Of a DNA stretch of 64,000 nucleotides, positions 1 through 64,000 are shown in pieces. The DNA lies in NCBI GenBank assembly GCA_009103225.1, contig RHPI01002533.1, positions 1,865,186 to 1,929,185 on the forward strand, read 5' to 3'. Under the pieces are notes generated by a model. It was not told where the DNA came from and did not search any database. It saw nothing but the letters and a program-made list of their open reading frames with translations. This stretch comes from Chlorokybus atmophyticus (taxonomy: Eukaryota; Plantae; Mesostigma and Chlorokybus algae). The position numbers and the translations under genes are program-made. How positions within the stretch are numbered: position 1 is the stretch's first letter; each line of letters begins with the position of its first letter.

Positions 1-2
1 TA

Positions 3-224
3 CCCGCGCTCACGCCGAAGCCGGAGCAGCGTGGCTCTGGTGGAGGTGGCTTTCAGCGTCAAGGCAATAACAGTTATGGTGGTGGTGGTGGTGGTGGTGG
101 GAGGAGTAATATGGCGAGGGGGATGGGTGGGTTTAATAGGAATGGTGTGGAGAAGAGGAGTCTTGGGTTTGGAGGGAGCGGAGGCTTCTCGGGCCCACGC
201 AAGAACACGGTCACAACCTTTTAG
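3..224 (+). CDS. 3' end (last exon, partial) of an unidentified gene with a Gly-rich C-terminus
   Basis: The frame is open from the window edge: PALTPKPEQRGSGGGGFQRQGNNSYGGGGGGGGRSNMARGMGGFNRNGVEKRSLGFGGSGGFSGPRKNTVTTF, with TAG at 222-224. The product cannot be identified from this fragment. Confidence 0.5.
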   Translation, partial: PALTPKPEQRGSGGGGFQRQGNNSYGGGGGGGGRSNMARGMGGFNRNGVEKRSLGFGGSGGFSGPRKNTVTTF

Positions 225-549
225 ACATGTAGATACTGTTGGATTGTTGCTGTTAGTTCTAGATTTGTGTCGCTGTGGGCAGCATGCGCCATTTTGCGGC
301 TGCTCTAATATGGTGTAGATATTGCTTACTGACAAAACACACAGTATCCAGCTGAGTTGCAGTTGTGCTGTTGGTATGCTTTGATTGAAACAATATCTTC
401 AGCGTATTAAGTAATATTATCCACGTTGAATTGGGCTGCAAGCTTGTTGGCATGTGCAGTGGCCCCATTACAAGTCACGAGGGTCTGTCTGATCTCAGGT
501 TGCCTTGCCAACAAACAGAACTTATGCACACTAAATGTATGTTTTGCCA

Positions 550-760
550 TGCTACCCTGTACACCCTTCCTGTGTGACAGTGCATGCCATGCCATTACTA
601 CACAACATTGTTGTGGCCTTGACTTTGGCTCACTGAGCACACGCAAATTGCTCGTTCACATTGCTACCCTATACGCCCTTCCTGTGTAGCGTATATGCAA
701 TGCTATGCATGTGTGACAGTGCATACCATTGCTATACAACATTGTTGTGGCCTTGACTTT
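550..760. repeat. Imperfect local direct duplication
   Basis: tgtgtgacagtgcat...acaacattgttgtggccttgacttt occurs at about 571-626 and 710-760. tgctaccct.tac.cccttcctgtgt occurs at about 550 and 662. Confidence 0.7.
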
Positions 761-1598
761 TCTAGTAAGCAAGCATACCTATGTACACAAATTGGTGCTA
801 TTGCACCTATGCAGGTTGCGGTGAGACTCATTCACACATGCTAGTCATGCTCATGCAGCAACCACGCTCACATACGCATGTTGGTCTCATACACCAAACC
901 ACCAGGCAGCGCACTTAAAACTACTCACACTACCAACATTACTCCATCCCGTCAGTCATGCATAGCCGTGTATATAATGTCAGTAACCTGCAGCATGCGC
1001 GGGTAGCATTGTGCATGCGTGCAAGCATCTACGTACAACCGATGTACATAAATCCGCAAGACTATTCTACACATGCAATGGATGCATCACACACGTTGAA
1101 CATGTCCAGCAGCCAATCAGCTCACCATACAAGCATGGTGTGCATGTTTGACACCATGCTTGTATGCACGGACACTTGCATGGGCAGTCACATATCACAT
1201 TTACTGTACCCACCCACATACCCCAAGCAGACAGCAGCAACCACCAGGCAGCACTAGCTACTCTACTACCCAACTCACCAACTACCTGTGTACACTTACA
1301 CAAGCAAGCGGCATTACATTACAAACCCACATAAACACCAACCCCCACACAGAGAGGGGGGGGGGGGGGCTTGCCTTTCGTGTCGATTTAGAAAGCAAGT
1401 TCACATAAGATTACAAGAGAGTGCATATGCTGTGCGTGCAACGAATAGAAGGGCTGGCGCGAGCCCGGAGTATGTCGTGCTGTGCAATGCGGCACGCACG
1501 GTTGCACACATGCACTCACCCGGCATTCTTGGTAAACCATGTCCGCATACACAACAGCCCACACACATGGCATATACGAATATGCTGCATGCGCGTCA

Positions 1599-4500
1599 TC
1601 ACACGGTGTTGGGTCTCTGCGGCAGCAACAAGTTATAGAACGCATCTTTCACAAACACGTCTCCCGGCGCTCCATTAGGTTCAGTAAATCCTTTCTTCCA
1701 CGCGCACCAACCACCTGAGACGATGGACTTGATGTTCTCTGACCCCGTGTAGTGCGGGTCCAAGATCAAGAAAGCCACTTCGCCCGTGAGGGGATTGAAG
1801 TCCACGCCGAGGAGAGTGAAGGCCAACACGCCGCCGCCGATCATGATGGGGGTACCCTGCAAGGAGTAGGGGAAGAGTGGTTGCTGAATGGTATATGTGG
1901 TAAGGTTGCGGTTGGACTAATTTGTGGAGGGTGCTGGCTGCGGCGAGTACGTGCGAACATGTGCTTGCCTCTCCACACACGAGCATACACGCACACACGC
2001 GTGCGTGTATGCTCGCAGCAGGTATGAATGCACACTTGCTTGCTTGCTTCTACACACGTGCATATACACATATGCCCCACACACAGGCACACACACGCGC
2101 AGAAGAGATCACACAACAGTAACATCCCAACACTAACTCCCGCACCTGGGTTTCAAAATGTCTTGCGATCTCCCTGGCCCTGCTAGGGACCTCCGCGCCG
2201 GACGAGAAGGTGAGCAGCTTGCTGGACACGCCGATCAGCGTGTCGAGGACGTAACTCAGCTCGATCGCGCCGATCCACTGCCGGGAGTTGACGAAAGTGG
2301 AAGGCTTGTCCTCGATCCGCACCAACACCTCCTGTGGAGATACATATGACATGACAGTTGAGATAAGCACTGTGTGCACGTGTGCGGTTACTCTTAGTGC
2401 GCGCACATCCACGTACACAGACCCGCTTGCCCACAAGTGCACACGCGCACGCACACGCATGCTCGCACGTTTGTGTACATTGTGCAAGCATTTGTCTGCG
2501 GGTGTGTGCGTGCACATACCCGCACACAAACACACAAACAAACGCATGCAAACACACGCACCCATGCGCACGCACACACACGCATACGCACGCAGACACA
2601 TACACTGTTGCGTGCACACCCACACGCACGCACGCATGCACACGCACACCTACCTGTATTTCGCGATGAGAGGGAACGGGCACGTTGGTATAGTGCTGCA
2701 ATCTGAACCACGATATAATAGTCTGCAGCGATCGGTACGCGCATCCCCACCCGTTATCATCAAACCTGTCTTGCATGTAATGATAATAGTCATACGACCC
2801 ACTTATCAGATACTTTGTCCCGTTTGATACGAACGAGTTGCCCAAACTGTTGTGCACGTCGCGAAGCCGTTTCGATATCGATGTCGAGGGAGCAGCGGTC
2901 GATGCGATATCGGTGTCACCGAAAGATATCGCCGATGCGGGGCGGACAAGAGGCCTGTCTAGAGGCAAACCCAACCGCTGGTGGATGCGATATCGGAGCT
3001 GGGAGTTCTTTTCGTCGTCTTGGCTGTATATTAATGATATGGCATGCTCCAAGTCAGGAGGCTGGAAGTGATATGCCTTTGGCGTCGATATTGATGAGCC
3101 GGATGATGGGGAAGACCCGACTGATGTCGCTTGCGCGAGCGATATCGCTTGTGCAACCAAAGTGCTTTGAATTTGCTTTAAAGCGTGCGGGAGGGTGAGC
3201 GTGTTGTGGGCGTACACTAACACGTCGAGGTGCATCGCCATGTGTGTGAAGGTTGTCTCCTTGTCTGCGCAGGGTTGAAATGACAGCAAAGGTGCGGCAG
3301 GCTTCAACCCGTTGACTTGTCGGGTAGAGTGTGTCCGCCGAACCAAAAGTGTCGCGGTTGCAACTTTGGGCAACTGTCACAATGCCACAACAATATCGCA
3401 TGTCACAACAGCGAACACGTTTCCTCTGCGTACACACAACGGCACGGACTGCGTAGAGCTACGCATGTACATGCATAACCACTGCATGTGTGCATTTGCG
3501 CGAGCGTGTGTGCGCACATGCGCGCGCTCACACGCACAACTCACCTGAGGGTGACCCGGCACTTGTTGTCTTTTCAACCGCGCAAACATCGTCTTTTCAA
3601 CAACAGAAGCATCAGCAGCTACCTTCTCTTCTCCTTCTCTATACGGCCGAACCAGCGTGACGATACCAACAGTTGTTGCTTCACCACTACTGTTGGTACT
3701 GCTGTTGCCTTTCCTCTGCTGCTTCATCATCAACTCCACTGCGAAGGCCGCATCCGCACTCTCAAACACCTCTCTGGCAACGTTGCGCGCGGAAGAGAGG
3801 AGTGACGCCTGTTGTTGTTGTGGTGGATGTTGTGGTGTGGCAGTGGTGTTGCAGTAAGAAGGCACTGAGGCGGTCAGCGTGCAGCGGACGAGTGTGGTGT
3901 TCTGCTGAAGCCATTGCGTTGGGGTGTCCTCGCTGAACCGCACCTGAACACACGCATGCATGAACAACTCAAGAACACACGCACGCGCATGCCACCCAAC
4001 AACTCCCCTTCCCTCACACCTGCCCTTCTCCCCTGACAACCCTCACGCTGTCCTCCCCGCCCGCATCCACAACCACACCGAGCGGCACGAGCACTTGCGC
4101 TTTGGTTGTTGTTGGGTCTGATGGTGCTTCTGTGGCTGTGTGGGTGAGTGCGACGGCGGCTGCGAGGTCGAGGCCGTGGGGGAGGAGGGCGCGAAGGAAA
4201 GCTGGGTGTGCAGAAGGGAGTGTGAGGAAGGATGAGTAGGGGATGAGAGAGTAGCGAAGCAGAGACACAAACAAAACAAGCAATAAACTTGCAAGCATGC
4301 ATGCTTGCTTGCAAGCCTTGCACGCAAGCAAGCACGCAAGTAAGCAAATGCTCAGCAAGCGAGCAAGTAAGCAACCATTACATGCAATCAAGCAAGCAGA
4401 TGAACCAACAAGTGAGCAACTAAGCAGCCAAGCAAGCAGACAACTAAACAAACACACAAACAACGATCTGCCATGCACACCAACAAATCCGTAAGCAAAC

Positions 4501-4710
4501 AAATGTTGACTGACCCAAATCATGGGCGCCATCCTCTTCCTCCCTTCGCACAACCCCCACCACATGCGTCTCCCTGTCCTTCTGCTCCTCCCCGACGACG
4601 ACGCTCATCCCCACCAGCCACCCCCTGCCTCCCCCATCACCACCCCCAGATAGCACCCGCCTCACCCTATCCACCACACCAGCATGAACGACGAGCACCA
4701 CCCCAGCCAT
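1599..4710 (-). CDS. UFSP2: Ufm1-specific protease (UFSP2-like, peptidase C78), about 6 exons
   Basis: [27 protein letters not shown] contains the catalytic Cys. Also seen: GSRQWIG-like [30 protein letters not shown] and the ILDPHY Asp-Pro-His box. Exons are about 4710-4515, 4201-4022, 3946-3547, 3373-2651, 2333-2144 and 1860-1599. The 5' exons are less certain. Confidence 0.93.
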
Positions 4711-4853
4711 ACCCCGCCGCCGCCGCCTACGCCCAATGTGAGGATGCCTCTGTTTATGCCTCTGTTGTGCTCTTTGTCCTCATGCCTATGCTCATGCTTG
4801 TCCTCGTGCTTATGCTCGTGCTAATGCTCATGCTTGGGCTTGTTGTCGTCAGC
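4711..4853. promoter_or_regulatory. Very short head-to-head intergenic region (probable bidirectional promoter and UTRs) with a degenerate hexamer array
   Basis: About 143 bp separate the UFSP2 ATG (4710, -) from the CDC123 ATG (4854, +). Tandem (a/g)tgct(c/t)-like units run from about 4780 to 4835. Confidence 0.5.
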
Positions 4854-4863
4854 ATGCCTGGGA

Positions 4864-4896
<33 letters not shown>

Positions 4897-7026
4897 CAGG
4901 GGAGGTGGTAGAGGTGGGGTTGGATGCGGAGGCGTTGGCGGCGTGCTCCTTCCCGTCGTGGTACGGGAGGTTGGCGGCGGGGGCGGGGGCGGGGGCGGGG
5001 GCGGGGGTGAGCATCACGGCGAGGGTCGAGGTGCTCGAGCTGCCTGGGGAGTTTTTGGAGTGGCTGAGGGAGGAGGGAGCGCTGGTCGTACCAAAGAACA
5101 CAGACGCGGTAAGAAGAAGAAGAGAATAGGCAACACAGGAGTGAGCGACACATACAACTAGAGAAAGAAACCAACCAAGCAAGCAAGCAAATTTTAGTAG
5201 ATGTGTGTGAGAACCGAGTGACCCATACGCAACAAAGAAGTTTGTAAACAACCGAACGCCCATTGCACATGCATTAGAGTATACTTGCATGTGAGCATGT
5301 AGTTCTTGAAGTGAGATAAGTAAAGTAAACAGAACTTCATCCTCGCATTGCATGCAAGCTTACATATACGACCAGTGAATTCTTGTTGTTGGTCGTTTGC
5401 ATCACCTCTCTTCTCAGACGATGGAACACACAATGACTCAAGACAAGAAACCTGTTTGTGTTGTTGTTGCAGCTGCCGCGTCTGAGCAAAGAGGAGGACT
5501 TTGCCGAACAGGACTATGAACGATGGCCGGAAGAGGACGAGGATGGCGCTGAGGTGCAGTAGGAACACAGTAAACAGTAGTACATGCATATATGTACACA
5601 CTTGCATGGGCTCACTCGCATGCATGCATGCGCGCACGCCCTGCACGCACACGCACACGCACACTCATGCATGTTACGCAAGCTGTGTCACGCAGAGAAA
5701 CACTTGTCCATGCTGGTACTCTGGTTCATCTTAGGTGAGGACTTTTCCGGAGTGGGAAGCGACAGTGAATGCGGCAATTGCGAGGCTGGGGGGCGCGGTG
5801 GCGCCAAAGCTGAACTGGAGCAGCCCAAAGGTTGGTGTCTATCGTTGTGGTACAGTTATACAGCACACACTAATGTCCATATATACAGAATGATGTAGCA
5901 CCCAACCACTCTCACACATACGTGCGCTTGCACATTTTCATACACACGCCAACTTGGTCGTACAAGGTGCTCTCGCACATACGCAGGCATGTACACGTGC
6001 GCACCCACACGCATGCATGTGTGAGACTTTGAATTGTGTATGTTGTGTGCCTGTTGCAGGACGCGATGTGGCTTAGTGAGAGCGGGGACAGCACGCGCTG
6101 CACGAGTGCCGCGCAGGTGTTTCTACTGCTCAAGGCATCCAACAACGTCGCACACGACCTCGCGCAACAGCCGCTGTACGCAGATGTGTGTCTCTGTTCG
6201 CGCTCTTGTGCGTATGCGTGGGTGTGTTTTTGTGACTCTCGCACTCACAATGCACATGCTTGCGTGCTGCGCTTCTTGTCTTATGCAATAAACAGTGCAG
6301 GACCCCATCATCGATTATCAGATGACACGAATGGGTTCGTGCTCGTGCTGCGTGAATGGAAGCCAATCAAACACGAGCTCGAGTTTCGATGCTTTGTTGC
6401 AAGAGGGATGCTTGTTGGTAAGAGAGTGCATTGCGTGTTGGTATCTCGGGTCAAGTTTGCATCGCCTCATGCATGTGTATATGTTGTGCAGGTATCTCTC
6501 AAAGAGACATCAACACGCATTATGCTTTTCTTCAGCAAGACAGCAAGCTATTGAAGGCTAACATGACTGCCTTTTATGAAAGCCACATTGCGGGCAGATT
6601 CCAACTCGAAAGCTGTAAGTCACACGCACACACATGCGCGTCATCACACACAAAAACCAACACGCGGATGTTGTCATGCTGTTATGTTGTTGTGCAGACA
6701 CTTTTGACGTGTACTTGACGAGCACCCACCGTGTGAGGCTTGTGGACTTCAACCCATTTGGCGGCACGACAAACCCACTATTGTTCTCATGGGAGGAGCT
6801 TCAAGCCATCCGGCATGACATCGATGAGATTGATGAGGATGGCGATGATGACGATGATGATGTTGTTGAGCTCAGGCTTGTTGATGAAGACGGGGGCGGC
6901 ATCAGCCGCATGGGCAGCAGGATGGCTTATGGTGTACCTATTGACCTGGTTGATAATACAGAAGGCAGCGCCATTGACGAGTTGATCAAACGCGTGTCGA
7001 GCGCAGATTTGGCGGATGAGACTTGA
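4854..7026 (+). CDS. CDC123: Cell division cycle protein 123 (D123 family, eIF2 assembly factor), about 7 exons
   Basis: Motifs seen: ACSFPSWY...LELPGEFLEWLREEG (exon 1), GGAVAPKLNWSSPK|DAMW, VFLLLKASNNVAHDL, LVLREWKPIKHELEFRCFV, GISQRD and LVDFNPFGGTTNPLLFSWEEL. GT-AG junctions keep the frame. Confidence 0.92.
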
Positions 7027-8189
7027 GCGTATTGTTGTTGTGTGGGCGGCGTAGTTTAGGGATAGTGTGTGTGCAGGAGTGACTCCTGCCTTGTGCAAAT
7101 TGCATGTGGGTGGGCGTGAAAGGGTTTGATTGCGGTGTTGCATTTGGCTTGCTGTTTGATTTCCATGTGGTTGAGCAGTACACATCAAGGCCTTGCTGGT
7201 TTCATTGGTTGTCTCAGTTTCAGCAGCGTGTGATGTGTGGAGGCACCGGGCTTGGAGCCAAGTTAACAATTACATGGAGGTGCAAGTGGTAAACAGCTGT
7301 AGTAAAAGTGTATGGTATGCTTGCACTGGCCAAGACCTTGGTCGTGGTGAATGGATGTTGTACATTACACGCATATGAGCATAAGAGCATTGGTAGCGTA
7401 CTACTGAGCTGTGCGCAGCATTTGGTGGATTTGGGGGGCGAATGGTTGCACACAACTTTGCTGTGGTTTTCAACATGCAAAGTGCAGGCACTTCAATTTA
7501 CAGCTGCAAATAACATGCGGGCACTTTGCAGAGCTGGTTTCAAAGTGTACACAAGTCTGAAGGAATGCAGCATGCGCTGAATGCTTTGCAAACATTCATC
7601 ATGTTGCCAAGCGTGACATGCACACTAACAACATCCCGTGTGCGCAGGAAAATGTGTGCATGCATGTCTACGGGGTTAAGGCCGGTAGTGAAGGTAGGTA
7701 GGTGGCTGTAGGTGGCTGGCCAAGCTACTGAACTATTTATTCTTATTAACATACATGGTCAGAGCAACAACCATGCGTGATATGGATCCAATCACGTCAC
7801 TTACTATTACCACACAAACGATCTGCTGATAGTTAGGCAGCACCATTAGAGTCGAGACTTGCAGCAGCTCATGTACATAAGAAAGGGCATGTTTAGCAAG
7901 TTGACAAAATAAGGTACGTTCGCATGAGATGCTACGGTTGACATGAACACATGCAGGCACTGACTCACTGAGCGGTACCAATGTATACATATGTTAACAT
8001 ATGTATATGCACTCATGCGTGTGAATTTATGTGACCCACAATCTTACAATCCTCGTGTGTCGCAGGCATTTGCAAGCGCGCGCAAACCCTAAAAGGTTGG
8101 ATTTTGTAGTACACAAGAATTGCCGGCCACAGTCACCGCAGCCGATTGCTCTAAGATACAAAAGCATCATTTGTAATTCCTCCACTCAT

Positions 8190-9260
8190 AGCGCAAAGTC
8201 TTCGCGTAGCCTACTGTCAACACGTGCCATAACAAGTGTAGGTTGATGCGAACATACATCAGGTTTTCACCACGTGCATGGAGCAACTTGTGCGTACCTC
8301 ACCGTGCCACACCTGGGGTACACTGATACTTGGAATACCTTGGGATTTCGCTTGCACGGCAATGTAAATGAGACTTTAGCAACAATACGAAAGCCACTGT
8401 CTGCAACGGAGGCATCATGCAGTGCACCGCCAAACTCAAGCCACCGCGCATGATCAACCGTTATAGATGAAACGCAATTGATGACAAGTGGTCTTTAAAG
8501 AAGAACCTATCACAATGTTAATAGGCCGCACACTGTTGCACAACAACCGGCTTATCCGCCATGGTTTGTAGCAACATCTCGATCACATTGTGAAAACCTT
8601 ACATGACTTCACTGTTGTTAAACTGCCTTAAGTATTTCAATCCAAACTATAAAACGGATCAAGCGGAGATCAATATGCAACACTGCCTCTCACTCGCCAC
8701 AAGACGCAGCCTTCTTTAGCTAAGGCATTGCTCAACCCCATGTTAATAATGTGTGCACCTCAAACTTGTAGTCATGGACCTAATTCGGGTTTATAATCAG
8801 CGACCAGCCGCATCAGCTGATGATTGGGTTGGCTTAGTATATTGATCATGCCAATCGCCTTTTACAATGACATCATCAGCACATGGATCGCACTTCATCC
8901 GCGGCTTGTAAATGCATTTTCAACCTCCACCACCAAGCATTCCATTCGCGGTCGATAACCGCAGCCTCAAACGCATCCTTCATTTTCGCAAGACGCTCAA
9001 TTATTAAGTAAGTAATTGGTGCCGGGCCTTATGTCACCTAGCTTCAGCAAGTCAGAATGCTTTACCCGAATCGCATCACTAAATACGATTGGTTACGAGT
9101 GATGAACTTTAAGCTTGGTTTGGTCTGCTCTGAACTATGGTTGAAACAATCTATGATAAGCCGTTAAAATCCTTCATTACAAAATCAAGCCGTGTGAATA
9201 GTGCCCACGTGGTATATGAGTACTTCTTACTGCCGTGCTCTCTAGCAGCAGGGCACGAAA
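8190..9260 (-). mobile_element. Degenerate hAT-superfamily (DUF659-type) transposase remnant
   Basis: Minus-strand pieces fall in hAT order, broken by stops and frameshifts: KYSYTTW..LDFVMKD, KFITRNQS, LLKLGDIRPGTNYLLIIERLAKMKDAFEAAVIDREW, ILSQPNHQLMRLVADYKP, PPLQTVA and HARGENLMYVRINLHLL. No TIRs were found. Confidence 0.7.
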
Positions 9261-10159
9261 GCGGGCTTTCAATGCAGACTTGTAGCTTACAAACAGCAAG
9301 GCACTTACACATTTACATACACACTTAGACACAAGGCTTACACGGATGACGGTCTGATGTGTTGACTAATTGTACCGTGCAGCTATGAGCACACACCCAC
9401 AACAGATTGTCACAAAAAGTGTGGAGCGGTATGTGGTGTGGTTAAAGGCTACATGGGCTTGTCATAAAGGCACGAAAGACGCCCTTCATCGCAACGCAAC
9501 TTGCGCAAGTTGTGTTGCAACATGCGTTTCACAAAAGAAATTCCACTTACTAACAGTTCCGCCCTACTTATTGATTATGGTTGTATAAGCAGTGGCCCAT
9601 TGTTGTGTTTGATCTGAGACTGAGATTCTTAGTAGATTGCAGCACACCAACATCAACCATGCACTCACCATAACCGTGTTTATACATGACCTACGGCTCA
9701 CTTCACTACGAACTCGACGATCACTGCCACTACCAGTAACCATAACACTAACCACTAACCGCGATAATATGAGACATACTTCAGCACCAGACGTGAACGT
9801 GTCCACCCATGCACTGAGCATGATCTGCTGCCCCGTTGTACAACTCAGAACATGAGCAATGCGCAGAAAGGAGTGGCAACAGCAAGGAAATGTCCACACG
9901 CATGTGCACCCATATTCTGCACTTTATGTACATGTCAACCCCGCAATGCCAGTGATTGAACCAGTAGGAAATGCCGTCTGGTGAACAGAACCGCATCATA
10001 CCCTCAAGCGAGCATTACAACAAAATCTGCGTGCGGTGAATAACTACATTGTGGAAGTGCAACTAAGCTACGCTCTGTGTGCTCTCAATGGTGAAATGGG
10101 TGTCTACAAATGGCAGCTACACTTCCCGCCTCACAAAGCTTGCTCACACTGGCGCAGTG

Positions 10160-11630
10160 TCATGATGAGTCGGCAGCCACACATACACGCTTTGTGGCCT
10201 GTTCATCGCCCTCGCTGTGCTCATCAGCCACAGCAGCCTCCACAGCAGCCACCGCCACGCTCGTAGCTGCGGATGAGAATTGAGCAGGTCTCAGTTCTTG
10301 CAGTGTTCGCAGCGCAGACAAGCTGCTCTTCAAGATGCAGCTCTCATCAGTCATAGAAGCCGGTAGGGAGACTAGATCAAATTGCTCCTTTGCTGGGACC
10401 ACTTCAGTATGTGCTGCTGCTGCTCAGTGCACCAAACGACAGAGGTTGGTCATCATGATTGAAGGCAAGAACCAGCCGGCAACAGCAACATGTACTGACC
10501 TGATGTGAGGTTCAACACTTGTTGGAAGGATGCTTCTGCCTTGCGCACTAATCTTGTGAGGATTTCAGTAGTGTAGAATGGCTGCAATGCACTCAGTGAG
10601 TGACACTTGGTATGCAAAGCAACTTGCAATTGCTGAAGCCAGCAGATGTACAAACCTGTTTTAAAACATTCGCCAGGTAAGGTGACCGCAGCAATAGGCC
10701 TGTTCTCTTGTCATGCTTTTTCAGAATCTTTACAAGACCAGTGTAGTTGAGAAGGCTGTAGTTTTCCAACAGCACCTGCGCAGTGCATCACTGAGTCTGC
10801 TGAATTCAATGGCTGGCTTGCTGTGCAGTGACAGCAATGCATGAGAGACTCACCATTTCTCCATGGAACTCTACATATGACTTTCTCAGACCATTGACTT
10901 CTCGGTCATCCAGCTCACAGTCTTCCCGTAGATCACTTTGCTACAATACAGCAAATATCAATGACTGCGACATCATATGCTAAGCCAACAACACATAATT
11001 GAATGTCGTCTTGCTTGGAACTCAGGGGCTCACCAGCTTGGCCAAGTGGTCGTCCAGCTGCTTGAGGTGAATGACAAACTCCTCCTCCTTGTCCATGAAG
11101 AACTGGTTAAACTTTTCAAGCTCGTCATTAAGCATACGCACGAATGCCTTCTCATCCTCGGTAAGTGAGGAGGCACCAATGCTTCTGGGATGATGATAAA
11201 TTGCGCCATTGGGAACGGCAGAGCCATTCATGCGGTCACACGGCATGTCTATGGAGCCATTGGTGGAACCTGGAAGCACTGAGTTGAGAAAGCCCCCTCT
11301 AGCTTAAACCACAATGCGTTGGAAGAGCTACAGCCGTCACAGAGCACTGCACCGGGAGCATGTAGCATAACTGCAGCTGGACAAGCATAGCTGAGAACGT
11401 GGCCTTGCTACTGTCCCTGTGAAGAGTCAAGGCACGCAGCTGATGTCCAACCACGTAACTCAGCAATGAGGTATACAGCCATTGATTGTTATACCTGCGG
11501 GCGACTCTGCCGGGCCATTTTGCGACAGCTTCTTCAACGACTTCTTGAGTTCCTTGTAGCACAAAAAGTTGCTGCGCCACTCCGGCAACGCATCCTCAAT
11601 GCTGTCCCGCAGCCGCTTGCCGAACTTCAT
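10160..11630 (-). CDS. SPX: SPX-domain-only phosphate-signalling protein (SPX1-4 type), about 6 exons
   Basis: Motifs seen: [63 protein letters not shown]|[26 protein letters not shown] and PFYTTE. No EXS, MFS or RING domain follows. Confidence 0.93.
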
Positions 11631-11973
11631 AGCTGCCAGAGCCCAAACTCCTCCCGCTCCTACACCAAATCAAGCACAAGCAAGCCCTGCAGCGCCCTTG
11701 CAGCTACACTCCAGCCAGACCCTCCGCCTGGCGAGGTGAGGGGAATCTCAGGGTGAACTCCGCCTCCGCGCAACCAAAACCCACACCACCCCGCAAGACA
11801 CAACGCCAAACCGAGCCTCGTATCGGCAAGAACAGTTTCTACTCGGCCCGCTTACACCGGCGACGGCGAAAAAGACGACCCGGCGACGACTACAACGATG
11901 ACACCGCCGACGGCGACAACCACCGCCAAAACCCTAGCTAGGGAGCGAAAACGGACCCTTGAGCTCATGAGCG

Positions 11974-11981
11974 GAATATAC
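11974..11981. promoter_or_regulatory. Candidate P1BS (GNATATNC) PHR1/PSR1-type binding site upstream of SPX
   Basis: GAATATAC lies about 345 bp upstream of the SPX ATG. It is a single short motif and could be a chance match. Confidence 0.35.
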
Positions 11982-13126
11982 CACGCACCTCTGCAATTAT
12001 CAGCAGGGCAGCGGCGCAGTCGCGACTCTGATACCGGCAAGACCTCTTCGGACAGTCAACGGGACCCAAGACAAACCTCATTTTAGGACTTTGCCGGATT
12101 TGTCACATCCCTCAAAACCAACACAAGATTCGTTGTAGGATACCGGCTGGCTTCTAGCAATACCCGGAAAACCTGAAATGCGAGACACAGTGTCTTTGTA
12201 AGCCCGTTCCCTGCCAGGACCCTGGTTCCTCATACGGGCTTTTGTTATAGGCGGGTTCTGTCGGCTGCCGCAGGATGCGGCCGCTCGAGACCCGAAGAGG
12301 CTTTCGGTGGCAAAACGCATCTGAACGGTCATGTATGCCTTAATTCAATGCAAAGCAGCAGGTATTGGGTGTTATAGACGGGCTCATGGAATCAGAGCCT
12401 CGGTTAAATGCTGCCTAATGCCCGGCCATGTACGACCTTGCGGGTTGGCGTTTTGCGCGAGATTCTCGTTCCCCGTCGCGGCGGACGGTTTCAGGAATCC
12501 TGCGCTGTTCGTCCCCTGCCCTGTCCGGCGACGCCGCACCCTGGTACACTGTGGCAGAGGCCTTGGCGACCTGTTCAGAGATACTGTCCCTAACACCAGC
12601 ACGGATTGATTGGTTTTTTGGCAGAATGGAAACAGATTGACCGTACTATATGCAGTTCGGTGAGATGCTGGATCACCGGACTGCAAATCCTCTATCTTCT
12701 GCACTGTCAGAAGCGCGTGCTACTGCGTCAGCAAGCGAGCACTGGTCGTGATCGTACAGAGAAGCGGCCGGTAAGACCGTGCTGTCATGATGGCAACGTC
12801 GTGTCAGCGCCGCTCAGCGGTGAGTCAGGTTAGGAGCACTGGGCTCTATGGATCTGGTCAGTCATGACGTCGAACGAAGCGAAGGTTAAGGCCCAATTCC
12901 GCTGCGTTCAGTATGCCCAGGTGTGTAACTAGTACCTAAGGCGCAGTGCGCGTCTTGAGCGAGGAAGGTTTAACCTGTACTACACGTTGCGCAATGACAG
13001 TCAGACCAACGGCGTAGCCTACTGTGAAGCTGTACGATCTGTATGTACACATGAAAGCGCTTCGAGCAGTTCGAAAAGCTACTGAATGGACACCCCCTAC
13101 CTACTACAACATCCTCAGTAAAATAC

Positions 13127-13420
<294 letters not shown>

Positions 13421-15232
13421 ATACCGGTAGGCAATTGGCGAAAACATGACCCCATGTTTTACGGCAAATGCGAATGCATGTTGAGGGTTGGCCTTCTTAT
13501 GCGTATTGTAGCAGGCAAGCGCAGTAGCTTGAAGCCATCGCAACTGCATCCAATCAGCGTTTAATAACATTCGTGTACACTATTAAGCATGGTTTTATAA
13601 TGTTATTTAAATTATGTTACGAGATAACGTGATAAAAATAATAATGCACATTTCATGTATGCATAGTTGTATGGTTGATTTGTCTCGTCATGCATGGTTG
13701 ATTTGTTTCGTCATAAATGGCAATGATGCAATGCTACGACCATAAATTGCATGCATACCAAATCACCGGGCTACACACTTAATGCTTGCACCGCATGTCG
13801 ATTGTGGTCTATTACACTGTTTACGACACTAGCTGTGCCCCCGTCAGACATGCCTACATGCAAGTACGTGTCGTAAGATCTGCCCATAAGGCGTTGTCTG
13901 TACCAAACACTAACTGTTTGTTGCTGAGTCACCTGCGTATGATGAGTACGATATGCATCACCAAATGTTGCATGACATAATTTGCAATTATGTGGTATCT
14001 ATGAAATGTAATGCTGTATACATCCGCTAGCTACTAGCAAGTGGACAAGAGTAGTATTCTTGCATGAGAATTCAATATTATGTGTTGTATGTGAGATTGA
14101 GGTATTAATTATAATTTGTTAATGCACGGATGTGTATGATTTGCATGTAAATGAGGGTTCAGTGGTTTACATGCTACATTCATCAGACAATGCAATATGA
14201 ACATGGTTAATAACTGATGAGTAACATTTGCTTGGGACATTTCATTACATTTTTATTTAACTAGTTGTCAATGTAAAGCTTAATATGTATGATTTGTAAT
14301 TAGATGAGGATACAATGATGAATTGATACCTTTCATAAGTAGCCATGCTTACCTTTTATCAAATAACGCAAAACTCCATACACATGATCAACGATGGATG
14401 AGTAGCATGTTTAGAACATAGTATTACTTTTGGGAAAAGAAAACTGGCTATCGAGCTTTTATATACTTTGAGCATGAAATGTAACTACCACAATTGGGAT
14501 TAACTTTCGTCACATGATGCACTTCTTTGCGAGCAACTTCTTTATCATTAATGAATTGTTAGAAGAGAACACTTCATGCGAGACCGCAAAGTACTACTGC
14601 GGCAATGAAGCGACCAAAATGTCATGTTAAGGTAATGTACCCCGTGTACACATGTACATATGCGATGTCTATACGCGTATGTATACGCACACACCGATAT
14701 GGTTGACCCAACTTGGCTTGGTTTAATTGTTAACACCACAACGCCACATATACACAATTATACACAACTATTACTGATGACAAAAATAAAACATGCAATA
14801 ATAGGCAGAACAATACAACACAATTCCACGTTGCAGGATGTAGGACACTAATCAAGTCTGATACAATGACGGGGTGCTTATACAAAGCCTGATATCGAAC
14901 AATACTACTACACAATGCATGTTGGCAATGATGTCACGGCGTACCATGCACACGCTGCAGAGCAGAACCAAGATTTGCTCACCTGCCACAATTGCGAGGT
15001 TGTCGTCCACCGGTTGAGATACAAGTCAAGGGCAGGGTCATAGTTATCGATGCATCCAACAAGCAAGCATGCAGAGTAGGATATTCGCCACCTTAAGCGC
15101 CTGACTTCTTGGCTTGATATTGCAATTTGAACCCAGGTAGTGTTACCGATGGCGCAGCCAGAAAGGAAAACCAGGTGCATAATGGATACATGCAGTTTAC
15201 AGGCCAAGCAACATGCACAAAACAGATGTCAA

Positions 15233-18200
15233 TCAGGATTCATCGCCCCAGCGTCCTCTTTCTGCTAGCGACTGGGGCTCGACATCACGCTGTACTGCTT
15301 CATGCTTGCGCCGTTCGTGTTTGCTTGAATGCCTGTGTGAACTTATGTCAGTTTCAGGCTGCAGCCATGACCCCATATAAGCACATGACATCTGAATGCT
15401 CCCGATGCAAGTGTGGCGGCACATGAAAGGCTTAAAGTTCACACATGCCAGCTGACAGCAGTACCTCTTTTCGTTGTGCCGCACATCATCCCTATCTCGT
15501 TTCTGCCGCCCATCACAGCCGTGACTGCAAACATGCAAAGCAAACAGTTCATATGCACTGCGACATGCACGTGCATGCCAGGTAGTCTGGTGCGTCCATA
15601 ACCAAGCTTGGGGACTGTAAGACAACCACAACACAAGGTCACACTTGAGCCAGGCTGTATCAAGCACCTGTTGAGCTGTCTACGGACACTTGGGCTGCGA
15701 CTTCGACTGCGGCATGCATTCGGATACCTGCTCGCCATATTAAAACTGCGCTCTCGGCTACGGCTTCTCCTGTCTTTCCAACGACTTCGGCTGCGGCTTT
15801 GGCTTCTACTGCGACTGCGGCTTCGGCTGCGATGATGACTTCTTCTATGTGAGCTGCCATCACGCCTTTGTGGCTGCTTGTGTGATTCTAGCGACTCTGG
15901 TATGTCCAAGTCAGCACGCCTGTAGGCGCCTCCAGGATTGGGGAAAGGGTGCAGGAAGTTGCATGTTTCACCCCTTGGACACACCTGAGACACGAGCACG
16001 GCCATGCACACACGTGCAGATACATACAGAGCAAGACGTAAGTCAGTCCAAGGTGTCAAGGTAGCGTCGCATTCAGAGGATATGCTAACAATGTCTGCTA
16101 AGTTGTTGCACCATCTCATTGATTGTGTATATGTTGCACCAATTGTGTTAAACCAACCAAGCTGAGTGTTTCCCAATGCAATGTGCTACCTGTCCTCGGC
16201 TGTAAGCGCCGCATATTGCAGAGCGCCATTTGTTCACAGGCACAAACTCGCATGCTACCTGCCAACAGGCAAGGTTACCATATCACATAGTGCCAACAAC
16301 AGATTGAACATGGCATTCAGACTTCTTGCAGGGAAAGAAAGGGAAAGGGGCAAATGGAGCATCCAACACAAATGAGCAAGCTGGAACCTGCTTTCCATCG
16401 TAGTAACGCGAGTTGATGCCAGCAAATGCGCTCACAGCAGACTCAACAGCATGGAACTGCACGTACACATTGCCCCGAAGATGTGGGCACTTGTTGCGGC
16501 AAACCTGAGAGTTGTACGTTTCAGCATGCAATCTTGATTAGGTGCCCACATGACAACGCACGAGTGCGCACCAGCAAACCAACCAACAAACAAACAGATC
16601 CACACACACACGCGTGTGCGCCCCCACCTTGAAGTTGACAATGGTTCCATAATGTGCAAACTCAGCATGGACTTCCTGGTAGAACTCCAAAAACTGCTCC
16701 ATCTCCGCATCTTCATCAGCCTGGAGTGATGCATACACACGTTAATTGTACAGTGTTTACAACTGTATGCTTGCCTTCCGTGTGTCAAACGAGGCGTGAA
16801 CGTCACTTCTGCAGGCATATATGCAACACAAAGCGAGCAGCAACATCATCAAGTTGAAACCTCCAACTCGTCTTGCGCATTAGCAGTAGCGGCAAACATC
16901 CCCGGCATGAGCAGTGTTGAAGAGGCTTCTGGCCTCGGATGCGCTCTCGAACAGCGTGCACCGAACCGACAGGCGCCCACTTTGAGGTAAAACGGACAGT
17001 ACATGCGGCTCTGTTTCAAAGAGCCAACGTTGTGACAAAAGCAACATTGCCAATCTTTACATCTACTAGAGGAGGACAAACATTGCCGTGAGAATCAACC
17101 CACCTTCTCAGTCCCGAAATTGTCTTCCGCGATGGCGTCTTTTGCGCAAAGGCGCGGTGTTGAGGCTGTAGGCACCAATGCGCGGGTCGGCGTAACACGC
17201 AGGAACTTTGGCGTCTGTGACAACAACCAACAATGGCAACGGAGGCTGCTGACACATCTCTCGCACATGAGGTTGATTCCAATGCCAAGTGTGTACGTAT
17301 AACATTGACACACAGGGGTGCACATAATGAGTGCGTTTGTGTACGAGTGCAAGAGTACAAGTATGAATGTACATGCTTATCTGCGCGCGTCTGCGCATGC
17401 TTGTGAGGGTGTATTACAAGCCTGACCTGAGAGCTGCCTTTGCCAGCACGTTTGATGATGATGTCATCGCCATCAAAGATAATCTCGGGCTCTCCATCGT
17501 CGGTGTCAGCTGATTCTTGCAGAGGTTGCAAACCAAGAACAACATCGCTTCTGTTGTCGGCAGCTGTTGCGAGGGAAGCTCGTTGTTGCAGCTCTTCACG
17601 CAGTGCTCGCTCGCGTGCCTCCCAGGCAGCTTCATCGATCAGAAACGAGCTAAAGTCTGTGGCTGACTCCTTCTGCAACCTCTCCTGCACGAAATAAACA
17701 AAGAGTGAGCTCAGCTCACACGACTGTAGCTGAATTTGCCAATGCAGGTTCAATGTGTCGTCTTACGCAACAGACTTATGGTTACGCATGCGCGCGCATG
17801 CACGCATTCCAAGCACAGGCACACGCACACGCACACGCACACGTACAGAGACGGGCACATTTGCATGCAACTGTACGGTATTGAGTTCGTGTCACATGCA
17901 TGATGCTTATGATACAACGCCAGACGCAGCGTAGTGTCAGTGCTAACATGCAGTGGATAAGGTATTATTGATGACATCGACAACCGCAACCGCCACGGCG
18001 ACCGCAACACATGTTGATGATGACGGCGACACGTGCAGGCATGTATAGCAAAACAGTATCGCATTGCACTTCATGCGTGCTGGCATGTAGCATGCATAGC
18101 TTGTGCACACCACACAGAAGTGCCAATCCCACACACCACGCTGCTTAACACTTGCAGCAAAAGAAAGAAACGGCAATGACGCCATGAGCAAGTTCACACC

Positions 18201-18478
18201 TGAGCAGTTCTGTTCTCCTCTACGACTCTCTGCCTTAGCTCGTCAAGGTCGGCATAGTCGCTTAAGGCAAGCTGCTGGCTGAGCTCCTCTCTGAGAGCTT
18301 CCGCACGGGCCTGGCGCACCCGCGAGCGCAGCAGCTTGCGTGCCAGCTGGCGCTTCGCCTTGCGGGCAGCCCCCTCGCCCAGCGCAGCTGCGGCCGTCCT
18401 CAGGCAGCTGCTGGTGGAGCAGCACGCAGCGGAAGCAGCAGCCTGCTGCTTTTCCTTTGAAGCGGCAGCACTATCCAT
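15233..18478 (-). CDS. ZRSR2: U2AF35-related splicing factor (ZRSR2/Urp-like: CCCH-UHM-CCCH-RS)
   Basis: Motifs seen: GEPEIIFDGDDIII, NFGTEK, CPFYLKVGACRFGARCSRAH, EQFLEFYQEVHAEFAHYGTIVNFK|VCRNKCPHLRGNVYV, WRSAICG, CPRGETCNFLH and an RS tail. The last exon and stop are uncertain (about 15233-15440). Confidence 0.9.
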
Positions 18479-20052
18479 GCATACACATGAACGCAACCAA
18501 GCAAGCAAGCATCGAGCAGCTAAGCCAAGTTGCTGCTGCTCTCCTCTCAGCGCAGCTCCTGCTACTTGATGAGCTCACTGAGCTCAATTGACTGAACTCA
18601 CTCACATGTCGTGCCAGCTGTCCTTGCTGCTTTTGTGCGACAATATGCTGGTTGAGATTGGCTACATGTTCAACACACGCTGCCTGTCCAAATCAACACC
18701 CACACTGTCGTCGCCACTGCCGCCTTCAACAACTAGCAAAGCTGAAAAATGTCAAGCCACCCCGACGCAGTGGCAAGGTTGTTGGGGGCATGGGCGGCGG
18801 CATAGCCGGCGGTGCCGGCGGTGGTGTCGGTCGGGAAGTTAAGGGCATCGATTGCGTGCGTGCCACGGGTCTGCGGCGCTGCCCGCTGCGCCCGCCCGCA
18901 CAGCTGTCAGGGTGCAGTCTTTAACTGCTTGGAGCGTTGAGGCAGTGGCAGGAGCAGCAGCAGAGAGGCGTTGCGTATGCTGAAGTTTGATGCATGTTTG
19001 CTTGGTGTATAATATTAGTATTTGTGGGTGGGTGGGTGGGTGGGTGGCGGTGTGGGCGATATGATTATGCATTGTTATCAAACAAGGACGTTGTGGTGCA
19101 AAGTTTGCCGGCAAGCAACACATGCTAAATGCACCAAGCGTCGAGTTTCTGAAAGTTGATGTTCATTCAATGTGAGTACCTATTTGTTTTCGATTGTGCT
19201 GGTTGGTGAGAGCCGTGTCTCTACGCTAAGAATGGTGGCATTCAAAACAAAGCACTACAAGCTGCAACTGGAAGCTGTTCAAAGTGTGGGCCACAGGCTG
19301 TGGCGTCAGTGCTCATGTTGCCGGGTCGCATGTGGGAATACTCCACCCAAAGCAAATGGTCACCAAGCTCTCATTCAATGCGAGGTACACGTGCAGCAGC
19401 AGTTGCATGAAAGGGCTTTGGGAATGTGCTTACGAACTAGGTAGGCTTATGTAAATCAACAGTCTATACAGAGGGGCAGTAGGAGGAGGGGTAGAGTAGA
19501 AGGTAGAGTTAGCCCGGTGATCGTACTTGCAGGTGCGTGTGGTTTGCCTATGCGACGTATGGTGCAAAAATGCAAGTTCCAAACAGCCTCGTGCTTATCC
19601 TGTACATGTACATGGGTAGAGCAGCACAGCATGCTGCACGCTGTGCTGCTTTACCCCACACACGAGTTACAGAGAACACACCACTCAGCACGGTACGCCA
19701 CCTTCGCACATATATCATGCCGCAATTACTGCATCCATTTTCAGTACACACCGCATACAGCCCAGCACGTCACCCCCATGCACACCACATGGCCTTCGCT
19801 GTGGGTCCACGCATTATTTGTCAAAGATGGCATGCTAACAGTGGCCGGATGGCCTTCGGTTGCCCATCGACGCTAGCACATAACAAACTATACACATGAG
19901 TGCATGTGTCCATGCACGCTTGCGTGACCCGTGGGTGCATTATGTTGAGAGATATGCAAGACAGCCCTGATGCTGCTGAAAGCGATCTTCGAGTGATCAC
20001 ATGCAGGAACGTGCCAAGCGGACTGGACATATTTCAGACAGAAAGACACAAG

Positions 20053-23000
20053 TCAAGTAGCCTGCCAAGTTCTCAACACAGCCCAGTCCCACACAACAGC
20101 ATCCTTGTCTCTCTGTTCTGTAGTTGTGTCCTGCGCTGCTTCAGCAGTGATTTCCGGCAAGCCTGAAAGCGCGTCTGCCTGAGCGGCTGCATGCTCTTCG
20201 CAATAGCGTGCCAACGCGTCCCGCAGCACACGCGCGAGGGCAGCCTCACCCAACATCACAAGCACCTCTGCAAGCTGCCCAACCTGCCCACAAAAAGGAA
20301 GAGATGTTAACTGTTTATACACGTATGAGATGTTGCGATGAACTTTGTGACTTGTCAATGCAGACTTACTTCTTCCTTCAACCGTGCATGGGGCTGCAAA
20401 CCTTGTATGTACTGGATGAGGCCAAGCTCCTCGCCCGGGCTGCGCATCACAAGAGCAACGACTCCGCATCAACAGCAGCAACGCACCAAGGAAGAACATG
20501 ACGACAATGTTTGCACTCTTGCAAAGAGGGTGATACTCTTCCTGATGTGTGCAGCGTACCTGCCAGCGCGCACTCTCCCCGCTTTCTTGGACTGCTGCCT
20601 TGCAGCTCGCTTGGCTCGATGTGCAGCTGAACACACATACACCGCTCATGAACACTGCTTGAAGGTCTCAGTTCACCTTTCCTAGATTAGCCCCAAGCAT
20701 ACTTGCAACTATGCTGTCATCACCAAGCAAACACAACTCCAAGAAACATGGTAATCCTGCTGTCGCTTCAGAAAAACGCGGACACACATTCGCGCCCGCG
20801 CACCCGCACCCACACACGCACACGCACACACGCATGCACACACGCACGCATGCACGCGCGCGCGCACACGCACGCACATGTCAGTGCGCACACAAGCACA
20901 CGATGCAATGCACTTTGGACAAACGCCATGCATAACATGGACTTACTTGATGCGCCGCTGGCGGAGGAGACAGTGCTGGCAGTGCGGTTGTAGGCTGAGA
21001 GAGCGGAGATGCCGGTGACATTGGTGGCAGCCGTGGAGGCGACAGAGGCAGCATCGTCAAACTCCACAGCATGACCGTTCTCGTATCCACCCTCACGTTC
21101 TTCGGCCTCTCTCACGTGCAAAGCCAGCGCTCTACGCTTGGCGCGCACCGCCTGAAGACGCTCCAGATACTTGGACACCTTCTCCACCTATTACGCAGCG
21201 CAACACAGTATGATGCAACCATGCCTCATTGAAGCAGCCTATAAGTGTGTGTGCTTGCGCATGCATGTGTGAGTACGAGCTTGTCTGTATGTGCTGCGAG
21301 CGTGGGTGTGTACGCAGTTGTGCGTGCATGCATGCGTGTGCGTGTGCGCGTGCATGCATATATACCTATCATCCTTTACCCCTCCTGCAGTGAGTGTGTA
21401 TACCTGTTCCTGAAGCTCCGCAATGTGGGTCTCAGCTGCTTCAATTGCAGGGGCACGTGTGTCAGCGCCAGCAAGCGCGGCGGCATCCCGCCATTCCCGT
21501 CCCTCCAGCAGGATGTCTGCCGCCAGCTTCACGTCACCCAAGTGCTGCGATGCTATCTGAGCCGCCTCCACTGCTCGACCGGATACACGCACCTGACAAG
21601 GAGAAACCGATCAGGCACCAATTCACATGATTAGCAATATGTTGGGTTCGGGATAGCTGTGCACAGCGCCTGGATGCAAAAGGATTTAATGGGGAGTACC
21701 TGAGCAAGCAGGTCGTGGGCGAGCTTGACAATGTCTGGCTCGCTGCGGTTGGTCATGCGCGCCAGAGCAAGCGCCTGGCGCCAATGACCGCCAACTTTAT
21801 ACGCTGCCAATGCCCGCTCAGGCTGCAAAACATGTACAAACATTTACAGCTTTAGGCTCAGAAGCTCAGCAATGGTGACCTGACGAGTCCAACATGGTAG
21901 AGAAAAACTCCTAATGTAGTTGTGACTCCACACATTGCTCAACAGCTGAAAGGGCAACACGTTGTATCGCATGCATACTCAGTTACCTGTCCAGCAGCAG
22001 CAAAGGCAAGCGCAGCCTCCTGGAACTCCTTTTGGCGCTCAAGATGCTCAGCGTAGAGCTCGAGCACGGCAGCTTTCTTCTCACCACCATCGTCGCCGCC
22101 TTCACCTCCGCTGAACAGCTGCAGGCCCAGCTGGTACAGCTGCCGCTGACGAATGAGAGCCAAACATGCCTGGAAATGCTCCGCGCCTGCAAGAGGGAAG
22201 GGACTCACAAGTTACAGTTGTATGTGAGGCGCATGGTGCGCGTGTGCGTGTGCGTGCACACGGTTGCCGGTGCATGTGTGTGGGTGAAGATGTACGCATT
22301 TGTATGTGTGTTCTCCCTGAACACACGCGTGCATGTTTGTCCAAGGAGCATACGTTCAGTCTAGAAAGCACATGACATTGTCTCTCCCACATGCCTGCTT
22401 GTGACAGGCTCTCAAGGGCTTTCGCCCAGCGGCCCAGCGACTTGTCAATCTCAGCCTGGCGCAAAGCAACTGGAAGGGACTGCGACATGAAGCAAAGCCC
22501 GTTGAAATGAAATTACTGTTTATTTCGTCGGTGACACACAAGCGAGCAACCACCCCACCTGCAGCTGTTCGAGCTCGGGCAAGAACTCCCTGGGGTCTTC
22601 TCCAGCCTGGGCGGCAACCATGGCAGCGAGGTGAAGGTCGTACGTGCCGAGGGCTGCACGGAAGAGCAGTCTTGAGGAAGGAAGTGCTCCAACGTTGCCG
22701 CCGGCTTTCCCATTGGCAGCCTCCAGCCCCTTGGCCTCGCGCACCCCCTGCGCCAGGAAGATCAGGTGCGCAAGGGCGTCTGATGAGGTTGTGTCTGGGG
22801 GAAAGAAGCTGGGCCGAGGGGAGATGTTCATCTCAGACTCACGAAGCACCTGCATGAGAGACTAACAGCTCTGTGCACATGCACGTGTCTGCGCGTATAC
22901 ACGTGTATGTTATCCGATCTGTGCTGGTGTGTGTGCCTGTGCAGATGTGCGCAGGCACGTATGCGCCCATTTGCGTAGGTGTGGAACGCTATGTGATCGC

Positions 23001-26000
23001 AGTCATCTCTTGCAACTTGCCTTGATTTGTAGCAGCGCTGCTTCAAGCTCAGGAGGGTCACATCTCACATAGGAAGCCAGTACGCACTGCCATGCGTTGC
23101 GCAGCAGCGCGCGGCCCCCCTCGGCAATGTTTGCGTCTTGCACAAGTGCTTTGCGAACGGCCTCGCACACAGCGTTGACACCAGCCTTGTCCAGACCCTC
23201 ACCGTCCCGCAGGGCACTGAGGACCTCACCGATAAGAGACGCATCACCAACCTGCTCACACCGCAAGGCGGCTTCAGCACTGTTGGCAGCTCAGTGTCTT
23301 GCAATTGTGTAAATGCCCCAAGCATGTATGCACGTACGCAAGCGTCAAGCTTGCTGCAACACGCTTGCGCATGTGCAAACACATGCTTGTGTACGCACAT
23401 GTGTGTGCTTACGGACATGTGCATAGTTCTACACACCTGCGCCACAAACTCTGAGGCTCTTGACAAAAAGGTTGGCCAGGTGTGTGCGGCAATGATGCTC
23501 AGGCTGACACGGTTGCGGCGTGCAATGTCCAACGCATTGCGAAACTGGTGGCTGTCTAAAAGGCGCCGCACTGCAGGAAGCACAAGCGGTCGCGGGTACA
23601 CCGTCTCCAGGTTGCCACGCGGCATCTGCATGATGGACTTGTTTGCAGCTGCTGAGGTAAAACATCATACGTGCATGCACATAACCTCACACACACTTGG
23701 CTTGCCATGCGCGCGCCTGCATGCACACATGCACGCATCGGCAACATACACCAGCATGTACCTGGAGAACAACGCCGACTCCGCCGGCCACCCCAGCGCA
23801 TACCAGCCTGGCCCGCTGCTCCAGCGCACGTCCACTGAGAAGTGTTATCAGCTGCTGGCGCAAGCGTGCATGCATCGGGCCAAGCAGCACACAACAACCC
23901 ACCTCGAGATGCTGTCCTTATTGGTTCGTACAAACAGCAGGTCACCCAACGTCGTGTACACAACGGTACCGTCTGCGAAGAGCGCGATGCTGGTGGCATC
24001 GCTGGCGATTATGCTTATGTCTGCTTCGGTTGACTGAAGCAACTTCCTGTCTTTGGTAAGGCCTATGACACACTCCGGTGAAGTGCCCACCCTCATTGCT
24101 CCACATGGGGATGGGAATGGCTTCAACGTGGACATGACCTTCCCAAGCGCCGACACAACAAACAGCGTGTTCTCTGTTTGCACTACCAGTCTGGGTGGAT
24201 GTGATGAAGGCTCAGGACCATTGTCAAAGGGTGTAAGCCGCACAATCGATGAAGTCAGCGGTGTCGTTGCCACCATTGCATCTTTGTCGTTGCCAAGTGC
24301 GATCGCAATCAACGTGTCGGGTGCGTCGATGATGCACGCATCTGCACTTTGACATGCAGCGAGAAACAAGCTGCCGTCACAATATGCCAGCTGGCGTGCA
24401 CGTGTGCCCACATCCTCCTCATCATCGGTACCGAGCCTGCATGTTGCCCGTTGATGTTGATGCGTTCAAAAGCTGTGTAAGTTCAAGGCACGTACAACAT
24501 GACATGAGCTCACACACCTGGGTGGTGGGATAACGCGCTGAGGCTTGCAGTGAGGCTCAACATCCTCTGGGTTTGCTGAAAGCTCGGTCCACTCCTGCTG
24601 CGATTTGCGCTCCAACAACGCAACAGACCCATCTGATAAGAGCGCCGCCAAGACCTGCCATGACACAAAGACTATTGAGTATTATAGCAGATATTCAACA
24701 CACCAGTGAAGAAATGTGTGGTAAACCGCACAACTCTTGATACATGCATCAACAGTGTCACCTGAGTGCCATCAACTGCGCCAGAGACGGAGGCATGGAT
24801 GACAGGGGCGGAGGTGTCCATGACAACATGGCACATCGGGGGCGGGATCACACCGGCATGCAGATCCGTTATGCGCACCGAGCACCCATCCGCAACCTGA
24901 GTTTCATTTGTGGTGTTTGGGTACAGCAGTGTCCAACCAGTAGGCGGACCTGACTAGCCAGCTTCAAAATAGAAAACTGCACTCTGGCATGCTGTCCAAC
25001 GTGCACACATTCGTGAAGTGCTGTCACACACGCACGCATGATCTAACCGCGTGTCCCTATAGCGCAAGGGCGTTGAACAGCCATATCAGCTAGCGGACTC
25101 AAACTCGTCGCAGCACAGCACAGTATGGACTTGAGAGAAGACCTCTGTTTACCGCAGCAATGCACAGGGTTCCTAGAGCAGCACTTTCCCATGCCAGCGT
25201 GTACTCCCGCACGTCATCGACGTGCCGTGCGTCCCGGCAAAGGACAATCAGGTGCAGCGGGATCGCACCCCACATCGCGCGAGGACATGCGGCGGGGGAG
25301 AAGCGCCACTCCTGCCTCAGGTACCAGCGCCAGTTGCTGCTGTGCCAGATCTGTTGCATGCAGTTGTTACCTAGCCTGCTCCGTTCCGCTTGTAAGCAAC
25401 ATATTAAACCAGACCAGACCAGCCTGGCCCAGACCAGACCAGATTGAACCTGACTTAGCTAGAACCGACCAGAGCAGATCACAGACACACCTGTACTGCG
25501 GTGAACTCGGCAGAGTGCAGGACAAGAAGAAGGAGCTCGGAGTCTGCAGACCAGCTAATAGAGCCCACTTCAGTCTGCAGAGAGAACCACGCAGCTTGAT
25601 GCAGAGCTGCTGCAAGCACGAGTGCATGTGCACGCACACAGTGCGTGCGCGTGATAGAGCATGCAAGATGACTGGAAGACTATGTGTTTACTCAAGACCC
25701 ACCTTAGGATAGATTAGTGGGAAGCTCGTGCGCGGCAACCCATTGCGTTCATACAGCGCGACAATTGGCGGCGAAGCCGCTGTTGACTCTCCTCCTTGAC
25801 TTGCACGCCATCCTTGCCCCGCCGCAATGAAACTGCCATTGGGTCGCCACGACATTGGACCCTGATAACAAACATGCAATCATAAGTAACAGTGTATCAA
25901 ACATCAAATGTAAGATGCTTGGTTTGATACTATCAATATACCTGGCAGGATTGCAGACAGGTTGAGTGGAGCACAAGACCTTCCCTCTCCCACACACGTA

Positions 26001-27301
26001 GTTGGCCATAAGGGTTGTGTCGCGTAAGTTTGCAGTTGTCACCTTGACTTGCGCTATCAGCGTCCGGCACATGCGTGGCCAAGTATTTGCCGTCTCCACG
26101 CCAACATATTGAGACCGTCTCGACATCACGGTGTGGCTCTCCCTCAGCTAACACACTCCCTTCCGCCAGCACATCCCACGTCAAGAGGCTCAGCAGCATC
26201 AGCGCCCCTGTCTTGGTTGATATTGCCAACACCTCCCCATCCGGACTCCATGCCGCACCTGGTTGGCTGTAGTTCAATTGACAAAGCAGTGCATACCAAT
26301 GAAAACCCTTCAAGATATTTCACGTTCGCAGTAGGATGTGCATGTGCATCACAGGAGAGGGCATGCGCACAATGCCAACATGGGCGAGTGGGTGGGTGTC
26401 TCTCTGCATGTGTGCATGTGCGTGTGCGCACACATGCATGCAGGCGCATGTGCACGTGTGCTGGCGCGTGCGTGCATGCGTGGGTGTGTGCATGCGTGTG
26501 CTAATGTGTTGCATGAACCGACATGACCAAGGTGTTTCAACCTGATATGCCAGCATCAACTCTGCCCACTTCTTCCCATATAGCTTCTTCCGGTCTGAAC
26601 ACGGCAAGCAGGCCCGAAGCCCAGGCCGCGCACAAGCCATCATCCACGCTCTGAAAGCCCACAACACCGCTGGTGAAGTTGTCCATTACGGGAACGTCCG
26701 ACTGCCAGCCCTGGCCTGGAGCGCACTCGTACAGAACCTAGTGAGGAGGAATTGCAACTGCTTCTTGTTACCACGAGCACAACCAGACTCCCGATCACCA
26801 ACAGCATGAGACATGGGTGTCGCATGAGACTACAAGAATTAGTTGCTCTGTGACAGTATGCACATGGTGCATGCTCAGTTGCAATATTGCACGGAGAGAT
26901 GCACACCTTCATGTCAAACGGTAACAGTATGACAGCAACAAAAGGAAAGCACAAATTACTGGGCTCGGATGTGATATACATACTACGCTCACATATGCCA
27001 TTGATAAGTGACACTTGATGTCACAAGTGTGTAGTTGATAACGCTTGTTACACTGAGAGTAACACAACGCTATTGGGAATTCACCATTTAAGCCTCATGC
27101 ATGCATGCAACTAGATTGGATTCCCAAATCAACAATAGACACCATAATCCTTGCCTGTTCTTGGCTGTAGCCAGTAACCCTTCCGTCAGCGTACAGCACA
27201 TGCAGCTCGCCTTCGGCCGAGTCGGCCACGGCAGCAGCCGGCGGGGAGGCGGCAGCGGGAAGTTTCCGCCGCCGCTCCAACAGCACCAGCAGGTTCTTCA
27301 T
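20053..27301 (-). CDS. ELP1: Elongator complex protein 1 (IKI3/IKAP), many exons
   Basis: Motifs seen: MKNLLVLLE, ICWRGDGKYLAT, MSWRPNGSFIAA, YERNGL, ISWSADSELL, IWHSSNWRWYLRQE, QMPRGNLETVYPRPLVL, ALGTYDLHLAAMVAAQAGEDPREFLPELEQL, EIDKSLGRW and KAGRVRAG|SPGEE. Stop at 20053. Confidence 0.95.
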
Positions 27302-27593
27302 GACCCAAAACCTAGCCTAAAACCCCTGCTAGCCAGCGCCTCGCCCAAGACGACAGTGCACACCGCTAACGCCGCCGCATCGGCGCCATGCCTGCTGCTG
27401 TGCATTCCGCTGATGTATGCAGGCCTTCATGTAAGACTTGCAATGTGGCGAGTTCATCTTTATAAACAAGAAGGGGGCATAGTACAAAAACGAGGGGGTA
27501 ATTGAAAAAGTATGGCATTGTGGACGGGTGAACAATGATACATGACTCTATGAACTGTTATGCTTTAATTTATAATCATAATAACATTGACTA

Positions 27594-27776
27594 CCGTAGT
27601 GCCACAAAATCTTCGTAACATAAGTAATTTGGCAGGGGCCATTTACGAATTGTTTGATAATTTCCCGGCGGCTGATGCAATGACCTGAAACGAAATGCAT
27701 AGGTTGGCGGAGTTCATGCTAAATACATATATCATAAACTTTGACGGCTCGCTTAATAGTATTCGTGGCACTACAG
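27594..27776. mobile_element. 183-bp MITE (Tc1/mariner-pogo type) with TA target-site duplication
   Basis: TA|CCGTAGTGCCAC ... GTGGCACTACAG|TA gives 11/12-nt terminal inverted repeats with TA on both sides. Confidence 0.75.
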
Positions 27777-27817
27777 TATGTATGACCGTTTGATAAGATG
27801 AGTTCTTTGGCGGGTTA

Positions 27818-28217
27818 CAGTCCACCCCCGCTAAGAGACTTTGCTTCCAATGTTTAACCTCGCCAACAGCATACATTAAAATCACAAACGGAGTACGTGC
27901 AAAAATTGATGCCTACGAAAAAATGCTCAACCGCGAAGATCAGTTCTATAGTTCATGTAATCTTCACAAACTTGTGAGGATAGTGAGCAATGTTTAATGG
28001 TCGGGGGAGAAGAAGCGCGTGACGGGCATGGCATAAGGTGTGATGGGCGTGATAAACAAGGCGTGATGGATAGCGTGTTACGCGTATACAGCGTAATGAA
28101 CATGATGAGCGTGGTGTGATGCGCGTGACGTGATGGGCGATAGCATCATTAAGCTCTTGACATCCAAGAGCATAAGATAGCGAAGGATAAACAGTAAGCT
28201 CTGAAAGGGGCAGACTG
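27818..28217 (-). mobile_element. MITE family A, copy 1 (pogo/Tigger-like), inverted relative to copy 2
   Basis: Left end TA|CAGTCCACCCCCGCTAAGAG, degenerate right end ...ggggcagactg|TA. The reverse complement matches 54271-54740, including aagtctcttagcgg.ggt.gactgta, ctcttggatgtcaagag and the TCACG arrays. Confidence 0.65.
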
Positions 28218-29140
28218 TATCCGACTCAATGTCTCCAGACCGCCAATGTCGGACGCATAGCCGTGCGATCGGGACGTGACGCGCTGCTCGTGATGCGCAC
28301 GATGTAACGCACGCATGGTTTGTCGATTGACTGTGTTGAGCAAGCGCCATTGACAAGGTGGTTGTCATGATGAAAGTTGCCACTCAGCCCCATGATTAGG
28401 TAATCTTGGCTGACGGAGCTGCCATGCTCTGGGGAAAAGGTGGGTGGAAGTTTTCGCCACGGTGGAAAAGTAGCGGTTTCAATCATAGGTACGCAGAGGG
28501 ACGAACAGGCGTTACGGAGCGAGGCAGAGAACGCGGGGCAAAGTACGGCGACAAAGTGTCGCACCGTTTTATCCGACGTCTCAAGGACAACTCCACTGAC
28601 ACGAGCAAAACAACAAGAAAGCAACACAACAGCGAAACCAGCAACTAAAAGCGCGGCAGCTCAGTGCATTGTTGTGTTATGAATCATGACATTAAGGCAC
28701 AAAGTCACACACTGGACCATTGTCAATGGTGAGTTGGGTGGGTTTGATCGATGAAAACCACACACATGCTCGTGAGTTGATTCTCATATGGCGCAGGGTG
28801 GCGCCAGGCAGCGGCGGTGGTGGCAGCGGTGGACGAGGCGGGGGTGAGGCGGCGGAGCAGGCGGTGCCAGCGTTGGAGGCTCCAAGCGAGCACCACGCGC
28901 ACGTTGGCGGGATGGAGGAGGGGCTCAGAGCGGGGAGGAGGAGAAGGAAGAGGGGGAGATCGTCGGGTAGGAGCAGTGCCTTCATCGTCTTTGTCGTCGT
29001 GGTCGTCAGCGTCAGCATCGTCCTTCGCTACAACACCGCCCAGGCACAGACGGTTGTGTTTGTCTCTCCCGCTGCCAGCTGCGCAAAACTTTAGCTGCAT
29101 TGTCGATTATCAGGCATCAAGACAGGTTGCTTGAAGGAGA

Positions 29141-32100
29141 ATGCAGGCTGTAGCTGCGTCCATCAGCAGGCAATCCGTCAGGTACAGCGATCGCCCAGGC
29201 AGCAACATCAGTAATGACAGCTCCACAACGACGCTGCTGCTGCCTCCGCCGGCAGCTGCAGTGGCGAGCTTGAGCGCACTGCCAGGGCTGCTGGTGCCGG
29301 TGGATTCACCCAACAGCTCCCTCGCCAACCACAGCGGGAGCGCCGGGGCGGGCAGCGACGCCCTAACGCCCATCAGCCCCACTTCTGACGCGGGCGAGCT
29401 TGAGCACACCGGAGGCGGCCATGGCAACCTCGGTGGCCATGCCTCCACCTCCGGGCGGGGTGGTTACGGCGACGGCGCCAGCACGTCGTTCAAGGGAGAT
29501 GGAGGCAGCAGCCTCCACCATGCCACTATTAACAGCGGCGGGAACCACCACCGCCAAGCGCCAGCACTCGACCCGCAGGCGGCGCTGCGCTTGCTATCGC
29601 CGTTCATTCCGCAGCTCCTGCTGCAGAAACTTAGTGCCGCAGGTAAGCTTCACAGCAAGCACCAAAATCACCAAGCATGTTGAGCACACAGTGGTAGAGA
29701 CATTATTGCTTGCATGCACTAGAGGGTTCTTGTCATGAAGCATCCAAATTGTTTGGGATCTTGCATGTTGTTAACTCGCAACAATTGGGAACGCTATGTA
29801 GTGGTGGATGCTGCACGGTGCCAACAGGATGGACTGATCTTCTTTGCCCCATCATCGAGCGGACTAACAACGTAGTGTGCATCTCTTTAGCTGGATTGTG
29901 CAAGGTTCGACAAGTGTTTTTGTTGCACAGGCAAAGAGCCCATGGTGCCTTCAATGGAGGTGTTGACGTGCGCCATGTTGGTTGCCGATATTTCCGGGTT
30001 TACTGCGCTCACAGAGCGTGCTTTGCTCAACCGTCGCGGCACGGAGATTGTGGAAGAGCTCACAGCATGCATGAACAGATATTTCACAGAGGTAAAGTGA
30101 TGTTCTTGCGGGAAAGCACGTTGTTGCAAGGGCCTCGTGAGAGTTGGCAAATAGAAGGCTCATTTTTTACATACATAGAATGCATGTCGTAGTGACTGTA
30201 AGGGTACGGGCGCAGTCTTACTTGCGTGAGTATATCAGGGACCAGGTCCAGTGCATGGAGCATTGCAAGTGACAGTCATGTTAGCAACAACACGTTGCTC
30301 CAGCAAACGTGACGCATTCTGCACAGTTGATCGGTGCACTGGCTGCATGACAATCAAACGGGGCACAGCATACACATGCCTAATTGCCAGGTGTCGCAGT
30401 GTTCATGGTGCAATGGTAATCAGTGTCTTTGTTCAGGCCATTGAGATTCTCATGGAATATGGTGGTGATGTGATCAAGGTATGCTGTCCGTGCAAGCGGC
30501 TATCCAGTTGAACTAGAAGTGTTGCATATGCAACTTGTGGCTGAGTTGCTGCATGTCACAAGATACCTTGCATGTTGATCTGATCATAGATGGTGCTGCA
30601 GTTTGCTGGAGACTCCATGCTTGTTGCCTTTCCATTGGATACTGCAGCCAGTGAGGTAAATATGCAATTGAGGGATTGCATGGGTCGTGCCACAACGCAG
30701 TACTGAACCCTTTTCTCCATGCTGTCTAGTCTTTGTCAGCATGCGCTTTGCGAGCAGCAAAGTGCGGTGATGACCTCGTTTGCACTCTGGGCGCCTACTC
30801 GCCCGAGGTAAGCAGAACCAGCTTGTTTACAATATGCATTTGTTGCAGCTTGGTCTGCAATTGTTGCGTCAACGTTGCTATGCCTGTCTTGAAGTGACTT
30901 TAACATCATGCTTTACAGCTTGGAGGCTACGGCACTACGGACTACAGCAGTGCCAACGACTCAGACGAGGGGTTGCCTCTAGCCCGAGGCTTGTCTCCTT
31001 GCGGTGGTGGACTGGGACCAACAAAAGTGCTTGTGGTGGATGACATTTTACCAAACAGGGTTGTCCTAGGCAGGATGCTAAGCAAGCTCGGCTGCGAGGT
31101 GCGGATTAACACACAACCAGCTGTTGGTGTTGTGGTTGGTACTAAGATGGTGTCTGCAGGTCATGCATGCGACCAATGGGCTTGATGCCGTTCAGCAATG
31201 CGAGCAGCAGGAGTTTGCGTTTGTTTTCATGGACCTGCTTATGCCCCCGGGCATGGACGGTTACGAAGCAACCAGGCGCATACGTGGGCTTGGATGCACG
31301 GCTTACATTTCAGCTGTAACTGGACAGAAGGAGAGCGAGGTTAGGGCCGCGTGTCAGGACGCTGGCATGGACGGCTTCCTTGTCAAACCCATCACCATGG
31401 GCACGCTCATGAAAATCATCACCCCCAAGATGGGGCACAGCACGCGTGGTCGTGACATTGGCTCACCTGCTCACTCGCGTCGCCGGCCTGCCGGCGCACA
31501 GCGGCTTCAGGCGGGAGTTCTTGGACCGCTTACTCTGTCTTTGAAAGTGATGGTTGGCATTGGAGAGGTGAGGGGACAGCTGCCTTTTATGTTGCAACTG
31601 GCATCAGCCTTACTGAACGAGGCCTCACATTTACACGCTTCTGCTTTGTAGATGGCGGCTTTTCGTACTGGCAGTGATGTTGAGTTGCCCTCCAATGCTC
31701 CGCGCTGGGAGTTTTTGCTCGCTGATTACAATGTCGGCGACTCAGCTGCGCCACGGCGGCAGCCAATCGAACAGATTCAACAGGCTGATGAGGTTGCGAA
31801 TCCCGGTAAGTTGCACCATTCACAGTTGGTTAGCAATGCCGACAACATGCCTTGGCTTTAGGGAACCTTCTTGCCTGCTCAGGTGACGTCATTTTGTCGC
31901 CTGAAATCTGGGCATTGGTGCACGCTGTCTGCGAAGGCGAGCACCTTCCCACTGGCAATGTGCGATTGAATAAAGTCACTGCGGAGGTACCTGAGGTTAT
32001 CCGACGAGAGCGCACGTATACCAAGGAAGAAGCCACTGAGGTGCTTGCGCAGCTCAGACCCTACATTCCAAATACGATCCGCAGTCGACTTGAGGCTGGG

Positions 32101-35100
32101 GAGAAGCATTCTCTTTCGGAGATACGGAGGTGCACAATCCTTTTCCTTGGCCTGCCATCTCTGAACCCCAAACTGCGCAACCCGGATCAGCTTGAGGCGG
32201 TTCAAACCGCCATGCGCGTTGTGCAAGGCGTGTTGAAAAAATTTGAAGGTTGCCTGGCACAGTTTCGAATGGACGAGAAAGGTAGGTGGCTGACCAGATG
32301 GTTTGTGAATAATGTATGGGCATGCAGCTTGAAGCAAGCTTATGAATGAATGTTTGGACCAGGTTTCTTGATGATATGTGCATATGGTGTCCTTGGGAAT
32401 ACGCATGAAGATGATCCTGCTCGCGGTGTTGCATCTGCCCTTGCCATCCGAGCCGGACTTGCACAGGAGGGTCAAGATGGTGTCATTGGCTTGACAACAG
32501 GTTGATTGATGTGTTTGCAAGCTAGCATCAATCAAGTGCTATATCTGTGACATTGCTGAACGAATTGCATGCTCTTGTGCGGTAAGCGGAAATATGATGC
32601 CCATATATCAATCTGGAGCTTGTCACACAGGCAAGCTCTTTTGTGCTACTGTTGGAAGCAAGCGTCGTTGCGAGTTCACTGTTTATGGCGACTCCATCAA
32701 CTTGAGTGCAAGACTGATGAAGAAGGCCAGAAACGAGGTTTGCACAGCAGTGACTGTCAGCTGCTGTCTACTGACTACTGACGCTGTAGGCTAATGTCCC
32801 TTGGTGCAGATTCTCGTTGATGCTGCCACATACACTGAGACAAAGGACATTTTTGACTACACCGTCCTACCCCCTGTCCAGGTCAAGGGAAAATCTATGC
32901 TGGTCCCGGTGTTCCGGCCGCAGGGCATAAAACCAGGCAAATCAAAATGGGCTTTCATGGAGGACACCCCTCCCGCAAAGCGCATAGATACGTCTCCGAA
33001 AAATAAGTACCCTGGGCCTCTCGTTGGTCGACAGCGGGAGACTGCCCTCATTCTGGAACGGATTAAACAGCTCACAACTGCCAGCACTGGCAGCGTGTTC
33101 ATCGTGGAAGGGTTGCCTGGCATTGGCAAGACAAGGCTGGTTGATGCCATCTGTAGCAATCTACCCGACACCTCTTGCCGTGTGCTATATGTCGCTGGCA
33201 AGAGCAAAGCGGAGCTGCTGACGCCTTGGAAGCGACTACTGAGCTCGCTGCTGTTTGACAAGAAGATGACAAACAAGCAGAAGGGCCTGAAAGTGCTTTC
33301 TTGCCTGGACTACTCTGCGTGGCCGGACGTACTGTTATTAGCAGACATCTTTGGCCTCGACTTCTCTGATCAAGACAAGGACACAATGGCGTTTCGCTCG
33401 CGCATGGACGACTCCCCGAGTCGTATGGCTACCTTTCCGACTCGACTTCAGGTGCGGCATCCCATGCATGTGAAGGTTGGAGCAATTGACAATGCGCTAA
33501 CGTCAGTGTCACTTGTAGGATCAACATAGACGAGGTACAACTGCCACGTCAACAGCTCAAGAACTTAGCAGCTTGAGAACATCCTCGCAAAGTCTGCAGC
33601 ATGAGGTGATTCCTCGTCATTGCTTTGGTTACCGTATTAGTTATCATGTTTGTTCAATAATCAATTCACAGCTGCTTCACTGCCTGTTTCTGGCAGCATC
33701 CTCGCAACATGAGCACACCAACCGCCTTGGACGGGCGCACGCTACGCGCTTCTGGTGCAGAGCATAAGCTAGCCCTGGGTTATCGGGCAGAAAAAATCTG
33801 CGAACTCATGCAGAAGCTTTTGCGCTCCATCATTCAGCCGCCGTGCATACTCGTGTTGGAAGACGCTCATGTATCCAACCACTTGCCCCAGTTTTGTTTA
33901 TGAATGGTTGCTGTGCAGCTTTTATCCTGTTCTCACCATCTCGCTTGCACAGTTTCTCTCTGCTGGTCTCCTTGACCATCAATACAGCACTTTGATCCGC
34001 TGTCATGGATTGTCGCAAAGCAGCTTGTCGGCGATGTCAGCTTTCCAATCCTCCTCTTGATTGCGATGCGCCCGATGGAGAATAAGCTCTCGCCAATGGA
34101 GGTCACTGCCATTGAAAATCTGCCAGTGACGATGAAGGTATGCGTGCGTGTGTGCACGTGTTTTCTGCACGTCCGCAACAGTTGCATCTTTGAACGGGCA
34201 AGCTGACTGGCGATGCAGGTTCGGCTCACAGAGCTGACGGAGGAAGAAGCACGCACCCTGGTTTCCAAGATTGTCGGCCCGCAGAAGGCTTCACAGCTGC
34301 CCGAAGCATACTACAGCACGATATATCAGAAGACCAAGGTCAGCACCCAGTAGCTTTGTGGATCGTTTGCTCCAAGGCATTGTAGCTTACGAACGTTACT
34401 GACATCTCATATCAGGGCCAGCCTTTGTTTGTTGAGCAAATGGCTGTTGCCATCAGCTCCAGCGACATCAATCAGTCTCTGGAGACAGAGACATTGACTC
34501 GCCCGATAGAGGCGTTAATAACCAGCAAGATAGATCAGCTCAACCCGATTGATGTACTCATGCTGAAGGTATTTTACTGCTTGTAGTGCCACACTGTTCA
34601 AAGGTTGGGACGAGGCACGCTGAAACATCGTTGTGCAGATTGCCAGTGTGATTGGCACAAGTTTTAGCACAAAACTGCTGCAAGCCGTCCTCAATAGTCA
34701 GCTGGCTCGAGAGCGGCGCACAGCTGGCAATAATGATGATGAGGTGCGTCTTTCGTCCCATGGCTGTTTCTATTACGTGTTTTCCATTGGACTCCCCTCA
34801 CCACTGGCATGGCAGGTCGTGTACCTGAACGATCATCAATTTATGATTGGGCTTCGTGAGCTTGAGCAGGAAAAGTGGTTCACGCGTCGACGAGAGGATG
34901 GCAAGGGCATGTATCACTTCACAAACTTTCTTTCCCGTGATGTAATGTACGAGATGATACCCATATCACAGCGGCGGACCATTCACACGGATGTGGCAGC
35001 CAAGCTGTTTGAGATGTCCGACAATAACAATGTTCCGAGCGCAATGGTGGCTTACCATTACACATTGGCCTGCCGCGATGTCGAACACTACGAGAACGAC

Positions 35101-37184
35101 CTTCTTGAAAATGCAATTCAACACTGGGAACGTGCTGCCGAGCATGCACTGCACACCTTTGGACAACATGTCACAGCGGTATGTATGCCTTGCTGCACCT
35201 GTGTGTCTATGCTACCACCCACTCCTTTGCTCTTGCAACTGGAAACAGTTTGTGTGCTGTGCAGATTCGGTACTACAAAGAGGCTGTTGCTCTTGGTGAG
35301 ATCGCTCGCAACGACATCAGCGCTAGTCGGCGTGCCATTTGGGAAAGGTTAGTCGTATGCCACTGGTTATGTTGGTATCTGGTCTTGACAGTCGCTGAAC
35401 GCCTAGTGCTTATGCGACACAGGCGCATCGCGTATGCTTACATGGCGATTGGGGACTTGGATGCCAGTATTGAGCATGTCATTAGCGCTTTGAAAGCTCT
35501 GGACGAGCCCATACCTGATGTACATGAGATGTCGAGGCGCAGTCAGATTGAAAGAGTGCGCAGCAACTGCCGAACAGGCTGCGGCAGCCTTGTTGCAGAG
35601 CTGTTCCTCAAAGCCTTTTACTCGCGACACACTCGCCTCATCCCGAGGCCAACTACTCCAATGAATGATGTAGTGATGGCGATCGAGTTCCGCTTGCAGG
35701 CTCTGTACGACCTAACAAGCATTGCTTTGTGCAAGGTAAGTCACACCAAGGGGACATACCGGACACGCTAGTTAGCATGCAACAAGTTGCAGCCTGATTG
35801 CTGAATACCAACTTTGTTGTTGTATTACCTTCTGGCCAGAATGACGTTGCCCTGGCCACATATGCCTGCTTGAGATACCTCAACTTGACTGAAAGCCTTG
35901 ATGGGTCGCACATAGAGCCGAGTATTGAGATGGCTCGAGCGTACTCCATCGCTTGTGCCATTGCAGAGGACCCGGAGTATGCATACGAGTACCAGGCAAG
36001 AATTGTTGCATTGTCACAACCTTTGCTAGTGTGCATGCTGCGTGAGCTACTGAGATGTTGGCTCCAAACAGGTTCGCTGTTTGGAAATCCAAGGCATGTG
36101 CACTTCTGCGGATGAGAGTATATACACAGCAGACATCCTATACAATATCGCTGTGAACTCTGTCACTCGGGGAGACTGGCAGAAAGCGGAAGAGTATGCG
36201 TTCGAGGCCACGACCATCTTTTTAAGTTTCCAGGACCAGCGGCAGGTGGACATGTGCCAGTGCATCACCGCCGTTGCAAACTACCATCAGGGCAACTTCG
36301 ACAGTTGCCAGACGGCAGCTGAGGTGCTGCACAGCTCGCGTTTGGGCCATCCAGACTTACGGCTTTGGGGGCTCTGCTTGCTTCTTGCCAGCCTCAACGG
36401 CCTTCGCAAGTACAAGAAAGCCATGACTGTGCTGCGCGCGTACCAAACCAAGGAGGATGAGATGGCCATCGCACCCGCTCCTACCATAATGAAGCTCTGC
36501 GTGAATGTCGTTGGCTGCGAGAGTTGCTGGCGATCTGGACAGCTGCATAGCCACCAAGAAGCTGTGTCGGTGGCGCTCACACTGTTGCCTGTAAGTGTTG
36601 CTACAGGTGGTCTTAAGCGTCATGCATGGTTTGTTTTAGAAATGTTAGCGAATTGTCTGGTTTCTCTTGATGCAGGAGCTGTTGGCAATCAAGCCCTTCA
36701 CCCCTCTCTATCCCATGGCAATGGTGTCGCTGCTTGAAGTCTTGGTGGAGTCGTTGAGCATTGAAATCACGGGCGTGACATTGCAACAGCGTCACTTAGC
36801 TGTGACCAAGCTAATGAAGGCCTTACATCGACTTGCCTACAGAATGAGTAAGTGTTGTCATCAGTCCAACATAACTTGTAGGTGTTGGGTGCGTATAGGT
36901 ACTTGATGTTGTTGTTGTTGTGCAGCGTTTATGTATGTCTATGTGAGCTTCTTCAAGGGCAAGCTTGCTGCCATCAAAGGTCAGCGCAAGAAGGCCGCGA
37001 AGTACTTCCACCAAGCTTTCAATGACGCGATGCACACAGGAATGCGGTAAGCAGCCTGTGCCATCTGCTGTATTCAATGCGTCATTCCATACAAGCAAGT
37101 TGCGTGGTCTTAACTGCTGATTGGGTGCTGCGCAGGCATGTACAGCGGGTAGCGAACGGTCTTTTTCATGAAAACCAACCATGA
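29141..37184 (+). CDS. Soluble-type class III adenylyl cyclase (ADCY10/sAC-like): C1 with inserted receiver domain, C2, STAND NTPase, helical/TPR-like C-terminus; more than 20 exons
   Basis: C1: LSPFIP, MLVADISGFTALTE, GGDVIK|FAGDS, LSLKVMVGIGE, WEFLLAD, GDVILSPE. C2: LSEIRRCTILF, MDEK|GFL, HEDDPARGV, GKLFCATVGSKRRCEFTVYGDSINLSARLM, VKGK. STAND: LVGRQRE, Walker A GLPGIGKT (33110-33133), Walker B LVLEDAH. Probable stop TGA at 37182-37184. Confidence 0.92.
31024..31425 (+). other. Response-regulator receiver (REC) domain encoded inside cyclase domain C1
   Basis: KVLVVDDILPNRVVLGRMLSKLGCE|VMHATNGLDAVQQCEQQEFAFVFMDLLMPPGMDGYEATRRIRG...SAVTG...DAGMDGFLVKPI. The DD pair, the phospho-acceptor D (31232-31234), the switch T and the K (31385-31387) are all present. 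Confidence 0.9.
33871..33987 (+). other. Candidate U12-type (minor spliceosome) intron in the cyclase gene
   Basis: The donor is GTATCCaa. A TCCTTGAC branch-like site at 33969-33976 lies 12 nt from the AG with no pyrimidine tract between them. The flanking exons join in frame (LEDAH|HFDPLSW). Positions +7/+8 deviate from the GTATCCTT consensus. Confidence 0.4.
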
Positions 37185-38243
37185 CATCGGGCACCATCAC
37201 CTAAGTTGACGGGCGTTGTGCACTGCTTTTGCGAATGGGTTATGGCCATGTCCATGCCATCAGCAAAGCTGCGCTGCAACTGGCCCAATAGGTAGCAGGA
37301 CAATCACTGAGGTAGAGTTGATGAGTTTTGAGAGTTGTAAATAGCAGCTGCAGGCCCACAGATGGCGCGCAAGTCCAAGACAAACTACTGAGAGAACACA
37401 AGTTCTTCAACAGCCTTTGCTGAAGGTGCGCTGCACGCTTTGTGATGGGTCATATGCCGTTGGGTAATCATGCCGTCATTTCGTTACAACCAAAGAGAAC
37501 AGGTCCTAAACATATTGTTTGTTTGACAGAGTTCCAGCGACCATCCCACCAGTCCAAGCTCAAGGGATGCTCTTTACGCAGGAGAAATAATAACTTTTGT
37601 AGGCCAGCGTAGTTCTAGTTTACAATAAGCCCCTCGGATAGCAATTCTGATGGCTAACCTTTAGGTATCTGCATATGCACTAGTGCCACCAAGCTCAAGG
37701 CACTGCGTAAGTATAGTTATTTCATCATTGACGGTTGCCGTTCAATTACTCAAAGGGCGTCTGCGACGCAACTTGATTGCAGTACGCACAGTAAGTAGTT
37801 GGCTGTGCCCGGTGGTGTTGGCTGTCGAATGATGGTATATTGCTTGAGGATGGTGTGTGCTGCCAGCCAGTGAGTGACACAGCACTTCACATACCCTATA
37901 CACTGTGCATGTGCACGCCGGATGCGCGGCACTTATTGCACGCCTAGTTGTTGGAGATTTGTTTACAACCGTCTCCAACATGCATCAACATTGTGTGGGT
38001 GTTTCCCACAGATGACACACAAGCGTTGCTCACATTGTCCTCAATGCTCAATGCTAGGTACAGTGACATTGCCCAGCAGGTACTGATGGCATTTGGCAAT
38101 GACCACCAGTGCTCATTGCCAAGTACACGCCACAGCGTGCTGCAGTACAAATTTTTATGCTGTTGAGCTGCTTGATACTTGACCGTTCACCAGCAATTTC
38201 AGTTTAAAAATTTTCTGAACACATGCACACAAAGCTACTCACA

Positions 38244-41200
38244 CTAACAAAGACTTTGTTGTAAGTCATCAACCAAGGGCGATTTAGGGCTGACACACTT
38301 ATGCACTCGCCAACTACACAGCACAAAAACTCGGTCAAGTTTTGCCAAAACTGTGTCGGGTGAGGGACTTGTGTACACGTATGGAAGCCTCTTATTTGCG
38401 CTGATCAGTTCCCCACTGGACCTGTCCGCACAATCGTCTTATGATGACTCCGCAAAAGGCACCGGCAGTCTTAACTAGCACATCATACAATGTGCATGTG
38501 CTTACGGGAACTCCCAGTGAACGCTCACAAATGAGCAACACTTAGTGAGCTTGCCACTCGACACTCAAAGACTGCACGCAGAGTGCAACAAGACGGCTGT
38601 TCCAAGACAACCACTTACACGCAACACCCAACTCCAATTGCTTGCCTGTACAGGCCAAGGGGCATCAGGCATCTCCGGACGAGGCAGTCGAACAGCTCAC
38701 CATACATAACAAGATCGCCTCCTGCGATTCTATCGAACACCTCTTGTGGCAGCTTGACCTGCCACAAGAGGTGCCAACATTCAAGTCGTTGCGCCACATA
38801 TTTGGACCATTTCAGCAAATGCCTCCAACACAAGCTCTCACCTGTCGGATGCGGCTTGCAAACATGCTGCCAGCATCATGCTCCCTTTTCTTGCAAGCAA
38901 GTAAGCCGTGGTCTAGTCCAAGCAGCATGCGCAAGATCGTGTTAAGCTTCGGGTTGTAGAAAGTTTGACACAGCAAGGTGTCCGCTGTGTAGTTGCTGTA
39001 AACCATCCCCGCTGCAAACACGGCGTTGAGGGTGAAAGGCACTGCTGCAATGTCCTTATCATAGGCCGCAGCACTAGTCAGGAACTTAATGTTGGGAGGG
39101 TGGTGCAAGTCAATGGTCACTAGTCCCTTGAAGTCCGGGAAACGTTCTCGAAGGTATGCTTGAACCTACAGCCAGCGATGGGCTATGTTTGTGGAACAGC
39201 GCACATCATATATGTAAGTAGTAGTGTCTAAGTACCTCCATGTATGTGAGTACAGCATCGCCATCCACGGCACGCTCCGACAAGATGTGCTCAGTTTGCA
39301 TGTAAGTTCCCATTACGATTATGGTTGAGGCATAGCCAGCACGCGCGCGTTCCAAGTCCGCAATGCGCATGGCGCTGCCTTGCAGGAACAGGCAGTTTGG
39401 GAAGTCTCGAAGCTCAGAAGCTGCATCCTCAGTGATATTGCTGCACAACAGTATCACAGGGAGCAGCAGCACTGCCTCTCTGCGACGCAGGCTTCTCAGT
39501 GTCTGCGTAGCATATTTTCTGTGATCAGCAAGTGTCAACATCTTGAATGCTTCATCAGACACATGCAGAGCACTGCGTACCTGTAAGAACTCTCGTAGAG
39601 CCACAGGTATCCCGCAAAGTAATACATGGTCCTACAGTTACAGAACACCGTATCAGTTCTTTGCTTCGTGTCCTACGCTGAGAACATTTGACGAGAAAAC
39701 ACTTGCCTCCAGCGTTGTCAAAGATTCAAGTCCCAACTCTTGCACAGTCGCTGGACAGTCTGTCGAGTCCCAGTCATGCATTGATAGATGGTCTCCAGCT
39801 TCAGCGTCGATTGCAGACGGCCCAGGAGTGGCAACTGTATGAATCACAGGCTTGAGAAGTTCCTCCGAGATCAACGTTTGAGAGAGTCGGTCTGTCATCC
39901 CCTCAACGCTGCTCAAGCTTGTAGCGATGAAGTATCCCACGTCGTTTGTACTTATCGTATACCTGCACAGCAAGTAACACTCTGATGCTGCCAACTTCAA
40001 GTTGGAGGGCCTCCTGCGGTAAACATTGCAGCAGAATGACTACCAGTACTTGCAGTCGGGCTTACCCAACAGCAGGAATCTTGAGTATGTCTTCTGTACC
40101 ATCCATGCCGCGTGTGCCTAGGGCAATCAGGCATGCTTCCGAGTATCTGAAGCATGCCATTGCGGCCTGCGTGGCATGTCCCATGTCACATGCCTAATAC
40201 AATGTGAAAGCATGTTTACAGCAATACCTCCCGCATGCTCAGTCCCACTAGCTGTTGTGGCACAGTACAACGCAAAAGCTTCCTGGTTGCGCCAGTCGTG
40301 TACTCCCTGCGCCATTTATACTCTACTGCCGTCGCATCAACGCCGCCCTGATTATGCCAGTTTGAGGGGCAGCTGCTGAGCAGGTTATGTACCATGGGTA
40401 TCACGCCAGGGGAAATGGCATTAGACGCCAGCATATTGGCCTTAAAGTCCTCAGCACAGACCAGTTGGTCTGAAGCGTGCAGCGATTCTGCTGCCAGATG
40501 CCGATAGCGAGGCAGTGCCAGTTGCAGGTATACTGGCAGGGTGGGACAGAGCTTCTTGGCTGCCACAGCCTGCACAATGCCAGTAGTATGGCCATCATAC
40601 CAGCAAGTGTAGGCTGCATGCATGTCTACAGTTACTTGCAGACGCAGGCAGACACCAAGTTCAACTGACTTGCAACAGGCTCTTGGCATCGTAAAAAGCT
40701 GCATCTGCTGGTTTGGAATGGCGCTGGAAGAAGGCCTGATTGTCAGTACAAGCAACCAAGTCACACACAGCGTCCACCAACAACAGTACTCACCAGGTCG
40801 GTAAGGATGAACAGTGCAGCTGCCTGAGTCAACCTCAGCCGCTTCAACTCGGCATCATCATACGTATCTCCCTGAAAGTACTGCAGCGACTTATGGAAGG
40901 GACGCTCAACAAGCAGCTGCTTCACGTCATTGCTCGGCTCGTTGGGACCCATCACAGCGGTCTGCGGATGCACAGCTTGAGGCCTAGTTGATACCACACA
41001 ATGACGATGTCTTAGTCCTGGTGACCAAGACTAATGACTCATGTCGTACCATCTCAATTCGAGGAGCACCATGATCAGGATGATACAACTCCTTTAGAAA
41101 GCGCCGAAGTCTGGGTGCGTGCAGGTGCCCGCATATGACAGTGTGCTTCTTATCAGTTTTTCCTCCAACGAGAGTGTTGCTGGGTTGCGGCACTGATCCC

Positions 41201-43045
41201 CCATAATGCGGCTGGAATGCAACGTACGAGATGACGTCCGACACCACCGTGGAGAACACGCCGATGCCTATGCATATCACGATGATGATGAGAACCTGTC
41301 CCAGCGGGCCGGTCGGCGTAATGTCGCCGTACCCGACAGTTGACATGGTCTCAACAGTGAAGTAAACGCTGCACATTGCAACAGGACAGCACAAAAGTGT
41401 GAGCAAAAGGCGTTTAGAGCAGACACTTGCCAACGACGTGTCACACATGCACGCTACATTACCTGTCATGAAACTGAAAAGTGGCGTCTTCAATTCCGTG
41501 CTGGTATCAACAGAAGCATTGCGTGTTAGCTCTCACGTTGGTTGCATGGCAATAACAACAGACTCCGCAAGTAGCGGGCTCACCAAGCCGACGGCATCGG
41601 GTAGAAGTTCGTTGAAGGCTAGAAGGTAAGATGAAAAGAGCAGCACTATCATTCCGCCCACTCCGCCCAGAGCTGCAAACTTGAAGAAACGAGCGTGTCT
41701 TGCGCGCGTGGCCATGGGCTCCGGAAGAGAATGATATACTTTGTACACTGGTCAAAGGCAAATGTTAATACAACAGTCTACAGGGTGTGGTTATTGTTCA
41801 ACTCCTTTCCCACCCGCCCAATATGGCCGTTGCAACCGAGACGCCCGCACAAAGTTGAAGGCGGCATTGAACTTGACAATGGAATTTTTGCTGCCAGTTG
41901 GCGAAACTCCAAGCGCGATGAACGGCAGCAGAAGCTGACACACCGCCAAGGTGGTTATCACTATAATAGCGGGGACAAAAGGCTATAGCAGCATACCATC
42001 AAGGCGTTTATCAGGTCAACCATGCCCTGGAAGCTTGGGTTGTAGGTGGATTTCTTATGCGTTCCTGCGCATGCCCGAGCAGACTGCGTGCATGTCGCTT
42101 AGTGAGTTTATACCAAACAGGTTGGGACAGAGATGCCGCTGACCTCCAGTGTGTACATTAACGTGTATAGACTCCCAGTAAGTATGTCGGAATACCACAG
42201 CATGCTGAACTTATACCTGCAAATCGGAACATTCAGACTAATTATGCAACTTGTCACAGCAGCTTGATGAACCACGCGCACTTACAGGTCTGCGACATAG
42301 TAAGAACCGATCGCAAACAGCAAATAGCCGACGACAGACACAAGGAGCTGCAAGTAGTAGAGCATAGCAGGTTAGAGCTTACCACTAGCATGCACCATGA
42401 CATAGCAATAGGCTTACCCAGACTAGTTTTATGCGAATGTGGTACCTTTCCAGCCTGTGCAACACAAAGGGCAAGGCTTGAGGACTACCCTATGCGTGCT
42501 TGCTGAACGACAACAAGATTTGCATGCGCACCCGATTGGTGGCAGTTTCATAAGACATCAATGCGGTTCCCTCTTACCAGTCCAGCATGCTGTGCAGATG
42601 GTGTCCGCCAATGCAACTACACTGTCTGTTGTGATGTTGATGACCACCACTTGATTTCCTTATGTCAGGTATAGGATTGTGGCGGGGCTGCACCTGCCAC
42701 AAGACAAGCGCTGAAAAGCTGCAGAAGCAACTTGTTTGACAATCACTGGGGCGCAATCAGCTGTCTTTAGCTTAACGACCACACAGGCATGGCTGCAGGG
42801 CTGCATGGTTGCATGGCTATTAGCAAGCAAATCGTACGAGCTGACTAATGCACGAGACTGCCAAACACACACTGAGCTGCGCATTGAATCCATCCATGAT
42901 TATCCATGTTAATAGAGGTTGCTTTGAAACATAAGCAGCGTACCCGCTTGAACGAAAGGCAGCTCCACAGCTGATCCCTCCACAGCTGGGCTTGCTGGCT
43001 GCCATGGCCGTTCACTGAGGAGGCAAGCGCTGCTGCCCTTTCCAT
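38244..43045 (-). CDS. Slo-family (BK/KCNT-like) potassium channel, paralog A: 6TM plus two RCK domains
   Basis: Pore VYFTVETMSTVGYGDITP and S4-like FNFVRASRLQRP. RCK motifs: HTVICG, LQYFQGD, CAEDFKANMLASNAISPG, FLQGSAMRIADLERARA, FAAGMVYS and KRLPYVYTSP..DRVFVL. Stop TAG at 38244-38246. The start is tentative. Confidence 0.9.
38422..38645 (-). other. GC-AG intron (last intron of Slo paralog A)
   Basis: The junction is GGCCTGTACAG|GCAAGC...GACAG|GTCC. Splicing restores the conserved C-terminus, and paralog B has a GT donor at the same codon. Confidence 0.75.
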
Positions 43046-43420
43046 GCTTGCAGGCAGCTTGCCCTAAACCATTGCCAGGAAGCTTGCAAGAACGACCTGC
43101 CGACACAAACTGCTCATCCTCTCCTCCAGCGTCCTGCTGCCTGTTGGTTCCCCGGGCAGCTTATGTCACAGGCTTAGGCACGGGCTAAGATCCAAGTGCC
43201 AGCTCGACCCACAAGCCTGCCTCAGGGCTGATGATTCTAATTGTTTTGCAACAGGTTTGCCTCCCGCACGGCCTTGGCTCAGCAGCTGCTGTCACAACCA
43301 AACCACAACAGCCACAACGACAAGCAGAGCTCTTGATCAAGCCTACTTTGTGTGCATGCTTTCTCAGCAGGCATGCATGCCACCAGCGCTAATCCCAGCA
43401 GACCCTCCACCTCATCCGCT

Positions 43421-43461
<41 letters not shown>

Positions 43462-44232
43462 TTCCACAAAAGGCTGCCCCACAGCGCCTAGGCACGCTGC
43501 AGCTACACATATTGAGTGCAATACAGCACTGCTGCGGCAACTCAGCCGAGCCTTTGATGTTTTGCGACACTGTGGCTGGCATGACACTAAAAGCTGCGTG
43601 AGGCATGCGCATGCAAAGCTTATCACATGCGTGTGCATGGCCTGGTGCAAAACGCACCAGTGCGTAACTGCGTGCGTGCGTGTATGTACGTTCATGTGTA
43701 CGGGCTTACATGCATGTAATAATGCATGTAACAATAATAATGGTGATATCGCACGCATTAGTTGGCACATTCGTAGGCATTGCACTTGCTGTGTTTGAGC
43801 GTCACAACTCTGGCTTGGGCCAATTAATAGCATACCTGCGCAGCAGCGCTGCGTGCGGGTTCGGGTTGATTGCGCAGACACACATAGCGTGGCGTAAAGC
43901 ATAGCCCCTCAGCATAGCCATACAGCTTGCATCCAACCCAAGGTTATACAAGACTTGTCCGTATGTGTGCGCAAACTGTCACTTAGAAAACGGACATCGC
44001 AAGTATAAAACACACGCATGCAGGCACACCGACGCATTTGTGACGCTTAAGGTCTGCATGCTAGCGCTGTCAACTTATTGTGTGTTGCCAAGGCATGCTG
44101 TGTACATAAGTCCAAAACACTACTGTGTGAGCATAAGCATCGACTGCATCCCAGGCTGTGTCCACCTTAGTTTGCAAGTTTTAACACCAGTAGCGTATGT
44201 ATAGTATACATAGCTGCATACGACTGCAGCTA

Positions 44233-44916
44233 TCAGTGGTTGGATCGCAGCTCATTTTTGCGCACAGGCAGCTGCGATATCGTCTCGCCTTCATTCCAAG
44301 CAAAGTCTCTCAGCGTCTGCAATTCGGTGGTACACGTCCAATCAAACTACCGGTACTAATGCTCAGCGGCAGCTTTGACTCAGTACTACTAGTACCTTCA
44401 TTGCTCTATGCAAACCTTGTGTGGCCCACACCTTGCCCTCAGCAGCACTGTACTGCTCTGTGATGTCCGCCTCACGCCTCGGTTTGTAAAGGCTACGCAT
44501 AACACAAGCAAAGTTGAGCTCAGTACTTGACACAGCAGCATTTGTAGCTTGAGAGACGCAAGCAAGTTGTAATGCATGCATTCGAGCTTACTGAACGTCA
44601 GGATTGACGGCGAGCTGCCTGCTGCCCACATAGATCCCAAGGCCAAGCACCGAGCTCACCAGACACCCCATCCCAGCGATCTGTTTCCTGAACAAGCAGG
44701 AAGGGGTGTGTGACCAAGGGGAGAGGAAGCAGGTCGGTTCGCACGTTAGCAAGCTGCAGGCATTATAATTATTATTATTTCCAAACACTGTCTTTTCTAC
44801 GTTGTGAAAGTGTTGCTACGTTAACGCACAAGAGAACACACCTCACGGCCGTCGGCGCCGAGTGCCCTTCTAAGAACGCTCCTGCTGGCCGTGTGCGCAG
44901 CAACACTTGCAGCCAT
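44233..44916 (-). CDS. Small B12D / NDUFA4 (MLRQ)-like membrane protein, 114 aa, 4 exons
   Basis: Exons 44916-44842, 44680-44592, 44492-44396 and 44316-44233 are all GT-AG and in phase. Protein: MAASVAAHTASRSVLRRALGADGRE|IAGMGCLVSSVLGLGIYVGSRQLAVNPDVH|LYKPRREADITEQYSAAEGKVWATQGLHRAMK|TLRDFAWNEGETISQLPVRKNELRSNH*. One TM helix followed by RQLxxNPDV fits B12D/NDUFA4. Confidence 0.75.
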
Positions 44917-45344
44917 CTTCCTAGGGCGGTACCCAACCACCAGTGTTAGAAGTCAAGCTGTGCGTTGCAAGCAGCTGCACCAAGCGCCACTCAAGCTCTG
45001 CACTGTTGAAGCTTGCCAACACTTATTCTCACAAGCCTTGCTGCAATACAAAGACTCCAACACTCGCAATTGCCGCTCCTCCTGGTATGCAGCATGGCGG
45101 CTGGTGCCAATTGCGCTGCTGCGCAGTTGAGTATGCCGCACGTCGCCATCACCGCCGCCCCTGCGAGATGGCGTGCATGGCGTGCATGGTCAGACGCGAA
45201 AGGGTGTCACACAAGCACGGCGCCAGTCTGACGACACTAGCTGAGCCTTCCCTCGATAACTGCATACAGTACGGGTATGGACATAACGACCCATTGATGT
45301 ACGCACCGTGACGACAGCATTTCGCAACAAGGCTTTCCCGCGCA

Positions 45345-46818
45345 ATGGCCGCTGGGGCGGCGGCGGCGGCGGCGGCCGCGTCGGCGTCGCTGGCGTCGCC
45401 AACGACGTCCTCATCGTCGTCAGCGGTGTGTCTGTACAGAGGACACGACAGGAGTCCCAACCAGAGGAGTAGGTTGCAGCCAGGCGCTGGCTTGGGCAGG
45501 CATGGCGGCGGCGGCGGCGGCAAGCGGCGCCTGGTGTGCAGGGCGCTCTCCGCCGACGCCGCCACAGCGTATGACGGCGGCAAGGGCGGCGATGAGGGGG
45601 GCAATGGGAAAGGTCATGGTGGTTCGGGGCGGGGCGGAGGAGGAGGGGGAGGCGCTGGCGACGACGCTCGCAGCGCACGAAACAGGAACTCACTGTTAGG
45701 GTTGCTCTCGCAAGGATGGGAGGACAGAGTTAGGGCTGACCCCTCCTTTGCCTTCAAAGTGCTTGTTGAGCAGGTGAAGCTGTGAGTCGCGCTGTCAAGC
45801 TACTTGCTCAATGCACCACGTAACTACTGCATCTGTGCGTGCTGGTTGGTCAACATGCATGATATGTCAGTGCATTGACATCGCTTCACACATCATATAA
45901 CAGAGTGACAGCACTGATAGTCACAATGCCGGTTGGACGTTGAAATGCTCTTGCCATAATAACTGACATAATTGACATGACACTTGATGCTTACGTGTGC
46001 AGGTTATCGGTGTGTCGGCATGCGTTATTGGCGACATGTCAGCTCGCCCCAATTTTGGTTTGAATGTAAGCGCAGTGATTGGCAGCATGCAGCGTTGCAT
46101 GTTGAACTCCAGCAGCTGAAGCATGTGGAGCGTGTTGCAGCGTTACAGATTACATCTGACCTTGCGCTTGCAGGAACTTGATTTTGTGTTCTCCACGATG
46201 GTGGTGGGGTCAATTTTGAACTTTACGCTCATGTACATGCTCGCACCAACTGGCGCCAGCAGCTCACTTCTGCCTGGCATTTTCGCCAAATGCCCACCAG
46301 GTGCTTGAGTGAATGTACTCTTGTCTCCCTGCTTTCCGCCCTGGCAATTGGTATGTTACAAGTTGAGTTATTCCATTGGCCAATTGTGTGTAACCAGTGA
46401 TGCATGCGCAGGGCACATGTTTGAGCCGGGTGCTTACACCATTGGTCAGCGGGCTGGCACGTGTTTGTACAAGGGGGTACAGTTTGCACTGGTAGGGTTG
46501 GTTGCTGGAGTAGCCGGCACGGCGCTGTCAAATGCTCTGTTGGATGTCCGCAAGAAACTAAATCCCAACTTCAAGTCGAACAACGAGAACCCGCCTCTCC
46601 TTCTCAATGCGTACGCGTGGGCTCTGCATATGGGCATCAGCTCCAATCTCAGATACCAAGGGTTGAATGGTTTTGACCTGGCGATGACAAGGCGCCTGAG
46701 TCCTCAGATGTTCAGACCCATTGCCATTGCCATACGCACTGCCAACAATGTGCTTGGGGGCGTCTCTTTCTCAGTACTCGCGCGGTGGACTGGAGCGCAG
46801 AAGTCTGCCACGGAATGA
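45345..46818 (+). CDS. RETICULATA-related (DUF3411) plastid envelope protein, RER2/RER3-like
   Basis: An Ala/Ser-rich transit-like N-terminus and a Gly-rich stretch come first. Motifs seen: GWEDRVRADPSFAFKVLVEQ|VIGVSACVIGDMSARPNFGLN|ELDFVFSTMVVGSILNFTLMYMLAPT, HMFEPGAY, NAYAWALHMGISSNLRYQ and NNVLGGVSF. Confidence 0.93.
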
Positions 46819-48396
46819 CATGATAATGGCTGAAAAGTCTGTTAGAATACTCAGCAACATCAACAGGTTGGGCAGCATCGGCGCTGCTTTTGGCCTCAGC
46901 TGACTGACTGCTTCAAGCCGTTTGGTCGCCTGCGTGTGCATGGCGGCATTTGAACTGGTCTGTGGTGTCATACGTGTGTGACGTGTGTCATACGTAGGTA
47001 TAAGCCTTGGAAGGACACTGCCACTGCCCTGGTGCTCTAGCAGTGCGCGTCAGCGAAGTGAGGCTGCATGACAACAAGTCATTGGTGGAGTGGGGGTCTT
47101 GTGGTATGTGCATCTCAATCTTGCTGATGCATCCCATGTGCGCTTTACCTGATTGTGCTTGATATGGTCTTGGTGCCATGGGTTGATGTGTGCGTCACTA
47201 TGATGTGCAGTGAATCAAGGGCGCTATTGCACCCATGCCATGTACGCTCAGCATTTGTTCAGCATGGTTGTCATTCTCATGTACCAACGAGCATCACAAG
47301 CACCTTTGTGACACACCGTACCATACCCCTTATATACATGCACAACCACCGGGTATAACTACTCTCGCATACCTCACCTATCCCTTCACTAGTCACACTC
47401 CTACTACCCCAACCCGTTAGTAATGCAAGCACACATACCCCACACACCCCTTTCTGTACATTCACAGTTTTGATGACCCTGCACTATGTGCAGCTGTGTG
47501 ACCGCAGTGGGGTGTTTGTTGCGCTCTTCTCATCAAACACTAATGTTTCAACCAGAGCAAAATCTTCTACTTGTGTGTGATGAGATATATGGGGCAACAG
47601 GCGAGCGTGTTGGCCCACACATCTAAGTGTGAGCAACAGGCGTGGTGATGGACTCGTGTAAATTTGTTGTAGTCTTCTGACGTGCTACTTGTCTGCAGTC
47701 GCAATCCATCTGTTCATGCGGTCAGTTGTGTAAGAGACCATTGCTCATAACACCATCGGGTCATGTACTTCACGGTGATCATTGTTGCAACTGGGACGGC
47801 AAGTTGCAAGTCGATGTTATGCACAACAACAGTATGGAGATTCATCAAACCCACCACCTATTCGGCTGGTGATGTGAGCAGTAACCAAGCACAGACATCC
47901 ATTGTCAGCACAAGAAGCATGCTAGCAAAACTACTTTAGTTTAGTGTAGTATACTCAAAGATAGCATACTACGGAGCCGGTTTGACACAGGTGGGAAACG
48001 CACCCGGAATTCTGGAATGCGGACAACAACATTGCGCTTGAAACTTCCAGCCAACCATGGGATGTTAGGCCCGACCGTGCAGCACTCCACAAGTGATCTA
48101 CCTTCTCGACCTCATGTTGCTTGCCAACTATAGCACCTAGCGAGAACATTTGTACACAGCTGCTGACTGTACACAGCTTCTGATTAGTGTAACTGCTGCT
48201 TGTCGCAGCAAACACAGGCTCCGGACCTTCCACAGGTAACATAAGCCGTCACCACCAGGAGAGGCAGGTTCTACCAATAATTGGATGTCAGCGTTGGGGT
48301 AGAATGATGGCTGCTGTAATGTTATGCTCACGTATGTACTACTTCGCGCACAAATACTTGCGGCAGTAGGCTCTCAGCGTTGCTAACAAGTATTAG

Positions 48397-51300
48397 CTAC
48401 TTGCTGCCATGATATGTGACCCGGCGACTGGCTAGCACGAAGATACGGTCATCCTCCGCCAACACTGTACTTGGCTCAGGGTTTGTAGAAACGTAAGGAA
48501 GCCTTTTGTTCTCACCTATCCACTCTCCAGAACACCTGACCCCAACATATGGTCAGAGTGAAGTTGCTGATATGTGTGAGGGACGCACACATGCAGTAAC
48601 TACGATTGAAGCACCAGCACGCAATGCCTCTCATAGGTGCATCAGACACTGCAATTTTGCTAACCTGTACAGCCCAAATGGCATGATGGACCTCAGGGTG
48701 AGGTACTCAAAGAGCTCGCCATAAGTTACGGGGTTCCCGGTGTCCGCTTTCAACCTATTGCGTACTTCACTCGGAAGAACTATCTGTGGTGACATGTGGA
48801 AGGTGAGCTCATGACAGTGTATGCACATGCTCATGATGGTCCTCACGGAGAGCAAGCACTACACTACTTGTTGACACTCAATGTCTGACCTGTCGGATGC
48901 GACTCTCGAGCACGCCATCACCATCGCGCTCTGACTCTTTTGGAACCGTGGCCCAGTCCAAACCCAGCAGTACGCGCAAGATGGTATTGAGATGATGATT
49001 GTAAAAAGTCTGGCACAGCAAGGCGTCTGTGGTGTAGTTGCTGTAGACCATTCCTGCTGCGAACAAGGCGTTCATCGTGAACGGGACTGATGTGTCTGCA
49101 CTGTATGACATCGCGCTGGTAAGGTACTTAATGTTTGGCGGAGAGCACAGTTCAATCGTCACTGAGCCCTTGAAGTCTTTAATGCGCAGCTTCAGATACG
49201 CTTGCAACTGTGGTGACAGAACACGATCAACTTGCAACACACGCTACTAACATTGGTGCGCACCTACAAACACACAAGCAGAGAGCCGTACATACCTCCA
49301 TGTATGTCAGAAGGGCGGTATTATCGATGTCACTATCAGAGATCCCATCACCCGCTTCAGGAAAAGATGCAATAATGATGATGTTGGATGCGTGACCAGC
49401 ACGCGCCCGCTCCAAGTCCACAAATCGAAGGGGGCTGCCTTCAAGAAACTGACAACCTGGAAATTCGTCCAGCATGGACTCGCCATCCTCGGGAATCTTG
49501 TTGCTCAAGAAGACAACCGGAAGCAGAAGCTGCGTCTCTCTGTCGTCCAAGCTTCTCAAAGTCTGTGCCCAACATAAGCATGTGCACATGAGCCCAATGA
49601 TGATGACAGCTATTATGTGTAGAAGCGTCATGTTATGTGTACCTGAAGAAATTCGCGGAGAGCTGCTGGCACTCCACACACCAAGATATGTCCCTACACA
49701 TTGATAAGAACAGGCCGTGTGAGGCTATGAGTGGGCTATGAGTTGTATCTGACAGTTGCAAAGCAGCCGACGAAGCTGGTGCGCAAGGAACCAACTTGGA
49801 ACTGTTGGCACACCTCAATTTTAGTTGAAGCCTCATCGACATCGTCCAACACCTCGTAGCCTGCAGATGACGGGCCCCTTGCAACGCAGTTGTGCCTCAA
49901 GACGAAGTCAGCTCCTGATTCAATGCTCTTCATTGATGGTCCATTCTCGTCGCTTGTTTGCTGTACGTATTTCAGCACGTCTGGCGTCAACAAATCCTTC
50001 AACTTCTCAATGTCGCCAACAGATTCGGCGATGAAATATCCCATATCGCCTTCCTTCAACCTATACCTGTAAGGCAGTCACTGCATCAAAACTCTGTTGC
50101 TGTGAGATGCCCGCAAGCTCATGCACAGCTGGTGCTTCTATGCAACACGTGCGTGCGGGCGGGCGGTTATATGTGCGCGTGGACGTGCGCGCGTGTGTGT
50201 GAATTTCTTGTCAGCCTTACCCATCTGCAGGGAACATGATGATGTCTTCAGCTTCATCCTCAGTGCAAGTGCCTATCGCGAACAGGCACGTCTCCGAGGT
50301 CTTGAAGCAAGCCAACGCAGCCTGCCAGCAATGTTTTCTTAAGATACACAGAAAAGCAAGGTACAACGCTTAATGGTAGCCAAAACAGGTACCTCTTTCA
50401 AGGTCATATTCACAAGCTGCGATGGCAGCGGTGAGCGATACAACTCCTCATTGACCCCCCGCGAGTAAGCAATGCGCCACTCGTCTGTTTCGCCCTTTTC
50501 GCCCTTGTCAGCTAAGGACGCCAACTCCTTGAAGTCCGGGGCGCTGCTGCTCAACAAGCTGTGTACCATGGCTATGACACCCGGACAGATGGCATTAGAT
50601 GCAAGCATGTTGGCTTTAAACTCCTCAATGCAAATCAACTGGTCCGGAGGGTTCTCTGCCAATGAAGCCAGGTGCCTGTAGCGCGGGAGCGCCAGCTGCA
50701 GGTAGACGGGGACTGTCGGGCAATGCTTCTTCGCTGCAACGGCCTGCAACAACGCAAACCAAGTCGTGATTACCCTTCACAGTCCTCCTCCAACAACAAT
50801 GTGTCTTTGAGTTGGATGTTTCTCATGTACTCACCAGGAACAGGCTGTTGACATCCAAGCCTTCTGCAGCTTGTGGGGAATACTGCAGCCCAACACGGTA
50901 TGTCAGCCATGAGCTTGCAAGCAGTAAAGGACGCTACCCACATTCGCATACCGGATCTGTAAGGACGAAGACAGCAGAAGCCTCACTTAGCAGTATCCGC
51001 TTCAGATCCCCATCTTGCGAAGGCACACCCAGGAAATACCGCGCGAGCCTGAAGAAGGCGCGCTCAGCAAGCAGCTGCTTCAAGTCATCACCGGGTTCTT
51101 CAGGGCCCATCATAACAGCCTACGCACAAGTTGCACGCATTGACTTTGGTCTCTACTTCACAAAGAACCATAGAGTGTACCACTTAACCAGGAGGACATG
51201 CCTTACCGATACGGATGAAAGATCGCCATGATCAGGATGATAAAACTCTTCAAGGAAGCGGCGAACTTTGGACGGTTGCAAGTCTCCAACAATGACAATG

Positions 51301-53562
51301 TGGCTTCTATTCAACTTCTGCCCGGTGAAGATGTTTCGGCGCGGCCGAGACATTGATCCCGCCCAGCGCGAACGGAATGCCACAAAGGCAATAACCTCAG
51401 AAACGACTGTTGAGAAGATACCAATGCCGATGCAGATCACAAGAATAATGAGGAATTGTCCAAGAGGGGCGGTCGGGGTAATGTCTCCGTAGCCCACAGT
51501 GGACATGGTAACTACAGTCAAGTAGACACTGTGATGCCAACAACAATATGTGAGGGGCCACTCGATGACAGCAGCAGCCAATGCGCAAGATACACGAGGA
51601 TGTGTATCACTCACGCACACATTCACGCGCACACACACTGCGCGCTGTGCTACCTGTCATGGAATTGGAATGGGTTGCCTTCACTGTCAGTCTGGAAACC
51701 ACACAATGCACAGAGTGGTTAGTGCTTTGCAGCGCTCTGCTCTGCTACTGTGCAGCAGGCACAGGTATGTTTCAAGAATGCGCTCACCAGGCCGACGGCT
51801 TCGGGCACAAGCTGAGCAAATACCAGCAGGTAAGATGCGAATATGAGTATGATAACCACTGCCATTCCAAAAAGAGCACCAAATTTGTAAATGCGGGCTT
51901 CCTTTGTGTTCTGGACTGCTGGGTCTGGAAGCTGGTGATAGACACTGTACACCGCCCAGAATGGCCTCTGCAAGCGAGCTGCACGGATGAAGTTGAATGC
52001 CGCATTGAACCTTCTGATGCGGCGTCGTCCGATTGGAGATGCTCCCAATGCGATAAATGGCAACAGAAACTGCAACATAAGGTTGCAAGCGTGAGTTGAG
52101 ATGGATGGACATCATGCGACAGCCTCTGATACACAATCCCCACTCAACTGTGCATCATCTTCTCACTACTTACCATGAGAGCGTTCAGAAGGTCAACCAT
52201 GCCTTGAAAGCTGGTAATATAATTTGACTTTTCGCGCTTGCCTGCACCCGCCCGAGCCATCTGCATGCAGCCAGACACTGCTCAGTGTTGGGTTGTGTAC
52301 CATTCGACCTGCAGCGGTTATGTAAAAGAGTACACGCATACCTCCAGTATAAACATGAGAGAGTAAAGCGAGCCTGTGATAATGTCAGAGTACCACAGGA
52401 CGCTGAATTTGTACGCGCGATTGACAAAGTAAGAACCAACTGCAAATAGCACGAAGCCAACCACTGCGATCACAAGCTGCAAAGAAGACGGCTGATGAGT
52501 TTTTGGCGCAAGCGCACATGTGAGGGTGCTTGCGCTTGATTGCATGAGTGTGCACGTGTCTGTGCGCGCACCCGCGTGCACATTGTTGCAGTGCTGCAGA
52601 CAGGTGCTGATGCCAATCAACAAATTACAGAAAGGGGCACTTGCACATGCGAATGCAAACAAGCACATGTACATACATGTGTAACCACGCCATTGCAAAC
52701 AGATGACTCACCCAAACCAGCTTTATGCGGCCATGGTACCGCTCCATCCTGCACGCAATCAACTTTGGCATGGAACATACTAACACAGCAAGCAGCCATA
52801 ACTCATGTTACAAAGACAACAGGTCAAGTTTAATGCTGCACATGCAAACCTAGTAGGACAATGCGTGTGTGACGCAGATACACGCACAAAGAGGTCTATG
52901 CATGCGCACGCACGTCTGCTCACCAATCCAGCAGCCTTTGCAGCCGCAACATGATATTGATATTGGTGACTCCTCGTTGTGAGGAATTCGCGCGATGGCG
53001 GTGGTGAGTGAGAACACGCTTCATACCACGAAAAGTGACGGTATTGCTGTGCCATGACTGTGAACAGAAGACAATCGCACTGTTGAGTACACAATCACGT
53101 GCAGCTGGGAGCGCTAGCACTAAAAACTCCCACTTGCAACCAACACAAGGTGCTGCTTGCCAACAATGTGAGACAGACAGCAAGTGCAACACAGTCAACC
53201 CTATTGAAGCTACAAGCTACACGACAATGACAACTGCTTGCTTGACAACCAATGCAGTAGCACAACAACGAGCATACCCTCTTTGTGGGCCTGGAATCCC
53301 ACAGCTGCTCTCGCCAGACCAGCTCCTGGTGGTGTCGGGCATCATGGGACTCCTCCAGGGCGGCGCCACCCACCTTGTCCTCCGGAAGGACGGGCTCACC
53401 GCTGCGCCGATAGCTGTCGGAGGCAGGCATGGAAGAAGGCAAGCCTTGCTCTTCCCTGTACTCAAGCTCATGCTCCACCTCCGAGGCCTGCGACGCCTGC
53501 GGCAGCTGCTCCGCCGACCCACTTGGCGCCCTGGCAGGCGGGCGACCCCCCCTTTCATCCAT
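48397..53562 (-). CDS. Slo-family (BK/KCNT-like) potassium channel, paralog B
   Basis: Pore VYLTVVTMSTVGYGDITP and S4-like FNFIRAARLQRP. Further motifs: HIVIVG, CIEEFKANMLASNAICPG, FLEGSPLRFVDLERARA, FAAGMVYS and KRLPYVSTNP..DRIFVL. Stop TAG at 48397-48399. The exon layout largely matches paralog A. Confidence 0.9.
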
Positions 53563-54270
53563 GTTCTCAATGCAATGCTTCTCACATCACCGCCGACGCC
53601 CAGGCTGAGAAGCAGGTAGCAGGCAGCTTGCAACTACTGGTCAGCGTCAGTGTCCCAGCAATGCTGCCCCACTGACACGCACCCGCACTCTACCACCTCC
53701 AGCAGCAAGAATGCACACAATCAAGCTAGCCAGCAGCACGCTACACTGAATTCAGCGCTCAGTGCCCCACCACCACCACCTCCTCTGCCTCCTCCTCCTC
53801 GTCCTCTTCCGCCGCCGCCGCTGCGGCAGCTGCACGCAGGTGATGTGCCCAAACAAACTTGCGGCATGCATGCGTGGACCTTTGAAAACTCTGAGTTCAA
53901 AGGCCGGTTTACGCGCCTTTCAAAAAACGTAAGCAATGCCTTCCGTTTAGCGTCCTTGCATATTATCTTAGACTTGAACTCAGAATTTTCATAGGCTTTG
54001 TCTGTACTGTCCAGCGTGGAAATCCGCGGGGAGCGTTTCTGTGTCTTTTAGGAACGCTGCCTCCGGAAACATGCATGTCCTTTGCATGTCTCTTCCTCAT
54101 GAGCGGAAAATGCAAGGTGGATCTATGGAGTCCACGGTGCTTTGTGGTGCGCTGTGGATTTCGCACGGATCGCATTGATTGTGCTGCACCCCAATCCCTC
54201 AATGCGATCTGTGCTGCAGTGAGCAGGACTGTGAACGGCACGTGAGACTGGCAGGTACATGTACCATGTA

Positions 54271-54740
54271 CAGTCTACCCTCGCTAAGAGCATACTGTTT
54301 GTCCCCATCAATCGTATGCTCTTGGCGAGGACATGCTCTTGGCGTTTGAGAGAATAACATCCTCTTGGATGTCAAGAGTATATATGGGCTATAAACGCGG
54401 TTTCATCACGTCCGTCACGTTTATTGCGTCACGCGCATCACGGTACGCCCCGTCGCGCCATTACGCCCATCACGCTGGTGCGCGTCAAACCTTGCCCATC
54501 ATGCCCTAATTGTCACGCTCATCACGCCTTATGCCACATCCGTCACGTCTCCTCCCCTCGATATTGGGAATAAACACACTAAAACTTGCAAGAATTTCAC
54601 GAAAAACAAATATGCTCTTCGCGGTTAGTCATATTCTCTTATGCACCAACATTTGCCTGTAAAACCATTTGTAATTGCACATTCTATTTGATAAGCGGGG
54701 TTATTCTCTTGGAGCGAAGTCTCTTAGCGGAGGTAGACTG
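54271..54740 (+). mobile_element. MITE family A, copy 2 (470 bp, pogo/Tigger-like)
   Basis: TA|CAGTCTACCCTCGCTAAGAG ... CTCTTAGCGGAGGTAGACTG|TA gives 18/20-nt TIRs with a TA duplication. There is no ORF. Confidence 0.85.
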
Positions 54741-54748
54741 TAGTCACG

Positions 54749-54871
54749 AGGGGGGGCTTGCGTAAAAAATGCCTTTTCACGGGCAAAAATACGCCGTAAT
54801 ACAAGCCCCACGGACAAAGAAGGGTGGGGGGCTCATGTTAAAAGGGAGGGCTTTCGTACGAGTAAATACGG
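54749..54871 (+). mobile_element. Right end of a pogo/Tc2-like DNA transposon
   Basis: It ends gggctttcgtacgagtaaatacgg|TA. The reverse complement TA|CCGTATTTACTCG is typical of this class. No partner left end was found. Confidence 0.4.
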
Positions 54872-56571
54872 TAATTAAGCCCGATACATCTGTTCAGCAA
54901 TGATGCGACATGCTGTCAATGTCATTTAATGATGGTTACAGCAATTTCATCGAATATGAGTTTATTACATGTATGCACATATACTTACGTACAAATAAGT
55001 ATCATATGCAATTTTATGGATTTGACTAAGTGGTACATAACAAACGATCAGTGTATACGATGTGTTGCGCATGTGCAAATTGAATGATATAAGCTTGCAT
55101 GTGATTATCATATGGTACTCCATATTATGGAATTAATGGATGGCAAAACTATTGCAGAATACACAATACAATAATACGAAATATATGAACATCATTAATC
55201 TTTGCATAATTATATCGATGTGTAAGTACAAGGGAGCTATAGGTTTTTCCTCTTGGTACATGCGCCTTTCAAGCAATCACAACACTTTTGCATGCATATC
55301 ATGGCAAGTATACTCCACCCACTTAATTGGTGTATTGCCATTCCATGTCAAGACATGACATGGCAATACATTAAATAATAATTATCATAAATTTGTCCAA
55401 CAGCAACCGTGATTATGATATAAAACATGCTATAACAAAGGGTTAAATTCGTTTTAAAAAAGCTGAAATTGGATTAATAATACGGCATTATTAGCTATGC
55501 ATTCAATATTGCATAACTTTCACAGATCACTTATGCGACGCTCTTTTAGCGTATGCAAGGGGGGTCGTATAATGTCATATTTGTGAAGTAACACGTCAGT
55601 TGGTACTAGCTCATGGATGAATAATTATAAATGCAATTGTAGTGCATAAGATATGAAGATGATAACATGCGATTATTCTTATCATACATAACTAGACAAG
55701 TACTGCTTTGTAGGACAAAACTTGATCATTTTTCACCAGCAGACGCCCTGCGGCTTTTTATCAATTCTGAAGCAACATTCTTACAACTTGTGTGCACACC
55801 AAGGATCTCTTTTATGACGGAAAGAAGACACTCGTGCGATTAGGGTCGTTGAAAACCTTTGCAGAAGTTTTGTCTTTCGAGTAGGATTTTACCAAGCTTT
55901 ATGGGAAGGAGAGAGTTGCGGTTGCGGATGAAGCGGCTACTCTCGCAGCGGCTGCAAGCCACGATGCCGCCAGCCGCGCATTCAACTTGCATGCAAGCTC
56001 ACAAACAATTGATCATGAGTTCTATCGAGACCTGTAATATGTTGTAATGACACTCAAGATTCGCTCGTCAGGGCTGTTTTGCGAGCATTGGTTAATGCGT
56101 TGCATATGGGCTTTGCTGGTACGCATACACAAAGTGAAACATGTGTAGGGTGCAGTAGACTGCAGCAATGCAGCACATGCGTAATGTATCAACAACGCTA
56201 CAAACTGAAGGTGCCTTGATTGGGTCAGTAATTTCCTTGCATATCATCCCTGCCCTAGTAGGCGGGCTATTAGCCATACAAGCAGCGCAATACCTTTCCT
56301 GGAATGCACAGAAACCAACTTTTTCAATTTGTGCATGCAGAATTGCTGAGTCTTTATTTAAGCCAAGTTGACTTTGCCATTTGCTATTGAAACCGCAACT
56401 TTTTAATAGGGAAAGCATGCAGCAAGCAAGCAAACCGTTACTAGTGTAACAAATAGCAAGCTTAGGAAACATTGGTTTCGTGCAGCACCTTTTTCTTGCC
56501 TGATGTGTGCGATAATACATGCCATGCACAGAATGATCGCAAAGGGGTGCAAATGGGTCCGTGATGATGCC

Positions 56572-58275
56572 GAGTGCAGGCGATGCAAAGAGCAGGAAGA
56601 GCCGGGCGCACTCAGCCGGGAAGGTGCGCGGCTGCGGGTTTTGTAGTATACTTTGTGATGGGTGTGTGCTTGCGCATGCGTATATGTATGTGCGCTTGCG
56701 TGTGCACGTGTATGTGCATGTGTGCGTGCGCATGTATGTGTGTGTGCGTGTGCGTGTAAGTGTGTGCTGATGACACCACTCATAGGTGCTATCGCTTGTA
56801 TTCGCAAGAGGTGTACAAGACCGAACTCCCCGTCGCCACCGTCCCCGAGATCCAGCGCACCACCCTCGAGGGCGTGGTGCTGTACCTTAAGACGCTCAGC
56901 ATCTCCAACGTCCTCTCCTTTGAGTTCCTCGACGCCCCCGAGACGTCCGCCCTCGAGGAGGCCCTCAAGCACCTCTACGCCCTGGACGCCATAGACGCAG
57001 AGACGGGGTTGTGGTTAATGTTGGCAACGCTATGGCTGAACTCCGGCTTGAACCACCTCTCGCGTGTGCGATAATAGAGGCGTGCACACTTGATTGTGTG
57101 TAGCGGACGCCATCACGATTGCAGCAGTGTGCTCTACCGAGAGTGTGTTTATGGGTTCTTCCGGGAGGAGAGGAGACAAAAGAGGGGGTGAAGGACGAGC
57201 AAACAACATAAGACAGATGCAAGATCAGCGTGATCCAGAGTTGCCAACGGGTCAGGACTGGGTGACCACATACAGTTGTTGGCGGTGTATAACGCGTGGG
57301 AGCGCGCGGGGTTCGACAACAAGTGGTGCCGACACATGCATCTGCAGACGCGGTCCGTGCGATTCGCTGTCAACGTGAGGCAACAGCTGGCACAGGTCGT
57401 GGGCAAGTACAAAGACAAGGATGACACGGATGAGTGAAGTGATGAGAGACAGGGGTGAGAGGGATAGGGGGAGGAAGAGGGATAGGGAGAGTAGGTTGGG
57501 TAGTGGTTATAAGGATGTCGATAGGCACACTGCCGTGTGCAGAGCGCTCTGCGTTGGGTTTGCCAGCAGGCTTGCGCACAGTCTGCCGCGACACAACGGG
57601 TACAAGACGCTGGCGGACAGCCCTGTCCTCGTGCAGGTGCGTGCATAGCAAGGTGCATGTGTGAGTTGGTGTGCGCATATGTGAGGGTGTCCCAAACTCC
57701 TGTGTGTCATGGTCAGGTCCACCCGTCGAGAGCGGAGCTGGCGGCGGATGAAGATGGCCTCATGCCGAAATGGGTACTATATCAGGAGCTCGTCGCAACA
57801 GCGAGACCGTTCATGAGACAGGCGCAAACACAGCGTGCATGTGTGTTTGAGTGGATGCGTGCAAGCGTATGCACGTGTGCGCTTGCAAGTGTGTACGTAT
57901 GCGCGTGTGTGTGTCCGTGCATGCGCGTATGGGTATGTGTGTGCACGTGTACACTTACAGCGCCATGCTGCAAACACATTGCACTCCGGGCAGGTGTGTG
58001 TGGTGAAGGGCAAGTGGGTCGAGCCTCTCCTGCGCAAGATGCCCGGCGTGGACATGGACAGGTTGAGCGGACGCGCATCCCGCAGAAAACGGGCTGCCGC
58101 TGCTGCTGCGAGTCTGATCGAAGCGCCTCTCGCGGACGGGTCCACACGCATCACCTCACAACCTCCTTCTGCGCAAGCGACAAATGTTGTTCGTGCCGCG
58201 GCAGCGCGGGAGCGGTTTCTACAAGGGAGAGCGGATAAGAAGGTCATTGCCACACCCGCCAGCAAGAAGCAGTAA
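56572..58275 (+). pseudogene. 5'-truncated, frameshifted DEAH-box RNA helicase (plant DEAH4 / DHX40-like)
   Basis: Motifs seen: QRAGRAGRTQPG|RCYRLY, VPEIQRTTLEGVVLYLK, MAELRLEPPL, GLGDHIQLL, ALCVGFASRLA..HNGYKTL and VQ|VHPS. Frameshifts lie at about 57000, 57098, 57245 and 57430. No Walker A or DEAH exons were seen upstream. Introns are retained. Confidence 0.8.
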
Positions 58276-59609
58276 GGTTGGGGAACTGTGGTTTGGGTTT
58301 GTTGGCTAGCGAGATGTGGAGTGATGGTGGCGTGTTGAGTCATAGCAACGCAGCGTTGCGGGCAGTTGTGGTATCGTCATCTGGCTTGTGGTTGATTGCG
58401 TTTATGCACGTTTATATGGTGACATACGTGCATGCATGTGGACAGAGTTGATGCCTTTCTTAGCAGGCAAGCACCTGCATAGGTAACGTGCGCGTGCACA
58501 GATAAATCAGCAAGTTCGAAATGTGTGGAAGCGGGCTCGCTTTGAGAGCCCGCTTCCAGCACATCGTGCTTGTGATTGTTAGACTACCGTCGTTGTACAC
58601 TATGCAAACCCAATGCAACGTTCTGCGTGCACCCAAGTTGCAAGACTTCCCTTCAACCCAAGCTGTGTTGTTCCATTTGTCCCACATGCTGTGCGGCACA
58701 ATGCAGCATACCATTGCCAGTGTGCCAGACTCTTGTGCACTGGCAATTGTACCCGGTCCACTTGAGTGCAAGCAAACATGCTGCGGTACTTTTATTTAGT
58801 AACTAGGCAGCAGTTTTTTTGTCTGGGGCACGCTTTTGCATCTGGCATAGTGTACCCCGCCTGATGTCATCTCTTACTACGCGGTCACACTTTAGCATGA
58901 TTCATCATGAACTGTTCATGTGTGCCCCCCCTGGCAGGCACACGCAAGCGCAGCGCATCTGGTATTTGTGAACATGAACAACCAAGGCAGCAGCTTGCTC
59001 TTGCCTGCGTTGTGGCTTGCATCCACATGCAATCAGTCGCGTCACATCTGCTCAAGTGCTTGAGATTCCCTTCAGTGATCTCTAAGCCAATGGTTAACAT
59101 CGCAACGAATAGAGAAGTTGTCCAGCAACTTGCATAACTGGCATACAACTGGGCATGGCCTGCACATGTTGTGCGGACTCGGTGCCTCTCTTGTGCAAAG
59201 CTTGTCTCTGTCCATGCCTACACCATGGCGGAGTAAGCACAAAGGAGACACAACTCCTGCTGATAAACAATTTGAGCTTGCGAGCGTGTGTAGCATGGAT
59301 GTCCTTTCCATAGCATGGCTGCTCGAGCAGTGATGCGGTGATGGGATGAACTTGTGAATGATTGAAAAGATCTGGTGCTCGCATGGTATTCATGCAAGCA
59401 TAGTAAGAAGGCGACCCTTATGACTCGTCCCTTGTGGACAAAGCTGAGGACTGATTTGCAAGGCAACTGAGGCCATTTGTGTGTTGGTATGCGGGTGCCT
59501 GGGCTTTATGAGGTTGAGTATAGTTATGCTCAATGAAGTGCTACCCCCCGGGGGGAAGAAGGGAACCCCGCCACTCTTGCTTCTGCTTCTGCTTCTGCTG
59601 CTGCGCGCG

Positions 59610-60068
<459 letters not shown>

Positions 60069-60454
60069 GCCCGTAATATGCGCCACCTCGCACTTGAAAC
60101 AATGACATCTCACATGTGGCGGAAAAATGCGAGAGACAGAAAGCAATCAATCCCCATGCAAGGCTGCACCAACGATTGACTCAAAACGCAGCGTCACTGC
60201 TACCAACAACTTTGCACATACGCAATACATGCAACCAACATTTCGCTGTACTGCCCATGACCTCGCACCACTCCGCAGTCGTTGCATCTCATATCACTAC
60301 CATATCGTCTGATGTTATTGCCCATCACCAGCCGCACGGGTTTCACGACACATCCATACCAATTCAGAGTTGTCCTGCAGCACACAGTTCGCTCTCAGGG
60401 ACTGCTACGAACTACTGGGGTATACCGACAGCAAGGTGTGACAAGGTACTAACC

Positions 60455-63299
60455 TCACACTTTGTAGTTCAGAGACTCCATTTCTTCCTCGCATTGCTTG
60501 TCGTCAACCAACTGACGCAATGCAATCTCAGCTTTTTCGGAAGGCTGTGTGCCAGCTCGGACCAGCTCAACCAGCCAGTATACGCCCTTAGCCTCACCGA
60601 TTGAGCGCCTGCTCGCTGTGTCAGTAGTTGCGACACTGCCCAGTGCAGATGCAGCCTCGGCCTTGCTGTTGTCCGTGCCGGAGCGCAACAGTTCAACCAG
60701 CAGGGGTATGGCTCCGGCCTCGCGGATACGGCGCGAGCAGTAGCCCCGCTGGTCGCTCTCAGCACCATCATGTGCGACATTGCCAAGTGCACGTGCAGCC
60801 TGGGCCTTGTCGTCGTCCGTGCCGGAGCGCAACAGCTCAACCAGCAGAGGTAATCCTCCAGCATCACAGATTGAGCGCCTGCTCTTTGTGTCAGTCAATG
60901 CAACACTGCCCAGCGCGCGTGCAGCCCAGGCCTTGCTGTCACCCGTGCCAGACTGCAACAGCTTAACCAGCAGGGGAATGCCTCCGGCCTCGCGGATTGA
61001 GCGCCTGCTCTCTGTGTCAGTGGATGCGACATTGCTCAGTGCACGTGTAGCCTGGGCCTTGCCGTCGGTAGTGCCGAAATGCAACAGCGCAACCAACAGG
61101 AGTATTCCTTTGGCCTCACGGATCAAGTGTCTGCTCTCAATATCACTGGTTGTGATATTGGCCAATGCATGTGCAGCCTTGGCCTTGCCGTCGTCTGTGC
61201 CGGAGTGCAACAGCACAACCAACGGGGGTATCCCTTCAGCCTTACGAATCAAGCTCCTGCTCTCATCCTCACACGCGACATTGCCCAATGCAAGTGCAGC
61301 TTGCGCCTTGCCATCGGCCGTGCCGAATTGCAGCAGGGCAACCAACGCGGCTATCCCATCCTCCTTTCCGGCTACACGGATCAAGCGTCTGCTCTCAACA
61401 TCTGTGGAAGTGACATACGCCAATGCCCGTGCAGCCTGGGCCTTGCTGTCGTGCGTGCCGGAGCGCAACAGCGCAACCAATGCAGGTATCCCATCCTCCT
61501 TTTCGGCCACACGGATTAAGCTTCTACTCTCAACATCAGTGAGTGCGATATTGGCCAATGCCCGTGCAGCCCAGCCCTTGCTGTCGTCCATGCCGGAGCG
61601 CAACAGCGCAACCAACAAAGGTATCCCTTTAGCCTCGCATATTGAGCGCCTGCTCTCGGGATCGACATCTGCAACAATGGCCAGTGCATGTGCAGCCTCG
61701 GCCTTGCCAACAACATCAGCGCCAGATTGCAACAGCGCAAGCAGTGGCGGTATCGCCTCGCGGATCAGCTCCTTTACCTCCACATCTTCTTGAACTGCTC
61801 CATTCTCCGCATCCTCGAGTAGGCATACCAATGCTCGTGCCGCACCCTCTTTGCTGTCTGACAGGCCGGCGCGGAGTTTCTTGACCACTTTTGCAATCTG
61901 GTTGCTGACACTGCCGGCTGGAGCAGCCCCGCCTCGCTCTCCTGTACTGCTCTCAAGGCGTTGCAGTACGGACGGAGATACGGACTCGGGGCGCTGAGCA
62001 ACAATCTCCTGCAACAGAGCCATTGCTTCGGGGTGCTGTAACGCACGAAGCCCTTCATCCGTCTGCGCTACGCCCTCAAGAGCGGTAGCAGCCACTTTCA
62101 TGGCAGAGGGCAATCCCAGTTCCAATGTCCGGAGCAGCGGCATCACGAAAGCATCAGCACCCTGCCGTTGATGTATACCGTTTACCCAGCTGAACTCTTT
62201 GTATATGTCGCTGGCTACTGCATCCAGGTCCACGCCTTCCACTGCATCGTGAGACGCACTGGTGGCAGCCTTGACTGGCGGCTGTAATTTGATGCTTTGC
62301 AGAAGACTGCCTTCACCCGAGATACTGCTGGTGCCTGCCATTGCACAAGTGTCAGACACCAACACGAACACGTGGAACTGCAGCAAGCTCAGCGTAAGTA
62401 CCTGGCAATGCCGCGATTGCCGTAGCTGTTGCGCGCAGTGGCTCAGCCACGCGTTTCAACCAAGCCAAAGCTGGGATGTATCGCGCATATGTGACGAACC
62501 CCTCCGCTTCCAGCAACTTCACAATCTCCTGGACCTCTTCCTGTACCGCGTTCAGAATGTCATGGTTGTCTGTCGCACCTACGACCATGTCTTTGATGGT
62601 CATCACCATAATGCGGACAGCCTTGAAGGGGAAACGCTGCGAGTACTCTCTGTCTTTGGCAAACTCATCGGCCGCAACGAGCAACCTTGCTGGTTCAATA
62701 GTAGTAAGATTGCTGTAGCAGGCTGCCCGGTAGACGTCATCGTGGCTGTGCGAGTATTCAATGTAGAGATTGGTATACGCCAGCAGGTTGCGTTGGAATT
62801 GCAACAGATCCTGCCGTTCAACAAGGTTGATAATATCGTTGCCAACTTGTTCCACTGCCTGCCGCACCTCGTTGAGCGCAGTGGTTTGGCGAAGTGACGC
62901 TTGCTCAATCTGCAGACTGATATCGTGGCTCATGTTTTCCAACTCCTTTTTAAGCTTGTTGTTGTCTTGTTCTCTTGCTGCCTCCCAGCGCTTGAATGTG
63001 TTTTTGACGTTTTTGTCTATGGCGTCCAGCGCTTGGTTGACCAGCTCGTATTGCTGCGCTGCTTCAAGCTGTTTGTGCGCCGTGTAGAGGCGCACGGCGA
63101 GGTCTCCAAACCCGAGCACGATGCCAGCGGCGCTCATGGCGATGGAGAGCGCCCCACCTGTGGCGATGTTGCCGACGATGCTGCTTACTACGGCACCCGC
63201 GACCTTGGCTGCCATGCCGTCTCCAGACACAGTCTTCTTGGCTGCTTCGAGAACCTCCATTGACGGACCTTCGTCAGGGGCAGCCTTTGGCTGCGGCAT
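60455..63299 (-). CDS. Armadillo-repeat protein with a roughly 300-aa N-terminal helical domain of unknown family, 2 coding exons
   Basis: ORFs 62352-63482 and 60455-62386 join through a 67-nt phase-1 GT-AG intron (62401-62335): AIAALP-G-TSSISGEG. The likely ATG is 63299. There are about 11 ARM repeats of the GIPxLVxLLxSGTxDxKAxAAxALxNxA type. Confidence 0.88.
60590..61756 (-). repeat. Nine near-identical coding ARM repeat units of about 126-135 nt
   Basis: DNA-level units recur, e.g. gccttgctgt(c/t)gtccgtgccggagcgcaacag and gagcgcctgctc. The array has no introns. Confidence 0.9.
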
Positions 63300-64000
63300 G
63301 CCTGCACGGTCTGAGGATGAGAGCGAAAACAAGAGATACAAGGGCAATGTAACACACAGCTCTGTGCATGTAAGTGCCATGGTGGTCTGGGCGACTGCTG
63401 TTGTCAAATTGCTGGGCTGCAAGTTGACTGCAAATGTGTGAGAGCGGCCTGCCTGCCTGCAGGCGTCGACCAGACCGCACACATGAGGTTTTCCATGGCA
63501 GCGATGGGTTACTCACCTCCCGCTTGCTTGCGCCTCGCCTCGCTCACCACCTTAACAGCCTCCCTCGCCGCTTCGTCCTCGCCACAACGTCCTCCGCCTC
63601 GGACCCCTTCGCCTCCGCCTCCGCCTCCGCCAACGCCAACGCCGCTCGCAACACAATGCAATGTCCATTCCGTCCATGTTGTACACCTTCAGCCCGAGGC
63701 CTCTGCCGCGCCGCGGCCTCCTAAGCCGTGTTCCGGCTGAGTAAGTAAGAACGCGTTAACCAGCAATCGCTTCGTAATACGCCGCTACCTCCCAGCTCCA
63801 GGCGCGGTAACGGCACATGTCGGCTGGAGCATTGCATTGCAGCAGGGGCGCTGTTGGTGGGCGCATTGTGTACTGTCCTGAGACGGGTCTAACGGCCGCG
63901 GGGTAAATCTAGATAGATCACGCTCGAGAGCTCAATACGCCTTTCAGGCAAGCTCAAAACCTTCACATTATACAATAATGTGTTATACTATGAATCATGT

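Follow-up and report, generated by a model that had tools for sequence, protein, structure and literature searches.

Class III cyclases under receiver control and sAC-type cyclases are already well known, each separately from the other. In cyanobacterial CyaC, a receiver (REC) domain lies beside the cyclase domain, and the cyclase domains homodimerise. Dictyostelium ACR and the prokaryotic REC-CHD regulators likewise combine REC with a class III cyclase on a single chain, with REC beside a homodimerising cyclase domain; the effects of mutating the ACR receiver aspartates were only modest, and a defunct HisKA domain serves for dimerisation (PMC3009899). Green-algal 2c-Cyclop (Chlamydomonas, Volvox) is a membrane protein, producing cGMP by its one cyclase domain, in which rhodopsin, histidine kinase, REC and cyclase follow one another serially with REC outside the catalytic fold, and in which phosphoryl transfer to REC keeps the cyclase active (PMC6284317). 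Human soluble adenylyl cyclase (sAC, i.e., ADCY10; 4CLF and related structures) has a tandem C1-C2 pair, then a P-loop NTPase and helical repeats, with a short, insert-free loop (about E137-D140) in C1. The same overall architecture is found in bacterial CHD-CHD-AAA_16-TPR cyclases (P0153-P0269; e.g., from Chloroflexota, Acidobacteriota and Verrucomicrobiota).

A gene within the 64-kb stretch of Chlorokybus DNA analysed here (the window) encodes a protein that, like these fusions, unites a REC with a class III cyclase in a single polypeptide. Its C1 and C2 are predicted to pair as a pseudo-heterodimer, unlike the homodimers of CyaC, ACR and the REC-CHD regulators, and in contrast to all of these fusions REC is not placed serially outside an uninterrupted cyclase domain but between helix alpha2 and strand beta4 of C1. 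The features of the locus are as follows:

29141..37184, + strand: coding region of the sAC-type cyclase gene in full (26 exons; product of 1817 residues)
29931..30091, + strand: C1 exon with beta1-alpha1, for which the Mesostigma ortholog aligns to human sAC 34-111, including D47
30437-30478 and 30602-30655, + strand: two short C1 exons with beta2-beta3 (transcripts and alignment)
30730..30807, + strand: C1 helix alpha2 (SLSACALRAAKCGDDLVCTLGAYSPE), with which the cyclase sequence breaks off ahead of the insert
30808..30918, + strand: phase-0 intron (GT..AG) at the exact 5′ border of the insert
30919..31023, + strand: linker 1 (residues 280-314), starting with the conserved LGGYG
31024..31426, + strand: REC domain (residues 315-428; Pfam PF00072), split by an intron at 31099-31159
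31427..31528, + strand: linker 2 (residues 429-462), a basic and poorly conserved segment whose length varies
31529..31567, + strand: cyclase strand beta4 (LTLSLKVMVGIGE), where C1 resumes, sharing its exon with the second half of REC
31652..32281, + strand: rest of C1, C1-C2 linker and start of C2 (exons 31652-31805 and 31883-32281)
32363..32950, + strand: rest of C2, on exons 32363-32500 and 32631-32737 and the first part of 32810-33451
33017..33214, + strand: N-terminal part of an AAA_16 STAND-type NTPase (Pfam, E = 2e-7)

The encoded protein thus runs from a low-complexity N-terminus through C1 with the nested REC and C2 to a P-loop STAND NTPase and helical repeats. Introns up to 34815 were derived from transcript contigs (three RNA runs from two studies) and later ones from homology to the Mesostigma viride ortholog P0271, with the 3′ part of this model and parts of the Sphagnum model adjusted by hand and by paired exon search. 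All 18 transcript-derived introns have GT..AG borders and keep the frame, in line with the exon placement and junctions of the preliminary description. A 6295-nt RNA contig (X1, record 1) is 100% identical to the window and colinear across the C1/REC exons (i.e., 30730-30807, 30919-31098, 31160-31567, 31652-31805 and from 31883 onward, the last carrying GDVILSPE). A 6247-nt contig from another strain (X3, record 7; ~97% identical) is colinear across the same exons, and an X2 contig shows 30919-31098 spliced to 31160-31512. The junction across the 30808..30918 intron is present in the X1 and X3 contigs and in loose ends of X2 (30807 to 30919), and the Sphagnum gene is interrupted by an intron at this position too. 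The mRNA therefore contains the nested C1-REC form, and the spliced cDNA called for earlier was recovered with both REC exons included. The feared skipping of these two exons was not seen, as no exon-skipping joint around REC was reported in the contigs of the three RNA runs. Moreover, such skipping would break C1, since exon 31160-31567 encodes strand beta4 in addition to the second half of REC. Between the window and the ~97%-identical strain, 16 of the 17 listed differences are synonymous (11 of 12 in the REC, linker and beta4 exons).

The insert spans 183 residues (280-462 of the 1817-residue model), close to the interruption of about 200 residues first described as linker, REC and linker. 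By profile alignment it occupies the alpha2-beta4 loop of C1, in place of about E137-D140 of sAC. This position was obtained by transitive alignment, from the window protein to its bacterial homologues and from the bacterial profile to 4CLF (29-471, E = 2.6e-75), and matches the short loop before IRVKIGLAAG of human ADCY10 that had been proposed. On one side of the insert, alpha2 aligns to its bacterial counterpart and to sAC C122-E136; on the other, beta4 aligns to the bacterial LSLRIGIGAGE and to sAC I141-H151. The bacterial cyclases, which show 33–40% identity over C1-C2 and share the C1/C2 catalytic residue pattern, have no REC, and where the two BLAST segments reach right up to the site their coordinates run on almost without a gap.

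The REC domain itself is complete. Exon 30919-31098 encodes linker 1 and the first part of REC, including the VLVVDD strand, and exon 31160-31567 continues REC to its end, followed by linker 2 and strand beta4. The full phospho-acceptor set is present, i.e., the acidic pair D320/D321 (31039-31044), the phospho-acceptor D364 (31232-31234, the codon at 31232 that had been singled out earlier), the switch threonine T393 (31319-31321) and K415 (31385-31387), while F412 sits at the position of CheY Y106. With Pfam Response_reg, exon 31160-31567 scored 61.6 bits, above the cut-off of 30.2 (E = 9.6e-17; profile 25-110), and the Mesostigma ortholog 85.4 bits (E = 3.9e-24; profile 1-110/111). Single short cyclase exons yielded no Pfam match because the pieces are too short.

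Mesostigma P0271 served as a proxy for the window protein in the Pfam, PDB and folding work. Its best solved relative by sequence is human sAC (4CLF, E = 5.6e-27). AlphaFold2 gave low confidence for C1 with a 70-row alignment, which was remedied with 90 rows (pLDDT 76.7). In the resulting model the elements follow in the order beta1-alpha1-beta2-beta3-alpha2, (beta-alpha)5 of REC, and beta4-beta5; alpha2 is the helix at 77-102, and REC forms five strand-helix pairs (residues 138-255; block-mean pLDDT about 88–97). C1 and C2 adopt an sAC pseudo-heterodimer-like fold in one chain, and the top 24 Foldseek matches are all human sAC (TM by target 0.70–0.76, E ~1e-20 to 1e-22). Among AlphaFold DB clusters, A0A818XJD5, A0A6H5L2A8 and A0A835YMU2 align more residues than C1 and C2 would. 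Both linkers (about 35 residues each, up to 68 in Mesostigma) are predicted to be disordered, with linker 1 at pLDDT <50. Transcripts, Pfam, alignment and ortholog model thus agree on a complete REC nested within C1.

C1 also reads as first described, opening through ADISGFT, FAGDS and alpha2, and resuming after the interruption with LTLSLKVMVGIGE, the beta5 arm, RWEFLLAD and GDVILSPE. C1 and C2 retain metal-binding and transition-state residues. The first metal-binding aspartate is D187 of ADISGFT (29987-29989), the beta2-beta3 exons supply the second (D239 of FAGDS) and K235 (sAC K95), and T722, N729 and R733 correspond to sAC T405, N412 and R416. The metal Asp pair, the ISGFT phosphate-binding motif and the T405/N412/R416 equivalents are kept in the window protein, Mesostigma and Sphagnum. 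Two sAC residues differ. The purine-selecting K334 is replaced by Gln in the window protein (Q653), Mesostigma, Sphagnum (motif YEGALAQFRMDEKG) and the chlorophytes where scorable (Trebouxia, Parachlorella and Chlamydomonas eustigma), as opposed to Lys in 99 bacterial homologues, with 114 proteins scored. In the bicarbonate site, the Lys95 equivalent is kept while the R176 position is occupied by Gln518 in the window protein, by Ser in its Mesostigma ortholog and by Gly in the bacterial profile. Neither the substrate nor a bicarbonate response can therefore be assumed. In the earlier reading as a cAMP source, cAMP itself is an assumption given the Gln, and the product may be cAMP or possibly cGMP. 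Downstream of C2, the AAA_16 match covers residues 70-135 of exon 32810-33451, with the Walker A motif GLPGIGKT (K848 at 33128-33130), and the Mesostigma ortholog has AAA_16 (3.7e-13) with weak TPR_12 and weak NB-ARC matches. The protein thus has the C-terminal P-loop (STAND-like) NTPase and helical/TPR repeats typical of the sAC type.

The nesting recurs in Mesostigma, as judged from protein models, and in Sphagnum mosses, in which six intron positions are identical to those of the window gene and four species show the same domain order. The preliminary description had placed it in an alga, which is correct, but it is not confined to one; the arrangement is older than the split of Chlorokybus, Mesostigma and mosses. 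Identity to Mesostigma is 58–70% for C1, 61% for REC and 64% for C2 (51% over C1-C2), so that on these alignments REC is as conserved as the catalytic domains. Linker 1 is 53% identical, its LGGYG recurring in Sphagnum, and linker 2 only 31%, with 33 gap columns. The acidic pair, phospho-acceptor Asp, switch Thr and Lys occupy identical positions in Mesostigma REC. In Sphagnum REC, the acidic pair DD has become DG and the switch Thr a Cys, so that of this set no more than the Lys, the phospho-acceptor Asp and the first acidic residue remain. Taken together, these data support a nesting that is real, expressed, evolutionarily conserved and under purifying selection.

Beyond these lineages, the alpha2-beta4 loop is free of inserts in about 95 bacterial homologues. 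In the chlorophyte proteins (Trebouxia, Parachlorella, Chlamydomonas incerta and Chlamydomonas eustigma) it holds 580–900 residues of Ser/Ala/Gly/Pro-rich low-complexity sequence, which is not REC and has no Pfam domain; on the C2 tree, from which Parachlorella is absent, Trebouxia and Chlamydomonas belong to the same Viridiplantae clade (100/100). A representative search with the REC exon returned mainly hybrid histidine kinases, with the nesting shared by P0016 only. Many prokaryotic PF00072 + PF00211 clusters of 330–580 residues were listed without domain order, and those of 330–450 residues, like the described REC-cyclase fusions, are too short for a nested C1-REC-C1-C2, in keeping with the view that known fusions hold REC outside the catalytic fold. 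Searches for fragments or shorter proteins with the nesting turned up none that has both PF00072 and PF00211, although a mis-annotated Sphagnum model (P0327) surfaced in them. Literature searches likewise yielded no description of a nested or interrupted cyclase domain, of a regulatory domain inside a cyclase catalytic fold, or of sAC in Sphagnum or in Chlorokybus/Mesostigma. The earlier statement that no such example was described is thus upheld; as for the concern that the architecture might be documented and widespread, it is undescribed as far as these searches reach, yet does occur in Mesostigma and Sphagnum as well.

We favour, at somewhat better than even confidence, an sAC-type C1-C2-STAND cyclase in which the REC nested in C1 would provide phosphorelay-driven regulatory input to cyclase output. 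D364 would receive its phosphate from an HPt protein belonging to the His-Asp phosphorelay of the alga, and the phosphorylated REC, tethered to C1, would then alter the output. Such gating is plausible, and a complete cytokinin-type two-component pathway has been reported from the Mesostigma and Chlorokybus genomes (PMC7027972); no two-component genes were found among the large ORFs elsewhere in the 64-kb window. As to the action on the C1/C2 interface proposed earlier, a direct and rigid form of it is not indicated, given linkers of ~35 residues predicted by AlphaFold2 to be disordered. Because of these linkers the coupling path is not visible in the model, and phosphorylation-dependent docking of the REC alpha4-beta5-alpha5 face on the catalytic core, or REC-REC dimerisation, would be the most likely route, in preference to a rigid lever.

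It is rather unlikely, though to be reckoned with, that REC functions without phosphorylation, as a docking, dimerisation or localisation module that is in effect a pseudo-receiver, for example by aiding STAND oligomerisation or binding a partner protein. The DG and Cys substitutions in Sphagnum, where domain and nesting are nonetheless retained, indicate that at least one lineage may do without canonical phosphorylation; flexible linkers would suit a tethered interaction module, and ACR, with its non-critical receiver aspartates and dimerising HisKA (PMC3009899), offers a precedent. Against this, both algae, deeply diverged as they are, keep the aromatic switch residue and all five phospho-acceptor residues, and the phospho-acceptor Asp and Lys are kept even in Sphagnum.

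There is only a slim chance that REC is a largely neutral passenger without regulatory role. In human sAC and in the bacterial proteins the site is a short loop on the surface, and inserts of 190–900 low-complexity residues without a Pfam domain in the chlorophytes and a eukaryote protein from ENA (P0349) suggest, by the 580–900 residues of the chlorophytes, that it accepts inserts that may be functionless. A passenger would however hardly be conserved like the catalytic domains while the adjoining linker 2 drifts, show almost only synonymous strain differences, or be retained in mosses.

A STAND scaffold that makes no cyclic nucleotide, with REC regulating something else, is also improbable. 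Compatible with it are the Gln for K334 in all green-lineage members, the loss of R176, and the three insertions in C1 relative to the bacterial homologues (two of them, relative to human ADCY10, small ones besides REC). The retained metal Asp pair, ISGFT and T405, N412 and R416 equivalents in all three lineages speak against it, and Rv0386 of M. tuberculosis is active with Gln/Asn at its purine-selecting positions. Finally, an artefact (mis-assembly, a separate gene in an intron, or normally skipped cassette exons) is highly improbable, for although the lengths of 30919-31098 (180 nt) and 31160-31567 (408 nt) are multiples of three, so that skipping would preserve the reading frame, the joined form in all three RNA runs, the beta4 strand within the second exon and the same order in Mesostigma and four Sphagnum species argue otherwise.

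Phosphorelay-driven input through the nested REC would be a natural case of allosteric control by domain insertion, on the alpha2 side of C1, which we take to be the side of the G-protein binding groove in membrane cyclases. It would also offer a testable link between two-component and cyclic-nucleotide signalling in the plant lineage. The Sphagnum ortholog brings sAC-type cyclases into land plants. Tentatively, and with clear reservation, the nested REC could be an ancient streptophyte invention (possibly older in Viridiplantae) that converts a His-Asp phosphorelay of the cytokinin/ethylene type directly into a cyclic nucleotide signal; the chlorophyte inserts could then be degenerate remains of the same insertion. 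If so, its survival in Sphagnum would provide some land plants with a second class III cyclase, a bona fide one, in addition to CAPE and bear on the long dispute over cAMP synthesis in plants, the sources of which remain contested in land plants (PMC11032487).

The cyclase gene of the window, as read from its sequence, carries an expressed, conserved and apparently phospho-competent receiver (REC) domain nested inside the C1 domain of an apparently active sAC-type cyclase. Introns up to 34815 were taken from transcript contigs (all GT..AG), and later ones were positioned using the homologous Mesostigma viride ortholog. The exon placements of the preliminary description, from the end of helix alpha2 at 30807 through GDVILSPE from 31883, proved right, and the resulting model comprises:

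29141-37184, forward strand: sAC-type cyclase gene (model; 26 exons, 1817 residues)
30807, forward strand: end of helix alpha2 (…GAYSPE)
30919-31098, forward strand: exon with linker 1 and the start of REC (first strand and helix; KVLVVDD…)
31160-31567, forward strand: exon with the remainder of REC, linker 2 and cyclase strand beta4 (LTLSLKVMVGIGE)
31652-31805, then from 31883 (GDVILSPE), forward strand: continuation of C1

The encoded protein consists of a low-complexity N-terminus, C1, C2, a P-loop AAA_16/STAND NTPase (AAA_16 match, E 2e-7) and helical repeats, which is the soluble adenylyl cyclase architecture. The expected Response_reg domain was recovered by Pfam on the second REC exon (31160-31567; E 9.6e-17, far over the curated cut-off). 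Residues 476-526 of C1 (31652-31805) contain two more lineage-specific insertions compared with bacterial homologues, i.e., 6 residues in the beta4-beta5 arm (SDVELPSNAP) and, after WEFLLAD, 11 residues vs. ~44 in Mesostigma. Elsewhere in the window, ORFs at 2183-3373 and 60455-62386 (both reverse strand) match UfSP2/Peptidase_C78 and a long Armadillo-repeat protein.

The nested form was found in mRNA, with RNA-derived contigs X1 (6295 nt, identical to the window) and X3 (6247 nt, ~97% identical, from another strain) both being unbroken and colinear across all C1/REC exons. Contig X2 comes from a different study (2013); it connects the two REC exons, and the alpha2-to-linker junction can be read in its loose ends. 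No exon-skipping joints occurred among these contigs, which may hide rare isoforms, and skipping of the REC exons is unlikely because the second one also encodes cyclase beta4. Of the 17 X3 differences listed within the C1/REC exons, 16 are synonymous. The X3 strain also carries in-frame 3-nt insertions (GCA and GCC, at window 29257 and 29422) in the low-complexity N-terminal exon, and a compensating +1/-1 pair at 33770/33773. The RNA runs, from 2013 and 2021 studies and all under one organism label, include this sister strain (~97% identical), which fits the description of cryptic Chlorokybus species (PMC8611356).

The insert is absent from ~95 bacterial homologues with a C1-C2-AAA_16-TPR architecture, in which alpha2 is followed by a short loop and then LSLRIGIGAGE. 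A profile of 15 of these homologues matched residues 29-471 of human sAC (ADCY10; PDB 4CLF) with an E of 2.6e-75, aligning this strand with sAC I141-H151 (IRVKIGLAAGH) and the loop with about E137-D140. Since the alignments place strand and loop there, window residues 280-462 (183 residues) replace the short loop before IRVKIGLAAG, where the insert had been located initially. For the Mesostigma ortholog, AlphaFold2 modelling from a 90-row alignment (mean pLDDT 76.7, pTM 0.67) gives beta1-alpha1-beta2-beta3-alpha2, followed by a (beta-alpha)5 receiver with pLDDT above 90 that has a disordered linker on either side, and then beta4-beta5, the remaining C1, and C2. The top 24 PDB matches that Foldseek gave for this model are all structures of human sAC (TM by target 0.70-0.76; E ~1e-20 to 1e-22), with the alignment spanning the whole model. 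In REC domains the N- and C-termini are near each other, on the side facing away from the phosphorylation site, so that such a domain is easy to insert into a loop. AlphaFold DB clusters A0A818XJD5, A0A6H5L2A8 and A0A835YMU2 align colinearly with the C1-REC-C1-C2 model over ~465-505 residues at high rmsd (vs. only ~390-410 for the usual sAC-like matches), and might hold a folded insert at the same alpha2-beta4 loop.

Within a library of 1.8 billion representatives, the nesting was common to only one other protein, from Mesostigma viride, of which the full-length isoform model (P0271) has 2034 residues. Its identity to the window protein per segment is:

C1, N-terminal part: 70%
Linker 1: 53%
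REC: 61%
Linker 2: 31%, with 33 gap columns
C1, C-terminal part: 58%
C2: 64%

These comparable identities indicate that REC is under the same constraint as the catalytic domains. P0016, P0270 and P0271 correspond to JGI isoform models Mv16533-RA.1/2/3, of which RA.2 and RA.3 start within C1 (MIVAFPL…) and within linker 1 (MGGGYAST…); these could be artefacts of the gene modelling or mark alternative starts, which would lead to a REC-first protein without the first C1 part.

The search for the same nesting elsewhere also led to Sphagnum balticum, in which a 396-residue model (P0327) ends within REC. The same truncated model exists in S. jensenii, S. troendelagicum and S. fallax. The S. balticum chromosome (L001; GCA_965153435.1, OZ233171.1) contains a complete ortholog at 10001-24229 of the locus, split by annotation into three gene models:

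L001 10001-14229: first gene model, omitting exons 12426-12479 and 12887-12964 (the latter ending in a GC donor)
L001 15788-16749: second gene model
L001 17147 onward: third gene model

By homology, its exons encode C1 beta1 to alpha2, an LGGYG linker with REC, linker 2 with beta4, the remaining C1, C2 and the NTPase, and single exons were matched by Pfam (Response_reg, 8.1e-10; Guanylate_cyc, 7.2e-6). Around the insert, the Sphagnum gene shares six exact intron positions with the window gene; it has two additional introns within REC, and also one GC donor.

Phylogenetic analysis of C2 grouped the window protein with Mesostigma, Sphagnum and four chlorophyte proteins in a single clade (100/100) separate from bacteria; within this clade the window protein and Mesostigma are sisters (96/88), and Sphagnum has no resolved position. 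Judging from these sequences, the REC-bearing version is at least as old as the last ancestor shared by Chlorokybus, Mesostigma and Sphagnum (streptophytes). The chlorophyte homologues hold 580-900 Ser/Ala/Gly/Pro-rich residues without any Pfam domain in the alpha2-beta4 loop:

P0152: 667-1244
P0157: 553-1161
P0201: 368-1040
P0202: 209-1103

Another eukaryote protein from ENA (P0349) has ~190 such residues there. Because REC and low-complexity inserts share this site, the loop is a hot-spot for insertions within the green lineage.

The window C1 retains the metal-binding Asp pair (D187, D239), the phosphate-binding ISGFT motif and the equivalent of human sAC K95, and C2 retains those of T405, N412 and R416, suggesting that the cyclase is probably active. 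All green-lineage members in which the position could be scored have Gln in place of the purine-selecting Lys334 (Q653 at window 32260-32262, P0271, P0151, P0152, P0157, P0202 and Sphagnum L001), with Lys present in 99 of the 114 proteins scored (99 bacterial homologues) and Arg in 4. As the bicarbonate-binding Arg176 is likewise Gln in the window protein, neither substrate preference nor bicarbonate response should be assumed, and for the substrate this extends to the whole green clade. The window REC has D320/D321, D364, T393 and K415, together with an aromatic residue where CheY has Y106, and Mesostigma has the identical set; Sphagnum keeps the phospho-acceptor Asp and the Lys, with DG in place of the acidic pair and Cys in place of the switch Thr.

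The nearest solved REC relatives are receivers of hybrid histidine kinases (RcsC, SLN1, plant AHK4/AHK5), a type that exchanges phosphate with HPt proteins. An HPt protein would phosphorylate D364 and thereby modulate the cyclase. Since both linkers are predicted to be disordered, REC acting as a tethered regulator, through phosphorylation-dependent docking or dimerisation, is preferred over a rigid lever on the C1/C2 interface. Phosphoryl transfer to REC is required in 2c-Cyclops (PMC6284317) and the receiver aspartates are dispensable in Dictyostelium ACR (PMC3009899), so that, taken as analogies, these precedents point in opposite directions on phosphorylation gating. Inspection of the large ORFs across the 64-kb window revealed no two-component genes; a complete cytokinin-type two-component pathway is reported for Mesostigma and Chlorokybus (PMC7027972), and the phosphorelay partners needed for REC are plausibly present.

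REC-plus-cyclase proteins are common in prokaryotes according to a protein-cluster survey. In the known examples from prokaryotes, algae and amoebae the modules are, as far as described, always in series, in line with the earlier statement that such fusions keep REC outside the catalytic fold, whereas the window protein has REC inside C1. The preliminary description knew of no such example, and our literature search likewise found no description of a receiver inside a cyclase domain, nor anything on these cyclase genes in Mesostigma, Chlorokybus or Sphagnum. A eukaryote-like ENA protein of 2901 residues (P0261) combines PDEase_I (PF00233) with sAC-like cyclase domains and AAA_16, a synthesis-plus-breakdown fusion that recalls CAPE, but on an sAC scaffold. 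The land-plant ortholog is of extra interest, as the Sphagnum gene would be a land-plant class III cyclase additional to CAPE.

What the first reader, a model, noticed from the sequence alone, without database searches (positions are those of the whole stretch)
29141..37184. Full-length sAC-type cyclase (two catalytic domains + STAND + helical repeats) with intact catalytic residues in a green-lineage genome
Seen: both metal-binding Asp residues (codons 29987 and 30611), the base-specifying Lys (MDEKG) and Thr (EFTVYG), and the Asn/Arg pair (INLSAR, 32699 and 32711). These match human sAC D47, D99, K334, T405, N412 and R416, which predicts ATP specificity. An intact Walker A/B STAND module and a long helical tail follow. 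Established: this layout is known from animal ADCY10, Dictyostelium SgcA and some bacteria, whereas the class III cyclase described in streptophytes (CAPE) is an AC-PDE fusion. More than 20 spliceosomal introns argue against contamination or a recent transfer.
Basis: partly seen in the sequence, partly recalled or inferred. Interest (0 to 1): 0.7.

Follow-up and report, generated by a model that had tools for sequence, protein, structure and literature searches.

The report
Algal sAC-like cyclase with built-in receiver
An early-diverging relative of land plants expresses a large soluble enzyme built like animal soluble adenylyl cyclase, but with a phosphorylation-receiver domain spliced into its first catalytic half; similar uncharacterised genes occur across green algae, although the literature treats this enzyme type as absent from plants.

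Summary
The gene is real, native and expressed. Spliced transcript contigs from two studies give 20 GT..AG introns. These define an unbroken frame of 1,367 codons, extended in silico to about 1,800 codons with the stop at 37050, not 37184.

Every cyclase exon matches human ADCY10 best among solved structures. The only close relative is Mesostigma viride Mv16533, which is colinear over its whole length. Its modelled catalytic core matches human sAC first.

One assignment is wrong: the Lys of MDEKG aligns with human K340 in the FDKG loop. Human K334, which recognises the base, aligns with a Gln. The Arg176 position of the bicarbonate site is also a Gln. ATP specificity is therefore plausible but not predicted.

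A complete receiver domain, with all phospho-acceptor residues, lies in exons 6 and 7 inside C1. Mesostigma has it too.

The family is not unique to this genome. Chara, Trebouxia, Micractinium, Chlorella, Volvocales and Bryopsis carry unnamed homologues that form one clade (100% support) and share an insertion at the same C1 site, without a receiver.

The scan's only related note lies on this same window.

Verdict: a new variant of a known kind.

The parts
29141..37050 (+). Coding span of the gene: 25 exons, about 1,800 codons
   Evidence: Exons E1-E20 and the E20/E21 joint come from transcript contigs. E21-E25 come from a frame and splice-site search and from colinear tblastn of Mesostigma P0152. 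The tail borders at about 36590/36649-36676 are uncertain.
29141..29642 (+). Exon 1: Ser/Ala/Gly-rich N-terminal extension, ending in the conserved N-terminal motif (LLSPFIPQLL)
   Evidence: Composition. The motif aligns with the N-termini of the bacterial and Mesostigma proteins.
29931..30807 (+). C1a, first half of catalytic domain 1 (exons 2-5). Holds metal Asp 29987-29989 (human D47), Lys 30476-30478 (K95) and metal Asp 30611-30613 (D99).
   Evidence: Best PDB hit is ADCY10. Coordinates. Alignment.
30919..31522 (+). Insertion in the C1 alpha3-beta4 loop carrying a receiver domain (core 31018-31426; intron 31099-31159). Acidic pair Asp 31039 and 31042, phospho-acceptor Asp 31232-31234, Thr 31319, Lys 31385.
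   Evidence: Pfam PF00072: 64.7 bits, E 1e-17. Exonic in contigs X1, X2 and X3. Residues. Closest solved receivers are those of hybrid kinases: RcsC, SLN1.
31523..31983 (+). C1b, second half of catalytic domain 1 (end of exon 7, exon 8, start of exon 9). Lys 31544-31546 corresponds to human K144. A Gln stands at the human R176 position. There is a second, shorter green-lineage insertion after RWEF.
32071..32956 (+). Catalytic domain 2 (exons 9-12). Gln 32260-32262 stands at the human K334 position. Arg 32266-32268 is conserved in the green clade. Lys 32278-32280 corresponds to K340 of the FDKG loop. Thr 32678 corresponds to T405, Asn 32699 to N412 and Arg 32711 to R416.
33029..34242 (+). STAND-type P-loop NTPase: Walker A 33110-33133 and Walker B 33850-33870
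   Evidence: Pfam AAA_16, E 2.5e-07, with weaker nSTAND3 and nSTAND6 hits. Motif coordinates. Alignment with the bacterial consensus.
34219..37050 (+). Helical tail with weak TPR-like matches
   Evidence: Weak TPR_12 and TPR_2 hits. The Mesostigma tail gives TPR_12 at 1.6e-04. Colinear with Mesostigma at 38-53% identity.
37051..37184 (+).
   Evidence: The frame used by the Mesostigma-colinear last exon stops at 37048-37050. The reads call did not cover this part.

Best explanation
This is a native, transcribed nuclear gene of the alga. Earlier scan notes name the genome as Chlorokybus. It encodes a soluble protein of about 1,800 residues from the sAC-like branch of class III nucleotidyl cyclases.

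C1 and C2 should fold into one pseudo-heterodimer with a single active site. C1 supplies the two metal-binding Asp residues and the pyrophosphate-contacting Lys. C2 supplies the Thr on the base and the Asn/Arg pair for the transition state. The product is most likely cAMP. This is inferred, and it is weakened by Gln in place of the base-recognising Lys.

A complete phosphorelay-type receiver domain is hard-wired into the alpha3-beta4 loop of C1. It shares an exon with C1 strand beta4, so it cannot be spliced out without destroying C1. The proposed mechanism is that phosphorylation of its Asp, by a histidine kinase or HPt relay, shifts C1 relative to C2 and so gates catalysis.

The STAND P-loop and helical tail are a second regulatory or oligomerisation module, as in full-length animal sAC, where their role is also unknown. 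Control by bicarbonate is unlikely because the Arg176 position is Gln.

Shown here: gene structure, expression, architecture, residue mapping and phylogenetic placement. Inferred: product, phospho-control and the role of the tail.
For: Expression and constraint:
- Spliced contigs from two studies give an open frame.
- Of the 40 differences listed against a 97%-identical sister transcript, 33 are synonymous. Every listed difference inside the receiver core is synonymous.

Similarity to sAC:
- ADCY10 is the best PDB hit for each cyclase exon.
- The orthologue's C1b-C2 region matches ADCY10 at E 1.2e-17, against 1e-05 for the next cyclase.
- The AF2 core has pLDDT above 90. Its first 24 Foldseek hits are all human sAC, at E 4e-25 to 2e-20 and TM 0.75-0.79 by target.
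- Catalytic residues were mapped, against the residue table of PMC12867704.

Receiver domain:
- Pfam E 1e-17, with the DD, D, T and K residues intact.
- Conserved in Mesostigma.
- Nearest solved receivers belong to hybrid kinases.

Other:
- No hydrophobic span looks like a membrane helix.
- The green clade has 100% SH-aLRT support.
- ELP1 is the upstream neighbour.
Against: - No enzymatic data exist.
- The Lys334 position is Gln in all green-lineage members, so the base cannot be called from sequence.
- The receiver part of the AF2 model has low confidence (pLDDT 40-60), so its contact with the core is unknown.
- Chlorophyte homologues carry long inserts with no Pfam match at the same site. 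The loop therefore tolerates insertions that may have no regulatory role.
- Purified human full-length sAC showed no regulator specific to the full-length form (PMC12802110), so the role of the tail is open.
- The last five exon borders are predictions.
Confidence: 0.6

Rival explanations
1. It is a guanylyl or dual-specificity cyclase, as reported for the Dictyostelium sAC homologue sGC. The Gln-x-Arg in strand beta2 of C2 would replace the adenine-selective Lys.
For: - Human K334 aligns with Gln, and an Arg two residues on is conserved in the whole green clade.
- PMC6660944 notes that the Dictyostelium homologue of sAC encodes a guanylyl cyclase.
- From memory, not checked here: mycobacterial Rv0386 has Gln/Asn at the specificity positions and shows guanylyl side-activity.
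Against: - Thr at the T405 position, which contacts adenine in human sAC (PMC12250328), is kept.
- No Glu/Cys pair typical of guanylyl cyclases is present.
- Several bacterial homologues also vary at the Lys position: Q, R and H.
Confidence: 0.25
2. The receiver is a tolerated loop insertion with no phospho-control. Regulation, if any, comes from the STAND/TPR tail or from pH.
For: - Chlorophyte homologues have inserts of about 130-870 residues with no recognisable domain at the same C1 site.
- Non-mammalian animal sACs are controlled by pH rather than bicarbonate (PMC12867704).
Against: - All five receiver signature residues are intact in two lineages.
- Differences from the sister transcript inside the receiver core are all synonymous.
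Confidence: 0.25
3. It is a catalytically dead scaffold (pseudo-cyclase) kept for its STAND/TPR signalling hub.
For: The canonical base Lys and the Arg176 equivalent are lost.
Against: Both metal Asp residues, Lys144, Thr405, Asn412 and Arg416 equivalents are all conserved across the green clade.
Confidence: 0.08
4. It is bacterial contamination or a very recent horizontal transfer.
For: After Mesostigma, the nearest sequences in the exhaustive search are bacterial AAA_16/cyclase/TPR proteins of 1.2-1.45 thousand residues.
Against: - It has 24 spliceosomal introns and spliced transcripts.
- ELP1 lies next to it.
- Orthologues with the same insertions occur across Viridiplantae and form one clade, in which the chlorophytes group together (100% support) and the three streptophyte rows are unresolved at its base.
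Confidence: 0.01

Closest known systems
Animal soluble adenylyl cyclase (ADCY10, full-length isoform)
   Same: - Soluble, with tandem C1-C2 class III domains followed by a STAND P-loop and a helical region.
- Best sequence and fold match among solved structures.
- Equivalents of D47, D99, K95, K144, T405, N412 and R416 are present.
   Different: - A receiver domain is inserted in the C1 alpha3-beta4 loop.
- There is a second insertion after RWEF.
- Gln stands at K334 and Gln at R176, so the bicarbonate site is incomplete.
- There is an N-terminal low-complexity extension of about 140 residues.
- Orthology with ADCY10 was not tested, because no animal sequence could be fetched.
Bacterial 'class 3 adenylate cyclase / AAA_16 / TPR' proteins of about 1,350-1,450 residues (Chloroflexota, Planctomycetota, Cyanobacteria, Verrucomicrobiota)
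   Same: - Same order of C1, C2, P-loop and TPR.
- 33-39% identity over C2 plus the P-loop.
- These proteins themselves match human ADCY10 at E 1e-49.
   Different: - They have no introns, no C1 insertion and no receiver.
- Most keep the Lys (INK motif) where the green clade has Gln.
Mesostigma viride Mv16533 (three gene-model isoforms, unnamed)
   Same: Colinear orthologue of 2,034 residues, with the receiver at the same place in C1, the same Q-F-R-M-D-E-K-G motif, and a STAND domain and tail.
   Different: 27-64% identity by segment. Its linkers are longer. It is only a predicted model and has not been described.
Green-algal and Chara homologues (Volvox VOLCADRAFT_116897, Tetrabaena 'Adenylate cyclase type 10, partial', Chara CBR_g8385 and others)
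   Same: Same clade (100% support), the same insertion site in C1, and the same Q-F-R motif.
   Different: Their C1 inserts have no detectable receiver or other Pfam domain. The Chara model lacks C1 and is fused to a reverse transcriptase.
Receiver-cyclase fusions of prokaryotes (for example the 370-395-residue Response_reg + Guanylate_cyc proteins of Nitrososphaerota)
   Same: They combine a receiver with a class III cyclase domain.
   Different: In those proteins the receiver precedes a single homodimeric cyclase domain. Here it is nested inside one half of a pseudo-heterodimer.
CAPE, the adenylyl cyclase-phosphodiesterase fusion of sperm-forming streptophytes
   Same: It is a class III cyclase in the streptophyte lineage.
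   Different: - CAPE has an N-terminal PDE domain and no STAND tail.
- CAPE was reported as not detected in Mesostigma (PMC8115329).
- No PDE match was found here.

Membership tests
sAC-type soluble class III cyclase (ADCY10-like architecture) | Two class III catalytic domains in one soluble chain | tested here: met
   Colinear exon matches to ADCY10 C1 and C2. The orthologue's core model matches both halves of human sAC. No membrane-helix-like span was found.
sAC-type soluble class III cyclase (ADCY10-like architecture) | Asymmetric active site: two metal Asp in C1; Thr, Asn and Arg in C2 | tested here: met
   Asp 29987 and 30611; Thr 32678, Asn 32699 and Arg 32711
sAC-type soluble class III cyclase (ADCY10-like architecture) | Base-recognising Lys (human Lys334) | tested here: not met
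   Gln at 32260. The MDEKG Lys corresponds to K340 of the FDKG loop (residue table in PMC12867704).
sAC-type soluble class III cyclase (ADCY10-like architecture) | Bicarbonate site (Lys95 + Arg176) | tested here: not met
   The Lys is present (30476). The Arg176 position is Gln here and Ser in Mesostigma. Many non-mammalian sACs also lack this pair.
sAC-type soluble class III cyclase (ADCY10-like architecture) | C-terminal STAND P-loop NTPase plus helical/TPR region | tested here: met
   AAA_16 and nSTAND hits with Walker A and B. Weak TPR hits.
sAC-type soluble class III cyclase (ADCY10-like architecture) | Orthology with animal ADCY10 / Dictyostelium SgcA in a tree | tested here: inconclusive
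   No animal or amoebozoan sequence could be obtained. The tree holds only green, other algal and bacterial rows.
sAC-type soluble class III cyclase (ADCY10-like architecture) | Cyclase activity and nucleotide preference | not testable with these tools
   Needs expression and an enzyme assay.
Response regulator receiver (PF00072) | Profile match above the curated cut-off | tested here: met
   64.7 bits against a cut-off of 30.2, on exon 7 alone. The Mesostigma protein scores 84.3 bits.
Response regulator receiver (PF00072) | Acidic pair, phospho-acceptor Asp, Thr/Ser and Lys | tested here: met
   Asp 31039 and 31042, Asp 31232, Thr 31319, Lys 31385. The same motifs are present in Mesostigma.
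Response regulator receiver (PF00072) | Phosphotransfer to the Asp | not testable with these tools
   Biochemical test.
CAPE (AC-PDE fusion) | Class I phosphodiesterase domain fused to the cyclase | tested here: not met
   No PDE family hit on the ten longest open stretches of the gene or on the first six proteins of the exhaustive search, Mesostigma isoform P0001 among them.

The most novel reading that the evidence does not exclude
A phosphorelay receiver nested inside a cyclase catalytic domain acts as a built-in allosteric switch. It would wire two-component signalling directly to cyclic-nucleotide synthesis in the deepest streptophyte branch, the Mesostigma and Chlorokybus clade. It sits in the alpha3-beta4 loop of C1. 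From memory, that loop belongs to the groove pseudo-symmetric to the one where G-alpha subunits dock on membrane cyclases. This would be a previously undescribed way of regulating a class III cyclase, and a clear cAMP (or cGMP) source in a lineage where cyclic-nucleotide signalling is disputed.
Probability: 0.45. Interest if true: 0.7.

Novelty: new variant of a known kind. Interest (0 to 1): 0.58.

Why it matters
The literature I could search treats sAC as absent from plants (PMC6660944, citing Roelofs and Van Haastert 2002). CAPE is the class III cyclase it describes in streptophytes, in the two papers found.

This work shows an expressed sAC-like gene under purifying selection in a basal streptophyte. 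It belongs to a green-lineage clade that reaches Chara and many chlorophytes and that nobody appears to have described. That gives cyclic-nucleotide research in algae a concrete candidate enzyme.

The receiver domain nested in C1 offers a directly testable link between His-Asp phosphorelays and cAMP or cGMP. It is also a natural case of domain insertion, useful for understanding how class III cyclases can be regulated or engineered.

Tried and rejected
1. Fetching animal ADCY10 or Dictyostelium SgcA for a tree. A profile search with 24 bacterial homologues returned only bacteria among its 120 listed hits. The Dictyostelium sGC paper is not held. Sister-group relations to animal sAC therefore stay untested.
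2. Chara locus. I wanted to see whether its C1 also holds a receiver, but the gene range is 153 kb and no DNA was returned.
3. Pfam scan of the chlorophyte C1 inserts found nothing.
4. My first in-silico tail model cut exon 23 at 36500. tblastn of Mesostigma shows coding homology up to 36584, so that border was rejected. The donor is 36591 or 36597, and the acceptor 36649 or 36676.
5. Literature searches for sAC-type cyclases in green algae, Chlamydomonas, Chlorokybus or Mesostigma found no characterisation.
6. The Gln/Asn substrate-selection detail for Rv0386 could not be confirmed in the papers held. It is marked as recalled.
7. The receiver part of the AF2 model was low-confidence because the alignment held no receiver homologues. 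No inference was drawn about its docking.
8. The exhaustive search gave no self-hit, so I could not examine the public gene model for this locus.
Full report
**1. Is it there?**

The region holds many short open stretches on the + strand. Pfam finds three things on single open stretches:
- a receiver domain (PF00072, 64.7 bits, E 1e-17);
- an AAA_16/STAND-type P-loop;
- a weak cyclase match.

Each cyclase-bearing stretch has human ADCY10 as its best match among all solved structures, in colinear order. C1 start matches human residues 31-72, the linker and C2 start match 260-341, and the C2 end matches 387-431. Each hit is weak on its own (E 0.38, 0.03 and 0.004), but all three point to the same protein in the right order.

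**2. Expression and gene structure**

Four public runs hold part of the stretch. The two best hold 56-64% of its sampled words, the share expected of spliced RNA.

Three of these runs gave contigs when laid on 29400-35399: a 6,295-nt contig (X1, identical), a 6,247-nt contig (X3, about 97% identical) and pieces from a 2013 study (X2). All skip the same intervals, and every skipped interval is GT..AG. Four joints were not listed; I recovered them from loose ends and record coordinates.

Exons E1-E20 run from 29141 to 35347 and read as 1,367 codons without a stop. All acceptors are AG and all donors GT.

The remaining exons were predicted from frame, splice sites and codon usage. They were then corrected against the Mesostigma orthologue, which is colinear to 37044. 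The likely stop is 37048-37050, giving about 1,800 codons and 24 introns.

Of the 40 differences listed between the window and contig X3, 33 are synonymous. All of those within the receiver core are synonymous. The gene is therefore under purifying selection.

The upstream neighbour on the minus strand is ELP1, and G+C content is even across the window. This is a native nuclear gene. Earlier scan notes name the genome as Chlorokybus. That fits with Mesostigma being the only close relative.

**3. Architecture**

The order is:
- a low-complexity N-terminus;
- C1a, with both metal Asp residues;
- an insertion of about 180 residues carrying a full receiver domain (exons 6-7);
- C1b;
- a linker;
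- C2;
- a STAND P-loop, with Walker A at 33110 and Walker B at 33850;
- a helical tail with weak TPR matches.

No stretch looks like a membrane helix.

The receiver has the acidic pair, the phospho-acceptor Asp (31232), the Thr and the Lys. Its nearest solved relatives are receivers of hybrid histidine kinases: RcsC at 6e-12, and SLN1.

Exon 7 encodes both the bulk of the receiver and strand beta4 of C1. The receiver therefore cannot be removed by exon skipping without destroying C1.

**4. Catalytic residues**

The functional table in PMC12867704 lists these human residues:
- D47 and D99 bind the metals.
- K95 and R176 bind bicarbonate.
- K144 contacts pyrophosphate.
- K334 recognises the ATP base through water.
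- N412 and R416.
- The C2 beta2/3 loop, FDKG, at 338-341.

Ungapped alignments anchored on both sides place MDEKG on FDKG. Its Lys is therefore K340, and K334 falls on Gln 32260.

In a multiple alignment, every green-lineage homologue has Q-F-R at this place, while most bacterial homologues and human have Lys.

The R176 position is Gln here and Ser in Mesostigma. Equivalents of D47, D99, K95, K144, T405, N412 and R416 are all kept.

The active site therefore looks competent. The base preference cannot be read off, and mammalian-type bicarbonate activation is unlikely.

**5. Relatives**

An exhaustive HMMER search of 1.84 billion representatives with exon 12 gave only two hits at E 1e-10 or below, and only one of them is close. 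There was no self-hit.

That close hit is Mesostigma viride Mv16533. Its 2,034-residue isoform is colinear with the whole gene and has the receiver at the same place in C1.

Everything else in that list falls in two groups:
- proteins of about 1,200-1,450 residues, which are cyclase/AAA_16/TPR proteins wherever I checked them, and those that carry a name are bacterial;
- shorter fragments.

A profile search shows this family has thousands of members in Chloroflexota, Planctomycetota, Cyanobacteria and Verrucomicrobiota. One of them matches human ADCY10 at E 1e-49.

A word-index search with the Mesostigma C2 and P-loop region found unnamed homologues in these genomes:
- Chara braunii;
- two Trebouxia;
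- Micractinium;
- Chlorella sp. A99;
- Chlamydomonas eustigma;
- Edaphochlamys;
- Volvox;
- Tetrabaena (auto-named 'Adenylate cyclase type 10, partial');
- Bryopsis;
- Cyanophora;
- Phaeothamnion.

In a quick IQ-TREE tree of 76 rows, the green-lineage rows form one clade with 100% SH-aLRT support. These include exon 12 of this window entered on its own. Inside the clade, the three streptophyte rows stand apart from a chlorophyte subclade. The backbone among the bacterial rows is unresolved.

Green-lineage members share an insertion between C1a and C1b of 130 to about 870 residues, which bacteria lack. Only Mesostigma and this gene have a receiver there.

**6. Fold**

AlphaFold2 was run on Mesostigma residues 100-800 with 44 homologues. 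The core came out at pLDDT above 90, and the insert at low confidence. The insert lies between helix alpha3 and strand beta4 of C1.

In Foldseek, the first 24 hits are all human sAC, at E 4e-25 to 2e-20 and TM 0.75-0.79 by target. Adenylyl cyclase 9 follows at 5e-14.

**7. Literature**

I found no paper on sAC-type cyclases in green algae.
- PMC6660944 repeats that sAC orthologues are absent from plants.
- Full-length human sAC has a predicted STAND domain of unknown role (PMC12802110).

**8. Reading**

This is a soluble sAC-like cyclase of a green-lineage clade. It most likely makes cAMP and is gated by phosphorylation of the nested receiver. The rivals are GTP or dual specificity, a passive insert, and a pseudo-enzyme. 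Contamination is excluded.

**9. Rule-keeping**

The joined spliced protein was built only inside local scripts, to check the frame and to map coordinates. The second of these scripts also printed about 410 residues of the joined tail translation in its own output. The joined sequence was never sent to a search or fold tool. Searches used single exons by reference, or the stored Mesostigma orthologue as proxy.

Noticed in passing
window 20000-27000, minus strand: The upstream neighbour is an intron-rich ELP1 (Elongator subunit 1) gene, with Pfam hits to the ELP1 beta-propeller and alpha-solenoid.
   Followed up: partly
P0186 and P0187 (ENA contigs of 410 kb and 15 kb): Two proteins of about 2,900 residues combine a class I phosphodiesterase domain (PF00233) with an sAC-like cyclase and AAA_16. 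This is an AC-PDE fusion on an sAC-type chassis, from an unidentified organism (probably a eukaryote). It recalls CAPE but has a different build.
   Followed up: no
P0159, P0160, P0169, P0170, P0173, P0177, P0191 (chlorophyte homologues): The gene models carry stretches of 570-1,240 residues with no Pfam match, exactly at the C1 site where this gene has its receiver. These are either real disordered inserts or unrecognised introns in GC-rich genomes.
   Followed up: partly
P0155 (Chara braunii CBR_g8385): The public model spans 153 kb, lacks C1 and is fused to reverse-transcriptase domains. It is probably a mis-joined model hiding the Chara orthologue.
   Followed up: partly
P0001 and P0151 (Mesostigma isoforms RA.2 and RA.3): The two shorter isoform models start inside C1a, after the first metal Asp. 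They are either annotation artefacts or N-terminally truncated forms that would be inactive.
   Followed up: no
window 29400-35399, run X3: A second transcript, about 97% identical with a 3-nt insertion at 29422, comes from the same 2021 study. It looks like a sister strain or cryptic species of the same alga.
   Followed up: partly
window 31730-31780 (exon 8) and homologues: A second, shorter insertion after the RWEF motif of C1 (consensus ..RRxPIxQI..) is shared by the streptophyte and chlorophyte members whose models cover that part, and is absent from the bacterial and other algal rows aligned. It may be a further marker of the green clade.
   Followed up: partly
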